Shown: positions 1 through 64,000 of the stretch, one piece after another | Layout: each line of letters starts with the position of its first letter | Position numbering within the stretch: position 1 is the first letter of the stretch | DNA from: Victivallales bacterium | GTDB taxonomy: Bacteria; Verrucomicrobiota; Lentisphaeria; Victivallales; GWF2-38-69 | NCBI GenBank assembly: GCA_021733985.1 | Contig: JAIPJT010000010.1 | Coordinates: 3,115-67,114 of the forward strand | DNA: 64,000 nt | Direction: 5' to 3' | Made by a program: the position numbers and the translations under genes | The notes under the pieces: model-generated | What the model was told of the DNA's origin: nothing | Seen by the model: only the letters and a program-made list of their open reading frames with translations | Database searches by the model: none

Positions 1-53
1 CGTTTTGTTTCAGTAAAGATTAAACTTCGTCGTGCGAAGATCAACGCTGATTA
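1..53 (+). repeat. Dispersed intergenic repeat family A, copy 1 (may be truncated by window edge)
   Basis: cgttttgtttcagtaaagattaaacttcgtcgtgcgaagatcaacgctgatta; differs at 2 of 53 positions from 2827-2879; internal hairpin cttcg-tcgtg-cgaag. Confidence 0.8.
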
Positions 54-141
54 AGTTTCTAAAAACTTTATAATATTTTTAATTAGGCTTACCTAATTTA
101 TAATTGAAAATTATGACTTTTTCAAGTTATGAAAGAATATT

Positions 142-1512
142 TTAATTTAATTTTTTTTTCCAGAAATTTAATTGGTTATCAACTTCACCGTATCCGGTGG
201 CACCGTAAATATTTCTTTTACTGATACTTTTTTCGGGATTGAACAGTTTCAAACATTCTTCATTGGCTTCCGGGATAACAGAAAGCATTTCTTCATAAGT
301 AATATTATCAAGTTTAAGTTTATTTTTTTCACACCATTTCACCAGTGACCCCACCCTATGATGTGCAATTCTGAAAGGAACACCGAGTTCGACAAGTTTT
401 TCAGCTAAATCGGTAGCCATTAAAGCCGGATCGGAAGCAGCTTTTAGCATATTTTCTTTTTTAACCATAATGGAAGCAATCATTGAAGGATAGACAGACA
501 GTATTTTTTTTACATTGTCAACAGCATCAAAAACCGGTTCTTTATCTTCCTGTAAATCTCTGTTATAGGTAAGCGGCAATCCTTTAAGCAGCGTAAGAAT
601 AGACATTAAATCGCCATATATTCTGGCTGTCTTACCTCTTGAAATTTCAGCGATATCGGGATTTTTTTTCTGCGGCATAATACTTGAACCTGTACAGAAT
701 GCATCCCCAAGCTCTATATAATTAAATTCTTCGGAACACCATAATATGATATCTTCAGATATCCTTGATACGTGCATTGCGAAAATAGAAAATCCGCTAA
801 GCAGTTCACAGAGAAAATCTCTGTCGGCAACTGCATCCATGCTATTACTTGAAATTCTGTCAAAATTCAGCAGCCTGGCTGTAACATTCCTTTTCAGAGG
901 CAAAGTTGATCCCGCAAGGGCAGCGGAACCGAGCGGCATTATATTAAGACGCTTCCTGCAATCCAGCAGCCTTTCAATATCTCGTTCAAGCATTTCGGTA
1001 TAAGCTAAAAGCTGATGTGGAAAAAGTACGGGCTGAGCACGCTGCAGATGTGTATATCCGGGAAGCAGCGTTTGTTTGTACTCCTCTGCTTTTCCAATCA
1101 AAGCCTTCTGAAATTCCTTTATACCTTCACAAACTGTTAAGATTTCTTCTCTAAGGTACAGCCTGATATCAAGAGCTATCTGATCATTTCTGCTTCTTCC
1201 TGTATGCAGTCTAGCTCCGTCATCGCCAACAATTGCAATCAACGCATTTTCAATATGCATATGAATATCTTCAAGCTCTGCGTTGTAGTCAAAATTATTT
1301 TCTTCTATTTTACTTAAAACCAGCTCAAGGCCTTTTATTATTTTTTCCGCGGAGTCCCGGGGAATTATTTCGGCCTCAGCCAGCATTTCTGCATGTGCTT
1401 TGCTGCCTTCAATATCATGCTTATATAATCTTTTATCAAATGAAATAGATTCTGAAAACTCTGTCAAAGCCTCTGTCGGCTTTTCACTAAATCTTCCGTC
1501 CCATAATGCCAT
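142..1512 (-). CDS. argH: Argininosuccinate lyase
   Basis: From internal Met (MALWDGRFSEKP...) the ORF has the typical ArgH N-terminus. It carries the fumarate-lyase signature GSSIMPQKKNPD. The upstream 12 codons of the ORF-track call are probably not translated. Confidence 0.93.
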   Translation of the reverse strand: MALWDGRFSEKPTEALTEFSESISFDKRLYKHDIEGSKAHAEMLAEAEIIPRDSAEKIIKGLELVLSKIEENNFDYNAELEDIHMHIENALIAIVGDDGARLHTGRSRNDQIALDIRLYLREEILTVCEGIKEFQKALIGKAEEYKQTLLPGYTHLQRAQPVLFPHQLLAYTEMLERDIERLLDCRKRLNIMPLGSAALAGSTLPLKRNVTARLLNFDRISSNSMDAVADRDFLCELLSGFSIFAMHVSRISEDIILWCSEEFNYIELGDAFCTGSSIMPQKKNPDIAEISRGKTARIYGDLMSILTLLKGLPLTYNRDLQEDKEPVFDAVDNVKKILSVYPSMIASIMVKKENMLKAASDPALMATDLAEKLVELGVPFRIAHHRVGSLVKWCEKNKLKLDNITYEEMLSVIPEANEECLKLFNPEKSISKRNIYGATGYGEVDNQLNFWKKKLN

Positions 1513-1737
1513 AAAACACCTACTTTTAAGGCCTATGCCGAAAAACACAGGCGCATTTCTTATTTTTTTTACTTAAATTTGATTTTTATTTCGCGAAGTA
1601 CTGCTCTGTTTTATTCAGCCTGATCCCGTGAGATAATTTATGAAAAATATTCTTTTTATCCATGATGGATATCAAGGTCGCACTTTAGCGTGTATAACTT
1701 AGACAAGCTAAAGCTTGAACTCCAACAAAAAACAATA

Positions 1738-1780
1738 ATCGCATAATGTTATTATACATTTAACAATAAAGTTGTATTGC
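1738..1780 (+). repeat. Dispersed repeat family B, copy 1
   Basis: atcgcataatgttattatacatttaacaataaagttgtattgc; 39/43 identical to 2718-2760, same orientation. Confidence 0.8.
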
Positions 1781-1850
1781 AGCGCTATCTCTGAGCGCAC
1801 TACAAACAGCATCGTTTATAAATATGTTATATTAAATAAAAATTTGCCCT

Positions 1851-1897
1851 GATATAATAATTGACGTTTCAGGGGAGATATTGCACGAAAAGGGTTT
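1851..1897 (+). repeat. Dispersed repeat family G, copy 1 (longest)
   Basis: gatataataattgacgtttcaggggagatattgcacgaaaagggttt; related copies at 2666-2690(-), 15413-15460(-), 32527-32557(-), 38612-38635(+). Confidence 0.7.
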
Positions 1898-2029
1898 ACC
1901 TCCGCTGAAATCAAATAGGGCCGAATACTATGCCCTTTTCGAGCAGATTCATACAGGCATATCAGCCTTTTCGGGAAAGAGAGAAAAAACAGGTCGCAAA
2001 GTATGAAATCTTTTCGTACAGGTTCTAAA

Positions 2030-2620
2030 TTAATCTTCCATATATAGATGTCTATACTTGATAAAATAGTTCAGCCCGGAAAATATAGTAATCAGTGCAA
2101 CGACAACCATCCCTATGCACCAGATCACTTCAACAACACCTCTTAACGGCAAAATATTTAACCAGATGAAACCACCGAAACAGAAAAACGTCATCTGTGA
2201 AGCAGTCTTCCATTTACCGTACCTGTCTGCAGCAATCACTTCACCCTTATTTGCCGCCAGAGATCTCAATCCTGTAACAAGGAACTCTCTTGCTAAAACA
2301 ACTATAACGACCCAGCCGGGAAGCATAGAGCGTCCGGTATAGGGGTTAACAGTATCAACAAAAATAATAAAAATTGTCATTACGAATATTTTATCAGCCA
2401 GCGGGTCTATCAATTTACCGAAACTGCTCACAAGACCATATTTTCTTGCAATCTGCCCATCGAGCAGGTCGGTATACGCAGCAATTATAGTTAAAATTAC
2501 AGCCGTCACCTGCAGCGAATATGCATAAGGCTGTGTAAATTTCTGATAAATATTTGCCAATATTAATACGATGAATACCAGAATAATTCTGGTAACAGTA
2601 ATTTTGTTCGGAATATTCAT
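2030..2620 (-). CDS. pgsA: CDP-diacylglycerol--glycerol-3-phosphate 3-phosphatidyltransferase
   Basis: 196-aa polytopic protein with the CDP-alcohol phosphatidyltransferase motif DLLDGQIARKYGLVSSFGKLIDPLADK. Confidence 0.88.
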   Translation of the reverse strand: MNIPNKITVTRIILVFIVLILANIYQKFTQPYAYSLQVTAVILTIIAAYTDLLDGQIARKYGLVSSFGKLIDPLADKIFVMTIFIIFVDTVNPYTGRSMLPGWVVIVVLAREFLVTGLRSLAANKGEVIAADRYGKWKTASQMTFFCFGGFIWLNILPLRGVVEVIWCIGMVVVALITIFSGLNYFIKYRHLYMED

Positions 2621-2665
2621 ACCGTTTTCCTGTCTTTTATTGTTTTATCTATAACTAATACAAAA

Positions 2666-2690
2666 CTCCCCTGAAACAAAAAATTACTAT
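2666..2690 (-). repeat. Repeat family G, partial copy
   Basis: Reverse complement atagtaattttttgtttcaggggag aligns with ataataattgacgtttcaggggag of copy 1. Confidence 0.6.
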
Positions 2691-2717
2691 ACAGTATACA
2701 GTAAAATATTGCATTAA

Positions 2718-2760
2718 ATCGTATAATTTTATTATACATTTAACAATAATGCTGTATTGC
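2718..2760 (+). repeat. Dispersed repeat family B, copy 2
   Basis: atcgtataattttattatacatttaacaataatgctgtattgc; 39/43 identical to 1738-1780. Confidence 0.8.
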
Positions 2761-2826
2761 GACGCGCTAAGCCGTCGCCCCGGAGCAGCGGGGCTATGGC
2801 TCACACGGCCGGAGATCGCGCCCTAC

Positions 2827-2879
2827 CGTTTTGTTTCAGAAAAGATTAAACTTCGTCGTGCGAAGATCAACGCTAATTA
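2827..2879 (+). repeat. Dispersed repeat family A, copy 2
   Basis: cgttttgtttcagaaaagattaaacttcgtcgtgcgaagatcaacgctaatta; 51/53 identical to 1-53. Confidence 0.85.
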
Positions 2880-2942
2880 GATTTTATCAACCCGGAAGTG
2901 ATTGAAAAAAACGAAAACTTTTTTTTGTTTTTCCACTGCGGA

Positions 2943-4310
2943 TTACAGAATAATTCTACCTTTTAATTCAAAAGCTGAGCTTTTTTCTATCTTAACTTCG
3001 CAAAAATCACCTGGTCCAAACAACTTTCTCTTTTTTATTTTTACCTTATTATCGATCTCGGGAGAATCCATATAAGTCCTCCCTGAGAAATAATTGTCCT
3101 CTTCATTATCAATAATAGCTTTGAACGACTTTCCTTTCAAGTTTTCATTGAACAACTGCGACTGAATCTCGTACAGTTCCTGAAGGATTCGGACACGTTC
3201 ATCTGCTGTTCTATCAGATACTTTATTTTGTAAACCGGCTGCTGCCGTATTAGGTTCAGGGTAATACGGGAATACCCCGAACCTCTCGAACTTCCATTTT
3301 TCTATAAATTCTTTCAAGATTGTAAAATCTTCTGCAGTTTCCCCGGGAAATCCTACAAGAAATGTACTTCTAAGAATAAGTTTGTCTATATTCTTCCTCA
3401 GTTTGCCCAAAATTTCATTCAGTTCGCGGCAGGTTATTTTCCTATTCATTTTACTGAGTATTTTATCTGAAGCATGCTGTATCGGAATATCAAGATACGG
3501 TATTATGTGTTTTGCAGAAGCTATCGTATTAATAAGTTCATCAGTTATACCTTCCGGATGAAGATAATGAAGCCTAATCCAGTAGTCCCCATCTATACTG
3601 TCTATTTCTTTTAACAGGGCCGATAAATTTTCAGAGTTCTTAACATCAGCAGCAAATGCAGTAATATCCTGTGCTATGATAAGTACTTCTTTTACACCGT
3701 TTGCCAAAAGTCCCTTCATTTCTTTTCTTATCGAAGCTATATTCCTGCTTCTCAGCCTTCCTCTAATATTCGGTATTGAGCAGTAGGAGCATCTATTATT
3801 ACAGCCATCAGCTATTTTAATATATGCATAATGCGGAGGTGTAAGCTGAAGTCTCGGGGTATTGTGAGAATATAAAAAAGACGGAGCACTATTAAAAAGA
3901 GTTTTATTATCTGAAGTAATTTTAAAGAAACTGCCGATGTATTCAGTGATTTTATGCGTTTCATCAATTCCGAGCCATAAATCAACTTCCGGATATTTTT
4001 GAAAGTAGCCGGCGGCACCATCCCACTGAGTTAAACAGCCGCATATAATCAGTTTCCTATTAAACGGCTGAAGGTTTTTCCAGTCGATACAAAACTCGAT
4101 ATTCTCTTCTGCCTCCACCCTTGCAGGCGGAATAAATGCACAGGTGTTTACGATACATATATCCGCCTCGTCAATATTATCCGTTATCCCCAGATTATTA
4201 GTTACCAGAGAAGCTGCAAGAATTTCAGTATCGACAAAATTCTTTGAACAGCCAAGGCTTATTATATATACATAAACGGGTCTTTCGGTTCCCAACATAT
4301 TAATATACAC
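2943..4310 (-). CDS. rimO: Ribosomal protein S12 methylthiotransferase (radical-SAM MTTase)
   Basis: N-terminal MTTase domain (YIISLGCSKNFVDTE), radical-SAM CNNRCSYCSIP, C-terminal TRAM-like region. The start could instead be the internal Met (MLGTERP...). Confidence 0.85.
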   Translation of the reverse strand: MYINMLGTERPVYVYIISLGCSKNFVDTEILAASLVTNNLGITDNIDEADICIVNTCAFIPPARVEAEENIEFCIDWKNLQPFNRKLIICGCLTQWDGAAGYFQKYPEVDLWLGIDETHKITEYIGSFFKITSDNKTLFNSAPSFLYSHNTPRLQLTPPHYAYIKIADGCNNRCSYCSIPNIRGRLRSRNIASIRKEMKGLLANGVKEVLIIAQDITAFAADVKNSENLSALLKEIDSIDGDYWIRLHYLHPEGITDELINTIASAKHIIPYLDIPIQHASDKILSKMNRKITCRELNEILGKLRKNIDKLILRSTFLVGFPGETAEDFTILKEFIEKWKFERFGVFPYYPEPNTAAAGLQNKVSDRTADERVRILQELYEIQSQLFNENLKGKSFKAIIDNEEDNYFSGRTYMDSPEIDNKVKIKKRKLFGPGDFCEVKIEKSSAFELKGRIIL

Positions 4311-4320
4311 TTTTTATTTG

Positions 4321-5931
4321 TTAATAATCAGGCTCTTCAATTTCAAGAAACCTATGGTAGTTATTGGTCAACTCTCTAAAGCCTTTGATATATTCACGAA
4401 CTTGCTTTCTCTTAGCACAAAAGCTTACTGCACCGGCGGTTTTACCGTCTTCTGTTTCCACTTTCATATTTCCAATAGAAACAAATCCTCTCACCTGTAA
4501 ATCCGTTAGCGGACTTATAAAAATTTCAGTATTCTTCAAAACAGTAATGCCTGCAGTACCGACTACTTCTTTAACGGCTCTCGGCAGCAGTACTCCTACA
4601 GCCAAAATTACCGAAGGATGTACCATTGCATATATATCCAGCAATTCGTTTGTTTCACTTTTGCCATTTTTAGTTAAGTAAATCCTACTGTTTAATTCTC
4701 TTTGAAATTCTAAAAAATCTTTCAGTCTTCCCTGTCCTTTGTTATAATCGCCGGGTCTGATAAAAACCAGCCCGAGATTCCGGTCCTGAAGAACCGTATC
4801 CTCAACCTTCAAGTCAGTTGTTATGACAAATTTCGTATCTTTAAAGTATTCCCTCTGAGCAAGTCCCCATATTATCATACCGGGGATAGTAACAGCACCC
4901 TCCATTTCACTGAGATACTTTTCGTTCAGATATTTTCTAAGTTTTAAAATTTTTTCAAAGTGTACAAATATACGTCCCCTGTAAATTCCATCTCCGTGAT
5001 ACCTGATTTCAGGTGAAGCATCTTTCAGTGCGGGAAACTTAATCTTACCGGCCACCCCCCACTGTTTCTTTAAAGTCTCCAGCAGCTCTTCCATCGGCAT
5101 GCCGTCAACCGGTACATGATGATACTGGACCCATAAATCAGCTTCTTTATAGGAGGGGGTAAAACGACATACAACATTAAGCAGGCCGAAACCGGGATGT
5201 CTCTTGCTTTGCATATACGGCGTTTTAAGCCGTTCCTTAAGTAAATCACCGCCCGTCAATTCTTCAAAGTGTATGAAGGTACTTGTCAGAATTCTGTCAA
5301 TGTAATCAAAAAGGTCCTGTCGTCCAGTATGTGTTATCCCTGTAACCTTCCATGCCCAACGTCTGAGTTTTCCGGAAATAACTTTAGCTCTTTTAACATC
5401 CCCTACCCGTTTTTTTTCATTTTGGTTAAAAACAATTACTATTTTTCTCAGAGCTTTCCTTTTAATTCTTTCTGACAGCATAGCAAAAGAGACTCTCGTC
5501 TCGTCGAAATAGGGGATTATTTTTTCTAATTTCCCGCTTTCACTGAATACAGTTTCCGTAATATCTGTAAAATAAATTCTTTTTCTGCGGGCCCTGAAAA
5601 GGCTGTACTCGAAACACCAGTGGTAAGAGGCATGCTCACGTAAAAAAACCGCCAGTTTTTTTATTAAAAAATCTTTTGCCTCATCAAAATTTTTAGGTTT
5701 GTTTATTTTCCTGCAGTATTTTAAACGAAACACAGATAAGATAAATTTAGAATGCTCCTTTCTTAAAAAAATACCCGCAAATTTTCTCCAGCCGCTTTCT
5801 TCAACTTTAAACCCCATCTTTTTTATATACTGCAGTATTTTCAGAATACATATAAGAATTACAGCGCCTATATTCCATCTGTCTAATAAGCGCCTAAGCT
5901 TTAATCTTCTGTTAAATTTTCCATCAGGCAT
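4321..5931 (-). CDS. Membrane-anchored putative acyltransferase of the HHxxxDG (CAT / condensation / E2-like) superfamily
   Basis: 536-aa ORF. Hydrophobic N-terminal segment WNIGAVILICILKILQYI. Motif YHHVPVDGMPMEELL in the C-terminal half. I recognise no other family. Confidence 0.45.
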   Translation of the reverse strand: MPDGKFNRRLKLRRLLDRWNIGAVILICILKILQYIKKMGFKVEESGWRKFAGIFLRKEHSKFILSVFRLKYCRKINKPKNFDEAKDFLIKKLAVFLREHASYHWCFEYSLFRARRKRIYFTDITETVFSESGKLEKIIPYFDETRVSFAMLSERIKRKALRKIVIVFNQNEKKRVGDVKRAKVISGKLRRWAWKVTGITHTGRQDLFDYIDRILTSTFIHFEELTGGDLLKERLKTPYMQSKRHPGFGLLNVVCRFTPSYKEADLWVQYHHVPVDGMPMEELLETLKKQWGVAGKIKFPALKDASPEIRYHGDGIYRGRIFVHFEKILKLRKYLNEKYLSEMEGAVTIPGMIIWGLAQREYFKDTKFVITTDLKVEDTVLQDRNLGLVFIRPGDYNKGQGRLKDFLEFQRELNSRIYLTKNGKSETNELLDIYAMVHPSVILAVGVLLPRAVKEVVGTAGITVLKNTEIFISPLTDLQVRGFVSIGNMKVETEDGKTAGAVSFCAKRKQVREYIKGFRELTNNYHRFLEIEEPDY

Positions 5932-6126
5932 GTCAAAACCTCCTAATCAAATTACATACAGCCTTAAGTTTTCGTACAGCCAGACCAGTCTGCCAAACAG
6001 TTAAAACCGAATTTTCTGGAATAAAACCCTTAATTTACTTCCTAAACGGTCCAATTTCAATAAAAAAAACAATGCAAATTATTCCCCTGAATCAGTGAGA
6101 TAATTCATAAAAAAAAGCTCACGGAA

Positions 6127-6723
6127 TCAGGATTCCCTGATATCCCTGTATAATTTTTTGTAGCATTTACGGCAGAATGACTTATATTCCTGGTCACCGA
6201 CCTGGATCTGTTTCCCCCCGAGAGCCGGCCTCCCGTTGACAAAACGTGCATTAAAAGTTGCTTTTCTGCCGCATTCGCACATTGCTTTTATTTCTTCTAT
6301 CTCGTCCGCCACCTCTAACAGCCTTTTACTTCCCGGAAACATTCTACTTTTAAAATCACTCCTCAGACCGTAACAGATAACAGGCAGAAAAAGGTAATCC
6401 GATACATCTGTAAGCTGGTCTATCTGCTCAGGAGTGAAGAAATGAATCTCATCAACAAAAACAACTCTTAACTGCTTTTTTTCTTCATCCATTTTTCGTC
6501 GGACTATGTCATAAATATTATCAGAATCAGTTACAGCATATGCATCAACCGATACACCTATCCGACTTTTGACTACCTTTCTATTTCGTGTATCTGAAGC
6601 CTGTGTTAAAACAAATGTATCCATACCTCTTTCACGATAATTAAACTCCGCCCTAATCAGGTCAAATGATTTTGAAGACCCCATAACACCGTATTTAAAA
6701 TAGACTTTTCCCGGTACGTTCAT
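6127..6723 (-). CDS. tdk: Thymidine kinase
   Basis: P-loop GVMGSSKS, VFVDEIHFF, zinc ribbon CECGRKA...CRKC. Confidence 0.92.
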   Translation of the reverse strand: MNVPGKVYFKYGVMGSSKSFDLIRAEFNYRERGMDTFVLTQASDTRNRKVVKSRIGVSVDAYAVTDSDNIYDIVRRKMDEEKKQLRVVFVDEIHFFTPEQIDQLTDVSDYLFLPVICYGLRSDFKSRMFPGSKRLLEVADEIEEIKAMCECGRKATFNARFVNGRPALGGKQIQVGDQEYKSFCRKCYKKLYRDIRES

Positions 6724-6746
6724 CTTCCCTTCCTGTTATTATCTGT

Positions 6747-8300
6747 TTACGCAAATGGAGAAGCCCTTTTAAGAGCATAAGGTATAAGTTCGGCAATATC
6801 ATCTGCGATAAGGCCTCTGGCTCCTTTATCTGCAATTTCCCCTGCAATACCGTGTAAGTAAGCCGCAAGGTACGAAGCCCGGTATTGAGACATCCCGGCT
6901 CCAATGTTAGCTGCAATTATACCGGTGAGCACATCTCCGCTTCCTGCGGTAGCAAGGGCGGGACCACCGCTGCTGTTTATGCATGGCATACGCCCCGGAG
7001 TCAGCGTTACTGTCCTGTTTCCTTTATATACTACAGTACCGTTAAGAAGTTCCGACAATTTTTTTGCTTTATCAGCACGTCTTTTGTATTTATCTGTATT
7101 CTCTCGAAAACCTTTAAAAAGTCTGGCAGCTTCCCCGGGATGAGGTGTAAATACTGTTTCTCCATTTTTCTCAGTCAGGATAGCCGGATCTTTAGCAATT
7201 AAATTTAATCCGTCAGCATCTACTATTTTAGGTTTATCTAATTTCAGAATTTCCCTGAACACTCCAGCACAGCATTGTTTGTCAGACATACCGGGGCCTA
7301 TAACGATAACATCAGCTTTTTCCGCCAGTTTTTTTAGTTCCGGAATAGATGAGTCTGTAAAAAAACCTGTCCCGTCATCTTCAATTCTTCTCGTTATTAA
7401 TGCAAAAATGCCCGGGGCGCATGTTTGTAATGAATTCGGTATAGCCACTGTTACAATTCCGGCACCGGCTCTCAGGGCAGATTTGCCTGTGAGGAAAGGC
7501 GCTCCGGAATACATTTTACTCCCGCCTACTACTAATATAGAACCATTTTTATTTTTATAGGACTCCATATCAAGTCTTTTTAAAATATAATAAGCATCAT
7601 TACCTGTAATCATACATTTTTCAGTTTCTGTATCATCAATAAACTCTTGAGGAATACCGATATCTACAGTTTTGATCTTCCCGCAATATGAAGGCCCTTT
7701 GCCGCGAATCAGGCCTGTCTTCGGTAATCCCATCGTAATCGTCATATCACAGAAAAAAGCAGCATCCTCAATACTTCCGTCATCTCCGTTCAAACCTGAA
7801 GGGATATCCAGTGCGACTACAGGTAAGTGTAAACTGTTTACAAGTTTTATCCAGCTGTAGTAGGGTTCCTTAAGTTTCCCCTTAAAGCCTGTACCCAAAA
7901 GTCCATCTATAATAATATCTCCTCTTAAAAAATGTTTCTGCTTTATTTTATCCTTCACATGAACCTGCACATTGTCAGGTAAATGCTCAGCATGGAATTT
8001 CGCAGCACCTTTCAGTTCACCTATATAGCATACAGAATATATAATAACTTCGCAGCTGCTCTTTTCACTTAAATATTTTGCGATTACATGTGCGTCTCCC
8101 CCGTTGTTACCCTTACCGGCTAAAATTACAAATCTTTTAACATGCTGGGGATTTATACCTGATACATATTCTAAAATTCTTTCACCGGCACCGAGGCCTG
8201 CCCTTTTCATTAATTCTTTAGGAGGAATCCCGGCTTCATTTATTGACCTGTAATCAAGATTCCTCATTTGTGAAACTGAAACAATTTTCATTTTCCTCAA
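6747..8300 (-). CDS. nnr: Bifunctional NAD(P)H-hydrate repair enzyme (epimerase + ADP-dependent dehydratase)
   Basis: YjeF-N motif GKGNNGGDAHVIA and C-terminal kinase-like GGPALATAGSGDVLTG. Confidence 0.9.
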   Translation of the reverse strand: MRKMKIVSVSQMRNLDYRSINEAGIPPKELMKRAGLGAGERILEYVSGINPQHVKRFVILAGKGNNGGDAHVIAKYLSEKSSCEVIIYSVCYIGELKGAAKFHAEHLPDNVQVHVKDKIKQKHFLRGDIIIDGLLGTGFKGKLKEPYYSWIKLVNSLHLPVVALDIPSGLNGDDGSIEDAAFFCDMTITMGLPKTGLIRGKGPSYCGKIKTVDIGIPQEFIDDTETEKCMITGNDAYYILKRLDMESYKNKNGSILVVGGSKMYSGAPFLTGKSALRAGAGIVTVAIPNSLQTCAPGIFALITRRIEDDGTGFFTDSSIPELKKLAEKADVIVIGPGMSDKQCCAGVFREILKLDKPKIVDADGLNLIAKDPAILTEKNGETVFTPHPGEAARLFKGFRENTDKYKRRADKAKKLSELLNGTVVYKGNRTVTLTPGRMPCINSSGGPALATAGSGDVLTGIIAANIGAGMSQYRASYLAAYLHGIAGEIADKGARGLIADDIAELIPYALKRASPFA

Positions 8301-8504
8301 ACCTTTACTTATTATTCAAGAGTCATTTACTTATTAACAGATACCCTTTTATTTTAATTTAATTTTATCATTTTTAAACTAAAAAACCATATAAATATCC
8401 TGGATTTGAGCTTACTATTATATATAATAATATTAAGTATTGTACAAAGTCCCGTAATATAGAATACAATAACATTTTGAAATAATTGAATATAGAAACC
8501 CCTT

Positions 8505-10019
8505 ATGACAGTCAACTTTTTCCTGTTTTTTTACAGCGCTGATTTATTCAAATTATGGCTTGTCTTTTTCATTATATGTTTATTACTGGATATTACTACT
8601 ATAATACATATTTTAAAGAACAAGCATTATGAGCCCGCAAGCGCAATACTCTGGATATTTGTAGTCGTAGACCTCCATCTCATAGGAGTACTGCTCTATC
8701 TACTTCTTGGAATAAACAGGTTAAAAACCAAAGGCATAAAGATAGAACAGCATAACCAGACAATGGACGCACTTAAAGGTCCCAAAGGTTATTTATCCAA
8801 CTTTCTCGAGCGGTTAATTGATTTCCATGAAACCTATAATGACAAACCCCATGAATATCAGCATATTTTTAATAAAATCATAGCGGGGACTTTCCCGATT
8901 AAGGGAAATAAAGTAGAGCTGCTTGTAGACGGTACTACTGTATACCCCAAAATGCTGAAAGAAATTAAAAACGCCAAACGCCACATCAACCTCCAATCAT
9001 ATATAATAAATAATGACGAAGTAGGCCAGGAGATTTTCCACGCTTTATCAGAAAAAGCAAAAGAGGGAGTCAAAGTAAAAGTACTATTCGATGCGCTCGG
9101 AAGCAGCAAAGCATATAAATCACATTTTTTTAAACACTGGATACTTCAAAAAAACCCTAATTTTAAAATTAAGGCGTTTTCAAAGCTCAACCTTTTTACC
9201 CCCTACAGGATACAGCTGAGGAACCATAGAAAACTTCTTATTTGCGATGGAAAAACAGCTTTTGTCGGAGGCATTAATATCAGTTCTGAGAATGATATTA
9301 ACTATACCCTCAAAAACCGCCATATTCATGACCTGCACTGCCGATTGGAGGGACCTACAGTCGGCGAACTCCAATTTAATTTTCTGAAGGACTGGAGTTT
9401 TGTAACCAGGAAAGACCCGATAACTCTTTTAACTGAAACAAATTATTTTGTTAATCCTGAATATTGCGGCAATGCAGTAATTCGTACCCTGCCCTCCGGT
9501 CCCGGTCAATCTTATGAAGCTACAAAAAAAATGTTCATGACCGCAGCAGTCTCCGCTAAAAAACATCTATGGATCATCACACCATATTTTGTTCCGGAGG
9601 CTTCCTTTATACAGTCACTTTGCATGCTTGCAGCTAAAGATGTAGATATTAGAGTCATCATTCCGCAGAATAATAATCACTGGTATGTGAGATATGCCTG
9701 CCGCAGTATATACAACCGCCTTATAGCCAGTAACATAAAAATCTTTGAAAAAACCGGCAATTTCTCTCATGTCAAAGCCATGATAGTTGATAACAAATGG
9801 GCGGCAATGGGATCAAGCAACTGTGATGTGAGAAGTTTCCGTCTGAATTATGAACTGGACTGTGTAATTGAAGATAGCGAATTTGTTGAAAAACTTCATA
9901 GACAGTTCCTTAAAGAAATGGAAGAATCCATTGAGATCACCTGGCACGACCGTAAAGCACGGGGGCAGCTGGAAAAACTACTGGAAAATGTCTGTTCCCT
10001 TTTTACACCGGTCATGTAG
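8505..10019 (+). CDS. cls: Cardiolipin synthase (PLD superfamily)
   Basis: N-terminal TM helices and two HKD motifs: HRKLLICDGKTAFVGGINIS and HVKAMIVDNKWAAMGSSNCDVRS. Confidence 0.9.
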   Translation: MTVNFFLFFYSADLFKLWLVFFIICLLLDITTIIHILKNKHYEPASAILWIFVVVDLHLIGVLLYLLLGINRLKTKGIKIEQHNQTMDALKGPKGYLSNFLERLIDFHETYNDKPHEYQHIFNKIIAGTFPIKGNKVELLVDGTTVYPKMLKEIKNAKRHINLQSYIINNDEVGQEIFHALSEKAKEGVKVKVLFDALGSSKAYKSHFFKHWILQKNPNFKIKAFSKLNLFTPYRIQLRNHRKLLICDGKTAFVGGINISSENDINYTLKNRHIHDLHCRLEGPTVGELQFNFLKDWSFVTRKDPITLLTETNYFVNPEYCGNAVIRTLPSGPGQSYEATKKMFMTAAVSAKKHLWIITPYFVPEASFIQSLCMLAAKDVDIRVIIPQNNNHWYVRYACRSIYNRLIASNIKIFEKTGNFSHVKAMIVDNKWAAMGSSNCDVRSFRLNYELDCVIEDSEFVEKLHRQFLKEMEESIEITWHDRKARGQLEKLLENVCSLFTPVM

Positions 10020-10118
10020 ATTAGAGCCTGTCCCGAAAGTAGCCTTCTGTCAGGCTCAGTAATCAGTCACCAGTTGTCAATTGACAGTATATTTTATTTA
10101 TGGATCAATGTCATTGAA

Positions 10119-11738
10119 TTATTGATCGTAAAAAGTTTTTTCAATATCACTTTTAACCTGCATAAGTTTGTCCACTCGCGGTCTTGTAATTCTAACTGGG
10201 GGTTCTATCGTATTCTTAATTTCAAGTTTTACACCGTCATAAAGTTCGCTATATTCATCATCACGGCTGAGAATTATAACTTTTTCCCCATTTTTAATAT
10301 CTTTACCGATTATCTTATTATAACCACTGCTTCTCCCCACAATGGTAACCTCTCTAAGCCTTGCCTTGCCTTCTCTGACTAAATACACGTAATTGTGTCC
10401 GGAAGCCTGATGAATGACAGCTTTTCCAGGTACATATATTCCTGCATCTGCCAGATTGGGAATTTCCACTTTTACCGATTCGCCCGGATAAAATTTCCAT
10501 CTGACATTTTCCTGTAATACAATATCTCCATCCTTTATACCCTTTTCCCCGACAGTAACAACTACATCACCCTGTTTAAGCCCTTCTGTCTTGTTTACTG
10601 AAACTATTTTCATGTTTCTCCCCAACCCAAGATCAAGAACCCTTTTTATATTTCCAACTTCAATGAAAATCTTTTCAATTTTAAATCTGGAAATCCCTTC
10701 AGACTTTTCATTATTTTTTTTATATGGTATAGTTTTTAAGACATATTTTCTATCATTCCTATCAGTCCTGACAGCTGCTATAGGGACTGCTAAAGAGTTC
10801 ATTATTTTTTTACCTGATATATGACTTATGTTCCCCAGCTTTCTGGCAATTTCATTGGTCCTGTCCATAGGAACAACAGGAAACCAAACATAAACTTTTT
10901 TTAATTTACTTTTCCGGATTTCCTGAGTCTTCGATCTACTAACGAAAACATTGGAGGGAACTACTGTGTTCTCGATGTATGCATAAAGCATATCATTTTT
11001 TACAGAAGTACAGCACCATGCGTCGACAGGTTCAATATTGCCTGAAGGATACACTTTAACCGTCGAGCCCTCTTTATAATTATCGATTATATCTTCAGGG
11101 AACGGAATTTTAACAAGAAGCGGTGTCATCTGTGTGACTTCAACAACATCATCTCCGGCTCCGGCCAGGGCTCCGGTTTCTTTAAGAACTTTTGTTACCA
11201 TGCCTGAAAAATGTGCTTTTATTACAGCCGCCTCATAAGCAAATTTACATTTTAATACTTCATTTTTTGCATTTTCAACGGCAAATTTCTTTTTATACAT
11301 TTCAGTTTTAGAATGAAAATGTTTTTTTTCACTGATAGCATTATTGTTAATCAGACGATTATCTCTGGCAAAATCATCCTTAGCATCTTCATAATTGACT
11401 TCTGCTATTTTTTTATTTAATACAGCCGCCTGCAGTTCATATTTTTTCTCTTCACGAATCTGCTTTGCAATTACAGACCCAGGCCTGATTACGTTGCCTT
11501 TTTCGTCTTCTATCTGTGAAAACACGTAATCTCCAACCTTTGCGACACTTTTTAGAATACCAGGATTCAAAAATGAAAAAGTTCCTTTTCTTATAGCTTC
11601 CACCTTTCCGGTATAAAAAGTATCAACAGGTTTAACGGTTTCTAATTTCATTACAGTTACAGGGACACCTGCATTTAGTAAAATATTTAATTTCAAGAGT
11701 AATAAAGCTCCCGCAAATATTAAAGTTCTTCTCTTCAT
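10119..11738 (-). CDS. Periplasmic adaptor / membrane-fusion (HlyD-like) family protein, unusually long
   Basis: Signal-like N-terminus MKRRTLIFAGALLLLKLNILLNA. A lipoyl-like half, a coiled-coil hairpin region, then AHFSGMVTKV typical of MFPs. The long beta-rich C-terminal extension brings it to 539 aa. Confidence 0.55.
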   Translation of the reverse strand: MKRRTLIFAGALLLLKLNILLNAGVPVTVMKLETVKPVDTFYTGKVEAIRKGTFSFLNPGILKSVAKVGDYVFSQIEDEKGNVIRPGSVIAKQIREEKKYELQAAVLNKKIAEVNYEDAKDDFARDNRLINNNAISEKKHFHSKTEMYKKKFAVENAKNEVLKCKFAYEAAVIKAHFSGMVTKVLKETGALAGAGDDVVEVTQMTPLLVKIPFPEDIIDNYKEGSTVKVYPSGNIEPVDAWCCTSVKNDMLYAYIENTVVPSNVFVSRSKTQEIRKSKLKKVYVWFPVVPMDRTNEIARKLGNISHISGKKIMNSLAVPIAAVRTDRNDRKYVLKTIPYKKNNEKSEGISRFKIEKIFIEVGNIKRVLDLGLGRNMKIVSVNKTEGLKQGDVVVTVGEKGIKDGDIVLQENVRWKFYPGESVKVEIPNLADAGIYVPGKAVIHQASGHNYVYLVREGKARLREVTIVGRSSGYNKIIGKDIKNGEKVIILSRDDEYSELYDGVKLEIKNTIEPPVRITRPRVDKLMQVKSDIEKTFYDQ

Positions 11739-11772
11739 ACTGAAAAAGTCCCTTTCGCTATGTATTAAATTA

Positions 11773-11822
11773 ATTTGTTTCGGAAAGCATTAAACTTCGT
11801 TGTACGTAGATCGATGCTATTT
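11773..11822 (+). repeat. Repeat family A, diverged copy 3
   Basis: atttgtttcggaaagcattaaacttcgttgtacgtagatcgatgctattt aligns along the family A consensus with roughly three-quarters identity. Confidence 0.55.
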
Positions 11823-11906
11823 TAAAAAATACCTTTTAAATTCCTTTTGTCATTATATATTGTAACTTCTACATTTCTATATAAAAATAATTATTAGACA
11901 TCACTT

Positions 11907-13046
11907 ATGCTGGAATATTTATTAAACAGATCAGATGAAGCTGGACTTCCTTCGTACGCAATAAAATCATCTTCCACAAAAGGACGTCGGTACCCTGAAA
12001 AAAAACATCCCCTGAGAACACCCTTTCAACGGGACGCAGCCAGAATAATTCACAGCCGTCCATTTAGAAGACTTGAATACAAGACACAGGTTTTCCTGAA
12101 CGGCTCAGGTGATCATTACAGAACAAGACTTACACATACTATAGAAGTCTCAGCAACAGCAAGGACTATAGCCAGAACTCTAAATTTAAATGAAGATTTG
12201 ACAGAAGCGATTGCTTTAGCACATGATCTGGGCCATACACCATTCGGTCATATCGGTGAAAAAGTCTTAAATGAACTCCTAAACCCGTACGGTTTGAACT
12301 TTGAACACAATAGCCATTCTCTGAAAATAGTTGATGAACTTGTCCTGAAATATCCAAATTTTTCAGGACTTAACCTATGCTGGGAAACACGTACCGGACT
12401 GTTGAAACACCGCTATCCCGGAATCACACTTGACAGTAAAGTACTGCCGCAAAATTTATCTCTTGAAGCACAGGCAGCAGATATTGCAGACGACCTGACA
12501 TATTACGGCCATGACATCGATGACGGAATAGACTCCAAATTAATAAACCATAATGAACTGAAAAAACTTGCAATTTGGAAAAAAATAACTTCCATGATCA
12601 GAAAAGAGGGACTCAGCGAAGGTTCTGAAAACTTTATACAGTATGCAGTCAGAACTCTCATAGATTACATGGTGACTGATGTCATTTATTATAGTAACAG
12701 CCTTCTAAAAAGTTACCAGATAACCTCACCCGAGGAAGCACAGCATCTTGATAAAAAAATAATCTCGTTCAGTCCTAAAGTGGCGAAAGAAACTTCCGAG
12801 CTGAAGGATTTTTTATATAAAAATCTATACTGGAATAAGCACCTCAACAGTATTAGAGATAAAACACATAATATAATCAGGCAGCTTTTCCGTTTATACC
12901 TTGATCACCCTGAACACATGGGTAAATCAGCCAACGCATCACTTAGAAGCGACGGGAGCAACCTTCACTCTGTCGTGAGTGACTATATTGCCGGAATGAC
13001 AGACCGCTTCGCGAACCTTGAGTACAATAAATATTTCTATAGTTAA
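11907..13046 (+). CDS. dgt: dGTP triphosphohydrolase-like HD-domain protein
   Basis: FQRDAARIIHSRPFRRLEYKTQVF, YRTRLTHTIEV, HDLGHTPFGH. Confidence 0.88.
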   Translation: MLEYLLNRSDEAGLPSYAIKSSSTKGRRYPEKKHPLRTPFQRDAARIIHSRPFRRLEYKTQVFLNGSGDHYRTRLTHTIEVSATARTIARTLNLNEDLTEAIALAHDLGHTPFGHIGEKVLNELLNPYGLNFEHNSHSLKIVDELVLKYPNFSGLNLCWETRTGLLKHRYPGITLDSKVLPQNLSLEAQAADIADDLTYYGHDIDDGIDSKLINHNELKKLAIWKKITSMIRKEGLSEGSENFIQYAVRTLIDYMVTDVIYYSNSLLKSYQITSPEEAQHLDKKIISFSPKVAKETSELKDFLYKNLYWNKHLNSIRDKTHNIIRQLFRLYLDHPEHMGKSANASLRSDGSNLHSVVSDYIAGMTDRFANLEYNKYFYS

Positions 13047-15346
13047 ATCCTGTTTTTTTTATAAAATTCTTCTACATATTTATACACTTCATCAGGGCTG
13101 GATAATTCTATACATTTATCAAGTATACCGGTACATTCTTCATAGGAAAGCTGTTTGATGATTTTCCTTATCCTCGGAATAAACCGCGGAGCCATACTCA
13201 AATCGGTTATGCCGGCTCCGACAAGAAGCGGAAGGGCATAAATATCACAGGCCATTTCACCGCAGATAGAAATTTTCTTTCCTTTAAATTCACAGGTAAC
13301 TCCGGCCAGATTTTTTAATATCTTCAGGAACAGAGGAGTTAAATAGAGATTTTTATTATAAACTGACTCATTGGTTCTGTCAGAAGCAAATAAATACTGT
13401 ACAAGATCGTTAGTTCCCAGACTGATAAAATCTACCTTTTCAAGTATAGGTTTTGTTTCAAAAAGGAGGGATGGAACTTCAACCATTATTCCAACCTGAT
13501 AATACTCAGCATAGTCATAATTCTGAAATTGCAGTTCTGTTTCTATATCGTTTAAAATTTCATAAATCCTGTCAATTTCATGTAAATTGGAAACCATAGG
13601 AAACAGTAATTTTAAATTGCCGTTTACCCCTGCTCTTAAAATAGCCCTGAGCTGAGTTTTAAACAGTGCTCGGTTTGATAATAAAAATCTTATACCCCTG
13701 TTGCCGAGGGCCGGGTTATCTTCCTTTCCGGCATTAAGATAAGGAACCTTTTTATCTCCGCCTATATCCAGTACTCTTATTGTAATATCGCAACTGCCGG
13801 CTTTCTCAAAAACTTTTTTAAAAATATTAATTAAATCCTCTTCGGTTGGTTCATGGTCTCTTATCATATACAAAAATTCTGTTCTGTATAGTCCAATCCC
13901 TTCCGCGCCATATTTTTTAAGAAGCGAAATTTCGCTTATAAGTGCAATATTAGCCTTAAGGGTAAGCCGGCAGCCGTCCTTTGTACAGGATGTAAAATCC
14001 CGGTTAAGTTCTTCGTGCTCATCCCTCTGGCTTTTCAATATATTTTTAAAATTGTTTATTACATCATTGTCAGGCCTTATATAAACAAGCTCTGAATGAC
14101 CGTCAACAATAATAGCATCATTGTTTCTAACCAGTTTTGTAATGTTTCTCACGCCCCGGACAGCGGGTATATTTAAAGCTTTTGCCAAAACAGCAACATG
14201 ATCGATAACACCGCCCTTTTCACAGACAATACCGCAAATATCATCTACAGGGAGTCTAATAAAATCAGAAGGCAGTATTTCTTTGACGACAAGTATTATC
14301 CGGGAACTGTTTAATTCAAGTATATTTTCATCTGTCGGAGTCCCGCTTTTTAAATTCCTGACAACATTGAGAAGACGAAGCATTACATCCTTTAAATCCA
14401 TTATTTTTTCTCTAAAGACACTGTCTTCTATAGCAGAGAATCGTTCACGGTATTCTTCGAATGCAAGTTTAATGCTGTACTCGGCCGTATGGCCGTTTTG
14501 TGTTATCTCTTCTTTTATTTTGTTTATCAGATACTTGTCCTCAAGAAATAAAAGATGTGCACAGAATATTGAGGCATCGGCCTCTGATATTAAGTTCAGC
14601 GCCTTCTGCTCAAGCGTAAGTGTCTTTGATTTAGTAATTCTGATGGCCTTTTCGAGTAGCTTCAGATCCCCTTCCCTATTATCGGTCTGAGTATGAAGTA
14701 TCCCCTCAAATGAGTTTTCGTTATCAAAAATACATGCTTTCCCAATACCTATTCCGATATTGGCGGCTTTGCCCTTTATGGTAATCATCTCTCCCAGCGG
14801 GTTGGCGGCTTTAGTGCCGCTTTTTCTTACAAGAATATTACTTGACAGAGTACTTATTACAGTAGCATCAACTATAACATTGGCAAGCTGAGAGCTGATT
14901 GTATTAACACTGTCGGCTACAGGTTTTCTTATTTTTTTGGGCTGCAGGCTCTGAACTGCAATTACTCCAAGTTTTTCCTTGCCTGCAATTATCGGAACAC
15001 CTAAATATGATCGATATTTTTCTTCGCCTGTGTTTACAAAATACTTAAACTGAGGGTGCCTGTCAGGATTGATTATATTAATCATCTTTTCTGAAGTAAA
15101 ACAGAGTCCGGTCAAACCTTCCGAAGGCTTCATAAAGACGTTATCAACAGATTCCGGATTTAATCCGTGCGAAGCTCTCAGCACCAGCATATCATTTTTC
15201 TTATCATATAAATATATAGAACATACATCAACATCGATCCCTTCAGCAAACACTTTGACAAACTTTGTAAGCATCGCTTCATAATCACTGGTATTCGATA
15301 TTATTTCCGATAATTTCTGAAAAATATTTAGAAGCTTTTTTAACAC
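13043..15346 (-). CDS. ptsP: Phosphoenolpyruvate--protein phosphotransferase with N-terminal GAF domain (EI-Ntr type)
   Basis: 767 aa. GAF-like N-terminus. Phospho-His domain GGVIDHVAVLAKALNIPAV. PEP-utilising TIM barrel ...ISLGTNDLVQY. GTG start. Shares a 4-bp TTAA stop overlap with the convergent dgt-like gene. Confidence 0.88.
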   Translation of the reverse strand: MLKKLLNIFQKLSEIISNTSDYEAMLTKFVKVFAEGIDVDVCSIYLYDKKNDMLVLRASHGLNPESVDNVFMKPSEGLTGLCFTSEKMINIINPDRHPQFKYFVNTGEEKYRSYLGVPIIAGKEKLGVIAVQSLQPKKIRKPVADSVNTISSQLANVIVDATVISTLSSNILVRKSGTKAANPLGEMITIKGKAANIGIGIGKACIFDNENSFEGILHTQTDNREGDLKLLEKAIRITKSKTLTLEQKALNLISEADASIFCAHLLFLEDKYLINKIKEEITQNGHTAEYSIKLAFEEYRERFSAIEDSVFREKIMDLKDVMLRLLNVVRNLKSGTPTDENILELNSSRIILVVKEILPSDFIRLPVDDICGIVCEKGGVIDHVAVLAKALNIPAVRGVRNITKLVRNNDAIIVDGHSELVYIRPDNDVINNFKNILKSQRDEHEELNRDFTSCTKDGCRLTLKANIALISEISLLKKYGAEGIGLYRTEFLYMIRDHEPTEEDLINIFKKVFEKAGSCDITIRVLDIGGDKKVPYLNAGKEDNPALGNRGIRFLLSNRALFKTQLRAILRAGVNGNLKLLFPMVSNLHEIDRIYEILNDIETELQFQNYDYAEYYQVGIMVEVPSLLFETKPILEKVDFISLGTNDLVQYLFASDRTNESVYNKNLYLTPLFLKILKNLAGVTCEFKGKKISICGEMACDIYALPLLVGAGITDLSMAPRFIPRIRKIIKQLSYEECTGILDKCIELSSPDEVYKYVEEFYKKNRI

Positions 15347-15412
15347 GGTCTACCTCTTCATTTATTATATTTTAAACCTGTTTCCGTGAGTTTTTGGCTA
15401 TACCGTAGAAAT

Positions 15413-15460
15413 AACCCTATTTCGTATAACATCTCCTCTGAAACAAGAATTATTATATAT
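15413..15460 (-). repeat. Repeat family G, copy
   Basis: Reverse complement atataataattcttgtttcagaggagatgttatacgaaatagggtt aligns with copy 1 over its whole length. Confidence 0.7.
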
Positions 15461-15610
15461 GATTAAACCCAAATTATGCATTTGGCTAAAAAAATGGAGA
15501 TTCTCCAAAAAAGTATAAATTCCCGGATAAGCTTATCCTGCTGCGCCCCAGAGTTCTGACAACTTTCGGTGCCTGAAGTTTCAGAAAATAGCTTTTCAGG
15601 CAAAGACCTG

Positions 15611-16474
15611 TCAACAGCCTGCAAACTCCATGATCTTTATAAGTTTTTCCCTGTTTTCAGGGGCCATAGGAGACATCGGCAGCCTGTATTCCTCTTCTAT
15701 AATACCTCTTACTGCCATTGCAGTCTTTACGGATATCGGGTTAGTTTCTATGAACATACCCCTCATAAGCCTGTAATATTTCCTATGTACCTCCTGTGCT
15801 TTTGCCCAGTCACCTGCAAGAAATGAATCTGTGATTTCTTTCATTGCACGAGGGCAAAAATTCGCCAGAACACTGATAACACCTTTGGCGCCGACAGACA
15901 TCATAGGTAACGTTAATGCATCATCTCCGCTGAGTACAGTAATATCGCAGACATCAAGAATCATACTGACACGTTCAACACTTCCTCCCGCTTCTTTAAC
16001 TGCGACTATATTAGGGTGTTTGCCAAGTCTCGCAATTGTATCAACCGCAATCGGTACCCCGGCTCTGCCCGGAACATTGTAAAGTACGACCGGCAGGCCA
16101 ATATCAGCGACTTTGCTGAAATGACTGTATAGTCCCTCCTGAGTAGGTTTATTATAATAAGGAGTAACCTGAAGGCAGGCATCCGCCCCCATGCTTTTTG
16201 CTATTTTTGTTTGGTGAATAGCTTCAAATGTACTGTTGGAACCGGTACCTGCTATAACTTTGCATCTGCCGTCAACCCTGCTGATAACATTTCCGATCAG
16301 CTTCAAATGTTCATCGGTAGATAGAGTTGGTGACTCTCCGGTAGTGCCCATAGGGACAAGTCCTTCTACTCCGGCCTCGAGCTGCATATCTATAAGCTCA
16401 TCAACTTTATTAAAATCAACTTCTCCATTGTTAAATGGTGTTATTAATGCTGTATTAACGCCTTGAATTTGCAT
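15611..16474 (-). CDS. dapA: 4-hydroxy-tetrahydrodipicolinate synthase
   Basis: 287 aa, GTTGESPTLS, YNVPGRAG, VAVKEAGG (Schiff-base Lys region). Confidence 0.93.
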   Translation of the reverse strand: MQIQGVNTALITPFNNGEVDFNKVDELIDMQLEAGVEGLVPMGTTGESPTLSTDEHLKLIGNVISRVDGRCKVIAGTGSNSTFEAIHQTKIAKSMGADACLQVTPYYNKPTQEGLYSHFSKVADIGLPVVLYNVPGRAGVPIAVDTIARLGKHPNIVAVKEAGGSVERVSMILDVCDITVLSGDDALTLPMMSVGAKGVISVLANFCPRAMKEITDSFLAGDWAKAQEVHRKYYRLMRGMFIETNPISVKTAMAVRGIIEEEYRLPMSPMAPENREKLIKIMEFAGC

Positions 16475-16841
16475 AGTTTTCCTCCGTTTTTTTACCTTAT
16501 CTGGATACAGTTAAGTTTTTTTCAGGCTTTTAATGTGTAGTAATCATGCGGGAATGTTATAAGGAAGATATCAGTTTTTAAAACCGGGCATTATCCGCCC
16601 GTTATCAACCTCCATTTGAAAAGCTGTTGGGAAATTGTTTTCTGAACAATTTCGATAAAAATAACTGTTTTTTAAAAAAGAAGTCAAAATAATCTATCTC
16701 TATTTTTTTATAACAAGTATAAAACCACTACATTGTTTATAATTGAATATATTTATTAAATTTCTGATTATTATATTATAATAGACAGCTATAATCAATA
16801 TGGAAAAAATATTTTTCCATAAATTCACCCAAAAGGTGAAG

Positions 16842-16914
16842 TATTAAATATTATATAAATAGCTTACTGTAAATAAAATATCTCTGTTTTTATAAATTAT
16901 CTCACGGATTCAGG
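16842..16914 (+). repeat. Repeat family D, copy 1 (ends in the family C 14-mer)
   Basis: 73 bp, 60/73 identical by my count to 31380-31452. Ends with ctcacggattcagg. Confidence 0.75.
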
Positions 16915-16926
16915 TTTATGTAAGAA

Positions 16927-19071
16927 TCAGCTTAATATTGCCCATTTTTCATATTCATTCAGGAAATCATGTATAATTCCCTTTTTAGTGAACTTTTTCA
17001 GTTCATGCAACTTTCTCGAACCTCCTCTGAGTACAACCTGCGCATAAGCTGCAACTTCAACATCAGTTGCTTTGAATGAAGGAAATGAATAGCTGAACTT
17101 GTGATAAGCCCTTCCCCGGATTCCATAATAAAGTTCCTCAATATTATTTTTCATCACTATTATAGAAGCCTGATGATGTGAAATACTGATTTTTACTTTT
17201 CTGTCATATTTTACCAGTTCCTGCTCGATCTCACTGAAAGCGGGTTTCACAACTTTTGAAATAAATTCCTGCAGCTCTTTATCTACTCTTCCCGCATTTT
17301 CCGCAGAAGACTGTTCCATAACATCCCTCAAATATTCCCTGTCATGCTTTTTTTCGAGCCTTTTAAGCCTTGAACGCCAGTCTTTAGCATGCTCTTCTTT
17401 ACCCATGGCTTCAGATATTTCATCTTTCATATTAATATTAGCCAGTGTATTATTTCCTTCTATATCAAAGGTCTCGCTTATAGGCGTATCGACTGGAGCT
17501 GTTCCGGGAACAGCAATTGCATTTTTAGATAACAGCACATCATTCCTCTCTGTATTATAACCGGCTTTTTTTAACTCGGTTTCAGTTTTCAAGGCTTTTA
17601 GAAGGCTGTAACAGATAAAACATATTATAACACAGAACGGGAGCGCACTCGTTATAACAGCCGTTTGCAGAGCTACAAGGCCTCCGGTCAGAAGAAGCGC
17701 TATAGCTATAAGACCCTCTGAAGTAGCCCAGAATACTTTTTGCCAGATCGGAGGATTTTTTTTAGCGCCTGAAGTTAATAAATCAATAACAAGCGAAGCA
17801 GAGTCAGAAGAAGTTACAAAGAAGAACGCCACGACAAAAATAGTCAGTGTACAGGTAACCCACTCCAGCGGCAAATTCTGAAGCATCATAAAAATTGCAG
17901 TTGAATGATTATTCTTAACTGCTTCTACCATCTCAGCTCTTCCGAAAAGCTCCATATGTAACGCTGTGTCACCCAATACTGTAAACCATATAAAAGTTAT
18001 AATGGTAGGAGCAAGTAATACTCCTGCAATAAACTCCCTGATAGTCCTGCCTCTGGAAACTCTGGCTATAAACATTCCAACAAAAGGTGACCAGGCTATC
18101 CACCAGCCCCAGAAAAACAAGGTCCAATCACGCTGAAATGACCTCCCTTGAAAAATACCGGTCCGAAACGTTATGAACATAAACGATTCTAAATAATTAC
18201 CAATATTCTGAGCAAAAGCCCTCAAAAGAAATGCGGTAGGGCCCGCAAAACAGACAAAAAGCATAAGCAGAAGAGCGAGAAAAAGGTTTAATTCACTTAA
18301 ACGTCTTATCCCTTTCCCAACTCCGGATACAACTGATAGAGTGGCCGCAAGGGTAATTATTATTATCAGTATAATTTGATGACCGGTCGTATCTGTAAGC
18401 AGGTTTAAAAAATCCAGCCCCGTAGCTATCTGCATAACACCGAGCCCAAGAGAGGTAGCTACACCGAACAGAGTACCGAGTACAGCCATTATTTCAACTA
18501 TATTTCCCCAGAAACCGTAAATACGCTCGCCTAGCAACGGGTACAAAGTAGATCGTATCGTTAACGGTAAATTGTGCCTGTAAGCAAAATAAGCAAGTGA
18601 CAGACCTATAATGATATAGATACCCCAGGCATGCAGCCCCCAGTGAAAAAAAGAATATTTCATGGCTTCTATTGCAGCATTCACTGTTTCAGGCTTACAG
18701 TCCCCAGGCGGATTACTGTAAATCAGCAGTGGTTCAGCCACACTGAAAAATACCAGTCCTATTCCCATTCCTGCGCTAAAAAGCATCGCAAACCAGGTAA
18801 AAAGGCTGAACTCAGGTTCCTCATGATCTTTACCGAGTTTTATTTTTCCGAAAGGGCTGCATAAAAGCCAGATCACAAAAAACAGGAAAAAAGCAACAGA
18901 CAGTATATAAAACCATCCGAAATTACTTGTAATAAATTCCTGCAAATGGGTAAAGAATTTTTTTACTGTTTCCGTAAAACATCCTGCTATTATAACAAAT
19001 AAAACAGCTATAACAGCCGATGAAAAAAATACATACGGATTCACTTTAATCCATGTTTTCTTTTTTTTCAA
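16927..19071 (-). CDS. BCCT-family (betaine/carnitine/choline) transporter with long cytoplasmic C-terminal domain
   Basis: BCCT signature WTLFFWGWWIAWSPFVGMFIARVSRGRTIREF. 12-TM-like hydrophobic profile. About 200-aa hydrophilic tail. Confidence 0.88.
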   Translation of the reverse strand: MKKKKTWIKVNPYVFFSSAVIAVLFVIIAGCFTETVKKFFTHLQEFITSNFGWFYILSVAFFLFFVIWLLCSPFGKIKLGKDHEEPEFSLFTWFAMLFSAGMGIGLVFFSVAEPLLIYSNPPGDCKPETVNAAIEAMKYSFFHWGLHAWGIYIIIGLSLAYFAYRHNLPLTIRSTLYPLLGERIYGFWGNIVEIMAVLGTLFGVATSLGLGVMQIATGLDFLNLLTDTTGHQIILIIIITLAATLSVVSGVGKGIRRLSELNLFLALLLMLFVCFAGPTAFLLRAFAQNIGNYLESFMFITFRTGIFQGRSFQRDWTLFFWGWWIAWSPFVGMFIARVSRGRTIREFIAGVLLAPTIITFIWFTVLGDTALHMELFGRAEMVEAVKNNHSTAIFMMLQNLPLEWVTCTLTIFVVAFFFVTSSDSASLVIDLLTSGAKKNPPIWQKVFWATSEGLIAIALLLTGGLVALQTAVITSALPFCVIICFICYSLLKALKTETELKKAGYNTERNDVLLSKNAIAVPGTAPVDTPISETFDIEGNNTLANINMKDEISEAMGKEEHAKDWRSRLKRLEKKHDREYLRDVMEQSSAENAGRVDKELQEFISKVVKPAFSEIEQELVKYDRKVKISISHHQASIIVMKNNIEELYYGIRGRAYHKFSYSFPSFKATDVEVAAYAQVVLRGGSRKLHELKKFTKKGIIHDFLNEYEKWAILS

Positions 19072-19707
19072 AATATCCTCCTTGTTAATTCTTTGCAGCT
19101 GTTTTAGCTTAAACTAAACCGTTGAATTAAGGAAGCTGAAATACTGCTCTGCCGTACTGCTATAGTTGTTAGTTAGGACAGAAAAATGTATTAACAGCAA
19201 TACCCTGCCTGCTAACCGGGTGATTCGTTATCGTATAGTCAAGCATTTCAGTAAATCCAGGATACATTTTTTCGTTTTTATCCTTAATCCGGTGGTTTTG
19301 TTCAGTTAATAACATAGAAAAGATGCAGCCGGGACGTCTATATGCAGAGTAAAAGAAAAGTTTTAATGATGAAGCTTCTCCTACGCACTTATGCAACGTT
19401 TTAGGGCCAAATCTTCTGTTCCTGGAACAATATGTATACCTGCAAAACAGCCAAAATTCTGTCGCTTCATTAAACTATATGCTGTTATTATTAGAAATTA
19501 TAAAGATTTTTATATGTATTGTCAATAAGCTCCTTAATATGTTTTATATTATTATATCATCATGGAAAACTAAAATTCAAACAAAAAGCAAGCTCTATCC
19601 GGATTTGAATTTTAATATTCAAAGAGTTATTCTTAAAATGCAACCTATACTGATATGGACTGAATACAGCTTATTATAATTTTCAACTTAATTATAAATT
19701 TAAATTT

Positions 19708-20958
19708 ATGAAAAATAAACCTGAATTATTAGCGCCTGCCGGTTCATTCGAATCCCTGTCATCTGCTGTCAGAGCAGGTGCTGATTCGATATATTTCGGT
19801 GCCGGGAATTTAAATATGCGCTCCAGGTCTTCATTCAATTTTTCGCTGAATGACATAAAAAGAGTAGCCAAAATCTGCAGACGATGCAATGTAAAATCGT
19901 ACCTCACCTTAAACACTATTATTTATGATGAAGAAATCGCTGAAGCTAAACAAATACTGATCTCCGCCCGGGAGGCCGGAATCGATGCTGTGATCGCAAG
20001 CGATATTGCTGTAATTGAAATGGCCCATAAGCTGAAGCTAAGCGTGCATATTTCTGTACAGGCTAATGTCTGCAGCACAGAATCAGTAAGATACTATTCT
20101 AAATATGCCGATGTAATAGTTTTAGCAAGAGAATTAAATCTTCATCAGATAAAGAAAATAACAGACAATATCAAAAACGAACATATTGTCGGACCGGCCG
20201 GTTCTCCTGTTAAAATTGAAATTTTCACTCATGGCGCTTTATGTGTGTCAGTCTCGGGAAAATGTTATATGAGTCTAGCAACTTTTAACAAGTCCGCAAA
20301 CCGCGGAGCATGTTTTCAAAACTGCAGGAGACCATACAGAGTAATTGATGAGATGTCAGGTGAGGAGCTGATGATTGACAACAAATATGTAATGTCACCG
20401 AAAGATATTTGTTTAGTACGGCATCTGGATAAACTTCTGCCCGCCGGGGTAACTGTTTTTAAACTCGAAGGAAGAGGTAGGGCTCCCGACTATGTATATA
20501 CAGTCACAAAAGTGTACCGAGAAGCACTGGACGGTATATCCGACAACAATTATACTTTAGAAAATATTGAAAAATGGGAAAAACAATTGAAGACAGTTTT
20601 TAATCGGGGCTTCTGGCATGGAGGATATTACTTGGGCAAAGAGCTGGAGATGTGGTCAAAGAACTCAGACAACCAGGCCTCTGTGAAAAAAAAGAGAGTC
20701 GGAATAATCAATAAATTCTTTCCGAAAATCAGTGTAGCGGAAATCGATTTAAAAGAAGAGGGTATTAAAACCGGTGATGAAGCACTTGTCATAGGACCTA
20801 CCACCGGAACCCTTAAACTGAGTATTTCCGAGATACGCAAAGAAAATAATATAATACCTTCTGCAAGTAAAGGTGAAACAGTAAGTGTTCCTGTCCCGTC
20901 AAAAGTCCGAAAAAACGATAAAGTCTACCTCCTCTTCAAAGACAAACTGGAGCTATAA
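19708..20958 (+). CDS. Peptidase U32 family protein
   Basis: N-terminus KPELLAPAGSFESLSSAVRAGADSIYFG and Cys-rich region (CYMS...CFQNCRRPY) typical of U32 family. Confidence 0.85.
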   Translation: MKNKPELLAPAGSFESLSSAVRAGADSIYFGAGNLNMRSRSSFNFSLNDIKRVAKICRRCNVKSYLTLNTIIYDEEIAEAKQILISAREAGIDAVIASDIAVIEMAHKLKLSVHISVQANVCSTESVRYYSKYADVIVLARELNLHQIKKITDNIKNEHIVGPAGSPVKIEIFTHGALCVSVSGKCYMSLATFNKSANRGACFQNCRRPYRVIDEMSGEELMIDNKYVMSPKDICLVRHLDKLLPAGVTVFKLEGRGRAPDYVYTVTKVYREALDGISDNNYTLENIEKWEKQLKTVFNRGFWHGGYYLGKELEMWSKNSDNQASVKKKRVGIINKFFPKISVAEIDLKEEGIKTGDEALVIGPTTGTLKLSISEIRKENNIIPSASKGETVSVPVPSKVRKNDKVYLLFKDKLEL

Positions 20959-21098
20959 AAAAATAGCCTTTTTTCATTTTTATATTTGAATATTCTAAAA
21001 ACCTTGATATTAAATAACTGAAAGTTTTTATTTATATAAAAGTATATAATATAAATACCCGCCACAACGGTACGTAACCGAAAAAATAGGAGGTTTCA

Positions 21099-22424
21099 AT
21101 GTCCAACGTTTTCCTTTCACAACAGGATTCCCAGCTAATCCACGAAAAAGCACTCCAGGTTTTAGAAAAAACCGGTGTAAAAATGAGCCACAAAGAAGGT
21201 AGAAAAATCTTAACAAAAGCCGGAGCAAAGGAAGACGGAGACTATATTCTGATTCCCAGAGAGCTTACAGAAGAAATGCTGAAACTGACTATTCCTGAAA
21301 TTCAGATGCATGACAGAAACGGTAATCAGGCAATGCTCCTGGCTCCCGATTACAGAGCAAATTTCGGTTCCGGCTCGGACGCAATTTATCAAATAGATAT
21401 GGAAACCAACGAGCGTAGGTTTACTACATTAAATGATATTAAAAACAATTTACGCCTCCTGGATAAACTTGATCATTTTGATTTTGTCATGTCTACAGGT
21501 GTCCCCCAGCCATCAGAAGTTCCTAAGGATGAAGTCTACAAAACTGTATTCGAAACTATGGCAAAAAATACAACCAAACCGATTATTGCAACCCTGACCT
21601 GCCTTAATGATATAATGGAAATCCATAAATCTGCACTTGAATTAGCCGGAGAATGGATAAAGGAAAAACCGTATTTCCTTGCATATCTGGAACCTATTTC
21701 ACCTTTAATTATGGATGATGCAGGCACTGACAGAATCATGTTCTGCGCTAAAAACAATATTCCATTCTGTTATGCTGCAGGTGCAAACTGCGGTTCCGGA
21801 GCACCGGTCAATATTGAAGGCGGAATTATACAGGGAACTGCTGAATTTTTAGGCGGCTATGTGCTTGCTAAGCTGGTCAACCCGAAAGCTATGACTATTT
21901 ACGGAGCTAACACTTCTTCAGTTAACCCTAAAACAATGCTTGTAAGATATGGATGTCCCGAATGGTTTAAAACAACTGCTGTTTATGCTGATATGGGAAG
22001 ATTCTACAATATGCCGGTGTGGGGAACAGGCGTTTCAACCGATGCACTTAAACTGGGCCCGCTCGCGGCATGGGAAGCACAACAGGGCGTACAGACTGCA
22101 ATCGACTCAAAATGCGCAATAGTTCATGATGTTGCTTACTTTGATCATGGTAATACTTATGATCCGAGAATGCTTCTTCTCGCTAATGAAATAATTAAGC
22201 GTGAAAAATTCCTCAAGAAACCGCTTAACCTGGATGAATCTTTTATTAATGAAACAATTAGAGTTATAAACGAGGTTGCAAGAACAGACGGCTACCTTTA
22301 TCCAATACATCCCCATACAGCGGAACATCTGAGAAAATCAACTTATATCCCGGCAAAATACCTAAAACCCGATAAGGATTATTTAGTTTCTCTTAAAGAA
22401 GAAGTTGAAAGACTCTGGTCATAA
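21099..22424 (+). CDS. MttB-superfamily (trimethylamine methyltransferase-like) protein, non-pyrrolysine type
   Basis: LSQQDSQLIHEKALQVLEKTGVKMSHKEGRKILTKAGA is the typical MttB-family N-terminus. 441 codons with no in-frame TAG. RBS aggagg lies 6 nt upstream. Confidence 0.75.
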   Translation: MSNVFLSQQDSQLIHEKALQVLEKTGVKMSHKEGRKILTKAGAKEDGDYILIPRELTEEMLKLTIPEIQMHDRNGNQAMLLAPDYRANFGSGSDAIYQIDMETNERRFTTLNDIKNNLRLLDKLDHFDFVMSTGVPQPSEVPKDEVYKTVFETMAKNTTKPIIATLTCLNDIMEIHKSALELAGEWIKEKPYFLAYLEPISPLIMDDAGTDRIMFCAKNNIPFCYAAGANCGSGAPVNIEGGIIQGTAEFLGGYVLAKLVNPKAMTIYGANTSSVNPKTMLVRYGCPEWFKTTAVYADMGRFYNMPVWGTGVSTDALKLGPLAAWEAQQGVQTAIDSKCAIVHDVAYFDHGNTYDPRMLLLANEIIKREKFLKKPLNLDESFINETIRVINEVARTDGYLYPIHPHTAEHLRKSTYIPAKYLKPDKDYLVSLKEEVERLWS

Positions 22425-22455
22425 AAAAACTCAAAAATAAACTGTACTTTTTAAA

Positions 22456-22477
22456 CCCGGCTAACGCCGGGTTTTTT
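22456..22477 (+). terminator. Rho-independent terminator after the MttB-like gene
   Basis: cccggc-taac-gccggg hairpin followed by tttttt. Confidence 0.8.
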
Positions 22478-22601
22478 GTATTATTTTATACATTATCCCC
22501 CCATTACTATTGAAATATTTTACTGGATATGTAATAATTATATTGAAGTATTTAATTTTTTAAGTTCTATAAACAATTTAATTAAGTCCAAGGGGGAAAG
22601 T

Positions 22602-23150
22602 ATGATTAAAAAATCATTATTAGGCTTTCTGTTCTTATTTTCTTTTATCTGTACAATGACTTTATTTGCCGAAAAAGAATACTATCCGAATATTGAAGGC
22701 CGCTGGGAAGGGAAAATTTACGGTTATATGAATGTAGAAAAATCTTCGGAAAAAACTGTAAAACCACTAACCTGGAAAAAAAACCTCAAAGATAAATTCT
22801 ACACTGATGAATGGGTCATTGAAATAACAAACCAGAAGGGCCCGTTCATGAAAGGTAAAATGTGGATAAAAAATGACAAAAAACGCACTTTAAAAGTACT
22901 TTACGGGGTTATGTCGAAAGGGGAAAAAGAACTAACTGAATTTTTTACAGTCACTTCAACAGGCAAAGCCTTACTTAAACTTATAGATTATAACCGGATT
23001 GAATATTCGTATTCGAAAGTGGTTCCCGGAAAATTCCAAAGTATAATTGTAGGCGAACTAAAAAATAAAGAAAAAGAGAATCAACGCCCTGCAAGTTATA
23101 TGTCCTTCCATACCAACAAAGAAGGATACAGAGAGATATTTAAAAAATAA
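22602..23150 (+). CDS. Hypothetical secreted protein
   Basis: Start moved to the ATG preceded by the agggggaaag RBS. Signal-like MIKKSLLGFLFLFSFICTMTLFA. No recognisable domain. Confidence 0.55.
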   Translation: MIKKSLLGFLFLFSFICTMTLFAEKEYYPNIEGRWEGKIYGYMNVEKSSEKTVKPLTWKKNLKDKFYTDEWVIEITNQKGPFMKGKMWIKNDKKRTLKVLYGVMSKGEKELTEFFTVTSTGKALLKLIDYNRIEYSYSKVVPGKFQSIIVGELKNKEKENQRPASYMSFHTNKEGYREIFKK

Positions 23151-23422
23151 TTTTCAAAAGTACACCGTTAATTCTGTACAGCTAAACATAAGTGTGTAGG
23201 ATGCTTTCTATTTTTCTGTTTTTCTAAAATCGCTATATGAGCAAGCTGATAAAATTGTTTCGGAACCCGCCTGTTTTTTTCAGACGAGGCGGTAACAAAC
23301 ATACCCCGAAACCGGATAATAAAATTAGGAAATTTTAAGTTGAGTTTGCTCTTAAATGAAGGGTGGCCTACCGTCCGTCTTTCCGTCATAACCTTATTGA
23401 AACCGAAAGCCCTGCCGTAAGA

Positions 23423-23509
23423 TGGTACCGAAGGTCGGACTCGAACCGACACGGGGTCGCCCCCACCAGATTTTGAGTCTAGCGCGTCTGCCAATTTCGC
23501 CACTTCGGC
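23423..23509 (-). tRNA. tRNA-Leu (anticodon CAA), long variable arm, CCA encoded
   Basis: Minus strand reads GCCGAAGTGGCGAAATTGGCAGACGCGCTAGACTCAAAATCTGGTGGGGGCGACCCCGTGTCGGTTCGAGTCCGACCTTCGGTACCA. Cloverleaf folds by hand. The 111-aa ORF here is the translated tRNA. Confidence 0.93.
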
Positions 23510-23678
23510 ATATTTATTTAAGGAATAATGAATATAACCATAAAGTACAGGATTTCAAATAAAATTATTACCATTTAAAATAAAAACTGGAACTTTAGTT
23601 TTACAGTCAATATATTAACTGAATATTTGTCGAATAGGCTTTATACTCAATAAATAATTAATACAGGATTTTGTTTTT

Positions 23679-24392
23679 ATGGAATTTCAAGAAACACATA
23701 ATCAGCTCGGCGCAACTTTTCCTGTAAACAGCTTCAGTCAGTCATTTATAGATTTTGCAGGGCATCCAAATAAAAAATCTTTGGATATAGGTGCCTGTTA
23801 CGGTGTAAACACTATTCCTGTACTGATGAGAAACGGTAAAATAACTGCAAATGACATAAACGAAATACATTTGCAAAGTATAGAAAAATCTACCCCCCCC
23901 GAATTCAGAAAAAATTTAAAGATACTTCATGCTCCATTCCCGGACGGCTTCAGTATGCTTGAAGATGAAGCTTTTGATGCAATACTTGTATCACATGTAC
24001 TGCATTTTCTTAATATTACCGATTTGATAACAGGAATAAAAACTCTGTACAGACTTATAAATCCCGGCGGGAAAGTTTTTACCCAGACATTCTCTCCTTT
24101 CACATACCGCACCAGACATTTTATACCGGTTTATCAAGCCAGAAAAGCTTTGGGCGATCCGTTCCCCGGATACATTGAAGACTGCAGCAAATGGGGACTT
24201 AACCAGCCGGGCCTTCCCGAAATTAAACCCCTGATTAATTACCTTGACCTCGACACAATAAGAAAAATTTTTAAACAGTCAGGCTTTAAAATAGAATTCG
24301 CAGATTATATTCCACTTCCGGACAGTGAACCGGTTAAACAGAAATATGCCTATGATAATAGAGAGTGGACAGGCGTTATTGCAGTTAAATAG
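23679..24392 (+). CDS. Class I SAM-dependent methyltransferase
   Basis: Motif I SLDIGACYG, post-I ITANDIN, FDAILVSHVLHFL, LINPGGKVF. Confidence 0.65.
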   Translation: MEFQETHNQLGATFPVNSFSQSFIDFAGHPNKKSLDIGACYGVNTIPVLMRNGKITANDINEIHLQSIEKSTPPEFRKNLKILHAPFPDGFSMLEDEAFDAILVSHVLHFLNITDLITGIKTLYRLINPGGKVFTQTFSPFTYRTRHFIPVYQARKALGDPFPGYIEDCSKWGLNQPGLPEIKPLINYLDLDTIRKIFKQSGFKIEFADYIPLPDSEPVKQKYAYDNREWTGVIAVK

Positions 24393-24438
24393 AATTTGCT
24401 CCAAAAGGTCTTTCTGCTGAGATCGCATGAGGGCTTAT

Positions 24439-24527
24439 ACCCCAGTCGATTTATTTTTTGAGAAATGCTGCCCGATTTTGGGCCGGGCATCGTTAAAAAA
24501 CCCTAAAACCGCATACACTTGTGTATA
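24439..24527 (+). repeat. Repeat family E, long form, copy 1 (palindromic core ATACAC-TT-GTGTAT at 24513-24526)
   Basis: Reverse complement matches 46805-46894 with about 5 substitutions and one 1-nt indel by my alignment. Confidence 0.85.
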
Positions 24528-24581
24528 AATCATGAAACTTTTTCGCGTAACTTCCAAATAATAAAATAAGGAAACAGAAAT

Positions 24582-25637
24582 ATGATCATTCCTGTAATTA
24601 TGGCCGGTGGGTCCGGCAAAAGATTCTGGCCTCTAAGCAGAAAATCAAATCCTAAACAGTTTTTAAGAATCACATCAGAGAAATCGATGATCCAGGTAAC
24701 TGTAGAGCGTCTTTTAAGTAAGGTTGACATTAAAGATATCCATATAGTCACTACGGCATCACAGAAAGAGCTTGTTAAACAGCATTTGCCCGATCTTCCT
24801 GAAGAAAATATCATTCTTGAACCCGAAGGGATGAATACAGCCCCGGCAATTGCATTAAGTGCTGCATACATTGCAAGTAAATACAAGCCCGATGATAAAA
24901 TGCTTGTCCTTGCTGCAGACCATGTTATCAAAGATGTAAACAGTTTCCTTGACTCACTTATACCGGCAGAACAGGCGGCGGAAAAGAATAAACTTGTTAC
25001 TTTCGGGATAAAACCCTCTTACCCCGCCACAGGTTATGGTTACATTGAAGCAGGAAGGAAGCTTGAAAACGGTGAAACAGTACTCAGTTTTAAGGAGAAG
25101 CCCGATAAAGAAACTGCGGAATCCTTCTTTAAATCTGGCAACTATTACTGGAACAGCGGAATGTTTATGTGGAAACTGAACGTTATATTAAACGCATATA
25201 AACAGTATCTGCCAAAAGTTAGCGACCTGTTAGGTGCAATAAGAGAAAAGTGGAATAAAGACTCTGCCTCAGCAGATATTTCTGAAGAATATTCTAAAAT
25301 GCCGAAAATTCCGGTTGATATCGGGATCATGGAACAGGCTGTTCATCGGACAGTAATTCCGGTAGATTACGGCTGGAGCGATGTAGGAAGCTGGAAAGCT
25401 TTAGCTGAAATTACTCCGGCAGATAAAAACGGTAATTATACAAAAAGAGAATCGGAAATCATAAATTCAACCAACTGTTATATCCGTTCTGATAAATTTA
25501 CAGCCGTTATCGATGTAGATAATATCATCGTTGTTGAAACTCCCGACACTATTCTGATAACAAACAAAAACAGTTCGGAAAAAGTTAAGGATATTGTATC
25601 TAAGCTTGAAGAAGAAAAACTAAATAAATATCTTTAA
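24582..25637 (+). CDS. Mannose-1-phosphate guanylyltransferase
   Basis: MIIPVIMAGGSGKRFWPLSRKSNPKQFL nucleotidyltransferase N-terminus; 351 aa, no PMI/cupin domain. Confidence 0.88.
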   Translation: MIIPVIMAGGSGKRFWPLSRKSNPKQFLRITSEKSMIQVTVERLLSKVDIKDIHIVTTASQKELVKQHLPDLPEENIILEPEGMNTAPAIALSAAYIASKYKPDDKMLVLAADHVIKDVNSFLDSLIPAEQAAEKNKLVTFGIKPSYPATGYGYIEAGRKLENGETVLSFKEKPDKETAESFFKSGNYYWNSGMFMWKLNVILNAYKQYLPKVSDLLGAIREKWNKDSASADISEEYSKMPKIPVDIGIMEQAVHRTVIPVDYGWSDVGSWKALAEITPADKNGNYTKRESEIINSTNCYIRSDKFTAVIDVDNIIVVETPDTILITNKNSSEKVKDIVSKLEEEKLNKYL

Positions 25638-25946
25638 TACTAAATACTGGATACTGGTTAAACTTACAATGGTTGGACCTTACACAGGAGTCAGTTTTCT
25701 TCAGGCAAAAGATTATTTTATCAAAATCCACTCGAAATTTTAATATTTTATTTTATATTTATATATTGTTTAAAATCTTTTATAAGATTTTCAACAGTTT
25801 TCCTAAGTTTCACAAAAATAAATTTGCGTTTTACTATTAGGACTGTTTGGGGATCAGCTGTTCAAAGCTGTTCTGTTAAAAAAGAAATATAAACAGATAA
25901 CATTAACTATAAAGTTAACTAAAACTCAAAAGAAAGGTAAAAACTA

Positions 25947-26945
25947 ATGATCAAAATTGGTATCAACGGCTTCGGCAGAATCGGAAGAAATGTCTTTCGT
26001 ATAATGAACGAACTTAAGGATGAATTTGAAGTAGTTGCAATTAATGACTTAATGTCTCCCAAAACAGTTGCGCATCTTCTGAAATATGACAGCGTCCATA
26101 AAAAGTTCAAAGGTGAAGTCTCTGCAACAGAAAACGGTATAGTTGTAGACGGAAAAGAAATTCAAATTACAGCAATTAAAGACCCGGCTGAATTAGGCTG
26201 GGGCGAAAAAGGTGTCGATTTAGTCCTTGAATCAACCGGCGTTTTCCGTACAAGAGACGGTATAGAGAAGCATCTTAAAGCAGGAGCAAAGAAAGTCCTC
26301 CTTTCTGTACCCTCAAAATCAGCTGAAGATGTTGATGCCACAATAGTATGCGGTGTTAATGACGAAGACCTCACTGACGATGTAAAAATTGTTTCAAACG
26401 CCTCCTGTACAACAAACTGTCTTGCTCCTATGACAAAAGTCCTTCATGATAAATTCGGAGTAGTAAAAGGGTTAATGACAACAATTCACTCTTACACTAA
26501 TGACCAGGTTGTAATTGACGGCCCTCATAAGGATCTGCGCCGCGCAAGATCAGCAGCAGCAAATATTATTCCTACAACTACTGGCGCAGCAAAAGCAGTC
26601 GGCCTTGTTATCCCGAGTCTCAAAGGAAAACTTAACGGTTTTGCTCTCAGGGTTCCCACACAGTGCGGATCAATAACGGATTTTGTCGCAGAACTTGAAA
26701 CAGAAGCTTCCGCTGAAGAAATTAATTCAGCACTTAAAGAAGCCGCTGACGGCAGCATGAAAGGTGTCCTCGAATTTTCTGATGAACCGATTGTGCTTTC
26801 AGATATTGTCGGTAACTCAAACAGTTCAATTGTTGACGGGCTTTCAACTATGGTAATGGGCAACATGGTTAAAGTTGTATCATGGTATGATAATGAATGG
26901 GGTTATTCCTCCCGCTGTGTTGACTTGTTCCGTAAAATGGCATAA
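25947..26945 (+). CDS. gap: Glyceraldehyde-3-phosphate dehydrogenase, type I
   Basis: INGFGRIGRNVFR and active site SCTTNCLAP. Confidence 0.96.
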   Translation: MIKIGINGFGRIGRNVFRIMNELKDEFEVVAINDLMSPKTVAHLLKYDSVHKKFKGEVSATENGIVVDGKEIQITAIKDPAELGWGEKGVDLVLESTGVFRTRDGIEKHLKAGAKKVLLSVPSKSAEDVDATIVCGVNDEDLTDDVKIVSNASCTTNCLAPMTKVLHDKFGVVKGLMTTIHSYTNDQVVIDGPHKDLRRARSAAANIIPTTTGAAKAVGLVIPSLKGKLNGFALRVPTQCGSITDFVAELETEASAEEINSALKEAADGSMKGVLEFSDEPIVLSDIVGNSNSSIVDGLSTMVMGNMVKVVSWYDNEWGYSSRCVDLFRKMA

Positions 26946-26980
26946 TTATATTTTTTAAAATTCAAATAATTCACATTAAA

Positions 26981-27021
26981 CCGGACTGCCTTTTATTTAA
27001 AACTGGGCTTTCCGGTTTTTT
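26981..27021 (+). terminator. Probable terminator or attenuator between gap and pgk
   Basis: ccggactgcc...ggctttccgg imperfect hairpin followed by tttttt. Confidence 0.45.
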
Positions 27022-27052
27022 CAGAAATAAACTTTATCTATGGAGGTTTTTA

Positions 27053-28261
27053 ATGAATAAACTGACTGTTAAAGATATTGATCTGCAAGGTAAGAGAGTT
27101 GTAATGCGTGTAGACTTTAATGTTCCGATCCAAAATGGAAAAGTTGCTGATGACACACGCATAGTCAAAGCATTACCTACAATTAAATATGTTATTGAGC
27201 ATGGAGCTTCACTTACAATACTGAGTCATCTCGGCAGACCAAAAGGCCAGGTTAAACCTGAATTCAGTTTAAAACCTGCTGCAGACCATCTTTCAGAACT
27301 CTTAGGCAAAGAAGTAAAAACAGCTTCTGACTGTATCGGCGAAAAAGTGGTATCACAGGCAAATGCATTAAAGCCGGGAGAAATTCTTGTCTGTGAGAAC
27401 ACAAGATACCATAAAGAGGAAGATTTGAAATGCAAAACAGATGAAGACAGGGAACAGCAGGACAAGTTTACCAGAGAGTTAGCTAAACTCGGCAATGTAT
27501 ATGTAAACGATGCTTTCGGTACGGCACACAGAGCGCATGCCTCTACTGCGCTTATATGCAAATATGTCAGGCCCGCTGTTGCCGGTTTTCTCATGGAAAA
27601 AGAAATAGAATATTTAGGCGAAACCGTAGCCAGACCAAAACATCCATTTATCGCAATCATAGGCGGCGCTAAAGTTTCCGGAAAACTGGAAGTCCTTACA
27701 AGTCTTATCAACAAAGTTGATTCTATTCTTATCGGCGGAGGAATGGCCTATACATTTATGAAGGCGCTCGGTCATAAAATAGGTAATTCTCTTGTAGAAG
27801 CAGAACTTATCGATACTGCAAAAGAAATTCTTAAAAAAGCTGAGGAGAAAGGCGTTAAGTTTATGCTCCCGGTAGATAATTTGGCTGCAGACAAATTCGA
27901 CAATGATGCTGAAGTAAAAACTGTCGAATATGATATACCCGATGGCTGGATGGGTCTTGATATTGGTCCGAAAACTGTGGCTGAATACACAGATGAAATA
28001 GCAAAGGCGGAGACAATTGTCTGGAACGGTCCGATGGGATGCTTTGAGATGCCAAACTTTGCTGAAGCTACTATGTCGATCTGTAAAGCTGTAGCTGAAA
28101 GTGATGCGACAAGCATAATCGGCGGCGGCGACTCAGTTTCAGCTGTAAACAAAAGCGGACTGGCAGATAAGATGAGCCATGTTTCAACCGGTGGCGGAGC
28201 TTCACTGGAATATCTTGAAGGAAAAACACTTCCCGGGGTAGCTTCACTTGATGATAAGTAG
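27053..28261 (+). CDS. pgk: Phosphoglycerate kinase
   Basis: RVDFNVP, FGTAHRAHAST, IIGGGDS, STGGGASLE. Confidence 0.96.
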   Translation: MNKLTVKDIDLQGKRVVMRVDFNVPIQNGKVADDTRIVKALPTIKYVIEHGASLTILSHLGRPKGQVKPEFSLKPAADHLSELLGKEVKTASDCIGEKVVSQANALKPGEILVCENTRYHKEEDLKCKTDEDREQQDKFTRELAKLGNVYVNDAFGTAHRAHASTALICKYVRPAVAGFLMEKEIEYLGETVARPKHPFIAIIGGAKVSGKLEVLTSLINKVDSILIGGGMAYTFMKALGHKIGNSLVEAELIDTAKEILKKAEEKGVKFMLPVDNLAADKFDNDAEVKTVEYDIPDGWMGLDIGPKTVAEYTDEIAKAETIVWNGPMGCFEMPNFAEATMSICKAVAESDATSIIGGGDSVSAVNKSGLADKMSHVSTGGGASLEYLEGKTLPGVASLDDK

Positions 28262-28341
28262 GACCTCAATCCTATTCAGTTAGAGGATTGATGACAGCAG
28301 ACAAAAGAGGTCGGCGGCCGAAAAAGCTGTAGATTATAGAT

Positions 28342-28527
28342 CAATGCCGTTGAATTAAGGCAAAATTATTGATTTTGCCGCGTTCACGGAACCGGGGGAC
28401 TGGTTCCCTCCACCACGAATTCTGTATTCTGTGGAGGGAATCAATCCTTCTGTGTCGGCCATAGTACAGCAACTTCTGTACGACGGCTGATGATTCCGAA
28501 AGCATAATCCTTAATTCAATGACATTG
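28342..28527. mobile_element. MITE-like non-autonomous element (186 bp) with 19-bp imperfect TIRs and a 10-bp target-site duplication
   Basis: Left TIR caatgccgttgaattaagg. Right TIR (rc) caatgtcattgaattaagg, 17/19. Perfect direct repeat gattatagat at 28332-28341 and 28528-28537. Internal hairpins. No ORF. Confidence 0.8.
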
Positions 28528-28904
28528 GATTATAGATAACAACCTTTAATTATAATCTGCAGCTCAGCGTCTCCGATTTCCCTTCCTCCTGTTGATTGAT
28601 GTTGCAAACAACTTGCAAGTTACATCTATGGCTAAAACATTAATTGTTTATGACATAATGCAGAGCGGATTACATATATTTCCTCTCTGAGCCCATGGAT
28701 AAAAGCTTTTCTCCGGGGGGCCTGAATTAACTCCCGTCTGCATAATTTGGGTTAAACCAAATGTACTGGAAATTTGCACCTGCGCACGTGTTACAGCTAA
28801 ATAGTAGTAATAAGAAAGTTCACTATTGTAGTTCACCTTATCTACTACCTGAGCAATCAACTGAAGTTTTTGTCATATTTTAAAAATACGGATTAATAAG
28901 AACA

Positions 28905-29633
28905 ATGAACATCAATTATACTACTCCACGGCAGTTTTGTGAGGGAATTTCAGCACTGAACGAAGTTTCCGGACTAAATTACACTCGCCGACCTAAATAC
29001 AGATTCGATCCTAACGATACGGATTGGTGGTTAGTGCCCAGTACAGCCAACCCGCATTACAAATATGCAAAACTGGTTTTTTCACGGGATAATATAAAGA
29101 AAAGTATACTTACAGCCGGACTTCACATAGAAAAAGGACTGGATAAACAGGTAAAAGCTGTATACTCCTCAAAGAAAGCTTCTAATTTTATCATGGATGA
29201 AAGCTGGTACTGGAACAGATTTATTACTAAATTAAATGACAACTTTTTTTTTAAGATCCTGGAGAACCTGTTTACCGGCTTCCCCAGTATTAAAATTTCT
29301 ATTGACGGAGGTTATGTTTCTGAACCTACTAAATTTGATCCTTATCAGGAAAAAAAACTGGGATGGGACAAGTATATCTTTACATGGAAAAATGAAAATA
29401 TTGACAATCTGTTATTATCCGAAACAAAAAGGAATGCTTATATTTTAAAACTCCATCATATAAAATGTATAGAAGACCTCAGATACTTTTTATTAAAAAT
29501 AAGCAACGACCCATGGCTTTGGCTCAACCTGAATATAACCGTACCTTTCACAATCCATGATAAATCAACCATGACAGAAATTGACCTCTGGAACTGCTGT
29601 TTTAAAATATTGAATAAACTAATTAAAATCTGA
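28905..29633 (+). CDS. Hypothetical protein (Trp/Tyr-rich, no TM)
   Basis: 242-aa ORF, no family recognised. Confidence 0.5.
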   Translation: MNINYTTPRQFCEGISALNEVSGLNYTRRPKYRFDPNDTDWWLVPSTANPHYKYAKLVFSRDNIKKSILTAGLHIEKGLDKQVKAVYSSKKASNFIMDESWYWNRFITKLNDNFFFKILENLFTGFPSIKISIDGGYVSEPTKFDPYQEKKLGWDKYIFTWKNENIDNLLLSETKRNAYILKLHHIKCIEDLRYFLLKISNDPWLWLNLNITVPFTIHDKSTMTEIDLWNCCFKILNKLIKI

Positions 29634-30414
29634 GTTTATATATTAATCCCAGCAGCAGCAATAAGATCTCCATTGATTTTCCAATTATTCCAATATTCAC
29701 ACCATTAAGTAAATTCTTTTTCAGCAAATGGTGTTTAAGATTATAACCGATTATGGCAGATATAGAGAAGGCAAAAAGTGTCATACCAAAATATTCAATA
29801 CCAAACAGAGTACATAAAATAAAAGCAACCAGCATAATTTTTAAACTTGCCTTAGTTCCTCCGTGAATCAAATGTTCCCGGTCGGGAGAAAATTCGCAGT
29901 CTGTAGCCATGTAACCTTCTACGGAAAAAGTAAGAATATAGACTATAACAAGCCATTCAAATTCGTGATAATACACAAGTGCCCCGATGCAGAAAACACG
30001 AAGGATAAATACACCGGCAAATATATAATAGAACATAAATTCATTATGTTTATCGCTGCTGTCGTGCGGCTGAACATTTCTCCAGCTTTCAAATTTGCTG
30101 CTCAGGAAATTAACTAAATTACTTGAGTCACGACAATGCGTTAAAAACTCAAGTAAAATAAGAATTAAAATAGGACTTATAATAGTTGATACTAAAGTTC
30201 CTGCAAGAAAATATGATCCCCAGCCAATAAGATAAATAATAAGGCCGATAATAAGGCCAACTATTGGAATGAAACATAGAAGTGTAATATCTTCATCCTC
30301 AAAACCACTGTAATACGACCTGTTTTCCGGCAGCTGTATATCAAAAAACAAATTCCAGGCCTTTACAAAAGGCAATACAATATAATCTCCTAAAATATCT
30401 CTATCTTTTTTCAT
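29623..30414 (-). CDS. Polytopic integral membrane protein, function unknown
   Basis: 263 aa, about 6-7 hydrophobic helices. Start lies 2 nt after the stop of the upstream acyltransferase, which suggests an operon. The N-terminus is only vaguely CobS-like. Confidence 0.55.
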   Translation of the reverse strand: MKKDRDILGDYIVLPFVKAWNLFFDIQLPENRSYYSGFEDEDITLLCFIPIVGLIIGLIIYLIGWGSYFLAGTLVSTIISPILILILLEFLTHCRDSSNLVNFLSSKFESWRNVQPHDSSDKHNEFMFYYIFAGVFILRVFCIGALVYYHEFEWLVIVYILTFSVEGYMATDCEFSPDREHLIHGGTKASLKIMLVAFILCTLFGIEYFGMTLFAFSISAIIGYNLKHHLLKKNLLNGVNIGIIGKSMEILLLLLGLIYKLRF

Positions 30415-30415
30415 T

Positions 30416-31177
30416 TTAACTCCTGACGCAAATTTTTTTATATTCTTTATTCATATAATTGTAAATGTCCTTAGACAGTTTTTTTCTGTTCCTGCCGGCT
30501 ATTTCAACGGGTTCCAGAATATGGACTTCCGCATTAACTCGTTTTATTGCAAGTAACTTCCATACATGACCAAGCAGACTATCATCACCATACCATGGTA
30601 TTTCACTGCCTTCATTCCCGTTATAATGAACAAGCACAGGACAAAGTCTGATATTCTGGGTAACCGCTACATCAAAAACAGCAGATTTAAACTGCAAAAG
30701 ATCACCTTTCCCGTCTGAAGTTGTTCCTTCCGGAAAAACAACAAGCCTTGTTCCGTTTTTAATTGTATCAGCAAATTGTCTGACCACTTTTAGTGAATCC
30801 TGTTTAGAAGTTCTGTTAATCCAAATAGGCTGAGATATTCTAATGAACCACCCCAGAAAAGGCCAGGAGGCTATTTCTTTTTTGGGTGTAAATCTTATAG
30901 GAAAAACTGCTCCGAGCGTTATTATATCAACATAACTTAAATGGTTTGAAACCAGCATTCCTTTTATATTTTCAACACTGCCGAAGACTTTTATTTTTAA
31001 ACCGATTATTTTTGCAAGACCTCCACTCCATACCTTTTCCGCGAACGAAAGTCTTTTAATAAGGGCAGCTTTATTTTTCCTAAAATAAAGCAAATGAAAA
31101 GACAACCCGTAAAATGCCATCATAAAAAACCAGAAAAAAACACCGACAATTCGATATAAACGTCTTAAAATTTTCAT
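30416..31177 (-). CDS. Lysophospholipid/PlsC-family O-acyltransferase (OlsA/GlsA-like candidate)
   Basis: NHLSYVDIITLG (HX4D) and FPEGTTSDG motifs. Start moved to MKILRRLYR...; the GC-rich 43-codon extension in the ORF track looks non-coding. Confidence 0.75.
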   Translation of the reverse strand: MKILRRLYRIVGVFFWFFMMAFYGLSFHLLYFRKNKAALIKRLSFAEKVWSGGLAKIIGLKIKVFGSVENIKGMLVSNHLSYVDIITLGAVFPIRFTPKKEIASWPFLGWFIRISQPIWINRTSKQDSLKVVRQFADTIKNGTRLVVFPEGTTSDGKGDLLQFKSAVFDVAVTQNIRLCPVLVHYNGNEGSEIPWYGDDSLLGHVWKLLAIKRVNAEVHILEPVEIAGRNRKKLSKDIYNYMNKEYKKICVRS

Positions 31178-31379
31178 ATTAGCTATAACCTGATTCCGTG
31201 AGCTTTTTGCTGTGCTGCCGTGCCGGGGCGAAGAGCTTCGAAGCCCGGTAGATGCGCAGGCATTCAAACACGTAGTGCAGTAACTACTTAAGTGGTTTAA
31301 CGCCAAGTAGATACAATGCTAAAAAAAGCCCCTTGCGGGTTAATTTATAAAAAATATTCTTTTTACCTATAAATTGAAA

Positions 31380-31452
31380 TATTAAATTTTATATAAATTA
31401 TTCACTATAAATAAAATAAACCTATTTTTAAAAATTATCTGACGTATTCAGG
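31380..31452 (+). repeat. Repeat family D, copy 2
   Basis: 60/73 identical to 16842-16914. Confidence 0.75.
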
Positions 31453-31501
31453 TATAATTTTAAAACGATAAGTTACAAAAAACCGCTGCTATCTTTTGAT
31501 T

Positions 31502-31555
31502 TATACACAAGTGTATGCGATTTTATGATTTTTGTCCTTTGTAAATGAACTTGAA
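31502..31555 (-). repeat. Repeat family E, short form (core at 31503-31516)
   Basis: Reverse complement ttcaagttcatttacaaaggacaaaaatcataaaatcgcatacacttgtgtata closely matches 34715-34768. Confidence 0.8.
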
Positions 31556-31608
31556 AATTCACTTTATTTTTCGAAAACCATTTTGATTTCGGTATAAAAG
31601 TGATGAAT

Positions 31609-32436
31609 TTACTTCGAAGCTTTATAATTATAATGTTTTGCATATCTCTCAGGTACAGTATAGCTGTCGAGCAGTATCAGAAAATCAACAGTATGAAACT
31701 CAGGATCATATAGCGGCAGACCGCATACTTTTGTTCCCAGTCTTAAATAGCCTTTAAAAAGAGGCGGTACATACTCCCTCAGAGTATTCTTTATATTTTC
31801 TCTATATTTATCTATCTCTTTCTGAGGAGGTCTTTCCAATACATATCCCTGTTTAGGTGTACCTACAATCGTATCAGTCACCATGTTGTTTTCTTTTAAA
31901 TGTTCATATACAGCCCAGGTTGCAGCTGCATTATTTTTTTCAAGACTTACACAACCAAGTAGATAACGCAGTTTCGCGCGCATCATAAGTTCACCTATAC
32001 CACCCCACAGCAAAGCAACGGCTGCTCCTGTCCTGAACTCGGATAACACACAGGAACGCCCGACTTCCATAGTGAGATGGGCTATTTTATCAAGCCCCTC
32101 TATGTCATATTCGCCTGCAGAATAAAACCCCTGAGAACTGGATGCAGCAACATGCCCAAGGTGAATTCTATATGTTCCTACAGGCTCGTTTGTATGTTTA
32201 TTTAAAACAATCAGCTGCAGGCAATATTCATCAAATTCATCGAAATCAAGCTGTATACCGGATGCCTGTTCAAGCCCTTTACCCTGTTCTATATTGAAGA
32301 CATTGTATCTGAGCCTCAAGGTTTTCTGGATTTCTTCTTCTGTTTCAGCGATTTTTATCTGGAACTTTTCTGACTCAGCCAAAACAGTAGGATGAATTAT
32401 GTGACTTGGAAATTTTTTAAAGTCTAATTTATACAT
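31609..32436 (-). CDS. OlsB-family amino-acid N-acyltransferase (GNAT-like; lyso-aminolipid synthase)
   Basis: LRLRYNVF, DFDEFDEYCLQLIV, GTYRI, GFYSAGEYDI, EVGRSCVLSEFR, PPLFKGYLRLG, VDFLILLD. These match OlsB/GlsB family hallmarks as I remember them. Confidence 0.8.
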   Translation of the reverse strand: MYKLDFKKFPSHIIHPTVLAESEKFQIKIAETEEEIQKTLRLRYNVFNIEQGKGLEQASGIQLDFDEFDEYCLQLIVLNKHTNEPVGTYRIHLGHVAASSSQGFYSAGEYDIEGLDKIAHLTMEVGRSCVLSEFRTGAAVALLWGGIGELMMRAKLRYLLGCVSLEKNNAAATWAVYEHLKENNMVTDTIVGTPKQGYVLERPPQKEIDKYRENIKNTLREYVPPLFKGYLRLGTKVCGLPLYDPEFHTVDFLILLDSYTVPERYAKHYNYKASK

Positions 32437-32526
32437 AATAATCTGTTAGTTTATTCATTCCTTTGATGCTAATGGATGCAAAAAACGGCTTCCCTCTACA
32501 GTATACGCATATGTCGGCAGAGTACA

Positions 32527-32557
32527 AACCCTTTTCGTGTGACATCTAATTATTATA
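32527..32557 (-). repeat. Repeat family G, internally deleted copy
   Basis: Reverse complement ataataattagatgtcacacgaaaagggtt lacks the gacgtttcaggggag block. Confidence 0.55.
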
Positions 32558-32663
32558 GCTCTATTTTTCTAATTATAATATTTTTCTAATTATTTTGTAG
32601 CATAATATCTAATTTTTATCTAAAAAAACAACCTCTTATAAATTTTGTTTTGTACGCTGTTAA

Positions 32664-33674
32664 CTATATAAATTGGGATAGTATATCCTCTTTCTTGACA
32701 GATGTAGTTCCTATATGAGCCACCACAATACCTGCCGCATAGTTTGAAATCTCAGCAGCCTCTTTTGCAGAAGCACCCCCGAGTAATCCCATAGTATTAA
32801 CTGCAATGACAGTATCACCCGCACCTGTAACATCGAACACTTCTTTAGCAACAGTAGGAATATGGACAGGGGCACTACCTTTGTCAAAAAGCAGCATACC
32901 TCTGGGCCCTAATGTAATAAGTAACTGTTCAATATTCCATTCATCTTTTATTTTCTCCGCGACTCCCCGAACTGATATATCTTTATCAACGGGATCTGTT
33001 AAATCCTTAAGGTAAATTCCTGCCAGGGCAAATGCCTCAATATGGTTAGGCGTCATAAGTGTTAAACCTTCTGTGTTCATTTTATGAGATGGATGAGGAT
33101 CCAAAGACACAGGCAGGTTTTTCTTCTTCGCTTCCTTGATTACTTCATTTACCATATTTGAATCAAGAAGCCCTTTTGCATAATCCTCAAAAATTATTCC
33201 GTCAATTCTATCCGCTTTAATTCCGCTGATAAGTCTTTCTGTTATTATTTCTCTGTGGTTTTTAGTGACAGTTCCCTTATCTTCGTAATCAACTCTTGCA
33301 AGCTGCTGAGAATCAGCAATAATTCTCTGCTTTTCTATTGTTGTGTAAGCTGGATCAGATATAATATCTTCTGTTTCAATTGAATCTTCATACATCAGCT
33401 GTCGAAGCTTCTCTCCGTTCTCACCGGTGCCAATAATACCGTATGCGAGAGCCTTCCCGCCAAGAGAAACAATGTTGCGCATCACGTTTGCAGCCCCGCC
33501 GAGGCAGTGTGAAGTCCTGTTCACATGTACTACCGGTACAGGTGCTTCAGGAGATATTCTTGAAACCTTTCCCCACACATATACATCGAGCATTAAGTCG
33601 CCGACTACGGCAACTTTTTTCCCTTTTATATTATTAAGTATTTCTTCCGCCCTGCGTCTGCCCGTATATTTCAT
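32664..33674 (-). CDS. rfaE1: D-glycero-beta-D-manno-heptose-7-phosphate kinase (RfaE domain I, PfkB family)
   Basis: KVAVVGDLMLDVYVWGKVSRISPEAPVPVV and C-terminal DVTGAGDTV. Confidence 0.88.
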   Translation of the reverse strand: MKYTGRRRAEEILNNIKGKKVAVVGDLMLDVYVWGKVSRISPEAPVPVVHVNRTSHCLGGAANVMRNIVSLGGKALAYGIIGTGENGEKLRQLMYEDSIETEDIISDPAYTTIEKQRIIADSQQLARVDYEDKGTVTKNHREIITERLISGIKADRIDGIIFEDYAKGLLDSNMVNEVIKEAKKKNLPVSLDPHPSHKMNTEGLTLMTPNHIEAFALAGIYLKDLTDPVDKDISVRGVAEKIKDEWNIEQLLITLGPRGMLLFDKGSAPVHIPTVAKEVFDVTGAGDTVIAVNTMGLLGGASAKEAAEISNYAAGIVVAHIGTTSVKKEDILSQFI

Positions 33675-34452
33675 TTTTATTATATCTTTCTATAATTTTT
33701 TTATCCATTGTTCTACTCAGCATTTCGAGCAGAGATTTAACATATTTCTCTGCATCTAAAACTGCATTATTTTTATAATCTTCACAAAACTCAGGCCATA
33801 ACCTGACAATATAATTCATTTTATTCAAATTGCTTCTGACAGTTATAGTCTGATCGAGACTCATTCTTCTGCCGTATTTTCTCAGATAACTGGCTAACTC
33901 ATTTTCAGAAGAAAGGACCAGCTGTTTTAATCTGGCAATATCCTTATTATTGTCAGGAACTTTAAGCCCTCTTGTACGCCCCCTGACTATATCAATTTGC
34001 CTGCAGGCATACTGTCTTGCCGTAGCCAGACTTAGAGTTTTACTTTTTCTCAGCTCATAAGGCAGCCATAACATAATTAAAAATTCTGCTGCTAAAAGCA
34101 GAACTAGTAAAGCCCCTGCAAGATAGGATGAAAATGCAGCTTTTTTACTTCTTGGTATAACCTCCCTGATAATTGAGAAACGAAACTTTACGTCCCCCAA
34201 GGTAATGATATCATCATCCTGGAGTACTGCCGGCCACTTAAGCACTTCCTTATTATTTATTTCAATAAATGCAGAATGAGAAGCTGCAAGTCTATACTCC
34301 GGCATCTGCCGATAAAGCTCGGCATGAACAGGCAGAACATATTCAGATTTTACAACTAAATCACAGTCATCCCTGGAACCGATTTTTACTGTACCGGCAT
34401 AAATATTAACTTCAGAAGTCTCAGTATCAATTCTTTTTAATACATACGGCAT
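33634..34452 (-). CDS. FHA-domain protein with central transmembrane helix
   Basis: N-terminal FHA-like VKIGSRDDCDLVV...ITLGDVKFRF. TM segment LAGALLVLLLAAEFLIMLWL. 3' end overlaps the kinase gene by 41 nt. Confidence 0.65.
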   Translation of the reverse strand: MPYVLKRIDTETSEVNIYAGTVKIGSRDDCDLVVKSEYVLPVHAELYRQMPEYRLAASHSAFIEINNKEVLKWPAVLQDDDIITLGDVKFRFSIIREVIPRSKKAAFSSYLAGALLVLLLAAEFLIMLWLPYELRKSKTLSLATARQYACRQIDIVRGRTRGLKVPDNNKDIARLKQLVLSSENELASYLRKYGRRMSLDQTITVRSNLNKMNYIVRLWPEFCEDYKNNAVLDAEKYVKSLLEMLSRTMDKKIIERYNKNEIYGQTQGGRNT

Positions 34453-34714
34453 TTGACTGTACCCTAATATTTAAAACAAACTTTATAACACATGTATTTA
34501 TTTGATATTCAACAGAGTTGAATTAAGCATCGAATTCTTTATAAAAGTCTAAAAATAAGGACCGGTAGCGGTTTAAAACCTTATACATATAGCTCTTATT
34601 TATTATAATCTTTTTAAAGCAACAAATCTATACATAAAAATGTAGATTATATACCCAAAACGTTTTGGTTTATTTATCCGTATCGAATGATATGGTCCAA
34701 AAATAAAATGTATG

Positions 34715-34768
34715 TCCAAGTTCAGTTACGAAGGACAAAAACTATAAAACCGCATACACTTGTGTATA
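34715..34768 (+). repeat. Repeat family E, short form (core at 34754-34767)
   Basis: tccaagttcagttacgaaggacaaaaactataaaaccgcatacacttgtgtata. Confidence 0.8.
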
Positions 34769-34933
34769 TTATATCTTATTTTTAAATTCTTGAAATGTCT
34801 AAAACAAACATTTTTCCAACATTCAAAAAATATCAATCTAAGTAAAAAAATATAGTAGATTAAGCCGCATTCTATAATATACTATCTGTAGTAAAAGTAA
34901 TTTTTTCTAAAATTTTGAAAAGGTATTTGTTTT

Positions 34934-36169
34934 ATGAAACTTCCAAAACTTAATTTCAGTTTTCCAAAATTTAATAAAGAATTGATATTTAAAATTATCA
35001 ATATATTTTCTCTTATTCTCGCCGTTACTGCAATTATTTTAAGTATAATGCTCTTCAAAAAAAGGAAAGAACTGTTTGACTCAAACAAAAAAATGGCTAC
35101 TGCCATAAACCGGACCGCCGCAATTCTTGACAAGAAAAGCGGCACTGAAAACGCAGATATTATAACAGTATCTGCCGCCAGGAATTCATATAAAAATCAG
35201 ACTCCTCTAACAAAACTGCAAGCTCAGGCTTCAGAAATTATAAAACAGCGCAATTTACTCGGTGATACTCTCAAAAAGATAGCAAAATACACCCCAGATG
35301 CAAAAAGTATAGAACAAAAGGATTTCACAAATACAAAATCTTACAGTGTTTCTACAAAAGAATTATTAAAATCAGTCGATGATTTAGATAAACTCCATAA
35401 GGCTATACCAGGTTTTATTAAGGAACTGGCATCTTCACTGAAAGTAGAATTAAAAAACACAGATGAACTCAAAACTAATCCGAGGAGAGATAAATACAAA
35501 GCAGTCTTCAAAACTCTCTCTGCAGACGCGGAAAATTTAAATAGAAAATTGTCACAAAATAAAAAAGAACTGACTGCAGCAAAAAATCAACTTGGAAAAA
35601 CAAAAATAAAGCTGAATAAATTCAAAGATTTAGATGCAGATTATAAAGCATTGATAAAGTCCAAAGAAAGTCAGAACAATGCCCTCCTGCACAAAACTAA
35701 AAAACTCCAAAACCGCATAAACTCCTACAAAAATAAAATCAGAGAACTGAGGAGTTCTAAAAAAAAGCAAGCGGAGTTAAAGCAGAAAGTATTAGATTAT
35801 AATACATTACTACAAAAGGTTCATGGGGAGGTCAAAAAATATGATTCTAAATGGGGCAACGTAATAATTAATATCGGGAAAAATACTGAAGTAACAACAA
35901 AAATAAAGGGTAAAGAAAAAAAAGTAAAAGTTTCGATACCTATTAACAGTGAATTAATTGTCGCAAGAAACGACAAGTTTGTTGCAAGAATTAAAATCAA
36001 AAAAGTTTATGATAATTATTCTCTTGCAGTACTCAGCTTTCCTAAAAATGCTTCAATAAAACCAGGTGACTTTGTCTTCTTCCCAAGCATTACAGATTAT
36101 GAAAATAACAATATGCAGAAAAATATTGTGGACCAGGAGAAAGAAAAAAATGCAAATTCAGGAAAATAA
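34934..36169 (+). CDS. Membrane-anchored coiled-coil protein, function unknown
   Basis: N-terminal TM (IINIFSLILAVTAIILSIML), long Lys-rich heptad-like middle, beta-rich C-terminal domain. Confidence 0.6.
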   Translation: MKLPKLNFSFPKFNKELIFKIINIFSLILAVTAIILSIMLFKKRKELFDSNKKMATAINRTAAILDKKSGTENADIITVSAARNSYKNQTPLTKLQAQASEIIKQRNLLGDTLKKIAKYTPDAKSIEQKDFTNTKSYSVSTKELLKSVDDLDKLHKAIPGFIKELASSLKVELKNTDELKTNPRRDKYKAVFKTLSADAENLNRKLSQNKKELTAAKNQLGKTKIKLNKFKDLDADYKALIKSKESQNNALLHKTKKLQNRINSYKNKIRELRSSKKKQAELKQKVLDYNTLLQKVHGEVKKYDSKWGNVIINIGKNTEVTTKIKGKEKKVKVSIPINSELIVARNDKFVARIKIKKVYDNYSLAVLSFPKNASIKPGDFVFFPSITDYENNNMQKNIVDQEKEKNANSGK

Positions 36170-36172
36170 ACG

Positions 36173-36286
36173 ATGAAATTCAACTTTAAAATTATTTTTA
36201 ATATCCTGTCAGTGATCACATTTTTATGCCTTTTGATCACAGTTATACTGCAGTGTCTTGAGGCTTCTTACTTCCAAATGTTCTAA
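36173..36286 (+). CDS. Possible 37-aa single-TM micro-protein
   Basis: ATG lies 4 nt after the upstream stop. Sequence MKFNFKIIFNILSVITFLCLLITVILQCLEASYFQMF. Below the ORF-track cutoff. Confidence 0.3.
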   Translation: MKFNFKIIFNILSVITFLCLLITVILQCLEASYFQMF

Positions 36287-36441
36287 GTTGACAATATACA
36301 CTCCCCAACGTTTGTATTACCGGGCACCTCTGTTAAATTATCATGGTTTATCCCCTGATTTTTCGTTTTTTGCTTAACCCCGTGTTTATTTATAAATTAC
36401 ATAAATGCTCTAAATAACTTATATTATACAGGAAAAATAAA

Positions 36442-38586
36442 ATGGCCAAAAAAAAATTAATTACTTCGGCTTTACCATACGTTAATAATGAACCGCATCT
36501 TGGTAATATAATCGGCTGCGTTCTTTCTGCCGATGTATTTGCAAGATACTGTAGACTTAAAGGATACGAAACGCTTTATATATGCGGAAATGACGAATAC
36601 GGAACCGCAACAGAAACAAAGGCGCATCAGGAAGGATTATCTCCAGGAGAAATCTGTGATAAATATCATGAAATACACAAAAAAATTTACAGCCATTTTA
36701 ATATATCATTTGACGCATTCGGCAGGACTGCGACTGAAGAACAGAAAGAAATTGTACAGGATATTTTCAAAAAGATACTCAAGAACGGATATTTTTTAGA
36801 AAAAGAGACAGACCAGTACTACAGTAAAAGTCAGGGCAAGTTTCTTGCAGACAGACTGATAAGCGGAACATGTCCGAAATGCGGGTATGATGATGCGAGA
36901 GGAGATCAGTGCGACGGATGCGGTTCACTGCTCGATCCGATTGACCTGATCAATCCTAAAAGTGTTGCTGACGGCAAACCGTTGATCCTGAAAAAAACAA
37001 AAAACCTTTATTTAAATTTACCTAAACTTACCCCATTATTAAAGATATTCCAGGAGAAAGAAATGATTGAAGGATTCTGGACTAATAATGCAGTGACAAC
37101 AACACACTCATGGATGAAAAGAGGCCTGGAACCAAGAGCAATCACAAGAGATCTAAAATGGGGTATTCCAGTACCTAAAGAAGGATACGAAGATAAAGTA
37201 TTTTATGTCTGGTTCGATGCACCGATAGGATATGTTTCGATAACAAAAAAAGCTTTCCCGAATAACTGGAAAGATTGGTGGAAAACACCTCGGGAAACAG
37301 AACTTTACCAGTTTATGGCAAAGGACAATATTCCGTTCCATTCAGTTATATTCCCAGCGACTCAAATTGCGACAAAGGAAGACTGGACCAAAGTATACCA
37401 CTTAAATTCAACTGAATATTTAAATTACGAAGATACAAAATTCTCTAAATCTCGCAATGTAGGAGTCTTCGGTACAGACGTAATAAAATCGGACATACCC
37501 TCCGACTTATGGCGGTTTTATCTCCTCATCAATCGTCCTGAAAAAAACGATTCTGCATTTATCTGGCAGGAATTTTTTGATAAGGTGAACAATGAGTTTA
37601 TTGACAATATCGGTAATCTAGTTAACAGAAGCCTTGTCTACTGCTGTAAAAATTTCGAGGGTAAACTGAGAAAAGTCCCTTATACAACACAGCAGCAGGA
37701 ATTTATCGATAAGACTATCAATGCCGAAGTAAAAATCACTGAAAGTTTTGAAAATGTATCACTGCGTGACACTTTAAGGCAAATTCTTCTTTTAGGGAAA
37801 ACAGGGAATAAATTTTTCCAGGATCAGGCACCCTGGGTAAAAATTAAAGAAGATAAAGATGAAGTACAGGGAACAGTCAATATACTTGTTCACCTGATTA
37901 AAGACCTCAGCATAATGCTCCATCCATATATGCCGGAAACCTCTGAAAAAATTCAGAAAATGCTTAATTTTAAAAAGCTATCCTGGGACAGTATAGGCAA
38001 TTTCACTGAACTGCTTGACACCAAAACAGCCAAGCCGGAAATACTTTACAGAAAACTTGATGAAAAATTAGTAGAAAAATATAAGAATAAGTACGACGGC
38101 ACTATTAAAGAAGATCCCTGGAGCAGAATTGAACTTAAAGTTGGAAAGGTCCTCGAAGTAAAACCGCACCCGACTGCTTCACACCTTTATATAGAAAAAA
38201 TCGATATTGGTGAAAAAGCACCTAGAAGAATTGTCTCCGGACTGGTAAAACATTTCAGACTGGAAGAAGTTCTCGGAAAAAAAGTCCTTATTGTAAGCAA
38301 TCTCCAGACAGCTGAACTCAGCGGCGTAAAATCTGAAGGAATGCTTCTCTGCGCGGCAAAGAAAAAGAAAATGGAAATAGTTTCTACAGAAGATATGAAT
38401 ATCGGTTCCATTGCCTATCGCGAACATGAAGTCCCCACTCCTAAAAATAAAACAATAACAATTGATGAATTTAAATCTGCCGGTTTAAGAACCAAAAACG
38501 GAAAAATCCAGTGCGATGATGAAAATATTCTTATAGAAGGAAAACAGTTGACAACTAAAAAGCTTATGAATTCTAAAATCAGTTAA
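36442..38586 (+). CDS. metG: Methionine--tRNA ligase with C-terminal tRNA-binding domain
   Basis: PHLGNIIG (HIGH), KFSKS (KMSKS), zinc knuckles CPKCG/CDGCG, C-terminal ELKVGKVLEVKPHP OB-fold module. Confidence 0.95.
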   Translation: MAKKKLITSALPYVNNEPHLGNIIGCVLSADVFARYCRLKGYETLYICGNDEYGTATETKAHQEGLSPGEICDKYHEIHKKIYSHFNISFDAFGRTATEEQKEIVQDIFKKILKNGYFLEKETDQYYSKSQGKFLADRLISGTCPKCGYDDARGDQCDGCGSLLDPIDLINPKSVADGKPLILKKTKNLYLNLPKLTPLLKIFQEKEMIEGFWTNNAVTTTHSWMKRGLEPRAITRDLKWGIPVPKEGYEDKVFYVWFDAPIGYVSITKKAFPNNWKDWWKTPRETELYQFMAKDNIPFHSVIFPATQIATKEDWTKVYHLNSTEYLNYEDTKFSKSRNVGVFGTDVIKSDIPSDLWRFYLLINRPEKNDSAFIWQEFFDKVNNEFIDNIGNLVNRSLVYCCKNFEGKLRKVPYTTQQQEFIDKTINAEVKITESFENVSLRDTLRQILLLGKTGNKFFQDQAPWVKIKEDKDEVQGTVNILVHLIKDLSIMLHPYMPETSEKIQKMLNFKKLSWDSIGNFTELLDTKTAKPEILYRKLDEKLVEKYKNKYDGTIKEDPWSRIELKVGKVLEVKPHPTASHLYIEKIDIGEKAPRRIVSGLVKHFRLEEVLGKKVLIVSNLQTAELSGVKSEGMLLCAAKKKKMEIVSTEDMNIGSIAYREHEVPTPKNKTITIDEFKSAGLRTKNGKIQCDDENILIEGKQLTTKKLMNSKIS

Positions 38587-38611
38587 AATATAACACACCT
38601 CCCCCTATTGA

Positions 38612-38635
38612 TTCAGGGGGATGTTACACGAAAAG
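38612..38635 (+). repeat. Repeat family G, partial copy
   Basis: ttcagggggatgttacacgaaaag aligns with ttcaggggagatattgcacgaaaag of copy 1. Lies in the spacer between the convergent metG and hom stops. Confidence 0.55.
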
Positions 38636-38668
38636 TTATATTTTTCGGAAACTTTTCTTCGGGTTCAT

Positions 38669-39958
38669 TTAATAATCTTCTATTCTTATATATTTGATTT
38701 TTCCTTCAACCGTATTTAATGCTTCCAATTCTCTTATCGCTTTTAATACTTTACCTTCTTTTGTTTCATGTGTAATAACAATAATCGGAACAATTTCTCC
38801 GTCATGTTTTTCCTTTTGAAGGAGAGAAGAAACACTTATATTATTATATGACAGAGTTTCTGATATACCGGCAAGTACTCCTTTTTTATCTATAGCATGA
38901 ATCCTGCAGTAGTACCTCGATACTATATCGTCCATTTTGAGTAATTTTTTAAATTGTTTTCCTGTACGAAATCCAGGTATTCTTCTATGAGAACCGAATT
39001 TTAAATTAAGAGCTACGTCAATAATATCACTTATAACTGAACTTGAAGTAGCCTCAAGCCCTGCCCCTTTACCATAAAACATTGTCTCACCAACGGGTAT
39101 ACCGTCAATATGGACAGCATTAAATACATCATTTACTTTGGCCATCTGTGAATCGGATAGAACCAGCGTAGGATGAACTCTGATCTGAACATTATTGTTT
39201 TCATTTTTAATAACCGCAAGCAGTTTTGCCTTATATCCAAGTTCCGCTGCAAATTTAATATCATCTAAAGAGATTCCCCGTATTCCTTCAATATGCACAG
39301 GATCCATCCCAAACCATTCACCATAAGCAAGAGAAGCAAGAATCACGGCCTTGTGTGCAGTATCAAAACCATCGACATCAAGGCCTGGATCAGCCTCGGC
39401 ATACCCCAATTCAGTTGCCTTTTCCAAAATTTCAGCAAAACTTTTCTTTTCCTCTTCCATTTTAGATAAAATATAATTACAGGTTCCATTGAGTATACCG
39501 GTTATTTTTTTTATCTGATTACCAACAAGACCTTCCCTTAATACTTTTATAATCGGTATTCCGCCTCCGACAGAGGCTTCATAATATATATCTGCTTCTG
39601 ATTTCTCCGCTGCAGAAAATATCTCTTCTCCGTATTCTGCAAGAAGTGCTTTATTTGCTGTTACAACGGGCTTACCTTTGGAAATAGCCTCCATTATAAT
39701 TTTTTTTGCACTCCTAATACCACCAACTAATTCAACAACCACATCCACTTCATCGATGAGCTCACTGACATCTGTTGTTAATATTCCGTCAGGAACGATT
39801 ACCCCCCGGTCAGTTGTTATATCTATATCAGCAATTTTGGCCAGAATCGGTTTTACTCCAGTTCTCTTTGCTATAACCGTATCATTTTCAATTAAATATT
39901 TTACTACTCCGCTTCCAACATTGCCAAAACCCACGATACCTACTTTAAAATCTTTCAT
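38669..39958 (-). CDS. hom: Homoserine dehydrogenase with C-terminal ACT domain
   Basis: VGIVGFGNVGSG NAD-binding fold, central catalytic domain, ACT-like tail. Confidence 0.92.
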   Translation of the reverse strand: MKDFKVGIVGFGNVGSGVVKYLIENDTVIAKRTGVKPILAKIADIDITTDRGVIVPDGILTTDVSELIDEVDVVVELVGGIRSAKKIIMEAISKGKPVVTANKALLAEYGEEIFSAAEKSEADIYYEASVGGGIPIIKVLREGLVGNQIKKITGILNGTCNYILSKMEEEKKSFAEILEKATELGYAEADPGLDVDGFDTAHKAVILASLAYGEWFGMDPVHIEGIRGISLDDIKFAAELGYKAKLLAVIKNENNNVQIRVHPTLVLSDSQMAKVNDVFNAVHIDGIPVGETMFYGKGAGLEATSSSVISDIIDVALNLKFGSHRRIPGFRTGKQFKKLLKMDDIVSRYYCRIHAIDKKGVLAGISETLSYNNISVSSLLQKEKHDGEIVPIIVITHETKEGKVLKAIRELEALNTVEGKIKYIRIEDY

Positions 39959-40283
39959 ATCACTATACCTAACTAATATTTATATTTAATAATATTCGAA
40001 TTTCTTTTTTTTATAAAATAACTCTGTTTTATATTTGCTCAAGTGTTTTCTTATTTTGTACCCGTTTTTTTTAAACTGTCTTACTTGATAATAAGGGTTT
40101 TTCTGATAATGTAAAAGGCTGAAAATAGAGCTCTTGATGCTGCAATATGGCACGGTTCAGCAATACTTTATAAATAATAATAGCAGTAACCTGGGAAAGT
40201 ACCGTCCTTACTTCGCTATGTGTAAACCGTTCTATATCAACAGCCATCCCGGTTTTCGAAAACACTACAACAATTAAACTAAA

Positions 40284-41318
40284 ATGGAACACAAAATGGC
40301 AAAAAAAGAAAAATATAATGTAGCAGTTGTCGGCGCTTTGGGTATTGTGGGAAGAGAAATGAAATCAACTCTCGAACGAAAGAACTTTCCAGTTAATGAA
40401 TTCCGCCCTCTGGGCACAAAAAGGTATGAAGGAAAGGAAGTTATTTTCAACGGTAAACCCTGCAAAGCATTTCAAGCAGACCGTGACACTTTCAAAGGTA
40501 TTGACATAGCAATATTTTCAGCAGGCGGGGCTGCAAGTAAAGAACTTGCTCCAATAGCTGCTGAAGAAGGCGCAGTAGTTATTGACAACAGTTCCCAGTG
40601 GCGCATGGACCCCAAATGCCCTCTTGTTGTACCTGAAGTTAATCCACAGGACCTGGACTGGCATAACGGTATCATAGCAAATCCGAACTGTTCAACAATT
40701 CAAATGCTTGTTGCGCTTAAACCCCTTCATGATTACGCCGGAATCAAAAGGATTGTTGTTTCAACTTACCAGTCAGTTTCAGGTTCTGGTAAAGTTGCTT
40801 TTAACGGTTTAAAAAACGAATCAGAAGAATTCCTTTCAACGGGAAAAGTCTCAAATACCGCTGCATATGAACAGCAGATTGCTTTTAACTGTCTCGCTCA
40901 TATAGATGTATTCCAGGAGGGCGGCTATACAAAAGAGGAATACAAAATGGTTAATGAAACCAGAAAAATCCTGGATAAAACAATTAAAACTACTGCTACA
41001 TGTGTGAGAGTTCCTGTTTTTTACGGGCACTGTGAATCAGTAAATATTGAGACAAAAAATAAAATTACACGGGAAAAAGCAATAGAACTTCTTGAAAAAG
41101 CTCCAAGTATTACAGTTATGGATGATCCTGAAAACAATGTTTATCCTTCACCGATAATGACGAATAACCTCGATAATACTCTGGTCGGTAGAATCCGCGA
41201 AGATGATACAATTGAAAATGGACTAAACCTATGGATAGTCTCAAATAATATTAAAAAAGGGGCAGCACTTAATTCTGTCGAAATAGCAGAAACTCTTTTA
41301 CAAAGAAATTTAGTGTAG
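40284..41318 (+). CDS. asd: Aspartate-semialdehyde dehydrogenase
   Basis: VAVVGALGIVGREM, active-site NPNCSTIQM. The start may be the second Met at 40296. Confidence 0.93.
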   Translation: MEHKMAKKEKYNVAVVGALGIVGREMKSTLERKNFPVNEFRPLGTKRYEGKEVIFNGKPCKAFQADRDTFKGIDIAIFSAGGAASKELAPIAAEEGAVVIDNSSQWRMDPKCPLVVPEVNPQDLDWHNGIIANPNCSTIQMLVALKPLHDYAGIKRIVVSTYQSVSGSGKVAFNGLKNESEEFLSTGKVSNTAAYEQQIAFNCLAHIDVFQEGGYTKEEYKMVNETRKILDKTIKTTATCVRVPVFYGHCESVNIETKNKITREKAIELLEKAPSITVMDDPENNVYPSPIMTNNLDNTLVGRIREDDTIENGLNLWIVSNNIKKGAALNSVEIAETLLQRNLV

Positions 41319-41324
41319 AAAGAG

Positions 41325-41401
41325 TGGTACGCCCGGCGGGATTCGAACCCACGGCCTACTGCTCCGGAGGCAGTCGCTCTATCCGGCTGAGCTACGGGCG
41401 C
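41325..41401 (-). tRNA. tRNA-Arg (anticodon CCG), CCA encoded
   Basis: Minus strand GCGCCCGTAGCTCAGCCGGATAGAGCGACTGCCTCCGGAGCAGTAGGCCGTGGGTTCGAATCCCGCCGGGCGTACCA folds as a cloverleaf. Confidence 0.93.
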
Positions 41402-41546
41402 TTTCAGTTCCATAAAAATATAACAATTTATGTAATACGCAAACTGTATAAATATAAAAATATAATTTTAAATCAATTTGTTCTCGACAAGTCATCTAAA
41501 ATTATATATAATATATATACTATAATTCTGAGCTTTTTAACATTAA

Positions 41547-42854
<1,308 letters not shown>

Positions 42855-42882
42855 GTAAATGTAAAACAAATAATATTTTATT

Positions 42883-42919
42883 AAAGAAAGGCAGTTTAAC
42901 TGCCTTTCTTTAATTTTTT
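42883..42919 (+). terminator. Rho-independent terminator after eno
   Basis: aaagaaaggcag-tttaa-ctgcctttcttt perfect 12-bp stem followed by aatttttt. Confidence 0.85.
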
Positions 42920-42958
42920 CTTCCATACATTTCCCCGAAAGATAAAGATTGTTTGAAT

Positions 42959-43726
42959 ATGCTGGCTAAGAGAATTATACCCTGTCTTGATGTGACTTGC
43001 GGCAGAGTCGTCAAAGGTACTAACTTTGTTAATCTTGTCGATGCAGGAGACCCTGTTGAAGCTGCTGTTGAATATAACAACCAGTCCGCTGATGAAATAG
43101 TATTTTTGGATATAACAGCAACAAGCGACAACAGGACTACCATGGTCGACGTAATAACTAAAACTGCTGAACGTGTTTTCATCCCCCTTACTGTAGGCGG
43201 CGGAATCAGGAGCATAGATGACATGAGAATAATGCTAAACTCGGGTGCAGACAAGATTTCACTGAACAGTGCAGCTGTAAAAGAGCCTAACCTTATTAAG
43301 CAAGGAGCTGATAAATACGGCAGTCAGTGTATCGTACTTGCTATTGATGCGAAGAGAGATGAAAAAAATCCGGGTAACTGGACAGTATATACTCACGGGG
43401 GCAGAAAATCCACAGGAAAAGATGTATTGAAATGGGCAGTAGAAGGAGTTAAAAAAGGGGCCGGTGAAATTTTGCTTACCAGTATGGACAAGGATGGTAC
43501 AAAGGACGGTTATGATATAGAATTGACAAAAAAAATATCAGAAAATGTACAGGTCCCGGTAATTGCTTCCGGCGGAGCGGGTAATTTGGGACATTTATTT
43601 GATGTGTTAGACAGAGGCAAGGCCGATGCTGTATTAGCTGCAAGTATCTTCCATTTTGGCATGTATACTGTGCCGGAGGCAAAAAAATACCTAACATCAA
43701 AAGGAATCATTACAAGGTTGTCTTAA
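42959..43726 (+). CDS. hisF: Imidazole glycerol phosphate synthase cyclase subunit
   Basis: [33 protein letters not shown]. First ATG used; the ORF track starts at a TTG two codons upstream. Confidence 0.9.
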
Positions 43727-43733
43727 ATTTAGT

Positions 43734-44768
43734 ATGGGTAATCAGATCACAAACAAATTTGCTGAACAGAAAAAACGTTCTACTATAAAAAATCTGTTTT
43801 ACTTTTCACTGCGGGTTATTATTGCAGGTAGTATAATCTACTGGTTAATAAGCTCACACTATAAAGATTTCATAAAGGTAATACAGCATATTGAACCATT
43901 CTGGTTGATAATTGCAGGTTTTTTAAATTTAATTATCTACCTTGCCAGTGCGTTGAGGTGGTTCCTTCTGCTGAAAGTACAAAAAATCAGAATAACGTTT
44001 TTTGAAGCCTTTTCTTTAACAATGCAGGGGATATTTTTTTCACTGGTTATTCCAGGAGGAGCATTAGGAGGTGACCTTGTTAAAACCGGTTTTCTGCTGT
44101 CAAGAACTCCCAAAGGGCATAAGCTTGAAGCTACCTCGACTATTTTTATGGACCGTTTTCTGGGGATGTTCGGTCAGTTTTCAATAGGAATTGTTATGGC
44201 TGTTTTCTGTATTCCTTTAATCAGAAGGCTTGACTATGCTATAGAAGTTACTGTTTTGATTATAATTATGTTAAGTGTAGCCGGTCTGCTTGCAGGTATT
44301 GCAATTATAAACCATAGAAAACTTGAAAAAATAAAGCTGTATAACTGGTGTGTAAAAGTGGGCAATAAACTCACAAAAGGATATGTTGACAAAATTGCAC
44401 AGATTTTAGATGTCTATAAAGATGCTCATAAGACACTTTTTAAATGTATTCTTATAGGGACAGTTTTTATTCAGCTGAATATGGCTCTTATTCTATTTTT
44501 CATCTCGAAAGGAATACATTCATCCACTACAGCTATTAAGCCTTTTATATTGGGAATTTCTCTTGGAAATACTGCAGGGCTCTTACCAATCACACCTTGT
44601 GGTTTAGGGACAAGAGACGCTGTGGTTAAAGCAATTTTGTCCGGCGGAGGTTTTTCACCGGGTGATTCTGTCGCTATACCTTTACTGTTTTCGACATTTC
44701 TGATTTTATTCAGCCTTTTCGGCGGGCTTTTTTTCGTATTTAAAAAGAATAACACTGCAAAAAATTAA
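43734..44768 (+). CDS. Flippase-like / lysyl-PG synthase TM-domain family membrane protein (UPF0104-like)
   Basis: 344 aa, about 8 TM. ALRWFLLLK and GGALGGD-type loops typical of that family as I recall it. Confidence 0.6.
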   Translation: MGNQITNKFAEQKKRSTIKNLFYFSLRVIIAGSIIYWLISSHYKDFIKVIQHIEPFWLIIAGFLNLIIYLASALRWFLLLKVQKIRITFFEAFSLTMQGIFFSLVIPGGALGGDLVKTGFLLSRTPKGHKLEATSTIFMDRFLGMFGQFSIGIVMAVFCIPLIRRLDYAIEVTVLIIIMLSVAGLLAGIAIINHRKLEKIKLYNWCVKVGNKLTKGYVDKIAQILDVYKDAHKTLFKCILIGTVFIQLNMALILFFISKGIHSSTTAIKPFILGISLGNTAGLLPITPCGLGTRDAVVKAILSGGGFSPGDSVAIPLLFSTFLILFSLFGGLFFVFKKNNTAKN

Positions 44769-44903
44769 TTAGAGCCACTCTGAAAAGATATTGGCAATAG
44801 TTAATTGTAATTTTAAATTTATTCAGGATACGGCAAAATTAAATAAATTATCTGAGTTCACAGCCTTAGTTGACTTTTTTATCGAAGATTTTGCACGGAA
44901 ATG

Positions 44904-46670
44904 TTAATCTCTGCTGAGTTCGTGCAAGTTGATAAATTTTTCCACAAGTTCAGGGTTAAACTCGCTGCCTGATAGACCTTTAAGTTTTTTAACTGCTTCT
45001 TCTTTACTACAGCAGTGATTATATCTTATATCATAATAAGTGTCTGCCATTAAAATTATCTGGGATTCCATCGGAATTTTATTACCTTTCAAACCTAAAG
45101 GATACCCTTTCCCATTCCACAATTCATGATGTTTAAGTATAAAATCGGCAATTGGAGCTAAATCATAAGTATATGAGGCGATACGATGTCCAATTTCACA
45201 ATGTCCTTTAAAATTTTCATATTCTTTTTCTGTTAGACTTTCAGGAGCCTTAGAAAAAATTTCCACCGGTAACCCTATTTTACCCAAATCATAAAATTTT
45301 GCAAGTAATTTTAGTTGTTTTAATCTTTTGTCAGTAAAATGCAGCAATTCTCCCAGTTCTTTTACGTAGTTTTCTATTTTTTCAGTTTTTTCTTTTTTTA
45401 TAATTTTTTTTCTTTCTAAAACTCTAAAGAAATTATCTGCCAGCTTTCTTCGGGAACGGTAACTCTTCCGGAGTTTTTCCTGATACATTGATGCATCAGC
45501 TTTTTTGAACAGCTCCCGGACACTTATTTCTGAATTTTTGCCAACTGCATATCCCAACGATATTGAAAGCCTTATCTTCGGCCCCTTTTTATTATAATCC
45601 CTAATTCTTTTTCTCAATCTCAAACAGCACTCCTTTAGTATTCTCTCACTGTTTTTAGGCAGCAATACTGCAAACTCATCACCACCGATACGAGACACAA
45701 TATCATTCTGCCTGAAGCACCATTTTAGAATTTCTGCAAAACGAATTATCAACCGGTCTCCATTGTCGTGCCCCAGAGTATCATTAGTCAGTTTAAGTCC
45801 ATCAATATCACAAACTATAATACCGGGCAGAGAATTAGATTCTGCTTCATATTTGCTCATCTCTTTTTCAAAAAATGAGCGTGAATATAAGTTAGTCAAT
45901 GAATCATATATGCTCATTCTTTTCAGTTCGTCTTCCTGTTTTTTCCTGTAGGAGATATCCCTGATTGAACATAGCAGCATTTTTTTTTCGTCAAAATTTA
46001 TTAGAGTAAGCAAAACTTCGCCCGGAAAGGTTTTACCATTATCAATACGTTTAAATATCCACTCAAAGTGTTGATATCCCTGTGTTTTTGCTTTCTTAAC
46101 TCTTTTAGAAGCTTCTGTTAAAGAAACGGCACCCCCAGCCTGTTCCGGCGATAAAAAACTAAATAAATCCTTATTGGTAAGATCTAATTTATTATTAGTG
46201 CCGAACAGTGCGGAAGCTTGAGGGTTATATTCTAAAATCTTACTATTGTCAAGGATAAGAACAGCATCACTGGTAGATTCAAAAATAGTTCGAAACTTTT
46301 TTTCAGCGTTTTCAACATTTCTCCTGATATTTAACTGTTCTGACATCAATTCCCAAAGCAGTTTTGAGCTATGCCCATTAATTATATCTATTTTATATGG
46401 AACTGCTTTTTTTAGCTCTTCCTGTATATCGGTTTTGCCGGTGACATTTAAAATTTCATCAATTTCTTTATTTCGAATAAACTTATTAAAATCATTTCCT
46501 ACGGGTATATTTTTATCTTCAGCAAATTTTAGACCCGGAGCCTCCGGATCTGTATCTACAACTCCAACTATTTTTATTGTACTTATCTCATGAAACAGCT
46601 CTATCAGTTTTTTACCGCCGTTTCCTCCTCCTACTATAAGTATCTTTATTTCATCCATATTATCTAACAA
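44904..46670 (-). CDS. Multidomain c-di-GMP signalling protein: Rossmann-like N-domain, PAS, GGDEF, HD-GYP
   Basis: KILIVGGGNGGKKL; PAS-like FESTSDAVLILD; RIGGDEFAVLL; HHELWNGKGYPLGL. Confidence 0.8.
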   Translation of the reverse strand: MLDNMDEIKILIVGGGNGGKKLIELFHEISTIKIVGVVDTDPEAPGLKFAEDKNIPVGNDFNKFIRNKEIDEILNVTGKTDIQEELKKAVPYKIDIINGHSSKLLWELMSEQLNIRRNVENAEKKFRTIFESTSDAVLILDNSKILEYNPQASALFGTNNKLDLTNKDLFSFLSPEQAGGAVSLTEASKRVKKAKTQGYQHFEWIFKRIDNGKTFPGEVLLTLINFDEKKMLLCSIRDISYRKKQEDELKRMSIYDSLTNLYSRSFFEKEMSKYEAESNSLPGIIVCDIDGLKLTNDTLGHDNGDRLIIRFAEILKWCFRQNDIVSRIGGDEFAVLLPKNSERILKECCLRLRKRIRDYNKKGPKIRLSISLGYAVGKNSEISVRELFKKADASMYQEKLRKSYRSRRKLADNFFRVLERKKIIKKEKTEKIENYVKELGELLHFTDKRLKQLKLLAKFYDLGKIGLPVEIFSKAPESLTEKEYENFKGHCEIGHRIASYTYDLAPIADFILKHHELWNGKGYPLGLKGNKIPMESQIILMADTYYDIRYNHCCSKEEAVKKLKGLSGSEFNPELVEKFINLHELSRD

Positions 46671-46804
46671 TTAAACTCCAGTAAACATATTTATAACTTA
46701 TTTCTATAGTATAGCTCTTCTGTAATGTTATACTTCTTCATTATTAAATATTAGCATTTTAATGATAAATTTAAATTGCATTTTCCCGAAATAAACAATT
46801 ATAT

Positions 46805-46894
46805 TATACACAAGTGTATGCGGTTTTAGCGTTTTTTAAACGATGCCCAGCCGAAAATCGGACAGCATTTCTCAAAAAATAAATCGTCTGGGGG
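46805..46894 (-). repeat. Repeat family E, long form, copy 2 (core at 46806-46819)
   Basis: tatacacaagtgtatgcggttttagcgttttttaaacgatgcccagccgaaaatcggacagcatttctcaaaaaataaatcgtctgggg. Confidence 0.85.
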
Positions 46895-46933
46895 GTGTAT
46901 ATTAATTAATATTTTAACTTGGTGAAAAACTCT

Positions 46934-47530
46934 ATGAATTTAAAAAACAAAGCATGTTTTCTTGACAGGGATGGAGTTTTAATTGATGAGGTTAATTATC
47001 TTGCTTCCCCGGATAAAGTATCTATTATACCTCATGCCCTAAAAGCCCTTTCCATCCTTAAGGAATATAATTATAAAATAATTGTTATAACAAATCAAAG
47101 CGGCGTGGCAAAAGGATATTTTACAGAAAAAGAAATTACTGAGATACATGCTGAAATTGACAGGTTATTGGCGCAAAATAATTTATCTATTGACAAATAT
47201 TATTACTGCCCACACCACCCTGAGGGAAAAGTAGAGGGTTATAATATAAACTGTGATTGCAGGAAACCTAAACCTAAATTAATCCTTCAGGCTTCAGACG
47301 AGTTCAATATTAACTTGAAACAATCATTTCTTATAGGTGATAAAGTTTCTGATCTTTCAGCGGCAGACAAGGCAGGATGTCAGGCAGTATTAGTCAAAAC
47401 CGGACATGGCATGGAGCATATTGAACAAGCCCGTCAATTAGGTTTCAAAGTAGCAGACAACATAGAAGAAGCAGTAATTTTTTATTTACAGTCAAAACAT
47501 TTGTTCGTTAAGAAAGAAGCAGGTCGTTAA
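46934..47530 (+). CDS. gmhB: D-glycero-beta-D-manno-heptose-1,7-bisphosphate 7-phosphatase (HAD-IIIA)
   Basis: FLDRDGVL, VITNQSGVAKGYF, YYCPHHPEG, CDCRKPKP, GDKVSD. First ATG used. Confidence 0.88.
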   Translation: MNLKNKACFLDRDGVLIDEVNYLASPDKVSIIPHALKALSILKEYNYKIIVITNQSGVAKGYFTEKEITEIHAEIDRLLAQNNLSIDKYYYCPHHPEGKVEGYNINCDCRKPKPKLILQASDEFNINLKQSFLIGDKVSDLSAADKAGCQAVLVKTGHGMEHIEQARQLGFKVADNIEEAVIFYLQSKHLFVKKEAGR

Positions 47531-48146
47531 TACCACCTATAATCATATCTATTGCCGGCTGATTACGACCGCTGCTTGGTATAATTATATCTGCGAACTG
47601 TTTTGTTGTTTCTATGAACTCCTGGTGCATAGGGCGTACAGTTTTCAGGTACTGTTCCCTAACACTTTCAAAAGTCCTTCCCCGTTCTTTGATATCCCTC
47701 TCCAATCTTCTTAATATTCTAATATCACTTGGAGTATCACAGAAAATTTTCATATCCAGCAACTCTCTAATTTCCTTTTTTACCAGAATCAGTATGCCTT
47801 CCATAATAAGAATTTTTGTAGGATATACCTTTTCAGTTCTCTTTTGTCTGAGGTGTGTTGCAAAATCATAAACTGGTTTCTGTATTGACTTTCCGGACTT
47901 TAAATCAGTTAAATGATTTTTAAGGAGTTCAAAGTCAATAGACTGAGGATGGTCAAAGTTAATTTTTTTTCTCTCTTCCGGCATAAGTCCGCTGAAATCC
48001 TTATAATAAGAATCAAGGTCAATCCATCCCACATTCCTATTCTTGAAAGATCTCATTATCTTTTTTACTACAGTTGTTTTACCGCTGGCAGACCCGCCCG
48101 CTATACCTATAACAATTATGTTATTATCATTAGTTTTTTCTGTCAT
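47508..48146 (-). CDS. udk: Uridine kinase
   Basis: P-loop GIAGGSASGKTTV, DSYY, FDHP. The start may be 8 codons further upstream (48170). Confidence 0.9.
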   Translation of the reverse strand: MTEKTNDNNIIVIGIAGGSASGKTTVVKKIMRSFKNRNVGWIDLDSYYKDFSGLMPEERKKINFDHPQSIDFELLKNHLTDLKSGKSIQKPVYDFATHLRQKRTEKVYPTKILIMEGILILVKKEIRELLDMKIFCDTPSDIRILRRLERDIKERGRTFESVREQYLKTVRPMHQEFIETTKQFADIIIPSSGRNQPAIDMIIGGINDLLLS

Positions 48147-48180
48147 TATATCCTTTCCTTCCAGTAACATTGCCCTTAAT

Positions 48181-48555
48181 TTAGTTATAAGTAAAAACAG
48201 CCTTTGTCAATTCCCTGCCGTTGTATATACCTGATACTATAACCTCATCACAAAGACTACACTTCGGGACTTCAGTAAAAAATGCTTTTATTTTGTATTT
48301 ATCATCTTTAATAAAAACAACATATTTTTTATCATGAACAACTGCAAGCCCCATGACTTTTCCCGAAACCTGCACTTCCTTGTTTATATATTTTGTTCCG
48401 GAAGTTTTAACATCCTTTATAGTAGTTTTTATTGCCTGTTCAGGATTCACAACCTTATTTACGGTATCAACAGTATCCGCAACTTTATCAAGCCATCCGC
48501 CAAACGCAGTACAGCAGCACAACAGTAAAACTGTTATAATTGTTTTCTTTTTCAT
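48181..48555 (-). CDS. Small secreted protein or lipoprotein, unknown function
   Basis: MKKKTIITVLLLCCCTAFGG signal or lipobox-like N-terminus, 124 aa. Confidence 0.55.
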   Translation of the reverse strand: MKKKTIITVLLLCCCTAFGGWLDKVADTVDTVNKVVNPEQAIKTTIKDVKTSGTKYINKEVQVSGKVMGLAVVHDKKYVVFIKDDKYKIKAFFTEVPKCSLCDEVIVSGIYNGRELTKAVFTYN

Positions 48556-48607
48556 ATTGCATGCTCCTTTTACATTTTAGGGTTTTGTAAATTTGTATAG
48601 TCGTTTA

Positions 48608-49108
48608 TTTGTTTATTTGTTGAGCATTTAAGGCTCAACACACTATTTAAGATTACTATTTTCCTCAGAAAAATGCTTGTTCCCTCATTTTTCTATGTTT
48701 TTTGTGCTATAAAATCAAGAGAATTCTCAATACCGTAAGCTCTAATTTAAAAACAAGGAGACACTCTCCTGAAAACAAATATTTTAAAACTGGTAAAAAT
48801 GGTTTGTTACAAATCAATGCCATTGAATTAAGGTAAAATTATTGATTTTACTGTATCCACGAATGTGGACTACCTTTCTTCAAGAAACTGCTTAATAACC
48901 ATTCCACCAAATTTTCAAAGAACACGAAAAAAGAATTTCTTTCTTTTTTCAACAACTGTTTTTCATCATCCTGCTTAAGCAGGAAATAAAGATAAATATT
49001 ATATAAAATGCGAACTTGAGAGCGGCTTTATGCTGATTTTTCTCTTGAATTCCTGCCGCAATATGATTCAAACGATTAAACGAATCAGCAATTCAACAAA
49101 TAAACAAA
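48608..49108. repeat. ORF-free 501-bp segment bounded by a perfect 16-bp inverted repeat
   Basis: tttgtttatttgttga at 48608-48623 and its exact reverse complement at 49093-49108. The interior contains a family F copy and several hairpins. Confidence 0.7.
48813..48853 (+). repeat. Repeat family F: copy of the left end of the 28342 MITE
   Basis: atcaatgccattgaattaaggtaaaattattgattttactg, 37/41 identical to 28340-28380. Confidence 0.8.
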
Positions 49109-49183
49109 AGCTTTTTATCATCAAAATGTTCTATTCATCACTTTTCATTTTATTTTTGACACTACCCGTTTTAGGGTTTGTTT

Positions 49184-50395
49184 CTAATGAATAGAAGTAC
49201 TTATATCAAAAATAGGAAGCATCATTGCCATTACAATAAAACCGACAACAACCCCCATTATGACAATTATCATTGGCTCCATTAAAGAAGTAATTGTTTT
49301 AATTTTCAAACTGGATTCATCTGCATAATACTGTCCAATATTTTCCAGCATTTCATCCAGATTCCCGGAGTCTTCTCCGGTTTGTGCCATTTCAATACAG
49401 AGGCTCGTAAAAAATTCAGTTCTTTTTTCAAATACAGCAGATAGAGACTGCCCTTCATGAACTTCTCTTAATGCACTTCTAAGCAGTTGTGTTATGTAAG
49501 AGTTGCCTGTAACTTCAACAGTTGCGTCCATTGCATTTGTTAATGATATTCCGCTTTTTAACAGTGAACCTAAAGACAGTGTAAATCTGGAAATTGCAAT
49601 TTCATGCATAAGCTTACCTAAAAGAGGAATTTTCAGTTTTGTTTTGTCATAATTAAGACGTCCCTTGTCTTTTTTAATATATTGAAGAAATATTACGACT
49701 GCTGACACGAGTAAAATCAGCAGCAGCCACCACCAATTCTGCATAAAATCACTTATTATTATCAAAATCTGAGTCGGCAGCGGCAACGTCATCCCCATAT
49801 CTCCAAAAGCACCGGTAAATTTGGGCACAACAAAAGTAATAAGAATAATTATAGAGATTACCATAACCGCAAACATTATGAGAGGATAGGTAAGAGCGCT
49901 TTTTAAGGTTGAAATAACTTCCTGGTCTCTTTTCTGGATCTCTGAGATCCTTAAAAGTGAATCTTCTAAAACACCTCCTACTTCACCGATCTTAACCAGA
50001 TTGACATATAATTTTGAAAAATATTTTGGATAATTTTCAAAAGCTCCCGACAGAGAGGAACCTGATTTGATCTGCTCCGAAATATTATGCACCAGTTCAG
50101 CCATTTCCTCTTTTTCACTTTGTTTTTTTATGGATTCAAGTGATTTTGCCAAAGGCATCTTTGCTTTTGTAAGGGCTGAAAGCCTGGTCGTAAAGTTATT
50201 AATATCTGTTTTTGTTATTTTTTTTGAAGCAAATATACTCTTTTTCTTCTTTTTGGGAGCAGATTGAATTTTTATGGTTATTGGAGACAAGTTTTTCGTT
50301 CTCAGCATGTTAATAACTTCTGTTTCACTTGAAGCAGACATTACACCTTCTGTAATCTGATTTGAACTGTCTATTGCTTTATAAGAAAATTCCAT
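49184..50395 (-). CDS. gspF: Type II secretion system platform protein GspF
   Basis: 403 aa, two T2SSF-type repeats, three TM segments. Confidence 0.88.
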   Translation of the reverse strand: MEFSYKAIDSSNQITEGVMSASSETEVINMLRTKNLSPITIKIQSAPKKKKKSIFASKKITKTDINNFTTRLSALTKAKMPLAKSLESIKKQSEKEEMAELVHNISEQIKSGSSLSGAFENYPKYFSKLYVNLVKIGEVGGVLEDSLLRISEIQKRDQEVISTLKSALTYPLIMFAVMVISIIILITFVVPKFTGAFGDMGMTLPLPTQILIIISDFMQNWWWLLLILLVSAVVIFLQYIKKDKGRLNYDKTKLKIPLLGKLMHEIAISRFTLSLGSLLKSGISLTNAMDATVEVTGNSYITQLLRSALREVHEGQSLSAVFEKRTEFFTSLCIEMAQTGEDSGNLDEMLENIGQYYADESSLKIKTITSLMEPMIIVIMGVVVGFIVMAMMLPIFDISTSIH

Positions 50396-50404
50396 AATTA
50401 TATA

Positions 50405-52087
50405 TTAGTCAAGCTGCGTTACTCGCAGAACTTCTTCTGCGGTTGTTATTTTTCCTAAAATTTTACTGATACCGTCTTCACGCATTGTTTCCATCCCGGC
50501 ACAAAGAGCTTCCTTCTTTAATACTTCTGTAGAAACTTTTTCATTTGTCAGTTTTCTGAGCTTATTGTTCATTTCAATAAATTCTATTATACTGACTCTC
50601 CCTTTATAACCTGTGTCATTGCATGCTTCGCATCCCTTCCCGTAAAGCAGTTTAACCGGAATTTCTTTTTTTGCAGATTTGAAAAGAGTTTCTGCCGCAG
50701 CAGTAGGTGGTCGTTCATAAGCACATTTGGGGCATACGCGCCTTACAAGCCTCTGGGCCATTAACGCATTAACTGAAGAGGAGATCAAGAAAGGTTCAAT
50801 ACCCATATCCAAAAGTCTTGTTATTGCACTGATAGCATCATTTGTATGGAGTGTAGAAAATACCAGATGGCCGGTTAATGCTGTTTTTATGGCTATTTCA
50901 GCCGTCTCGAGGTCTCTTATCTCACCGAGCATTACAACATCCGGGTCAAGACGCAGTATACTTCTGAGCCCTGCTGCAAAAGTCAGTCCGACTTTAGCAT
51001 TTACATGAATCTGTGTAACTCCTGGAATTTCGTATTCGACAGGATCCTCTATTGTTATTATTTTCTTATCTACATCGTTTATAGATGAGATAGCAGCATT
51101 TAAAGTTGTAGTTTTACCGCTCCCTGTAGGTCCTGTTACCAATATAATCCCATATGGAAGTACTATTTGCCTTTTGAATGCTTTTAAGTTTTTTTCCCTG
51201 AAGCCAAGCATGTCCAGGTTTACAAGGCTTCCTGTTTTATCAAGTATTCTAAGTACAACTCCCTCTCCGTGAAGTACAGGGATGGTCGCTACACGAAGAT
51301 CATAGGACTTATCCATTAAATTTATGGAAATGCGACCATCCTGCGGGAGCCTTCTTTCAGCAATATTTATATCTGCCATTATTTTTATTCTTGAAATAAG
51401 AGCTGGATAAAGATTTTTAGGATAACGGCTTGATTCTTTAAGCACTCCGTCGATTCTGTATCTGACAATTGCCTCTTCTTCATAAGGCTCAATATGAATA
51501 TCGCTTGCCCCAATGGAAATAGCCTGCATTATTATAAGGTTTACTCGTTTTATTACCGGAGCTTCATTAGCAATATCTTCTATGGATTTATCGCTGAGTT
51601 CTTCTAAAGAAAATTCATCGTTTTCTTTTTCAATAATGCCCTGCGCTTCCGGACTGCTTGCAATAATACTTTTTTTAATGGCATCTATCCTGAATCCAGC
51701 TATGATCCTTAAAGAAATATTCCAGCCGGTTACAAGCTGAAGTTTATCGATCAATTCTATTTTTAATGGATTAGAAATACCGACAACAATTTTATCATCC
51801 TTCCTGAACAACGGAATTACTTCTTTTGCTTCCTGCAATTCTTTGTTAAGAGATAAGTATAAATCGGGTTCAATCTCTTTATCATCCGGTTCTGAATCTA
51901 TCCAACCGAGGCCGAGATCGTCTGCAATAAGCGGCATTAACACCTGTTCGGATATATATTTACCGTTTAAAATAGTTTCCAGTAGATTATTATTGGAATT
52001 AACAGATAATGCCTCTATTTCATTTAATCTCTTGTTATCTATCAGTTTGTTTTCTAATATTATTCGTTTTATCGTTTTTCTGTCCAT
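50405..52087 (-). CDS. gspE: Type II secretion system ATPase GspE
   Basis: N-terminal MshEN-like domain, Walker A GPTGSGKTTTL, GEIRD, tetracysteine CPKC...CEAC. Confidence 0.92.
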   Translation of the reverse strand: MDRKTIKRIILENKLIDNKRLNEIEALSVNSNNNLLETILNGKYISEQVLMPLIADDLGLGWIDSEPDDKEIEPDLYLSLNKELQEAKEVIPLFRKDDKIVVGISNPLKIELIDKLQLVTGWNISLRIIAGFRIDAIKKSIIASSPEAQGIIEKENDEFSLEELSDKSIEDIANEAPVIKRVNLIIMQAISIGASDIHIEPYEEEAIVRYRIDGVLKESSRYPKNLYPALISRIKIMADINIAERRLPQDGRISINLMDKSYDLRVATIPVLHGEGVVLRILDKTGSLVNLDMLGFREKNLKAFKRQIVLPYGIILVTGPTGSGKTTTLNAAISSINDVDKKIITIEDPVEYEIPGVTQIHVNAKVGLTFAAGLRSILRLDPDVVMLGEIRDLETAEIAIKTALTGHLVFSTLHTNDAISAITRLLDMGIEPFLISSSVNALMAQRLVRRVCPKCAYERPPTAAAETLFKSAKKEIPVKLLYGKGCEACNDTGYKGRVSIIEFIEMNNKLRKLTNEKVSTEVLKKEALCAGMETMREDGISKILGKITTAEEVLRVTQLD

Positions 52088-52419
52088 ATTCCGGGATATA
52101 AATAGTTATACTTGAAATTTAAATACTGCTTTTTGTGGTAGAAAATTAAATACTTTGTATAGAATATAGTATTACTTAATATATATTATATACTAAATTC
52201 AATATAAAACTGCACCGTTTTTATTTTTTTCATTATAAACCCGTGTTTTGCATTAGTCCGGCGAAATTAGGAGCGTAAGCATTCAAGGTGAATATACAGT
52301 TCGACAGCTCTAAAATAGGAAGGCACAAAAGATAAAAAAAAATTAAAAATTGTTTTTTTAATTTATAATATGCAATATAATAAATAAAAAATAACTGAAA
52401 TATTAACGGAGTTGCTAAC

Positions 52420-52842
52420 ATGCATATGAGAAAGATTCAGAATTATACTTTTATTGAAATTATGGTTGTTGTGATAATCATCGCAATACTCGCAGCAGTT
52501 GTTATGCCTAAATTTGCAGGGAGAACAGAAGATGCAAGAATCAGCTCAGCACAATCACAGCTAAGTATTTTCCAAACAGCATTGTCTACTTATAACTTAG
52601 ATACAGGAAAATATCCTACTACACAGCAGGGACTTAAAGCTTTGGTAGAGAAGCCCTCCTCCCCCCCTGTACCTTCTACCTGGAAAGGGCCTTACCTTCA
52701 GTCCAAAAAAATTCCTAAAGACCCATGGAAAAATCCATATATATATAAATGCCCCGGAAAACATAATACTACTTCGTATGATTTATATTCCTATGGGCCT
52801 GATGGACAGCAGGGCGGAGATGATGATATCACTAACTGGTAA
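52420..52842 (+). CDS. gspG: Type II secretion major pseudopilin GspG
   Basis: YTFIEIMVVVIIIAILAAVVMPKF N-terminal helix, KGPYL, DPWKNPYIY, YGPDGQQGGDDDITNW. Confidence 0.9.
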   Translation: MHMRKIQNYTFIEIMVVVIIIAILAAVVMPKFAGRTEDARISSAQSQLSIFQTALSTYNLDTGKYPTTQQGLKALVEKPSSPPVPSTWKGPYLQSKKIPKDPWKNPYIYKCPGKHNTTSYDLYSYGPDGQQGGDDDITNW

Positions 52843-52904
52843 ACAATTTACAATATAAAAACCCTCAAATCATAAATAAAATAACAGATTATAATTTTTC
52901 AGCA

Positions 52905-53621
52905 GTGGCTGCTATTAAAAAGAAAAAATCTTTTACTTTTCTTGAACTTCTTATAGCCGTAATAATTTTTCTAATTGTTACTGTAGTAATTACTGCAGTT
53001 TACAGAGTGGTTATCAACTCTTATAAAAAAGGAACTGAATATTCAGATTTGTCGCAAACGCTTTCAGGCACGTTCCTTGTTATGAAGCACGATCTACTAA
53101 AATTAGTTAGAATAAATGACAAAGATTCTGTTCACTTTAAAAAAGACAAGTTTTCCTTTATTGCTGAAGTAAAAAATCAGCATGACAAAACCATCCTGCA
53201 GGAAATTCAGTATAGCATTGAAAATAATAAGCTTTTGAGAAGATTCACTGAATACCCGGACAGTAATTTGAATACCGGGGAACCAGTTCTATTCCTTGAC
53301 AATATAACAGAAACAACATTTAATTATATGTATAAAAAGAAAAAGAGGAAAAAGAAGAAAAACAGCAGTGATTTGTTAAATGATTACAAAAAGAATGACA
53401 ATAAAAAAACTAATATATCAAAAGATGATAAAAGTGACTCTAACATAAAAATTCCGTCATATATAACAATTTCAGGCCGTATTAAAGAAGGAGAACTCGA
53501 GAAGGACTTTAAAACAGCGTTAAATATTCCCCTGTTTGATATACTGAAAATATCAAAATCAACAAAAAGCGATACTGAAAAACAGACACCAGCGAGAACA
53601 ACAGTAACAAGTAATGTTTAA
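52905..53621 (+). CDS. Minor pseudopilin (GspJ-like) with Lys-rich low-complexity insert
   Basis: GTG start. KKKSFTFLELLIAVIIFLIV prepilin-type N-terminus. KKKKRKKKKN insert. Confidence 0.6.
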   Translation: MAAIKKKKSFTFLELLIAVIIFLIVTVVITAVYRVVINSYKKGTEYSDLSQTLSGTFLVMKHDLLKLVRINDKDSVHFKKDKFSFIAEVKNQHDKTILQEIQYSIENNKLLRRFTEYPDSNLNTGEPVLFLDNITETTFNYMYKKKKRKKKKNSSDLLNDYKKNDNKKTNISKDDKSDSNIKIPSYITISGRIKEGELEKDFKTALNIPLFDILKISKSTKSDTEKQTPARTTVTSNV

Positions 53622-54588
53622 GCACAGTAAAAATATGAATAATAATGGATTTGCTCTTGTTTTAACACTTTGGATTCTTGCCATTATAACCACATTGCTT
53701 ATAACTTTCACATTATCCGTTAATCTGTCAATAAAAAATGCACAATATTTAAAAGAGGAAATTGTTGATAATGCCCTACTTACTGCTGCTGTAAACCGGC
53801 TTAAACCTGAGATTGTTTACCCAGGAGACAGGAATAAAAAATCCCGGAAAAAAGATTCAGCTGAAAATAATAATAGTCCTGATGATAATCAACAGAATAA
53901 TAAAAATGGCAAAAATAAACCCTCTTCGCAAAATAATAAAAATAGAGCAGAGTGGTATTACAGAGTATTAGGAAAATGGTATGTTTATATCGATGATTGG
54001 AGTGTATCACGAGATAAAAAATTAAATATAGATTCGGATAAATATATATTGTGTATCGTGACTGCTGAAGACGCAAAGTTTGACCTGAGAAAGTTTGGAG
54101 ATTTAAAAAAAATCCCCAATTACTCAGATGAAATTCTTCAAAATATAAAAACAAAAATTAAAGAAGAAAAAAATTTCAGGTTTACATGTGTTCCACAGCT
54201 TTTGACAGTTAACGGTGTTTATGGAGAACAATATGATGGTGACAGTATGAGGTTAAAGGGACTAAAAAATATTTTAACAACTTTTAGTGATGGAAAAATA
54301 TATGCAAATACAGCCTGTTCACAGGCCCTTGCTTTAGTGCCTGAGCTGGATATTAGCACTGCTGAAACAATTGCTCGGAACAACGAGTGTATATACGATT
54401 TTAAAGGCCTGAAAGAACTCATTGGAATGGGCATTAAAAACAATAAAAACAAGCTAAAAAAATGGTTGAAGTTTATACCAAAATATTTTAAAATCAAAGC
54501 TTACAGTAACGACCAGGAGATTGTTCAATACAAAGAAGCAGTAGTGGGAATAGAAGACGGGAGTTTAAAATTATTAGCTTTGAAATGA
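53614..54588 (+). CDS. gspK: Minor pseudopilin GspK-like
   Basis: NGFALVLTLWILAIITTLLITF (no Glu+5, as in GspK). Asn/Lys-rich insert. 8-nt overlap with the upstream gene. Confidence 0.6.
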   Translation: MFKHSKNMNNNGFALVLTLWILAIITTLLITFTLSVNLSIKNAQYLKEEIVDNALLTAAVNRLKPEIVYPGDRNKKSRKKDSAENNNSPDDNQQNNKNGKNKPSSQNNKNRAEWYYRVLGKWYVYIDDWSVSRDKKLNIDSDKYILCIVTAEDAKFDLRKFGDLKKIPNYSDEILQNIKTKIKEEKNFRFTCVPQLLTVNGVYGEQYDGDSMRLKGLKNILTTFSDGKIYANTACSQALALVPELDISTAETIARNNECIYDFKGLKELIGMGIKNNKNKLKKWLKFIPKYFKIKAYSNDQEIVQYKEAVVGIEDGSLKLLALK

Positions 54589-54595
54589 GGTAGAT

Positions 54596-55966
54596 TTGAA
54601 AACAGGGTTACTATACAACAGCAATGATACAAAAATCGGTGTGAAAGTATCGGAAAAAGGGAAAAAACTTAATATAGAAAGTTATTTTTCTGATTCAAAA
54701 GAACTTCTTAATGTAAAGAAACCGGTTATTGGCTTACCCTTTGAATTTTTTATTACAAAAAGTGTTAAAATCCCTAAAGTATCCAGAGAGGAGTTAAAAA
54801 AAACTGAGGAACTCCAGGTAAAGTTTCTGCTCGGCGAAAATGCTTATAATACACATATGATAAATACAGAAATCTTAGAGCACGGCAATAGTTATATATT
54901 GTTTATAGTCGCGGCAGAAGTACCTGAAGAATTCCAGAAAGTTAAAAACGCAGTGATAGTACCGGGAATTTTAGGCATTTTTGCTTTTGCAAATAAAGAA
55001 AAAATGTTTGACAGTACAGAAACTGTCATGCTCATATATATAACTAAAGATTATACTCGTCTTATAGTTGTTAACGAAGGCAGTATTGCTTTTATGAGAA
55101 GCTTTCCCGCAGGCAGCGATATTAATTCTGAGATAAAGCTTTCTGAACAACTGGTTTATCGAAAGCCCGAACGCAGTTTTTTTAAGATTAAAAAATTAAT
55201 CGTTTTTTATACCGATGAAAAAATTAAAAAAGTAATTAACAGAAAAAAAACGGAAGAAATTATATGGCATAACGTCTCTGATTTTATAAAAAACGGTCAG
55301 AACTGTTTTCTTTCTTATGGATTGTCATTATATGATTATTCCGAAAAAAAAATCAGTGAGTGGAACGTAGGAGAAAAGCCCCCTTCTATAACCGATTCAT
55401 TAAGAAGAGCAATGTTTTGGCTTGTTCCTGTTTTTATCATTTTCCTACCTTTATATTATTACGGTGATTATTATCAAGATATTAAAAAGATTCAGACTAT
55501 AGAAGGTGAAGTAAAGCTCTTATCAAAAAAAACCATGGAGCTGGATTCGCTCATCCAGAAAATCTCAAAAGCAGAAAATCTCATAAGTAAATATGCCGAA
55601 CCGTTGCTTAGGTATGCAAAACTATATAATGCCGTTTACCTTATCAATAAATATCGACCCGACAACCTCCGGCTCACAAATCTTACTGGAAAGTCAGATG
55701 AAGAATTTACTTTGACCGGTTATGCTGATAATTTCAGCCAGATATCGGACCTGATTAAAAAACTTAACACTTCAAAATTTTTTGATACATTAAACCTTAA
55801 TTACAGCAATACCTCGTCTAAAAATAAAGTGAATTTTCAGATGACAATGCAGCTGGCGCCTGGGTTTGATTTTTTATTTACAGAAAATAAAAATGATAGT
55901 CCTGAAAAACCAAATAAAAGAATAACACCTGAAAAACCGGTATCGGTTGTTCGAAACCAAAATTGA
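54596..55966 (+). CDS. GspL / PilM-PilN-like bitopic assembly protein
   Basis: TTG start. Cytoplasmic actin-like half. TM AMFWLVPVFIIFLPLYYYG. Periplasmic coiled-coil plus ferredoxin-like half. Confidence 0.5.
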   Translation: MKTGLLYNSNDTKIGVKVSEKGKKLNIESYFSDSKELLNVKKPVIGLPFEFFITKSVKIPKVSREELKKTEELQVKFLLGENAYNTHMINTEILEHGNSYILFIVAAEVPEEFQKVKNAVIVPGILGIFAFANKEKMFDSTETVMLIYITKDYTRLIVVNEGSIAFMRSFPAGSDINSEIKLSEQLVYRKPERSFFKIKKLIVFYTDEKIKKVINRKKTEEIIWHNVSDFIKNGQNCFLSYGLSLYDYSEKKISEWNVGEKPPSITDSLRRAMFWLVPVFIIFLPLYYYGDYYQDIKKIQTIEGEVKLLSKKTMELDSLIQKISKAENLISKYAEPLLRYAKLYNAVYLINKYRPDNLRLTNLTGKSDEEFTLTGYADNFSQISDLIKKLNTSKFFDTLNLNYSNTSSKNKVNFQMTMQLAPGFDFLFTENKNDSPEKPNKRITPEKPVSVVRNQN

Positions 55967-55988
55967 GGAATAACGGAACTACTGTTTT

Positions 55989-57227
55989 ATGAATATTTCG
56001 AAAAAAGATCAAAAAATGCTGATTATCTTAGCCGTTTTTCTTTTGGCGATGGGATATTTTGAATTTATTTTTTTTCCGCTGTTCAATTTATCTCAAAAGT
56101 ATAATAATAAACTTATAAAAAAAAGAAAACAGCTTATTGTACTGAAAACAAAATTGGCAGGATTAGATGAATACAGGAGAAATTATAGAAAACTGCTTAA
56201 GATAATCAAGGTTGCTGATAAAAACTCTCTGATGCCTTATGAAGATGCTCCACTGAATAATAAAATAAAAGAAATAATGAAAGCCGCTTCAGAAAACTCA
56301 GTTAAAATAAAAAGTATTAAACCGATGAATTACATTAAGGAAGGCGAGGATGGTAAGCCCGAAGTTGTACGTGATAAATATTTCACTATTGAAGGTGAAA
56401 CAACTGTTTATCGTTTTCTCAATTTTGCAAGAAAACTCTGGGGAACAGAACTTGAAAGAGTAAACATTTCCACTATTGATAAAACAGGTAACAGACTGCG
56501 TTATTTTATAAAAATAGAATTTCTGGAAAAAATAAATTTAGACCTGAGTGACTTGAAAGATATAGATGCAAAGAAGTACAAAATTTTTGAATTAAAGCAT
56601 AACCCGTTTTCTATTATTAAACCTCCGCCGCCGCCAAGACCAAAAAGTAAGGCCACGCATAAACCCAAAGGGCCACCAAGAATTGTCCACAGAATCACAG
56701 GATATGAATTAATAGGTATTGCTCACTCAGGAAAAAAGGATATTGCAATAATAAAAGACACTAAAAAAAATAAAGTTGTTTATTTAGTTGAAGGTGACCA
56801 TTTTAGGGAATCTATTGTAAGATCGATTAAAGCAAAAAGTGTTATTTTTTATTTCGCGGATAATAAACAGAAAATTGTAGCTAAACTTAAAAAGTCTGAC
56901 CTGAAACTAAGTCCCAATACACAGAACAGGAAAAACGAGAAAAAAGGCAAAAGAAAAGGCCATCTTGGCATAATGGTTGAAACTTTTACACGGGATTTAG
57001 CTAACAGATACCATGTCGAATTTAACCCCGGCCTGTTTGTCATCTCTCCGGGTAAACACAAAGATATATTTAAAAAACATGATATAATCCTGGAAATAAA
57101 TGGACAACCTGTACCGAATTTCGAAGCAGCCTTACGAGTGATGAACCAAATATATTCCGGCGATAAAATAAATATTGTATTAAAAAGAAACGGTAAAAAA
57201 ATGAACCTGACTTATAAGGCGGATTAA
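55989..57227 (+). CDS. GspC-like / GspM-PilO-like protein with Pro-rich linker and C-terminal PDZ domain
   Basis: TM MLIILAVFLLAMGYFEFIFFPLF. KPPPPPRPKSKATHKPKGPP. PDZ-like GIMVETF...ILEINGQPV...GDKINIVLKRNGKKMNL. Confidence 0.55.
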   Translation: MNISKKDQKMLIILAVFLLAMGYFEFIFFPLFNLSQKYNNKLIKKRKQLIVLKTKLAGLDEYRRNYRKLLKIIKVADKNSLMPYEDAPLNNKIKEIMKAASENSVKIKSIKPMNYIKEGEDGKPEVVRDKYFTIEGETTVYRFLNFARKLWGTELERVNISTIDKTGNRLRYFIKIEFLEKINLDLSDLKDIDAKKYKIFELKHNPFSIIKPPPPPRPKSKATHKPKGPPRIVHRITGYELIGIAHSGKKDIAIIKDTKKNKVVYLVEGDHFRESIVRSIKAKSVIFYFADNKQKIVAKLKKSDLKLSPNTQNRKNEKKGKRKGHLGIMVETFTRDLANRYHVEFNPGLFVISPGKHKDIFKKHDIILEINGQPVPNFEAALRVMNQIYSGDKINIVLKRNGKKMNLTYKAD

Positions 57228-57304
57228 TTGAGTAAGTTGTTCTGCACGGTTATATTTAAAACTAAAATCGATTGGAAATATTTTATATTTTTATTGGAGC
57301 TGTA

Positions 57305-59119
57305 ATGGTAAAAAGACTCAAATTATTTATTTTAATTGTGGCGTTCCTTATATTCGGAGCAAACAATAAAACTCTGCTGGGAGCAGAATACTCTAAAAAC
57401 AACCAAACTCAGCTTAAAACAAACGCATCCGATGAAATTACAGCTAACAGAAAAAGATTTTTAAAATTTAAAAAAATGCTGCTGAAATCTATACCGCCTG
57501 AGGAGAGGACCCAAATGCAGCAGGAACTAACCAGCTTATCTAATAATAAAGAGTTTTTAGAAAAACTATCCCCTGAAATTATGAGGCACATAAAAAATGA
57601 AGTGGACAATTATAACAGTGGAATAAAAAATGCTGATTCCCGAAAGCACACAAACAATACCAGTAATGCTTTAAAAACCAATAATGCTGAAAAGTTAAAA
57701 ACAAATGTAAAAAAAGACAGAAACAAAAGAAACATTTCTTTTGACTTCCCCAAGGTCGAATTAGAGGAGTTCGCAAGATTTGTTGCAGAATTGAATAAGA
57801 AAATTCTAATAGGAGCAAATCTGCTTCAGGGAAAAATAACTTTGGAAACTCCTGAAAAGATTTCATTAAATGAATTAATGGAGATTTTTGAAGCAATTTT
57901 AAACGGTAACGGCCTCTCATATATGGTTTCTGAAGATTACATGCAAATTTTTCAGAAGTCGAATTCTGAGGCCAGAGTATATAAAATTAATTATTTAAAA
58001 GCGTCCGATGTTGCAAAAACTCTTTCGGAAATATTTAGAATGAGCTTTAGGGTTGGCGGTGTTCCTGAAAAAGTTATGATAAGTTCACTCGATCAGGCAA
58101 ACAGCCTGTTAATACTTGCTCCAAAAGAAAAACATGCAGAAATAGCACAGGCTATAAAAGAAATAGACTTCAGAAGACGACAGGTCCTTATGGAGGTCAG
58201 AGTAATTGAACTTACACATAATAATGAATTTGGTTTTGGTGGTACATTTGCCATGAAATACAAAGCCACTTCCGGCGGTATGGCACCTGATGCATCGAGT
58301 TTTTCAGGTAAAGCCAATGGTTATGCCCCGCCTTTGGGCAGTTCCCAGCCCTATTCCGGTGTTTTATACAATAATGGACAATTTATGTATGACCTTGAAG
58401 CAGATCAAAATATTTCTCATCTGAAAATCCTTTCACAGCCAAAGATTCTTACTTCGGAAAACCAGAAAGCTCATATTAAAGTAGGCAAGCAACAACCTGT
58501 TGTTAATGCAGAAACAGCTATTGGAACATCACAAAATGATAAACCTATAGAAAAAACTACAGTTGACTGGAAAGATATTGGTGTCGACCTAAAAATTACA
58601 CCGAGAATTAATTCTGTCCGTGATGTAACGCTTGACCTTGAGATGAAAATAACTTCTATTATCAGAACAACTACTGTCGGTAGCTGGACGGATTATCCAG
58701 TTATAGGACAAAGAATAACCAAAAACAGCTCAACAGTTAGAGACAACGAAATGCTTTTTATTGGGGGTATTCTTAAAGATAGAAAAGTTACAACAAAATC
58801 TTCAGTCCCGTTTTTTGGGGATATGCCATATATCGGCTGGATGTTTGCCACGACTAAAGAAACTACTGAACAGACTGAGTTGATCATTATAATTATTCCA
58901 CGGGTTATCGAAACACCTTCAGACGGTACTTTTGTAACTGAAAATATTAAAGAAGATTTTTTAAATTATGATAAAGGCAACAAAAAAGATCTTGAAACTA
59001 TGATAGAGGGTAAACGCGGCAAATTCATGGATATTTTTAACCTCTATAACTATTTTAATGACAGTGAATACAGAAAAGAGCAGCCAGTTGTTCCTCAGCA
59101 GTGGAGTGAGCATAACTAA
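57305..59119 (+). CDS. gspD: Type II secretion secretin GspD
   Basis: Start at ATG with ggag RBS. Signal peptide MVKRLKLFILIVAFLIFG. N0-like domain ISFDFPKVELEEFARFVA. Secretin core ...LSQPKILTSENQKAHIKVG...VPFFGDMPYIGWMF. Confidence 0.88.
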   Translation: MVKRLKLFILIVAFLIFGANNKTLLGAEYSKNNQTQLKTNASDEITANRKRFLKFKKMLLKSIPPEERTQMQQELTSLSNNKEFLEKLSPEIMRHIKNEVDNYNSGIKNADSRKHTNNTSNALKTNNAEKLKTNVKKDRNKRNISFDFPKVELEEFARFVAELNKKILIGANLLQGKITLETPEKISLNELMEIFEAILNGNGLSYMVSEDYMQIFQKSNSEARVYKINYLKASDVAKTLSEIFRMSFRVGGVPEKVMISSLDQANSLLILAPKEKHAEIAQAIKEIDFRRRQVLMEVRVIELTHNNEFGFGGTFAMKYKATSGGMAPDASSFSGKANGYAPPLGSSQPYSGVLYNNGQFMYDLEADQNISHLKILSQPKILTSENQKAHIKVGKQQPVVNAETAIGTSQNDKPIEKTTVDWKDIGVDLKITPRINSVRDVTLDLEMKITSIIRTTTVGSWTDYPVIGQRITKNSSTVRDNEMLFIGGILKDRKVTTKSSVPFFGDMPYIGWMFATTKETTEQTELIIIIIPRVIETPSDGTFVTENIKEDFLNYDKGNKKDLETMIEGKRGKFMDIFNLYNYFNDSEYRKEQPVVPQQWSEHN

Positions 59120-59226
59120 TTTATTGGAGTGCAAACGACAAGATTTATATATACACGCGTTAACGATTGAGATTTTACAAAAAACTCAAAAATCAATCGT
59201 ATTGACTACTTATGTTTCTATTTTAT

Positions 59227-59829
59227 ATGAATAAATATCTATCCCTGAAAAAAAAATATAAAAAAAGTCTCCGTAACACCGGCGGCTTTACATTTCTGGA
59301 GCTAATGATAGTCATTATTATAATATCAGTAATGGCTGCCGTTTCAGCCCCTAAGTTTACTGAATTTTACAGTAGTTTGAAACTTCGAAATAACGCCCGC
59401 CGACTTAAACTTTTTTTTCTTTATGCCAGAAATACTGCACTTGTTAAAAAAAGAAATTGCCGAATTTATTATATTGCAAAAGAGAAAAGCTTTTTAATAA
59501 AACAGAAAAGAAAAAAAAATATATCCAAAGGTGACAATAATTATAATTCGGATGATAATATTATTGATAAATATCAAACTATTGGCGGTGTATTAAGAAA
59601 AATTACTCTTAACAAGGGGGTAAGACTTATAAGTGCACAGGAAATAGGTGCACTGCCTGTGCCTCGGAATACTGATTTCAATTTTGATATAAAACCTTAC
59701 GGTATTGATAATGCATATATGTTTACAATAGCCAATAATTATGAAGATAAAATAAAAATTGTAATCATGGCCGGAAGCGGAAATCCTAAAATATTTAATG
59801 AAAACTCTGAAAGTTATTACGGGGAATAA
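59227..59829 (+). CDS. Minor pseudopilin GspH/FimT-like
   Basis: NTGGFTFLELMIVIIIISVMAA (canonical G/F cleavage site) followed by an ARRLKLFFLYARNTA GspH-like helix. Confidence 0.6.
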   Translation: MNKYLSLKKKYKKSLRNTGGFTFLELMIVIIIISVMAAVSAPKFTEFYSSLKLRNNARRLKLFFLYARNTALVKKRNCRIYYIAKEKSFLIKQKRKKNISKGDNNYNSDDNIIDKYQTIGGVLRKITLNKGVRLISAQEIGALPVPRNTDFNFDIKPYGIDNAYMFTIANNYEDKIKIVIMAGSGNPKIFNENSESYYGE

Positions 59830-59834
59830 AAATA

Positions 59835-60317
59835 ATGGAACTGAAGAAATGCTCATATTTTACTCTTCTTGAGCTGCTGGTTGCAATGACTGTAATTGCT
59901 ATCTGTTTTACTGTTATTTTGAATGCGGTCGCTCTGAATATAAAAAATACTGCTATTGCAGAAGGATATACGACTGCAGGTTTTCTCGCTAAAGTAAAAA
60001 TGGCAAAGTTAATGAATAAAAATAAATTTGAAGTAGGTGAAAAAAAGGGTAATTTTGGTGATGATTATCCTGAATACAGATGGAATATTAAAATTAAAAA
60101 CTTTAATGACAAACAGTCTGCAGCTTCAGAATTCTTTGACATTTCAAGTTTAGAAGACTACAGTACTAATAATATTGCTAATGATAAAAATAAAGAAAAA
60201 CTTAAGAGCATCTTATTAACTGTCAGCTTTATAAAAGCTAACCAAAAAAGAAGTATAAAAATAAAAACACTGGTAACAGAGAATACTAAAAAAAAGAAGG
60301 AGAATAAACTTAAATAA
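59835..60317 (+). CDS. Minor pseudopilin GspI-like
   Basis: KKCSYFTLLELLVAMTVIAICF prepilin-type N-terminus, 160 aa. Confidence 0.55.
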   Translation: MELKKCSYFTLLELLVAMTVIAICFTVILNAVALNIKNTAIAEGYTTAGFLAKVKMAKLMNKNKFEVGEKKGNFGDDYPEYRWNIKIKNFNDKQSAASEFFDISSLEDYSTNNIANDKNKEKLKSILLTVSFIKANQKRSIKIKTLVTENTKKKKENKLK

Positions 60318-60391
60318 AAATATCTTTTTTTTTAAATTTAATTTGCTAAGTCTCAAAAAGCTGGTAACTTATTAATTCTCATTTTCACAAT

Positions 60392-60570
<179 letters not shown>

Positions 60571-60712
60571 AGCATAAATACGGAAAATAAAATTCACATC
60601 TCAAAGTCTTCCTGTTCAACTTATTCAATATGAAGCATAGTTACTAAAATCTGATGCTCAAAGAAGAGAAAAATTCCTCAAAACTACTAAAGCTAAAATA
60701 AGGGCATTTGTC

Positions 60713-61597
60713 CTACACTGACATCTGTCCTTGTTCCTCTATCATATAATTAATATCTTTTTGAATATTTGATTCATTTTGAACTTCATATTTTTCGATA
60801 CTGTCAATAACGTATCCTCTTTCTTTATATTGTTCAATAATATTGAAGTATTCTTTTGTAAGCCTTGATGATTTTCCAATAGCATAGGCGGTTTCTTCTA
60901 TAGAGAACTTTTTCTTTCTGCATAGCAAAACCTGCTTAAAAGTTGAAATATACCTCTGTATAGCCTGAAGAGAATGATAAGTTTCTCTGCTTACCTGCTG
61001 AACAGTTTTCTTTTCTATAAAAAGTTTTTCTATTATTATCTTCTTATGAGTAAGGCTTGGCCCGATATCATGTATTGTGCCTCTTCTTGGAATTACTTCA
61101 CTATTTTCTTTTTCCCATTCCTTTATATATTTACTTACAGTAGTTGGAGATATTTTTAACAGTACGGCTGTTTCGGCATTAGTAAGGCATCCATCCTGAT
61201 TGTAGGCCTGTTTATGCAGCCTTGCTACGGCTTCTTTTTTCATATCTCTAAGTTTTTTTTTTCCGTTTGCCCTGTCAAGAGGATCACACTCCTGAACAAG
61301 CTCAAGCACAACATTAGTGAGTTTAGTTTTCTTTATAGACTTACCATAAGAGACTTTTTCATCTTTATGAACAGTTGTCCATGGTATCTGTCCCTGACGC
61401 ATATAATCTGCCTTAGGAAAAAACTTCAAAACCATATTATAAATGCTTTTAACCAGAACCTGTCTTGTCCTGAATCCGCCCAACTGTGGGCACTCTTCAT
61501 ATAGAAACGCTTCCAGCGCACCGGGAAATGTCTTATAATACTGAGGAGTATAAACAGCCTGATTAGATGAAACTTTTTTATTCATTGCATCCTCCAT
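60713..61597 (-). CDS. HTH-domain protein, paralog A (DUF1670-like by my recollection)
   Basis: 294 aa. LTNAETAVLLKISPTTVSKYIKEW, RRGTIHDIGPSLTHKKII, second HTH-like EETAYAIGKSSRLTKEY. The internal ATG at 61585 would give an ATGA overlap with the paralog B stop. Confidence 0.6.
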   Translation of the reverse strand: MEDAMNKKVSSNQAVYTPQYYKTFPGALEAFLYEECPQLGGFRTRQVLVKSIYNMVLKFFPKADYMRQGQIPWTTVHKDEKVSYGKSIKKTKLTNVVLELVQECDPLDRANGKKKLRDMKKEAVARLHKQAYNQDGCLTNAETAVLLKISPTTVSKYIKEWEKENSEVIPRRGTIHDIGPSLTHKKIIIEKLFIEKKTVQQVSRETYHSLQAIQRYISTFKQVLLCRKKKFSIEETAYAIGKSSRLTKEYFNIIEQYKERGYVIDSIEKYEVQNESNIQKDINYMIEEQGQMSV

Positions 61598-62463
61598 TCT
61601 TTTTTGGTAGAGGAGTTCAACTGTTGTGTTCTTTTTTTTTCATCCTGAGCCTTATAAAAGTCACATCCGGTACTTTCTATTTCTTCAAGCCTCATTTGAA
61701 AGAGTTTGCTATTTTTGTATTTATTATATAAACCTGAAAATACACTTACTGCTTTAACTGATATTCCAACAGTCAGGGCAATCTCAAAATCGTTAAAGCT
61801 CTTCCGCCTCAGATAAACAACCCTCTTAAATTTCTCAAGGTAGTTCTCTACTGATCTTATATGATGATTGATATGTGTTTTTATCTCAGCAGGCTCTTTA
61901 CCTTCAAGCCATAAACGAACTGCAATTTCTCTGTGTGTTACTCCAGGACCGATATCTTTTATTGTTCCTCGTGTAGGAACTACAATACCCTTTTCCTTTA
62001 ATGCATGAATATCACGTCTAACAGTTCTGACATCACACATGAGAAGTTCTGATAGATCCTCCTGGGTTAAAAGCCCTCCCTGATCTTTCGCTTCAGATGA
62101 TATGCGCATCATACGGCGACGACGGATTTCTGTGCTGCGTCCTTCATTAGAGCAGGAAGAAAGGTCCTGGCTGTCTGTAATATCAAAAAGTGTTAATAAA
62201 ACTGTTGTAATTTCACAATCTTTAAGTTCTTTGCCAGGGCCTTCATTTACCGATATACAGTTCTTTTTAACCTGTCCTTCCGATATTTCCCGTAATCCCG
62301 TACTATTGAAATATACTTCCTCTATCATCTCTACAAGGACTTCTGCTTCCCAGGGGCTCAAACCTGTACCGTTAACTGCAAGATTCTTCATCCTGCTGCT
62401 AAAATTCTTGATTGATAATCTGCGTTCTTGATTCTCATAACTGCTGGTATTACATTTAATCAT
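61582..62463 (-). CDS. HTH-domain protein, paralog B (DUF1670-like by my recollection)
   Basis: 293 aa. LTQEDLSELLMCDVRTVRRDIHAL, TRGTIKDIGPGVTHREIA, FEIALTVGISVKAVSVF. Collinear with paralog A over the full length. Confidence 0.6.
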   Translation of the reverse strand: MIKCNTSSYENQERRLSIKNFSSRMKNLAVNGTGLSPWEAEVLVEMIEEVYFNSTGLREISEGQVKKNCISVNEGPGKELKDCEITTVLLTLFDITDSQDLSSCSNEGRSTEIRRRRMMRISSEAKDQGGLLTQEDLSELLMCDVRTVRRDIHALKEKGIVVPTRGTIKDIGPGVTHREIAVRLWLEGKEPAEIKTHINHHIRSVENYLEKFKRVVYLRRKSFNDFEIALTVGISVKAVSVFSGLYNKYKNSKLFQMRLEEIESTGCDFYKAQDEKKRTQQLNSSTKKEWRMQ

Positions 62464-62681
62464 TGGTGTACCTCTTTTTTTTTGTTTTTCTAATATATCT
62501 ATATAATAGATAATTGAGGTATGCCAGTATTAAATGCCCTTAATATTTACGATTATAGGACACATGTCCGAATCGTAAATAATGATGCAGAAGAAAATAA
62601 GAGATTTTTTAAAACTTATCGACCAATGAACATATGAGGTTCGCCATGGCATTCGACATGGCGCCATATCGCATGATATGG

Positions 62682-62803
62682 CGAATCCTCTCGCCCCGAC
62701 CATTTTATTTAGACTAATATTATGCATTACGTTTACACTCTTCAGCTTAATAACAATCAGCTATATACAGGGTATTCATGTAATTTAAAACGGCCTATAC
62801 GAG
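62682..62803 (+). repeat. 122-bp perfect direct repeat, copy 2 (ectopic fragment)
   Basis: Identical to 60449-60570. The left flank is a palindrome-rich tRNA-like remnant. The right flank is the transposase-bearing sequence. Confidence 0.95.
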
Positions 62804-62808
62804 CCTGA
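62722..62808 (+). pseudogene. Truncated duplicate of the GIY-YIG 5' end (27 native codons)
   Basis: MHYVYTLQLNNNQLYTGYSCNLKRPIR, then A-stop where the repeat ends. Confidence 0.75.
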
Positions 62809-64000
62809 ATTCCCGAGAATTGTAACTATGCTAAATCTGAATTCCGAAAATTTTCATTATACGCCTCTGCTTTGGAGTAGTTTCAGTATAGACCTCTCCA
62901 TAACGGTTTGAGTATTTAATTTTAACTAAAGTTTCCATTTCCTCCATGATATCTCTTACTGTCAAAAACTTTAATTTATCATCAGGCTGTATTTTTGACC
63001 TTATCATACTGAAGTAAATCAGAGCAATGAACTGAAGGAAAACTCTACCATCCATTGCCGCGGCACTATGTACCCGTATGCGTTTCATATCCAGATGGTT
63101 CTTTAAATCATCAAAACAGTTTTCCACGGTATCTTTGTTACGATATACAGACAGTGCTTCAGCCGCATCTTTTATTTTATTTGACATAATACAGAAGAAC
63201 CCACTGTATCTTTTTCTCCGCTTTTGTATTTCACGATCATTAAATTCTACTTTTCTCCCCCTTTTGGGTGTTTCTTTTACAATTAAATATCTATCATATA
63301 ACTCTTCATGTCTTTCTACAGTATTTCCTGTAAGTAACTCTTCTCTGCATTTTAAAAGTTCACGTGTAAAACGGTCATATTCTTCTGCCGCACGTTCTGC
63401 ATTATAAAAAATATGAAGCCAGGAGCGATGTTTATTGTTACCCCATTTATAAAATTTGCTGACAGCATAAAGGGCTTCATCCTCCCCTGTGACAATATAG
63501 TTTGCCGGAGAGGTGATATTTTCGTATTCATTATCCAGGATGTTCTCAATCCATTTTCGTCCTGCAGGAATGGCTGTTGTAAATTTATGATGACGCCTGA
63601 ACAGTTCATCTAAGTTTGAAACGCTGTAAAAACCTCTGTCAAGTACAAAATGCAGCTTTCCCGCTCCAAGGTAATCAAGTGATTTTGCTGTTGTTTTAAG
63701 AGTCGAAACATCGCTGATGTTTCCCGGTAAACGGCGATAGTGTGCAGGCAGCCGGCTTTTCTGACCAAACAGCATGGCTATATTAATTTGTTCAAGTGAT
63801 TCCCCGTCACGGTTATAGCCAAAGTGAGTATACTCATTGCTGCGTGCATATGAAGATACCGAAGTAATATCATAGCAAAGCCAGTCATTTTCCTGAACAT
63901 GTGAAAGCCATAAAGAGAGAAATCTCTGTCTGCAGTCTACTGTTAATCTTAAAAGCAGTTCACTTATACGCTGAGATGGTATTATTTCTTCAAATGGATG
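62804..64000 (-). mobile_element. Partial insertion sequence (IS1634/IS4-like); one terminus presumed between 62804 and 62830
   Basis: Transposase ORF as above. The 122-bp repeat identity stops at 62803, 27 nt beyond the transposase stop. Terminal inverted repeats not identifiable because the other end is off-window. Confidence 0.6.
62831..64000 (-). CDS. IS1634/IS4-like DDE transposase, 5' end outside the window
   Basis: The frame stays open upstream of the track Met to 64000: HPFEEIIPSQRISELL...NDWLCYDITSVSSY...GYNRDGESLEQINIAMLFGQK. DDE landmarks are YDITS, VLDRGFYS and YRNKDTVENCFDDLKNHLDMKRIRVHS. Confidence 0.8.
   Translation of the reverse strand, partial: HPFEEIIPSQRISELLLRLTVDCRQRFLSLWLSHVQENDWLCYDITSVSSYARSNEYTHFGYNRDGESLEQINIAMLFGQKSRLPAHYRRLPGNISDVSTLKTTAKSLDYLGAGKLHFVLDRGFYSVSNLDELFRRHHKFTTAIPAGRKWIENILDNEYENITSPANYIVTGEDEALYAVSKFYKWGNNKHRSWLHIFYNAERAAEEYDRFTRELLKCREELLTGNTVERHEELYDRYLIVKETPKRGRKVEFNDREIQKRRKRYSGFFCIMSNKIKDAAEALSVYRNKDTVENCFDDLKNHLDMKRIRVHSAAAMDGRVFLQFIALIYFSMIRSKIQPDDKLKFLTVRDIMEEMETLVKIKYSNRYGEVYTETTPKQRRIMKIFGIQI

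Follow-up and report, generated by a model that had tools for sequence, protein, structure and literature searches.

A 186-bp MITE-like insertion with IS4-subgroup ends in the spacer downstream of pgk in a Victivallales bacterium

The cut-and-paste chemistry of transposition has been studied in the IS4-family members IS10 and IS50. Another member of the family, IS231, has a miniature derivative, MIC231, which is mobilised in trans. ISPa1635 is an autonomous IS4-family element of 1636 bp from Pseudomonas plasmids, where it lies beside blaPER-1; its ends start with CAATGTCATC and it is flanked by a 10-bp duplication, AGGGAATTTC. The IS4 subgroup, as tabulated by De Palmenaer et al. (2008, Table 1, PMC2266710), comprises elements of 1400-1650 bp that are flanked by direct repeats of 10-13 bp and have ends of the form -AATR--------WTW----. 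The prototype of this subgroup is IS4 of Escherichia coli K-12 (insG), an element of 1426 bp whose ends are TAATGCCAGTCAGTTAAGC and TAATGCCGATCAGTTAAGG and whose target duplication is 12 bp long.

The window, which here means the whole 64-kb stretch of Victivallales DNA that was analysed, harbours a 186-bp element at positions 28342-28527, in the spacer 3' of the pgk gene and without a transposase of its own. With a probability of roughly 0.9, this element is a non-autonomous (MITE-type) member of the IS4 subgroup that was inserted by a transposase supplied in trans, using a 10-bp staggered cut. The features of the locus, in window coordinates, are the following.

27053-28261, plus strand: pgk, phosphoglycerate kinase (Pfam PF00162, E 1e-159), upstream of the insertion, its product identical to a protein attributed by NCBI to a Victivallales bacterium MAG
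28325-28338, no strand: left arm of a pre-existing target hairpin, AGCTGTAGATTATA, an inverted repeat parted from its partner by the insertion
28332-28341, no strand: left copy of the target-site duplication, GATTATAGAT, abutting the left element end
28342-28360, plus strand: left terminal inverted repeat (IRL), CAATGCCGTTGAATTAAGG, from sequence reading and end-pattern scan
28359-28379, plus strand: subterminal hairpin, GGCAAAAT-tattg-ATTTTGCC (as a whole GGYAAAATTATTGATTTTRC), an inverted repeat with a counterpart at 48832-48852
28361-28508, no strand: interior of 148 bp, non-coding and strongly self-complementary, from folding and from ORF and homology searches
28388-28407, 28406-28438 and 28455-28490: interior hairpins, from inverted-repeat search and folding
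28509-28527, minus strand: right terminal inverted repeat (IRR), CCTTAATTCAATGACATTG, which reads CAATGTCATTGAATTAAGG on the minus strand
28528-28537, no strand: right copy of the target-site duplication, GATTATAGAT, abutting the right element end
28551-28564, no strand: right arm of the target hairpin, TATAATCTGCAGCT, an inverted repeat

A preliminary description of this DNA had claimed a MITE-like insertion of 186 bp, with 19-bp terminal inverted repeats complementary at 17 of 19 positions and a perfect 10-bp target-site duplication. These measures hold base for base, and the MITE-like character is borne out by other genomes, in which the same ends bound both short and full-length IS4-family elements. 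The two ends disagree at positions 6 and 8, and it is these positions that also vary across the family (Y and R). The direct repeat GATTATAGAT occurs twice in the whole window, both times touching an end of the element, and a 10-mer would match by chance at two given positions with a probability of about 1e-6. Of the features by which MITEs are recognized, small size, inverted ends, a target duplication and the lack of a transposase gene are present in the 186-bp element. The tip of the ends, CAATGnCATTG, is a 5+1+5 palindrome (28342-28352 and 28517-28527, as well as in all end loci aligned), and because of this palindrome the right end also matches the left one as a direct repeat, so that each end is found in both orientations. 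The element lies in a spacer that had been given as 643 bp, which agrees with the distance from the end of pgk to the next ORF, starting at 28905 (spacer 28262-28904).

The same ends are widely distributed in other genomes. In a scan of one genome per species, in which the exact 19-mer CAATGYCRTTGAATTAAGG was demanded on one end, this sequence was found in at least 111 genome stretches from at least 8 phyla. Among the matches listed, the phyla are Planctomycetota, Verrucomicrobiota, Lentisphaerota, Bacteroidota, Thermodesulfobacteriota, Actinomycetota, Pseudomonadota and Campylobacterota, and the hosts include Scalindua and other Brocadiaceae, Victivallales, many Bacteroidota, Desulfobacteraceae, Legionellaceae, Parabeggiatoa and Campylobacteraceae. 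Several matches coincide with true contig ends, the interior being directed off the contig, as expected of a repeat at which assemblies break. The sequence immediately after ...AAGG varies by lineage, and therefore only the 19-nt ends are common to these loci.

Among the loci listed (at least 111), paired inverted ends delimit 54 distinct elements, 42 of which are smaller than 600 bp; the short elements range from 63 bp, the shortest, to 366 bp, and eight of the 54 are 1445-1571 bp long. Exact flanking repeats of 10 bp were found in 14 of the 54 elements and exact repeats of 11 bp in four, and in 22 of them the repeats agree at 9 or more of 10 positions. The sequence of the flanking repeat differs from copy to copy, which identifies the 10-mer as target DNA rather than as a part of the element; the possibility, considered in the preliminary description, that other copies carry this same 10-mer at both ends did not materialize, as the duplications have a different sequence each time. 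Near-identical elements of 145 bp are found in another Victivallales MAG (L012, L023, L062, L072, L073), each with its own perfect duplication, and the 125-bp elements of L081 and L084 are also near-identical to each other and have their own 10-bp duplications. Given that near-identical short elements occur at several sites with duplications of their own, miniature forms of this IS clade do transpose.

Some regularities were observed around these copies. A similar flank, CCCTCCC..TGATGGG, stands just before the end in seven loci (L004, L011, L048, L057, L071, L096 and L111), which come from Brocadiaceae and other Planctomycetota MAGs, L096 being labelled Flavobacteria; this flank could reflect a target preference or belong to a larger composite repeat. 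Miniature copies from different phyla also lie in or beside short tandem heptamer arrays (L021, L040, L050, L072 and L073), examples of the heptamers being GTGGTCA, TCGGTAG, CAATACC, GGTGATC and ACTGAAC, and in L021 and L072 another end-like sequence follows directly. The Scalindua/Brocadiaceae miniatures L029, L036, L042 and L055 contain a GC-rich hairpin with a run of T or A on at least one side, which looks like a terminator, possibly a bidirectional one.

The family assignment comes from transposase-bearing relatives that share these ends and reside in genomes other than the source genome. Some examples of full-length elements are one of 1571 bp in an Actinomycetes MAG (L010:3633-5203), with several copies that have perfect duplications, one of 1554 bp in Verrucomicrobiales (L049:2579-4132) and one of 1445 bp in a Bacteroidetes MAG (L082:81-1525). 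Each contains one ORF of 393-424 aa, and with E values from 3e-44 to 4e-64 all three ORFs exceed the curated threshold of the NCBIfam model NF033592 (IS4 family transposase). The Pfam domain DDE_Tnp_1 is found in all three, accompanied by Nterm_IS4 in L010, and the YREK motif (Y-x2-R-x3-E-x6-K) is present in all three translations. The transposases of the full-length elements (those of L010, L049, L082 and L121:6091-7516) are only 25-28% identical to one another and to E. coli InsG, so that the ends appear far better conserved than the enzymes; the conservation of the ends is in part a product of selection, because the scan demanded the exact 19-mer on one end.

The window's own ends agree with this assignment. 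The left end CAATGCCGTTGAATTAAGG fits the published subgroup consensus, as positions 2-5 read AATG and positions 14-16 read TTA. Its duplication, at 10 bp, lies within the published IS4-subgroup range, and so do the lengths of the full-length relatives. The right end is similar over 34 nt (88%) to the end of the full-length 1554-bp element of L049. A literature search for the end sequence returned just unrelated primer matches. The element is real and cleanly inserted, and it is ordinary in kind.

When up to 3 mismatches are allowed, the end pattern is found 4 times in the window, as against 0.02 expected, and there is one intact 186-bp copy together with end fragments at 48815, 10106 and 19114. 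The fragments outside the intact copy, and one further candidate, are as follows.

48815-48853, plus strand: second left end of the same sub-family, with the 19-nt end and the subterminal hairpin, from end-pattern scan and alignment
10106-10121, plus strand (match region from 10104): end fragment of 16 nt, CAATGTCATTGAATTA, abutting the stop of a minus-strand ORF at 10119-11738
19114-19132, plus strand: decayed end fragment, CTAAACCGTTGAATTAAGG, identical at 16/19 positions and at 14/14 over 19119-19132
34517-34527, plus strand: possible end fragment, GTTGAATTAAG, 11/11, weak and perhaps due to chance

The second left-end copy had already been recognized at 48813-48853 and is indeed identical to the element's left 41 nt at 37 of 41 positions, diverging thereafter, and its left flank is unlike that of the intact element. 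A change from a G-C to a G-U pair in its hairpin had been reported as well; the change is there, accompanied by a compensatory change from a C-G to a U-A pair that the earlier account had passed over. Right ends were searched for, both for the 48815 copy and for the other fragments, with nothing convincing found, and this copy is solo or truncated. The solo fragment reported at 19119-19132 stands, as 14/14 or, if extended to 19114-19132, as 16/19. The one reported at 34516-34529 matches at 11/11 positions over 34517-34527, which is weak. The fragment at 10104-10121 was overlooked at the time. It overlaps the stop codon (the reverse complement of 10119-10121) of a 539-aa ORF on the minus strand, and an old insertion may have defined the present 3' end of this gene (10119-11738).

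No transposase gene was detected in the 64-kb window by tblastn, in keeping with the earlier statement that the window holds no autonomous IS with these ends. A second full-length 186-bp copy was found neither in the window, nor in the at least 111 loci, nor in the metagenome or viral pattern scans, and no parent element sharing the 41-nt left module was found among the loci examined. The metagenome matches to the left-module pattern TTAAGGYAAAATTATTGATTTT were rejected as chance matches, all five being without the upstream end sequence, and a scan of viral contigs with TTGAATTAAGGYAAAATTATTG gave 0 matches. An independently assembled Logan contig from another sample, SRR12088347 (L001), in which pgk is 100% identical, breaks at the position corresponding to 28369, 28 nt inside the left end. 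Such a break is consistent with a repeat or with strain polymorphism, and it hints weakly at further copies in that sample.

These copy numbers bear on another account of the element's origin, according to which a full-length IS4-family element inserted here and was subsequently reduced by the deletion of its interior. This account differs in the history alone and keeps both the family and the insertion event. It would explain why one full 186-bp copy is known, and the 48815 fragment, which shares the first 41 nt and then diverges, resembles one of several separate decay products of a single parent; the 34 nt that the right end has in common with a full-length element also agree with it. Nevertheless, a shrunken remnant of this kind is unlikely, since the same ends elsewhere bound families of near-identical short elements with their own 10-bp duplications (the 145-bp and 125-bp families), since the interior alone (28361-28508) folds with a z-score of -6.0, a degree of self-complementarity that one meets in MITEs and would not look for in the product of a random deletion, and since the broken Logan contig points, if weakly, to more copies. 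Transposition as an already miniature element is the more probable of the two histories.

When positions 28342-28537, i.e. the element and one copy of the repeat, are deleted in silico, AGCTGTAGATTATA is rejoined with its complement TATAATCTGCAGCT into a hairpin with a 15-bp stem and a folding energy of -28.8 kcal/mol (z -5.4, and z -5.0 in a second test), located about 60 nt 3' of the pgk stop in the site sequence AAAAAGCTGTAGATTATAGATAACAACC. As the hairpin is restored by the deletion, it lends independent support to the insertion event. Hairpin targeting as a trait of the whole clade was considered and rejected: over 23 reconstructed empty sites (those of 22 other elements with good duplications and the window's) the median z is about -0.1, three of the 23 lie below z -2, and the window's site stands alone at z -5.0. 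On the minus strand (28320-28564), TTTTT comes right after the restored hairpin, which for this reason has more the look of a terminator that serves leftward transcription, such as that of the 70-aa ORF at 28648-28860, than of one that serves pgk. A promoter and terminator scan of 28200-28950 found nothing exceeding the shuffled expectation.

The pgk loci of the closest relatives retrieved (L118, L119 and L120, from position 5216), in which the pgk product is 83-85% identical at the amino acid level, were compared with the window. The order manC-gapdh-pgk is kept in these nearest relatives and breaks immediately after pgk, where the downstream genes differ in each. In these loci pgk is followed, at a distance of about 25 nt, by a plain intrinsic terminator, and neither the element nor an end sequence is present. 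A usable orthologous empty site was found in none of the three; their loci are no true empty sites because the downstream genes differ and the spacers are unalignable. AAAAGCT and AACCTTTAA occur both in the pgk terminator of the relatives, AAAAAAAAGCTAACCTTTAACGGGTTAGCTTTTTTT, and in the region of the window's split hairpin.

Concerning the interior of the element, the three hairpins claimed in the preliminary description are present, as seen by inverted-repeat search and by folding. The interior had also been described as free of ORFs, and this is correct in practice, for the sole ORF within the element, of 54 aa on the minus strand (28341-28505), matches no Pfam family and has no homologue among 5.8 billion proteins. 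When the interior was compared by BLAST with all 120 fetched loci, similarity was confined to the ends. In a search of 28100-28950 against Rfam 15 with E values up to 10, the best match had an E of 0.9 or worse, far under the gathering thresholds, and at gathering scores the whole window gave just tRNAs and chance-level matches. The hairpins of the interior are best read as filler, either left over or self-complementary, of the sort that MITEs usually contain.

A structured non-coding RNA, or a regulatory element in the 3'-UTR of pgk whose closing stem is formed by the inverted ends, is very improbable in the light of these results. The 186 bp fold very stably (z -8.9 on the plus strand), they lie directly downstream of pgk, and one compensatory change separates the subterminal hairpins of the two window copies, all of which an RNA would account for. 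On the other hand, the minus strand folds equally well (z -7.9), as symmetry at the DNA level predicts, no Rfam family matches even at permissive E values, and the interior is conserved nowhere among the loci compared. Moreover, the supposed closing stem is a conserved IS4-family transposon end flanked by a target duplication, and relatives with pgk 81-85% identical do without the element, having a plain terminator in its place. Hardly credible at all is the view that the two ends are palindromic operators to which a dimeric transcription factor binds, suggested by the palindromic tip, by the match of the right site to the left in both orientations and by box-like fragments in four other intergenic spacers of the window, given that the conserved unit is an asymmetric 19-mer ending in ...GAATTAAGG rather than the palindrome alone, that elsewhere this 19-mer forms inverted pairs with 10-bp duplications, also around transposase genes, and that a sequence bound by a host regulator would not be the same in 8 phyla.

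For the preferred reading, a MITE-type element moved in trans, the following course of events can be proposed. An IS4-subgroup DDE transposase, encoded by a full-length element that is or once was elsewhere in the genome, would bind the two 19-bp ends, excise the DNA between them and insert it into a target whose strands are cut 10 bp apart, and repair of this stagger would leave GATTATAGAT on both sides. The insertion would have landed in the left arm and loop of the 15-bp-stem hairpin after the pgk stop. The cut-and-paste chemistry is probable by analogy with IS10 and IS50, and the transposase was probably supplied in trans. Because the insertion splits a strong hairpin just 3' of pgk, it may also have altered how transcripts end there.

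For annotation, the consequence is that a structured non-coding block of 186 bp and four related fragments are to be read as transposon debris, not as RNA genes or regulatory sites. They also indicate that elements of the IS4 subgroup have been active in this uncultured Victivallales lineage. At most of the loci listed (at least 111), short elements or solo ends are present in place of transposase genes, and it may tentatively be proposed that the window's element belongs to an undescribed and very widely spread clade of the IS4 subgroup, whose 19-bp end, with its palindromic tip, is near-invariant over at least 8 phyla, whose transposases are only 25-28% identical and which freely produces miniatures. 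If so, the ends would be fixed more tightly than the enzyme that acts on them, an unusual constraint that could stem from a conserved DNA-binding module or from a required structure of the ends. The 19-mer CAATGYCRTTGAATTAAGG can serve as a practical probe for a cross-phylum clade of IS4-type elements and their miniatures, which fragment metagenome assemblies.

Among the described systems, IS4 of E. coli is close to the window's element in its ends, TAATGCCGATCAGTTAAGG being identical to the left end CAATGCCGTTGAATTAAGG at 15 of 19 positions, and its InsG protein, which falls under the same NCBIfam model as the transposases linked to the window's ends, aligns with them at BLASTP E values of 1e-15 to 1e-35 and 25-27% identity. 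IS4 differs in having no palindromic tip, whereas the window's element has CAATGnCATTG, and in being a transposon of 1426 bp, in contrast to 186 bp without a transposase gene. Of the named insertion sequences, ISPa1635 comes nearest to the L049 transposase (34% amino acid identity over 98% of the length), and 13-14 of the 19 positions in its ends agree with the consensus of the window's ends, with the inner half of the end reading …CAACTTTGGA in ISPa1635 and …TTGAATTAAGG in the window. MIC231 belongs to the IS231 subgroup and the window's element, known from a single 186-bp copy, to the IS4 subgroup. In its general features, the element nevertheless resembles bacterial MITEs and MIC231, as it is short, non-coding and intergenic, with the ends of an IS family, a duplication of the length typical of that family and a self-complementary interior.

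What the first reader, a model, noticed from the sequence alone, without database searches (positions are those of the whole stretch)
60713..62463. Tandem, translationally coupled paralogous HTH proteins as the only intact cargo of the repeat-bracketed module
The two ORFs (294 and 293 aa) are collinear paralogues. Shared blocks include E/RxGQ(I/V)...(L/I)T.V.L(E/T)L in the N-terminal halves. Next comes an HTH (LTNAETAVLLKISPTTVSKYI versus LTQEDLSELLMCDVRTVRRDI), then the striking motif (R/T)RGTI(H/K)DIGP(S/G)(L/V)TH(K/R), then a further HTH-like region (EETAYAIGKSSRLTKEY versus FEIALTVGISVKAVSVF). The upstream stop overlaps an ATG of the downstream gene (ATGA at 61582-61585). From memory this resembles the uncharacterised DUF1670 family, but I cannot verify that. 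Two multi-HTH DNA-binding proteins next to att-like repeats, palindromes and an IS, with no classical recombinase, make them candidates for recombination-directionality, partition or transposition-accessory functions, or for an undescribed DNA-rearranging activity.
Basis: partly seen in the sequence, partly recalled or inferred. Interest (0 to 1): 0.6.

Follow-up and report, generated by a model that had tools for sequence, protein, structure and literature searches.

The report
DUF1670 gene pair: unrecognised mobile element
The two overlapping helix-turn-helix genes are the only genes of a compact 1.9-kb jumping element found in many copies across bacteria and archaea; it encodes no known type of transposase, so the DUF1670 proteins may be a new kind of DNA-moving enzyme.

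Summary
Two overlapping (ATGA) paralogous ORFs, 29% identical, both match Pfam DUF1670 strongly.

The "cargo of a repeat-bracketed module" reading does not hold. The 122-nt repeats, which start inside tRNA-Pro, are real but local. No other DUF1670 locus examined has a tRNA or long repeats.

The pair is a self-contained 1,881-bp unit (60696-62576) nested inside the bracket. The same unit, always the same two genes, recurs:
- at 80% DNA identity in a Victivallales genome with unrelated flanks;
- as identical copies among different neighbours;
- at least six times in the finished Neochlamydia S13 chromosome;
- in distant archaeal-type relatives.

The ends are conserved: 12-bp inverted sites (GGGCATTTGTCC) sit 6-7 nt from asymmetric tips. 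That motif occurs only twice in the 64-kb window, once at each end. Insertion is immediately 3' of WWTT (usually ATTT) and makes no target duplication. Deleting the element in silico restores intact genes at two sites.

Both genes are under purifying selection. No DDE, HUH, serine- or tyrosine-recombinase domain or fold was detected. R120, R165, H177, H200 and Y208 are near-invariant across the superfamily.

Best explanation: an undescribed insertion-sequence family whose A/B heteromer binds the ends. That A/B also catalyse movement is inferred, not shown.

The parts
60696..62576 (-). DUF1670 element proper, 1,881 bp. In gene orientation it reads ACGATTC...CCCTTATTT.
   Evidence: 80% nt identity to L001 over 60697-62580 with unrelated flanks. 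Logan contigs L002 and L003 (99.8% and 99.7% identical) end at these boundaries. Boundaries were defined from 14 insertion sites.
62577..62580 (-). Target tetranucleotide ATTT abutting the left (5') end of the element
   Evidence: Among identical elements this tetranucleotide varies (TTTT, AATT, ATTT in L021, L022, L024), so it comes from the target. Restored ORFs need exactly one tetranucleotide.
61582..62463 (-). Gene A, 293 aa, DUF1670
   Evidence: pN/pS is 0.18-0.21 against 75-83%-identical copies. AF2 model pLDDT 80.
60713..61585 (-). Gene B, 290 aa, DUF1670 paralogue. Its start is the ATG of the ATGA overlap.
   Evidence: pN/pS is 0.12-0.18. AF2 model pLDDT 82.
62558..62569 (.). Left-end 12-bp site GGACATGTGTCC (family consensus GGGCATTTGTCC), 7 nt from the element tip
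   Evidence: One of only 2 matches to GGRCANNTGYCC in the 64 kb (0.09 expected). Conserved in 13 elements.
60702..60713 (.). Right-end outer 12-bp site (GGACAAATGCCC in gene orientation), 6 nt from the tip and overlapping B's stop codon
60719..60730 (.). Right-end inner site GGACAGATGTCA, 17 nt start-to-start from the outer site
   Evidence: tandem second site in most elements examined; 10 of 13 at one mismatch or fewer.
62516..62527 (.). Possible left-end inner site CTGGCATACCTC (family consensus CTGGCGTTTnAnCC). Weaker call.
   Evidence: Read from the alignment of left ends. Inference only.
62552..62579 (-). Sigma-70-like promoter at the extreme left tip (-35 TTTACG, 16-nt spacer, -10 TATAAT). 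The left 12-bp site fills the spacer.
   Evidence: 10 of 12 matches. The same arrangement is visible in other subfamilies. Function is inferred.
60392..60469 (+). tRNA-Pro (UGG). Context only, not part of the element.
60449..60570 (.). Direct repeat copy 1 (122 nt: the last 21 nt of tRNA-Pro plus 101 nt downstream). Context.
62682..62803 (.). Direct repeat copy 2, 100% identical to copy 1. It is preceded by a degenerate tRNA-Pro 3' half interrupted by a 40-nt double hairpin, and it abuts the IS1634 tip. Context.
   Evidence: IS1634-family end consensus C-----YT is from PMC2266710.
62804..64000 (-). IS1634-family insertion sequence. The transposase frame is open from 62831 to the window edge. 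Context.
   Evidence: NCBIfam IS1634 E = 6e-57. Frame 0 has no stop codon.

Best explanation
The two genes are the complete coding content of an autonomous insertion-sequence-like element of about 1.88 kb, a family not previously recognised as mobile.

Shown: the unit has fixed, conserved, asymmetric ends. Each end carries a 12-bp site (consensus GGGCATTTGTCC) in inverted orientation, with a second site at the right end. The unit is multicopy within genomes and sits at unrelated loci. It inserts immediately 3' of a WWTT tetranucleotide (usually ATTT), and its own right end also terminates in ATTT. It makes no target-site duplication, and clean removal restores the interrupted genes.

Inferred:
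1. A sigma-70-like promoter at the left tip, with the left 12-bp site in its spacer, drives A and B and is autoregulated.
2. ATGA coupling gives roughly equimolar A and B, which act as a heteromer. Fused proteins with 2 or 3 DUF1670 modules exist elsewhere.
3. The winged-helix and C-terminal HTH modules bind the double-stranded 12-bp sites and bring the two ends together.
4. The same proteins carry out breakage and joining by a conservative, duplication-free chemistry, most plausibly through a covalent protein-DNA intermediate. The superfamily-invariant R120, R165, H177, H200 and Y208 are the candidate active-site residues.

In this window the element has landed in a 226-nt non-coding stretch between two 122-nt repeats next to tRNA-Pro. 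That repeat structure is a separate, local feature.
For: Family: both proteins match DUF1670.

Mobility:
- 80% nt identity to a Victivallales MAG over exactly 60697-62580, with unrelated flanks.
- An identical B protein (P0130) occurs in 53 index blocks. Its A+B pair lies beside an ABC transporter/glycosyltransferase, a RecD helicase, or an SMR gene. P0156 behaves likewise.
- At least 6 A+B pairs lie in the finished Neochlamydia S13 chromosome. Four were read and have identical ends and unrelated flanks.
- Most of about 1,480 homologues sit on 1.9-2.4-kb contigs. L002 and L003 end at the element boundaries.

Ends: the termini are conserved among elements whose proteins are only about 55% identical. 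The site motif occurs only at the two ends in 64 kb (0.09 expected).

Footprint:
- L044 minus the element gives a gapless HTH_37 domain only if one ATTT is kept.
- L008 minus the element gives a frame of at least 1,844 aa only at offsets of 0 mod 3.
- The left tetranucleotide varies among identical elements, while the right terminus is constant.

Autonomy: A and B are the only constant genes. pN/pS is 0.12-0.21. No conserved antisense ORF exists. The same A'+B' pair architecture holds in distant archaeal-type relatives. The superfamily has about 1,900 clusters at 50% identity, spanning PVC bacteria, Planctomycetota, Actinomycetota, CPR and Methanoperedenaceae.

Heteromer: fused proteins with 2 or 3 modules.

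Candidate catalysis: R120, R165, G172, H177, H200 and Y208 are 96-99% conserved over 105 divergent representatives.
Against: - No catalytic domain or fold was detected. Pfam, NCBIfam, PHROGs and PADLOC give only HTH hits. Foldseek against the PDB and BFVD gives nothing at E <= 1e-3, only winged-helix and paired-domain fragments.
- Part of the invariant motif (P-x-R-G-x3-D-x-G) aligns with the wing of archaeal winged-helix regulators. Those residues may only contact DNA.
- No empty-site allele, circle junction or transposition event was observed directly.
- Contig-length evidence is partly confounded by a database whose median contig is about 1 kb.
- Some metagenome contigs mix flanks (L017, L020) and may be chimeric.
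Confidence: 0.6

Rival explanations
1. The unit is mobile but not autonomous. A and B only bind the ends, as end-markers and autorepressors, and the DNA breakage and joining is done by a host or unlinked enzyme, much as Xer recombinases are exploited by IMEX elements.
For: Both proteins look entirely like multi-HTH DNA binders and no catalytic fold was found. The most conserved loop aligns with a winged-helix wing. The left site lies inside the promoter spacer, which is a repressor-like arrangement.
Against: - The element occurs in very distant hosts, both bacterial and archaeal, so any helper would have to be universal.
- No constant neighbouring gene was seen in about 40 loci.
- His, His, Tyr, Arg and Arg are near-invariant across about 1,900 clusters while the rest of the DNA-reading surface drifts. 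That is unusual for a pure binding protein.
- Both paralogues are always retained and are under purifying selection.
Confidence: 0.27
2. One reading: the pair is cargo (a directionality factor, partition protein or transposition accessory) of a small integrative module bracketed by att-like 122-nt repeats at tRNA-Pro, perhaps serviced by the neighbouring IS1634.
For: The repeats are perfect and start in the 3' end of tRNA-Pro, as att sites do. A degenerate second tRNA-Pro 3' half precedes repeat 2. An IS1634 lies next door, and that family can make long repeats of 8-514 bp (PMC2266710).
Against: - The conserved unit ends 125 and 101 nt inside the repeats.
- None of 7 other loci scanned has a tRNA or long repeats.
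- The neighbours of the pair vary freely.
- The module contains no integrase.
- The spacers do not resemble the IS1634 end.
- The repeats flank the DUF1670 segment, not the IS1634.
Confidence: 0.04
3. The two genes are ordinary paralogous transcription regulators with a host function, and their repetition reflects gene-family expansion or assembly artefacts.
For: Source annotations call homologues 'transcriptional regulator', 'biotin operon repressor' or 'CsgD family'. The proteins contain several HTH motifs.
Against: Non-coding termini are conserved together with the genes. Identical copies lie at unrelated loci and interrupt genes, and those genes are restored by clean removal. At least 6 copies lie in one finished chromosome. 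Nested IS110 and DDE insertion sequences show that copies are dispensable.
Confidence: 0.03

Closest known systems
Pfam DUF1670 (PF07900)
   Same: Both proteins are full-length members, at 187 and 177 bits against a cut-off of 25.
   Different: The family has no assigned function. No paper in the searchable library mentions DUF1670 or PF07900. The paired, mobile, end-defined architecture reported here does not appear in any annotation returned by the tools. Sources name homologues only as DUF1670 domain-containing proteins, hypothetical proteins or transcriptional regulators.
IS200/IS605 family (HUH/Y1 TnpA, 'peel and paste')
   Same: Insertion is immediately 3' of a specific tetranucleotide. 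There is no target duplication and there are no terminal inverted repeats at the tips. The ends are asymmetric, and excision leaves the target intact.
   Different: There is no Y1_Tnp/HUH domain or fold. Single-strand hairpins at the ends are not conserved: only the window's subfamily has one (z = -3.2), and the other ends tested give z from -0.8 to +1.3. The recognition sites look like double-strand palindromic sites for HTH proteins. Two paralogous proteins take the place of one small TnpA.
IS110/IS1111/IS492 (DEDD) and IS607 (serine) site-specific insertion sequences
   Same: Duplication-free, conservative-looking insertion at a short sequence shared between the element end and the target. 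The ends are asymmetric.
   Different: There is no DEDD_Tnp_IS110, Transposase_20 or Resolvase domain. Real IS110 elements are found nested inside DUF1670 elements as separate entities.
XerC/XerD paralogous recombinase pair
   Same: Two paralogues always occur together, the sites are near-palindromic with slightly different half-sites, and both paralogues keep the same invariant polar residues.
   Different: There is no tyrosine-recombinase fold or Phage_integrase domain. The invariant residues come in a different order and spacing (R120, R165, H177, H200, Y208 within 90 residues that include a winged helix).
Paired-like bipartite HTH DNA-binding domain of IS630/Tc1-mariner transposases and Pax proteins
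   Same: Two HTH modules are joined by a conserved basic/glycine loop. Weak hits to the IS630 N-terminus (E = 0.007) and to Pax5/Pax6 paired domains (Foldseek E about 0.3).
   Different: All hits are below significance. No DDE domain follows, and there is no TA duplication.

Membership tests
Pfam DUF1670 (PF07900) | Whole-protein score above the gathering threshold over most of the model | tested here: met
   Protein B (60713-61597): 187.5 bits, model positions 9-220 of 220. Protein A (61582-62463): 177.4 bits, model positions 19-216 of 220. Cut-off 25.
Insertion sequence (generic definition) | Several copies within one genome | tested here: met
   At least 6 A+B pairs in the Neochlamydia S13 chromosome AP017977. 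Four were read at 0.10, 0.48, 1.89 and 2.05 Mb.
Insertion sequence (generic definition) | The same unit at unrelated loci, with sharp and conserved termini | tested here: met
   The end-site motif occurs only at the two ends in the 64-kb window.
Insertion sequence (generic definition) | Interrupts genes; removing it restores them | tested here: met
   L044 gives a gapless HTH_37 domain. L008 gives a frame of at least 1,844 aa.
Insertion sequence (generic definition) | Encodes a recognised transposase | tested here: not met
   No transposase model scores significantly in Pfam or NCBIfam; the best is IS630 at 15.8 bits against a cut-off of 100. No catalytic fold by Foldseek.
Insertion sequence (generic definition) | Observed transposition, circle junction or empty-site allele | not testable with these tools
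   The empty-site hunt returned only the filled contig.
DDE transposases (IS4/IS1634, IS630 and others) | RNase-H-like DDE domain, and a target-site duplication | tested here: not met
   The models are almost all-helical with a single beta-hairpin. No DDE Pfam hit. No duplication at 14 sites.
Tyrosine recombinases | Phage_integrase catalytic domain or fold | tested here: not met
   No Pfam hit. No Cre, Xer or lambda-Int structure among the Foldseek hits.
Tyrosine recombinases | Catalytic R-K-H-R-H/W-Y signature | tested here: inconclusive
   R120, R165, H177, K/R178, H200 and Y208 are near-invariant, and H200-x7-Y208 resembles H/W-x9-Y. The order, the spacing and the fold all differ, and 3D clustering could not be checked.
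Serine recombinases (including IS607) | N-terminal Resolvase domain with a catalytic Ser | tested here: not met
   No Resolvase hit. There is only a weak match (E = 0.048) to the C-terminal part of a PHROG DNA-invertase profile.
IS200/IS605 (HUH) | Y1/HUH TnpA and conserved subterminal single-strand hairpins | tested here: not met
   No Y1_Tnp hit. Hairpins are not conserved across subfamilies.
IS200/IS605 (HUH) | Insertion 3' of a fixed tetra- or pentanucleotide without duplication | tested here: met
   The left flank ends in ATTT (10 sites), TTTT (2) or AATT (2). The right terminus is ATTT in 13 and ATTA in L001. This is a behavioural likeness only.
tRNA-targeting integrative element or genomic island | Direct repeats that include the 3' end of a tRNA gene | tested here: met
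   The 122-nt perfect repeat starts 21 nt before the end of tRNA-Pro. This applies to the local bracket, not to the DUF1670 unit.
tRNA-targeting integrative element or genomic island | An integrase inside the bracket, and tRNA linkage seen in relatives | tested here: not met
   The only genes between the repeats are A and B. No tRNA occurs in 7 other loci.
IS1634-type long target duplication | Long repeats flanking the IS1634 on both sides | not testable with these tools
   Repeat 2 abuts the IS1634 tip (CCTGAATT fits the consensus C-----YT; and PMC2266710), but the other end of the IS lies beyond position 64000. The two visible copies flank the DUF1670 segment, not the IS.
Recombination-directionality factor or ParB-type partition protein | A small Xis-like protein next to an integrase, or a ParA partner with a plasmid context | tested here: not met
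   The proteins are 290 and 293 aa. No integrase or ParA neighbour occurs in any locus. There is no hit in 72,556 plasmids.

The most novel reading that the evidence does not exclude
DUF1670 proteins are a previously unknown class of transposase or site-specific recombinase. They would be all-helical multi-HTH enzymes working as an obligate heteromer of two paralogues (or as fused 2- and 3-module proteins). An invariant Arg/Arg/His/His/Tyr constellation would cut after WWTT and join DNA without a target duplication. The class would be spread across bacteria and archaea in about 1,900 sequence clusters.
Probability: 0.45. Interest if true: 0.9.

Novelty: new variant of a known kind. Interest (0 to 1): 0.78.

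Why it matters
All well-studied insertion sequences use one of a handful of enzyme types: DDE, DEDD, HUH, or serine or tyrosine recombinases. Here is a compact element, abundant in bacteria and archaea, with sharply defined ends and a clean, sequence-specific, duplication-free footprint. Its only two genes belong to none of those types, and databases label them 'unknown function' or 'regulator'.

If the proteins are the enzyme, this adds a new class of DNA-rearranging enzyme. It would be small and have a short, readable target rule (WWTT), which is of interest for mobile-DNA biology and possibly for genome engineering.

Even if they are not the enzyme, three practical points follow:
- DUF1670 can now be annotated as the signature of a mobile element.
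- Thousands of 'regulator' annotations are misleading.
- About 2-kb assembly breaks in PVC, Planctomycetota and Methanoperedens genomes have an explanation.

Tried and rejected
1. tRNA or att linkage as a family trait. Rejected: 7 other loci have no tRNA and no long repeats.
2. The 226-nt spacers as a MITE-like IS1634 derivative, which would make the 122-nt repeats its long target duplication. Rejected: the spacers do not resemble the IS1634 end or anything else in the window.
3. IS200/IS605-style hairpin ends. Only the window's subfamily has a significant left-end hairpin.
4. Hidden third gene or antisense ORF. The longest stop-free antisense stretch is 71-115 aa and is not conserved.
5. Known RNA families in the unit. 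Only tRNA-Pro passed.
6. Defence, phage or plasmid origin. PADLOC and PHROGs give only weak HTH hits. There was no hit in 72,556 plasmids and one weak hit in 2.9 million viral contigs.
8. Empty-site allele. Contigs found through the window's own neighbouring gene break at the start of the repeat.
9. My single-protein scan of reference genomes found only 7 loci. An alignment query would have reached further, and that scan could not be repeated.
10. Literature searches for DUF1670, PF07900, Neochlamydia insertion sequences and new IS families with HTH proteins found nothing relevant.
Full report
**1. Checking the observation**

ORFs lie at 60713-61597 and 61582-62463 on the minus strand, 294 and 293 aa. 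They align at 29% identity over 195 residues, E = 4e-22. Both are full-length members of Pfam DUF1670: 2.9e-55 and 3.5e-52, 187 and 177 bits against a cut-off of 25.

The HTH segments, the RGTI(H/K)DIGP..TH(K/R) motif and the later HTH-like segment are all present and conserved. The upstream stop overlaps an ATG (ATGA at 61582-61585). In homologues the second gene starts at that ATG, so gene B is 60713-61585 (290 aa).

tRNA-Pro lies at 60392-60469. A perfect 122-nt direct repeat (60449-60570 and 62682-62803) begins in the last 21 nt of the tRNA. The neighbouring IS1634-family transposase (NCBIfam 6e-57) is open in frame to the window edge, so it is probably intact.

**2. The pair is a unit of its own, nested inside the repeat bracket**

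A DNA comparison shows that the segment shared with other genomes is only 60697-62580. It is 80% identical to a Victivallales MAG (L001/L004), and the flanks are unrelated. Two Logan contigs that are 99.8% and 99.7% identical to the window (L002, L003) end at those same boundaries, as contigs do at the edges of a repeated element.

None of seven other loci has a tRNA or long direct repeats beside the pair. The tRNA and repeat bracket is therefore a local feature, and 125 + 101 nt of non-coding DNA separate it from the unit.

**3. The unit is mobile and multicopy**

- Searches with A and with B returned 778 and 703 homologues. They are almost all 277-294 aa, and nearly all lie on contigs of about 1.9-2.4 kb.
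- One identical B protein (P0130) occurs in 53 index blocks. Its A+B pair lies next to an ABC transporter/glycosyltransferase, a RecD-like helicase or an SMR gene, and one copy is truncated by another IS.
- A second identical pair (P0156) shows the same pattern.
- The finished 2.59-Mb chromosome of Neochlamydia sp. S13 carries at least six A+B pairs with consecutive accession numbers.
- I read four of them, at 0.10, 0.48, 1.89 and 2.05 Mb. Their termini are identical and their flanks are unrelated.

**4. Ends**

Thirteen elements were compared; their proteins are as little as about 55% identical to the window's. The left end reads flank | WWTT-(A/T/C)CGATT(A/C/G)-GGGCATTTGTCC. The right end, read inward, is flank | AAATAA-GGGCAT(T/C)TGTCC-GGTG-CTGGCATTTGTCC.

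The ends thus carry a 12-bp site in inverted orientation, 7 and 6 nt from asymmetric tips, and most elements have a second site at the right end. In the 64-kb window the motif GGRCANNTGYCC occurs exactly twice, at 60702-60713 and 62558-62569, against 0.09 expected; none of 100 shuffles reached two.

A sigma-70-like promoter (TTTACG, 16 nt, TATAAT; 10 of 12 matches) occupies the left tip, and the left site fills its spacer. That arrangement suggests autoregulation, which is an inference.

**5. Footprint of insertion**

No target duplication is present at any of 14 sites with both flanks. Two interrupted genes give the exact footprint.

- *L044 (S13).* Deleting the element joins two HTH_37 fragments into one ORF. 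Only the junction that keeps a single ATTT gives a gapless match: residues 14-93 to model positions 1-80 of 80, at 100 bits. The alternatives give 90.6 and 85.5 bits with deletions.
- *L008.* Deletion that keeps one tetranucleotide restores a stop-free frame of at least 1,844 aa (145 before and 1,699 after the junction). Offsets of -4 or +4 break it. Sub-threshold metalloprotease alignments run across the junction.

The tetranucleotide left of the element varies among identical elements (TTTT, AATT and ATTT in L021, L022 and L024). The right terminus is always ATTT, apart from ATTA in L001.

The element therefore inserts immediately 3' of WWTT and brings its own terminal ATTT. This is a conservative, duplication-free pattern, unlike DDE transposition. 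It resembles IS200/IS605 or core-sharing site-specific insertion sequences in behaviour.

**6. The proteins**

- *Selection.* Both genes are under purifying selection: pN/pS is 0.18-0.21 for A and 0.12-0.18 for B at 75-86% identity. No antisense ORF is conserved.
- *Structure.* The AlphaFold2 models are confident (pLDDT 80 and 82). They are almost all-helical with one beta-hairpin, a winged helix near residues 130-160 and further helical HTH-like modules.
- *Known folds and families.* Foldseek against the PDB (both models) and BFVD found nothing at E <= 1e-3; the weak hits are winged-helix regulators, SelB, the Pax paired domain and Noc. Pfam, NCBIfam (which holds equivalog models for many IS-family transposases, several of which matched the neighbouring IS1634 gene), PHROGs, PADLOC and the PDB sequence searches give only HTH-level hits.
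- *Family size.* An exhaustive profile search found 1,922 clusters at 50% identity (356 at E <= 1e-30). Most are 250-295 aa, with forms of about 500-550 aa (two modules) and about 930-950 aa (three modules) and no catalytic partner domain.
- *Distant relatives.* Clusters from Planctomycetota, Actinomycetota, Parcubacteria, Methanoperedenaceae and other Euryarchaeota again lie on 2-3.5-kb contigs. One archaeal-type family again forms an overlapping A'+B' pair at varied loci, sometimes with a nested IS110, and has GGTCATTTGTCCTTATTT at its 3' end.
- *Invariant residues.* Across 105 divergent representatives, R120, R165, G172 and H177 are 99% conserved, Q128 and H200 97%, Y208 96% and D170 91%.
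- *Caveat.* The P-x-R-G-x3-D-x-G segment aligns with the wing of archaeal winged-helix regulators, so part of this conservation is probably DNA contact. The Arg/His/His/Tyr set remains a candidate active site, but I could not test 3D clustering.

**7. Mechanism**

Shown: a mobile, multicopy, end-defined unit with WWTT-specific, duplication-free insertion whose only constant genes are A and B.

Inferred: autoregulated expression from the left tip; equimolar A and B through coupling; heteromer formation (supported by the fusions); binding of the double-stranded 12-bp sites; and catalysis by A and B themselves through a covalent intermediate.

The ends do not conserve single-strand hairpins: z = -3.2 only for the window's subfamily, and about -0.8 to +1.3 for the other ends tested. 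An IS200/IS605-type recognition mode is therefore not supported.

The main rival is that A and B only mark the ends and an unlinked enzyme does the chemistry. The very broad host range and the lack of any constant neighbouring gene argue against it, but they do not exclude it.

**8. The local repeat bracket**

Repeat 2 is preceded by a degenerate tRNA-Pro 3' half (GACCAA...GAGGTTCG). This is interrupted by a 40-nt double hairpin just before the identical block.

Repeat 2 ends exactly where the IS1634 begins: CCTGAATT fits the family's end consensus C-----YT (PMC2266710). The same review reports that IS1634 and IS1549 make long repeats of 8-514 bp.

The two visible copies flank the DUF1670 segment and not the IS, and the spacers do not resemble the IS end. 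Contigs from related samples break at the start of the repeat.

Whether the bracket is an att-type remnant at tRNA-Pro or an IS1634-linked duplication cannot be decided without sequence beyond position 64000.

**9. Novelty and verdict**

No paper in the searchable library mentions DUF1670 or PF07900, and source annotations call these proteins regulators or hypothetical.

I conclude that this is a new insertion-sequence-like family defined by a DUF1670 gene pair. Confidence that it is a mobile element is about 0.9. Confidence in the full statement, including catalysis by A and B, is about 0.6.

Interest is 0.78. The most novel reading not excluded is a new class of transposase or recombinase, with probability about 0.45.

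Noticed in passing
window 62804-64000 (-): An IS1634-family insertion sequence starts exactly at the end of repeat copy 2 (its tip CCTGAATT fits the family consensus C-----YT). Its transposase frame is open to the window edge, so the gene continues beyond the window.
   Followed up: partly
window 62620-62703: Upstream of repeat copy 2 lies a degenerate second tRNA-Pro 3' half (GACCAA...GAGGTTCG). It is interrupted by a 40-nt insert that forms two small hairpins (CGCCATG/CATGGCG and CCATATC/GATATGG) just before AATCCTCTCGCCCCGACCA. The origin of the insert is unknown.
   Followed up: partly
window 49184-60317: A type II secretion / type IV pilus-like gene cluster (T2SSE, T2SSF, pseudopilins, PilN-like, secretin) runs up to tRNA-Pro. 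The same cluster occurs in Logan contigs L038 and L039 (SRR12088347 and SRR12088346), which stop at the tRNA.
   Followed up: partly
L029-L032 (e.g. L029:1059-2255): In an archaeal-type DUF1670 element, an IS110-family element (DEDD_Tnp_IS110) is inserted inside the A' gene in several metagenome contigs. This is a nested insertion sequence that splits A' into two fragments.
   Followed up: no
L014:641-2167: A DDE_Tnp_1 insertion sequence (508-aa transposase) has replaced the left tip of a DUF1670 element, removing the 12-bp left site and the promoter.
   Followed up: no
L001:12070-12954 (-): A 294-aa reverse-transcriptase (RVT_1) gene lies about 300 nt downstream of the Victivallales copy of the element. 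It is absent from the other loci, so the proximity is probably coincidental.
   Followed up: no
P0246, P0248, P0250, P0254 (about 930-950 aa) and P0344 (400 aa): Some proteins carry three DUF1670 modules and sit on contigs of about 3.5 kb. One DUF1670 protein has a C-terminal CHC2 (DnaG-type) zinc ribbon. P0294 fuses a UvrD fragment to a partial DUF1670, probably as an insertion artefact.
   Followed up: partly
L017 and L020 compared with L011 and L012: Some metagenome contigs combine the left flank of one insertion site with the right flank of another. These are most likely assembly chimeras through the repeat, but recombination between copies is not excluded.
   Followed up: no
window 62546-62580 (-): Only in the window's subfamily (window, L001, L011) is the left 12-bp site embedded in a longer inverted repeat (ATTTACGATT...AATCGTAAAT). 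As single-stranded DNA this folds well (-8.4 kcal/mol, z = -3.2). Other subfamilies lack it.
   Followed up: yes
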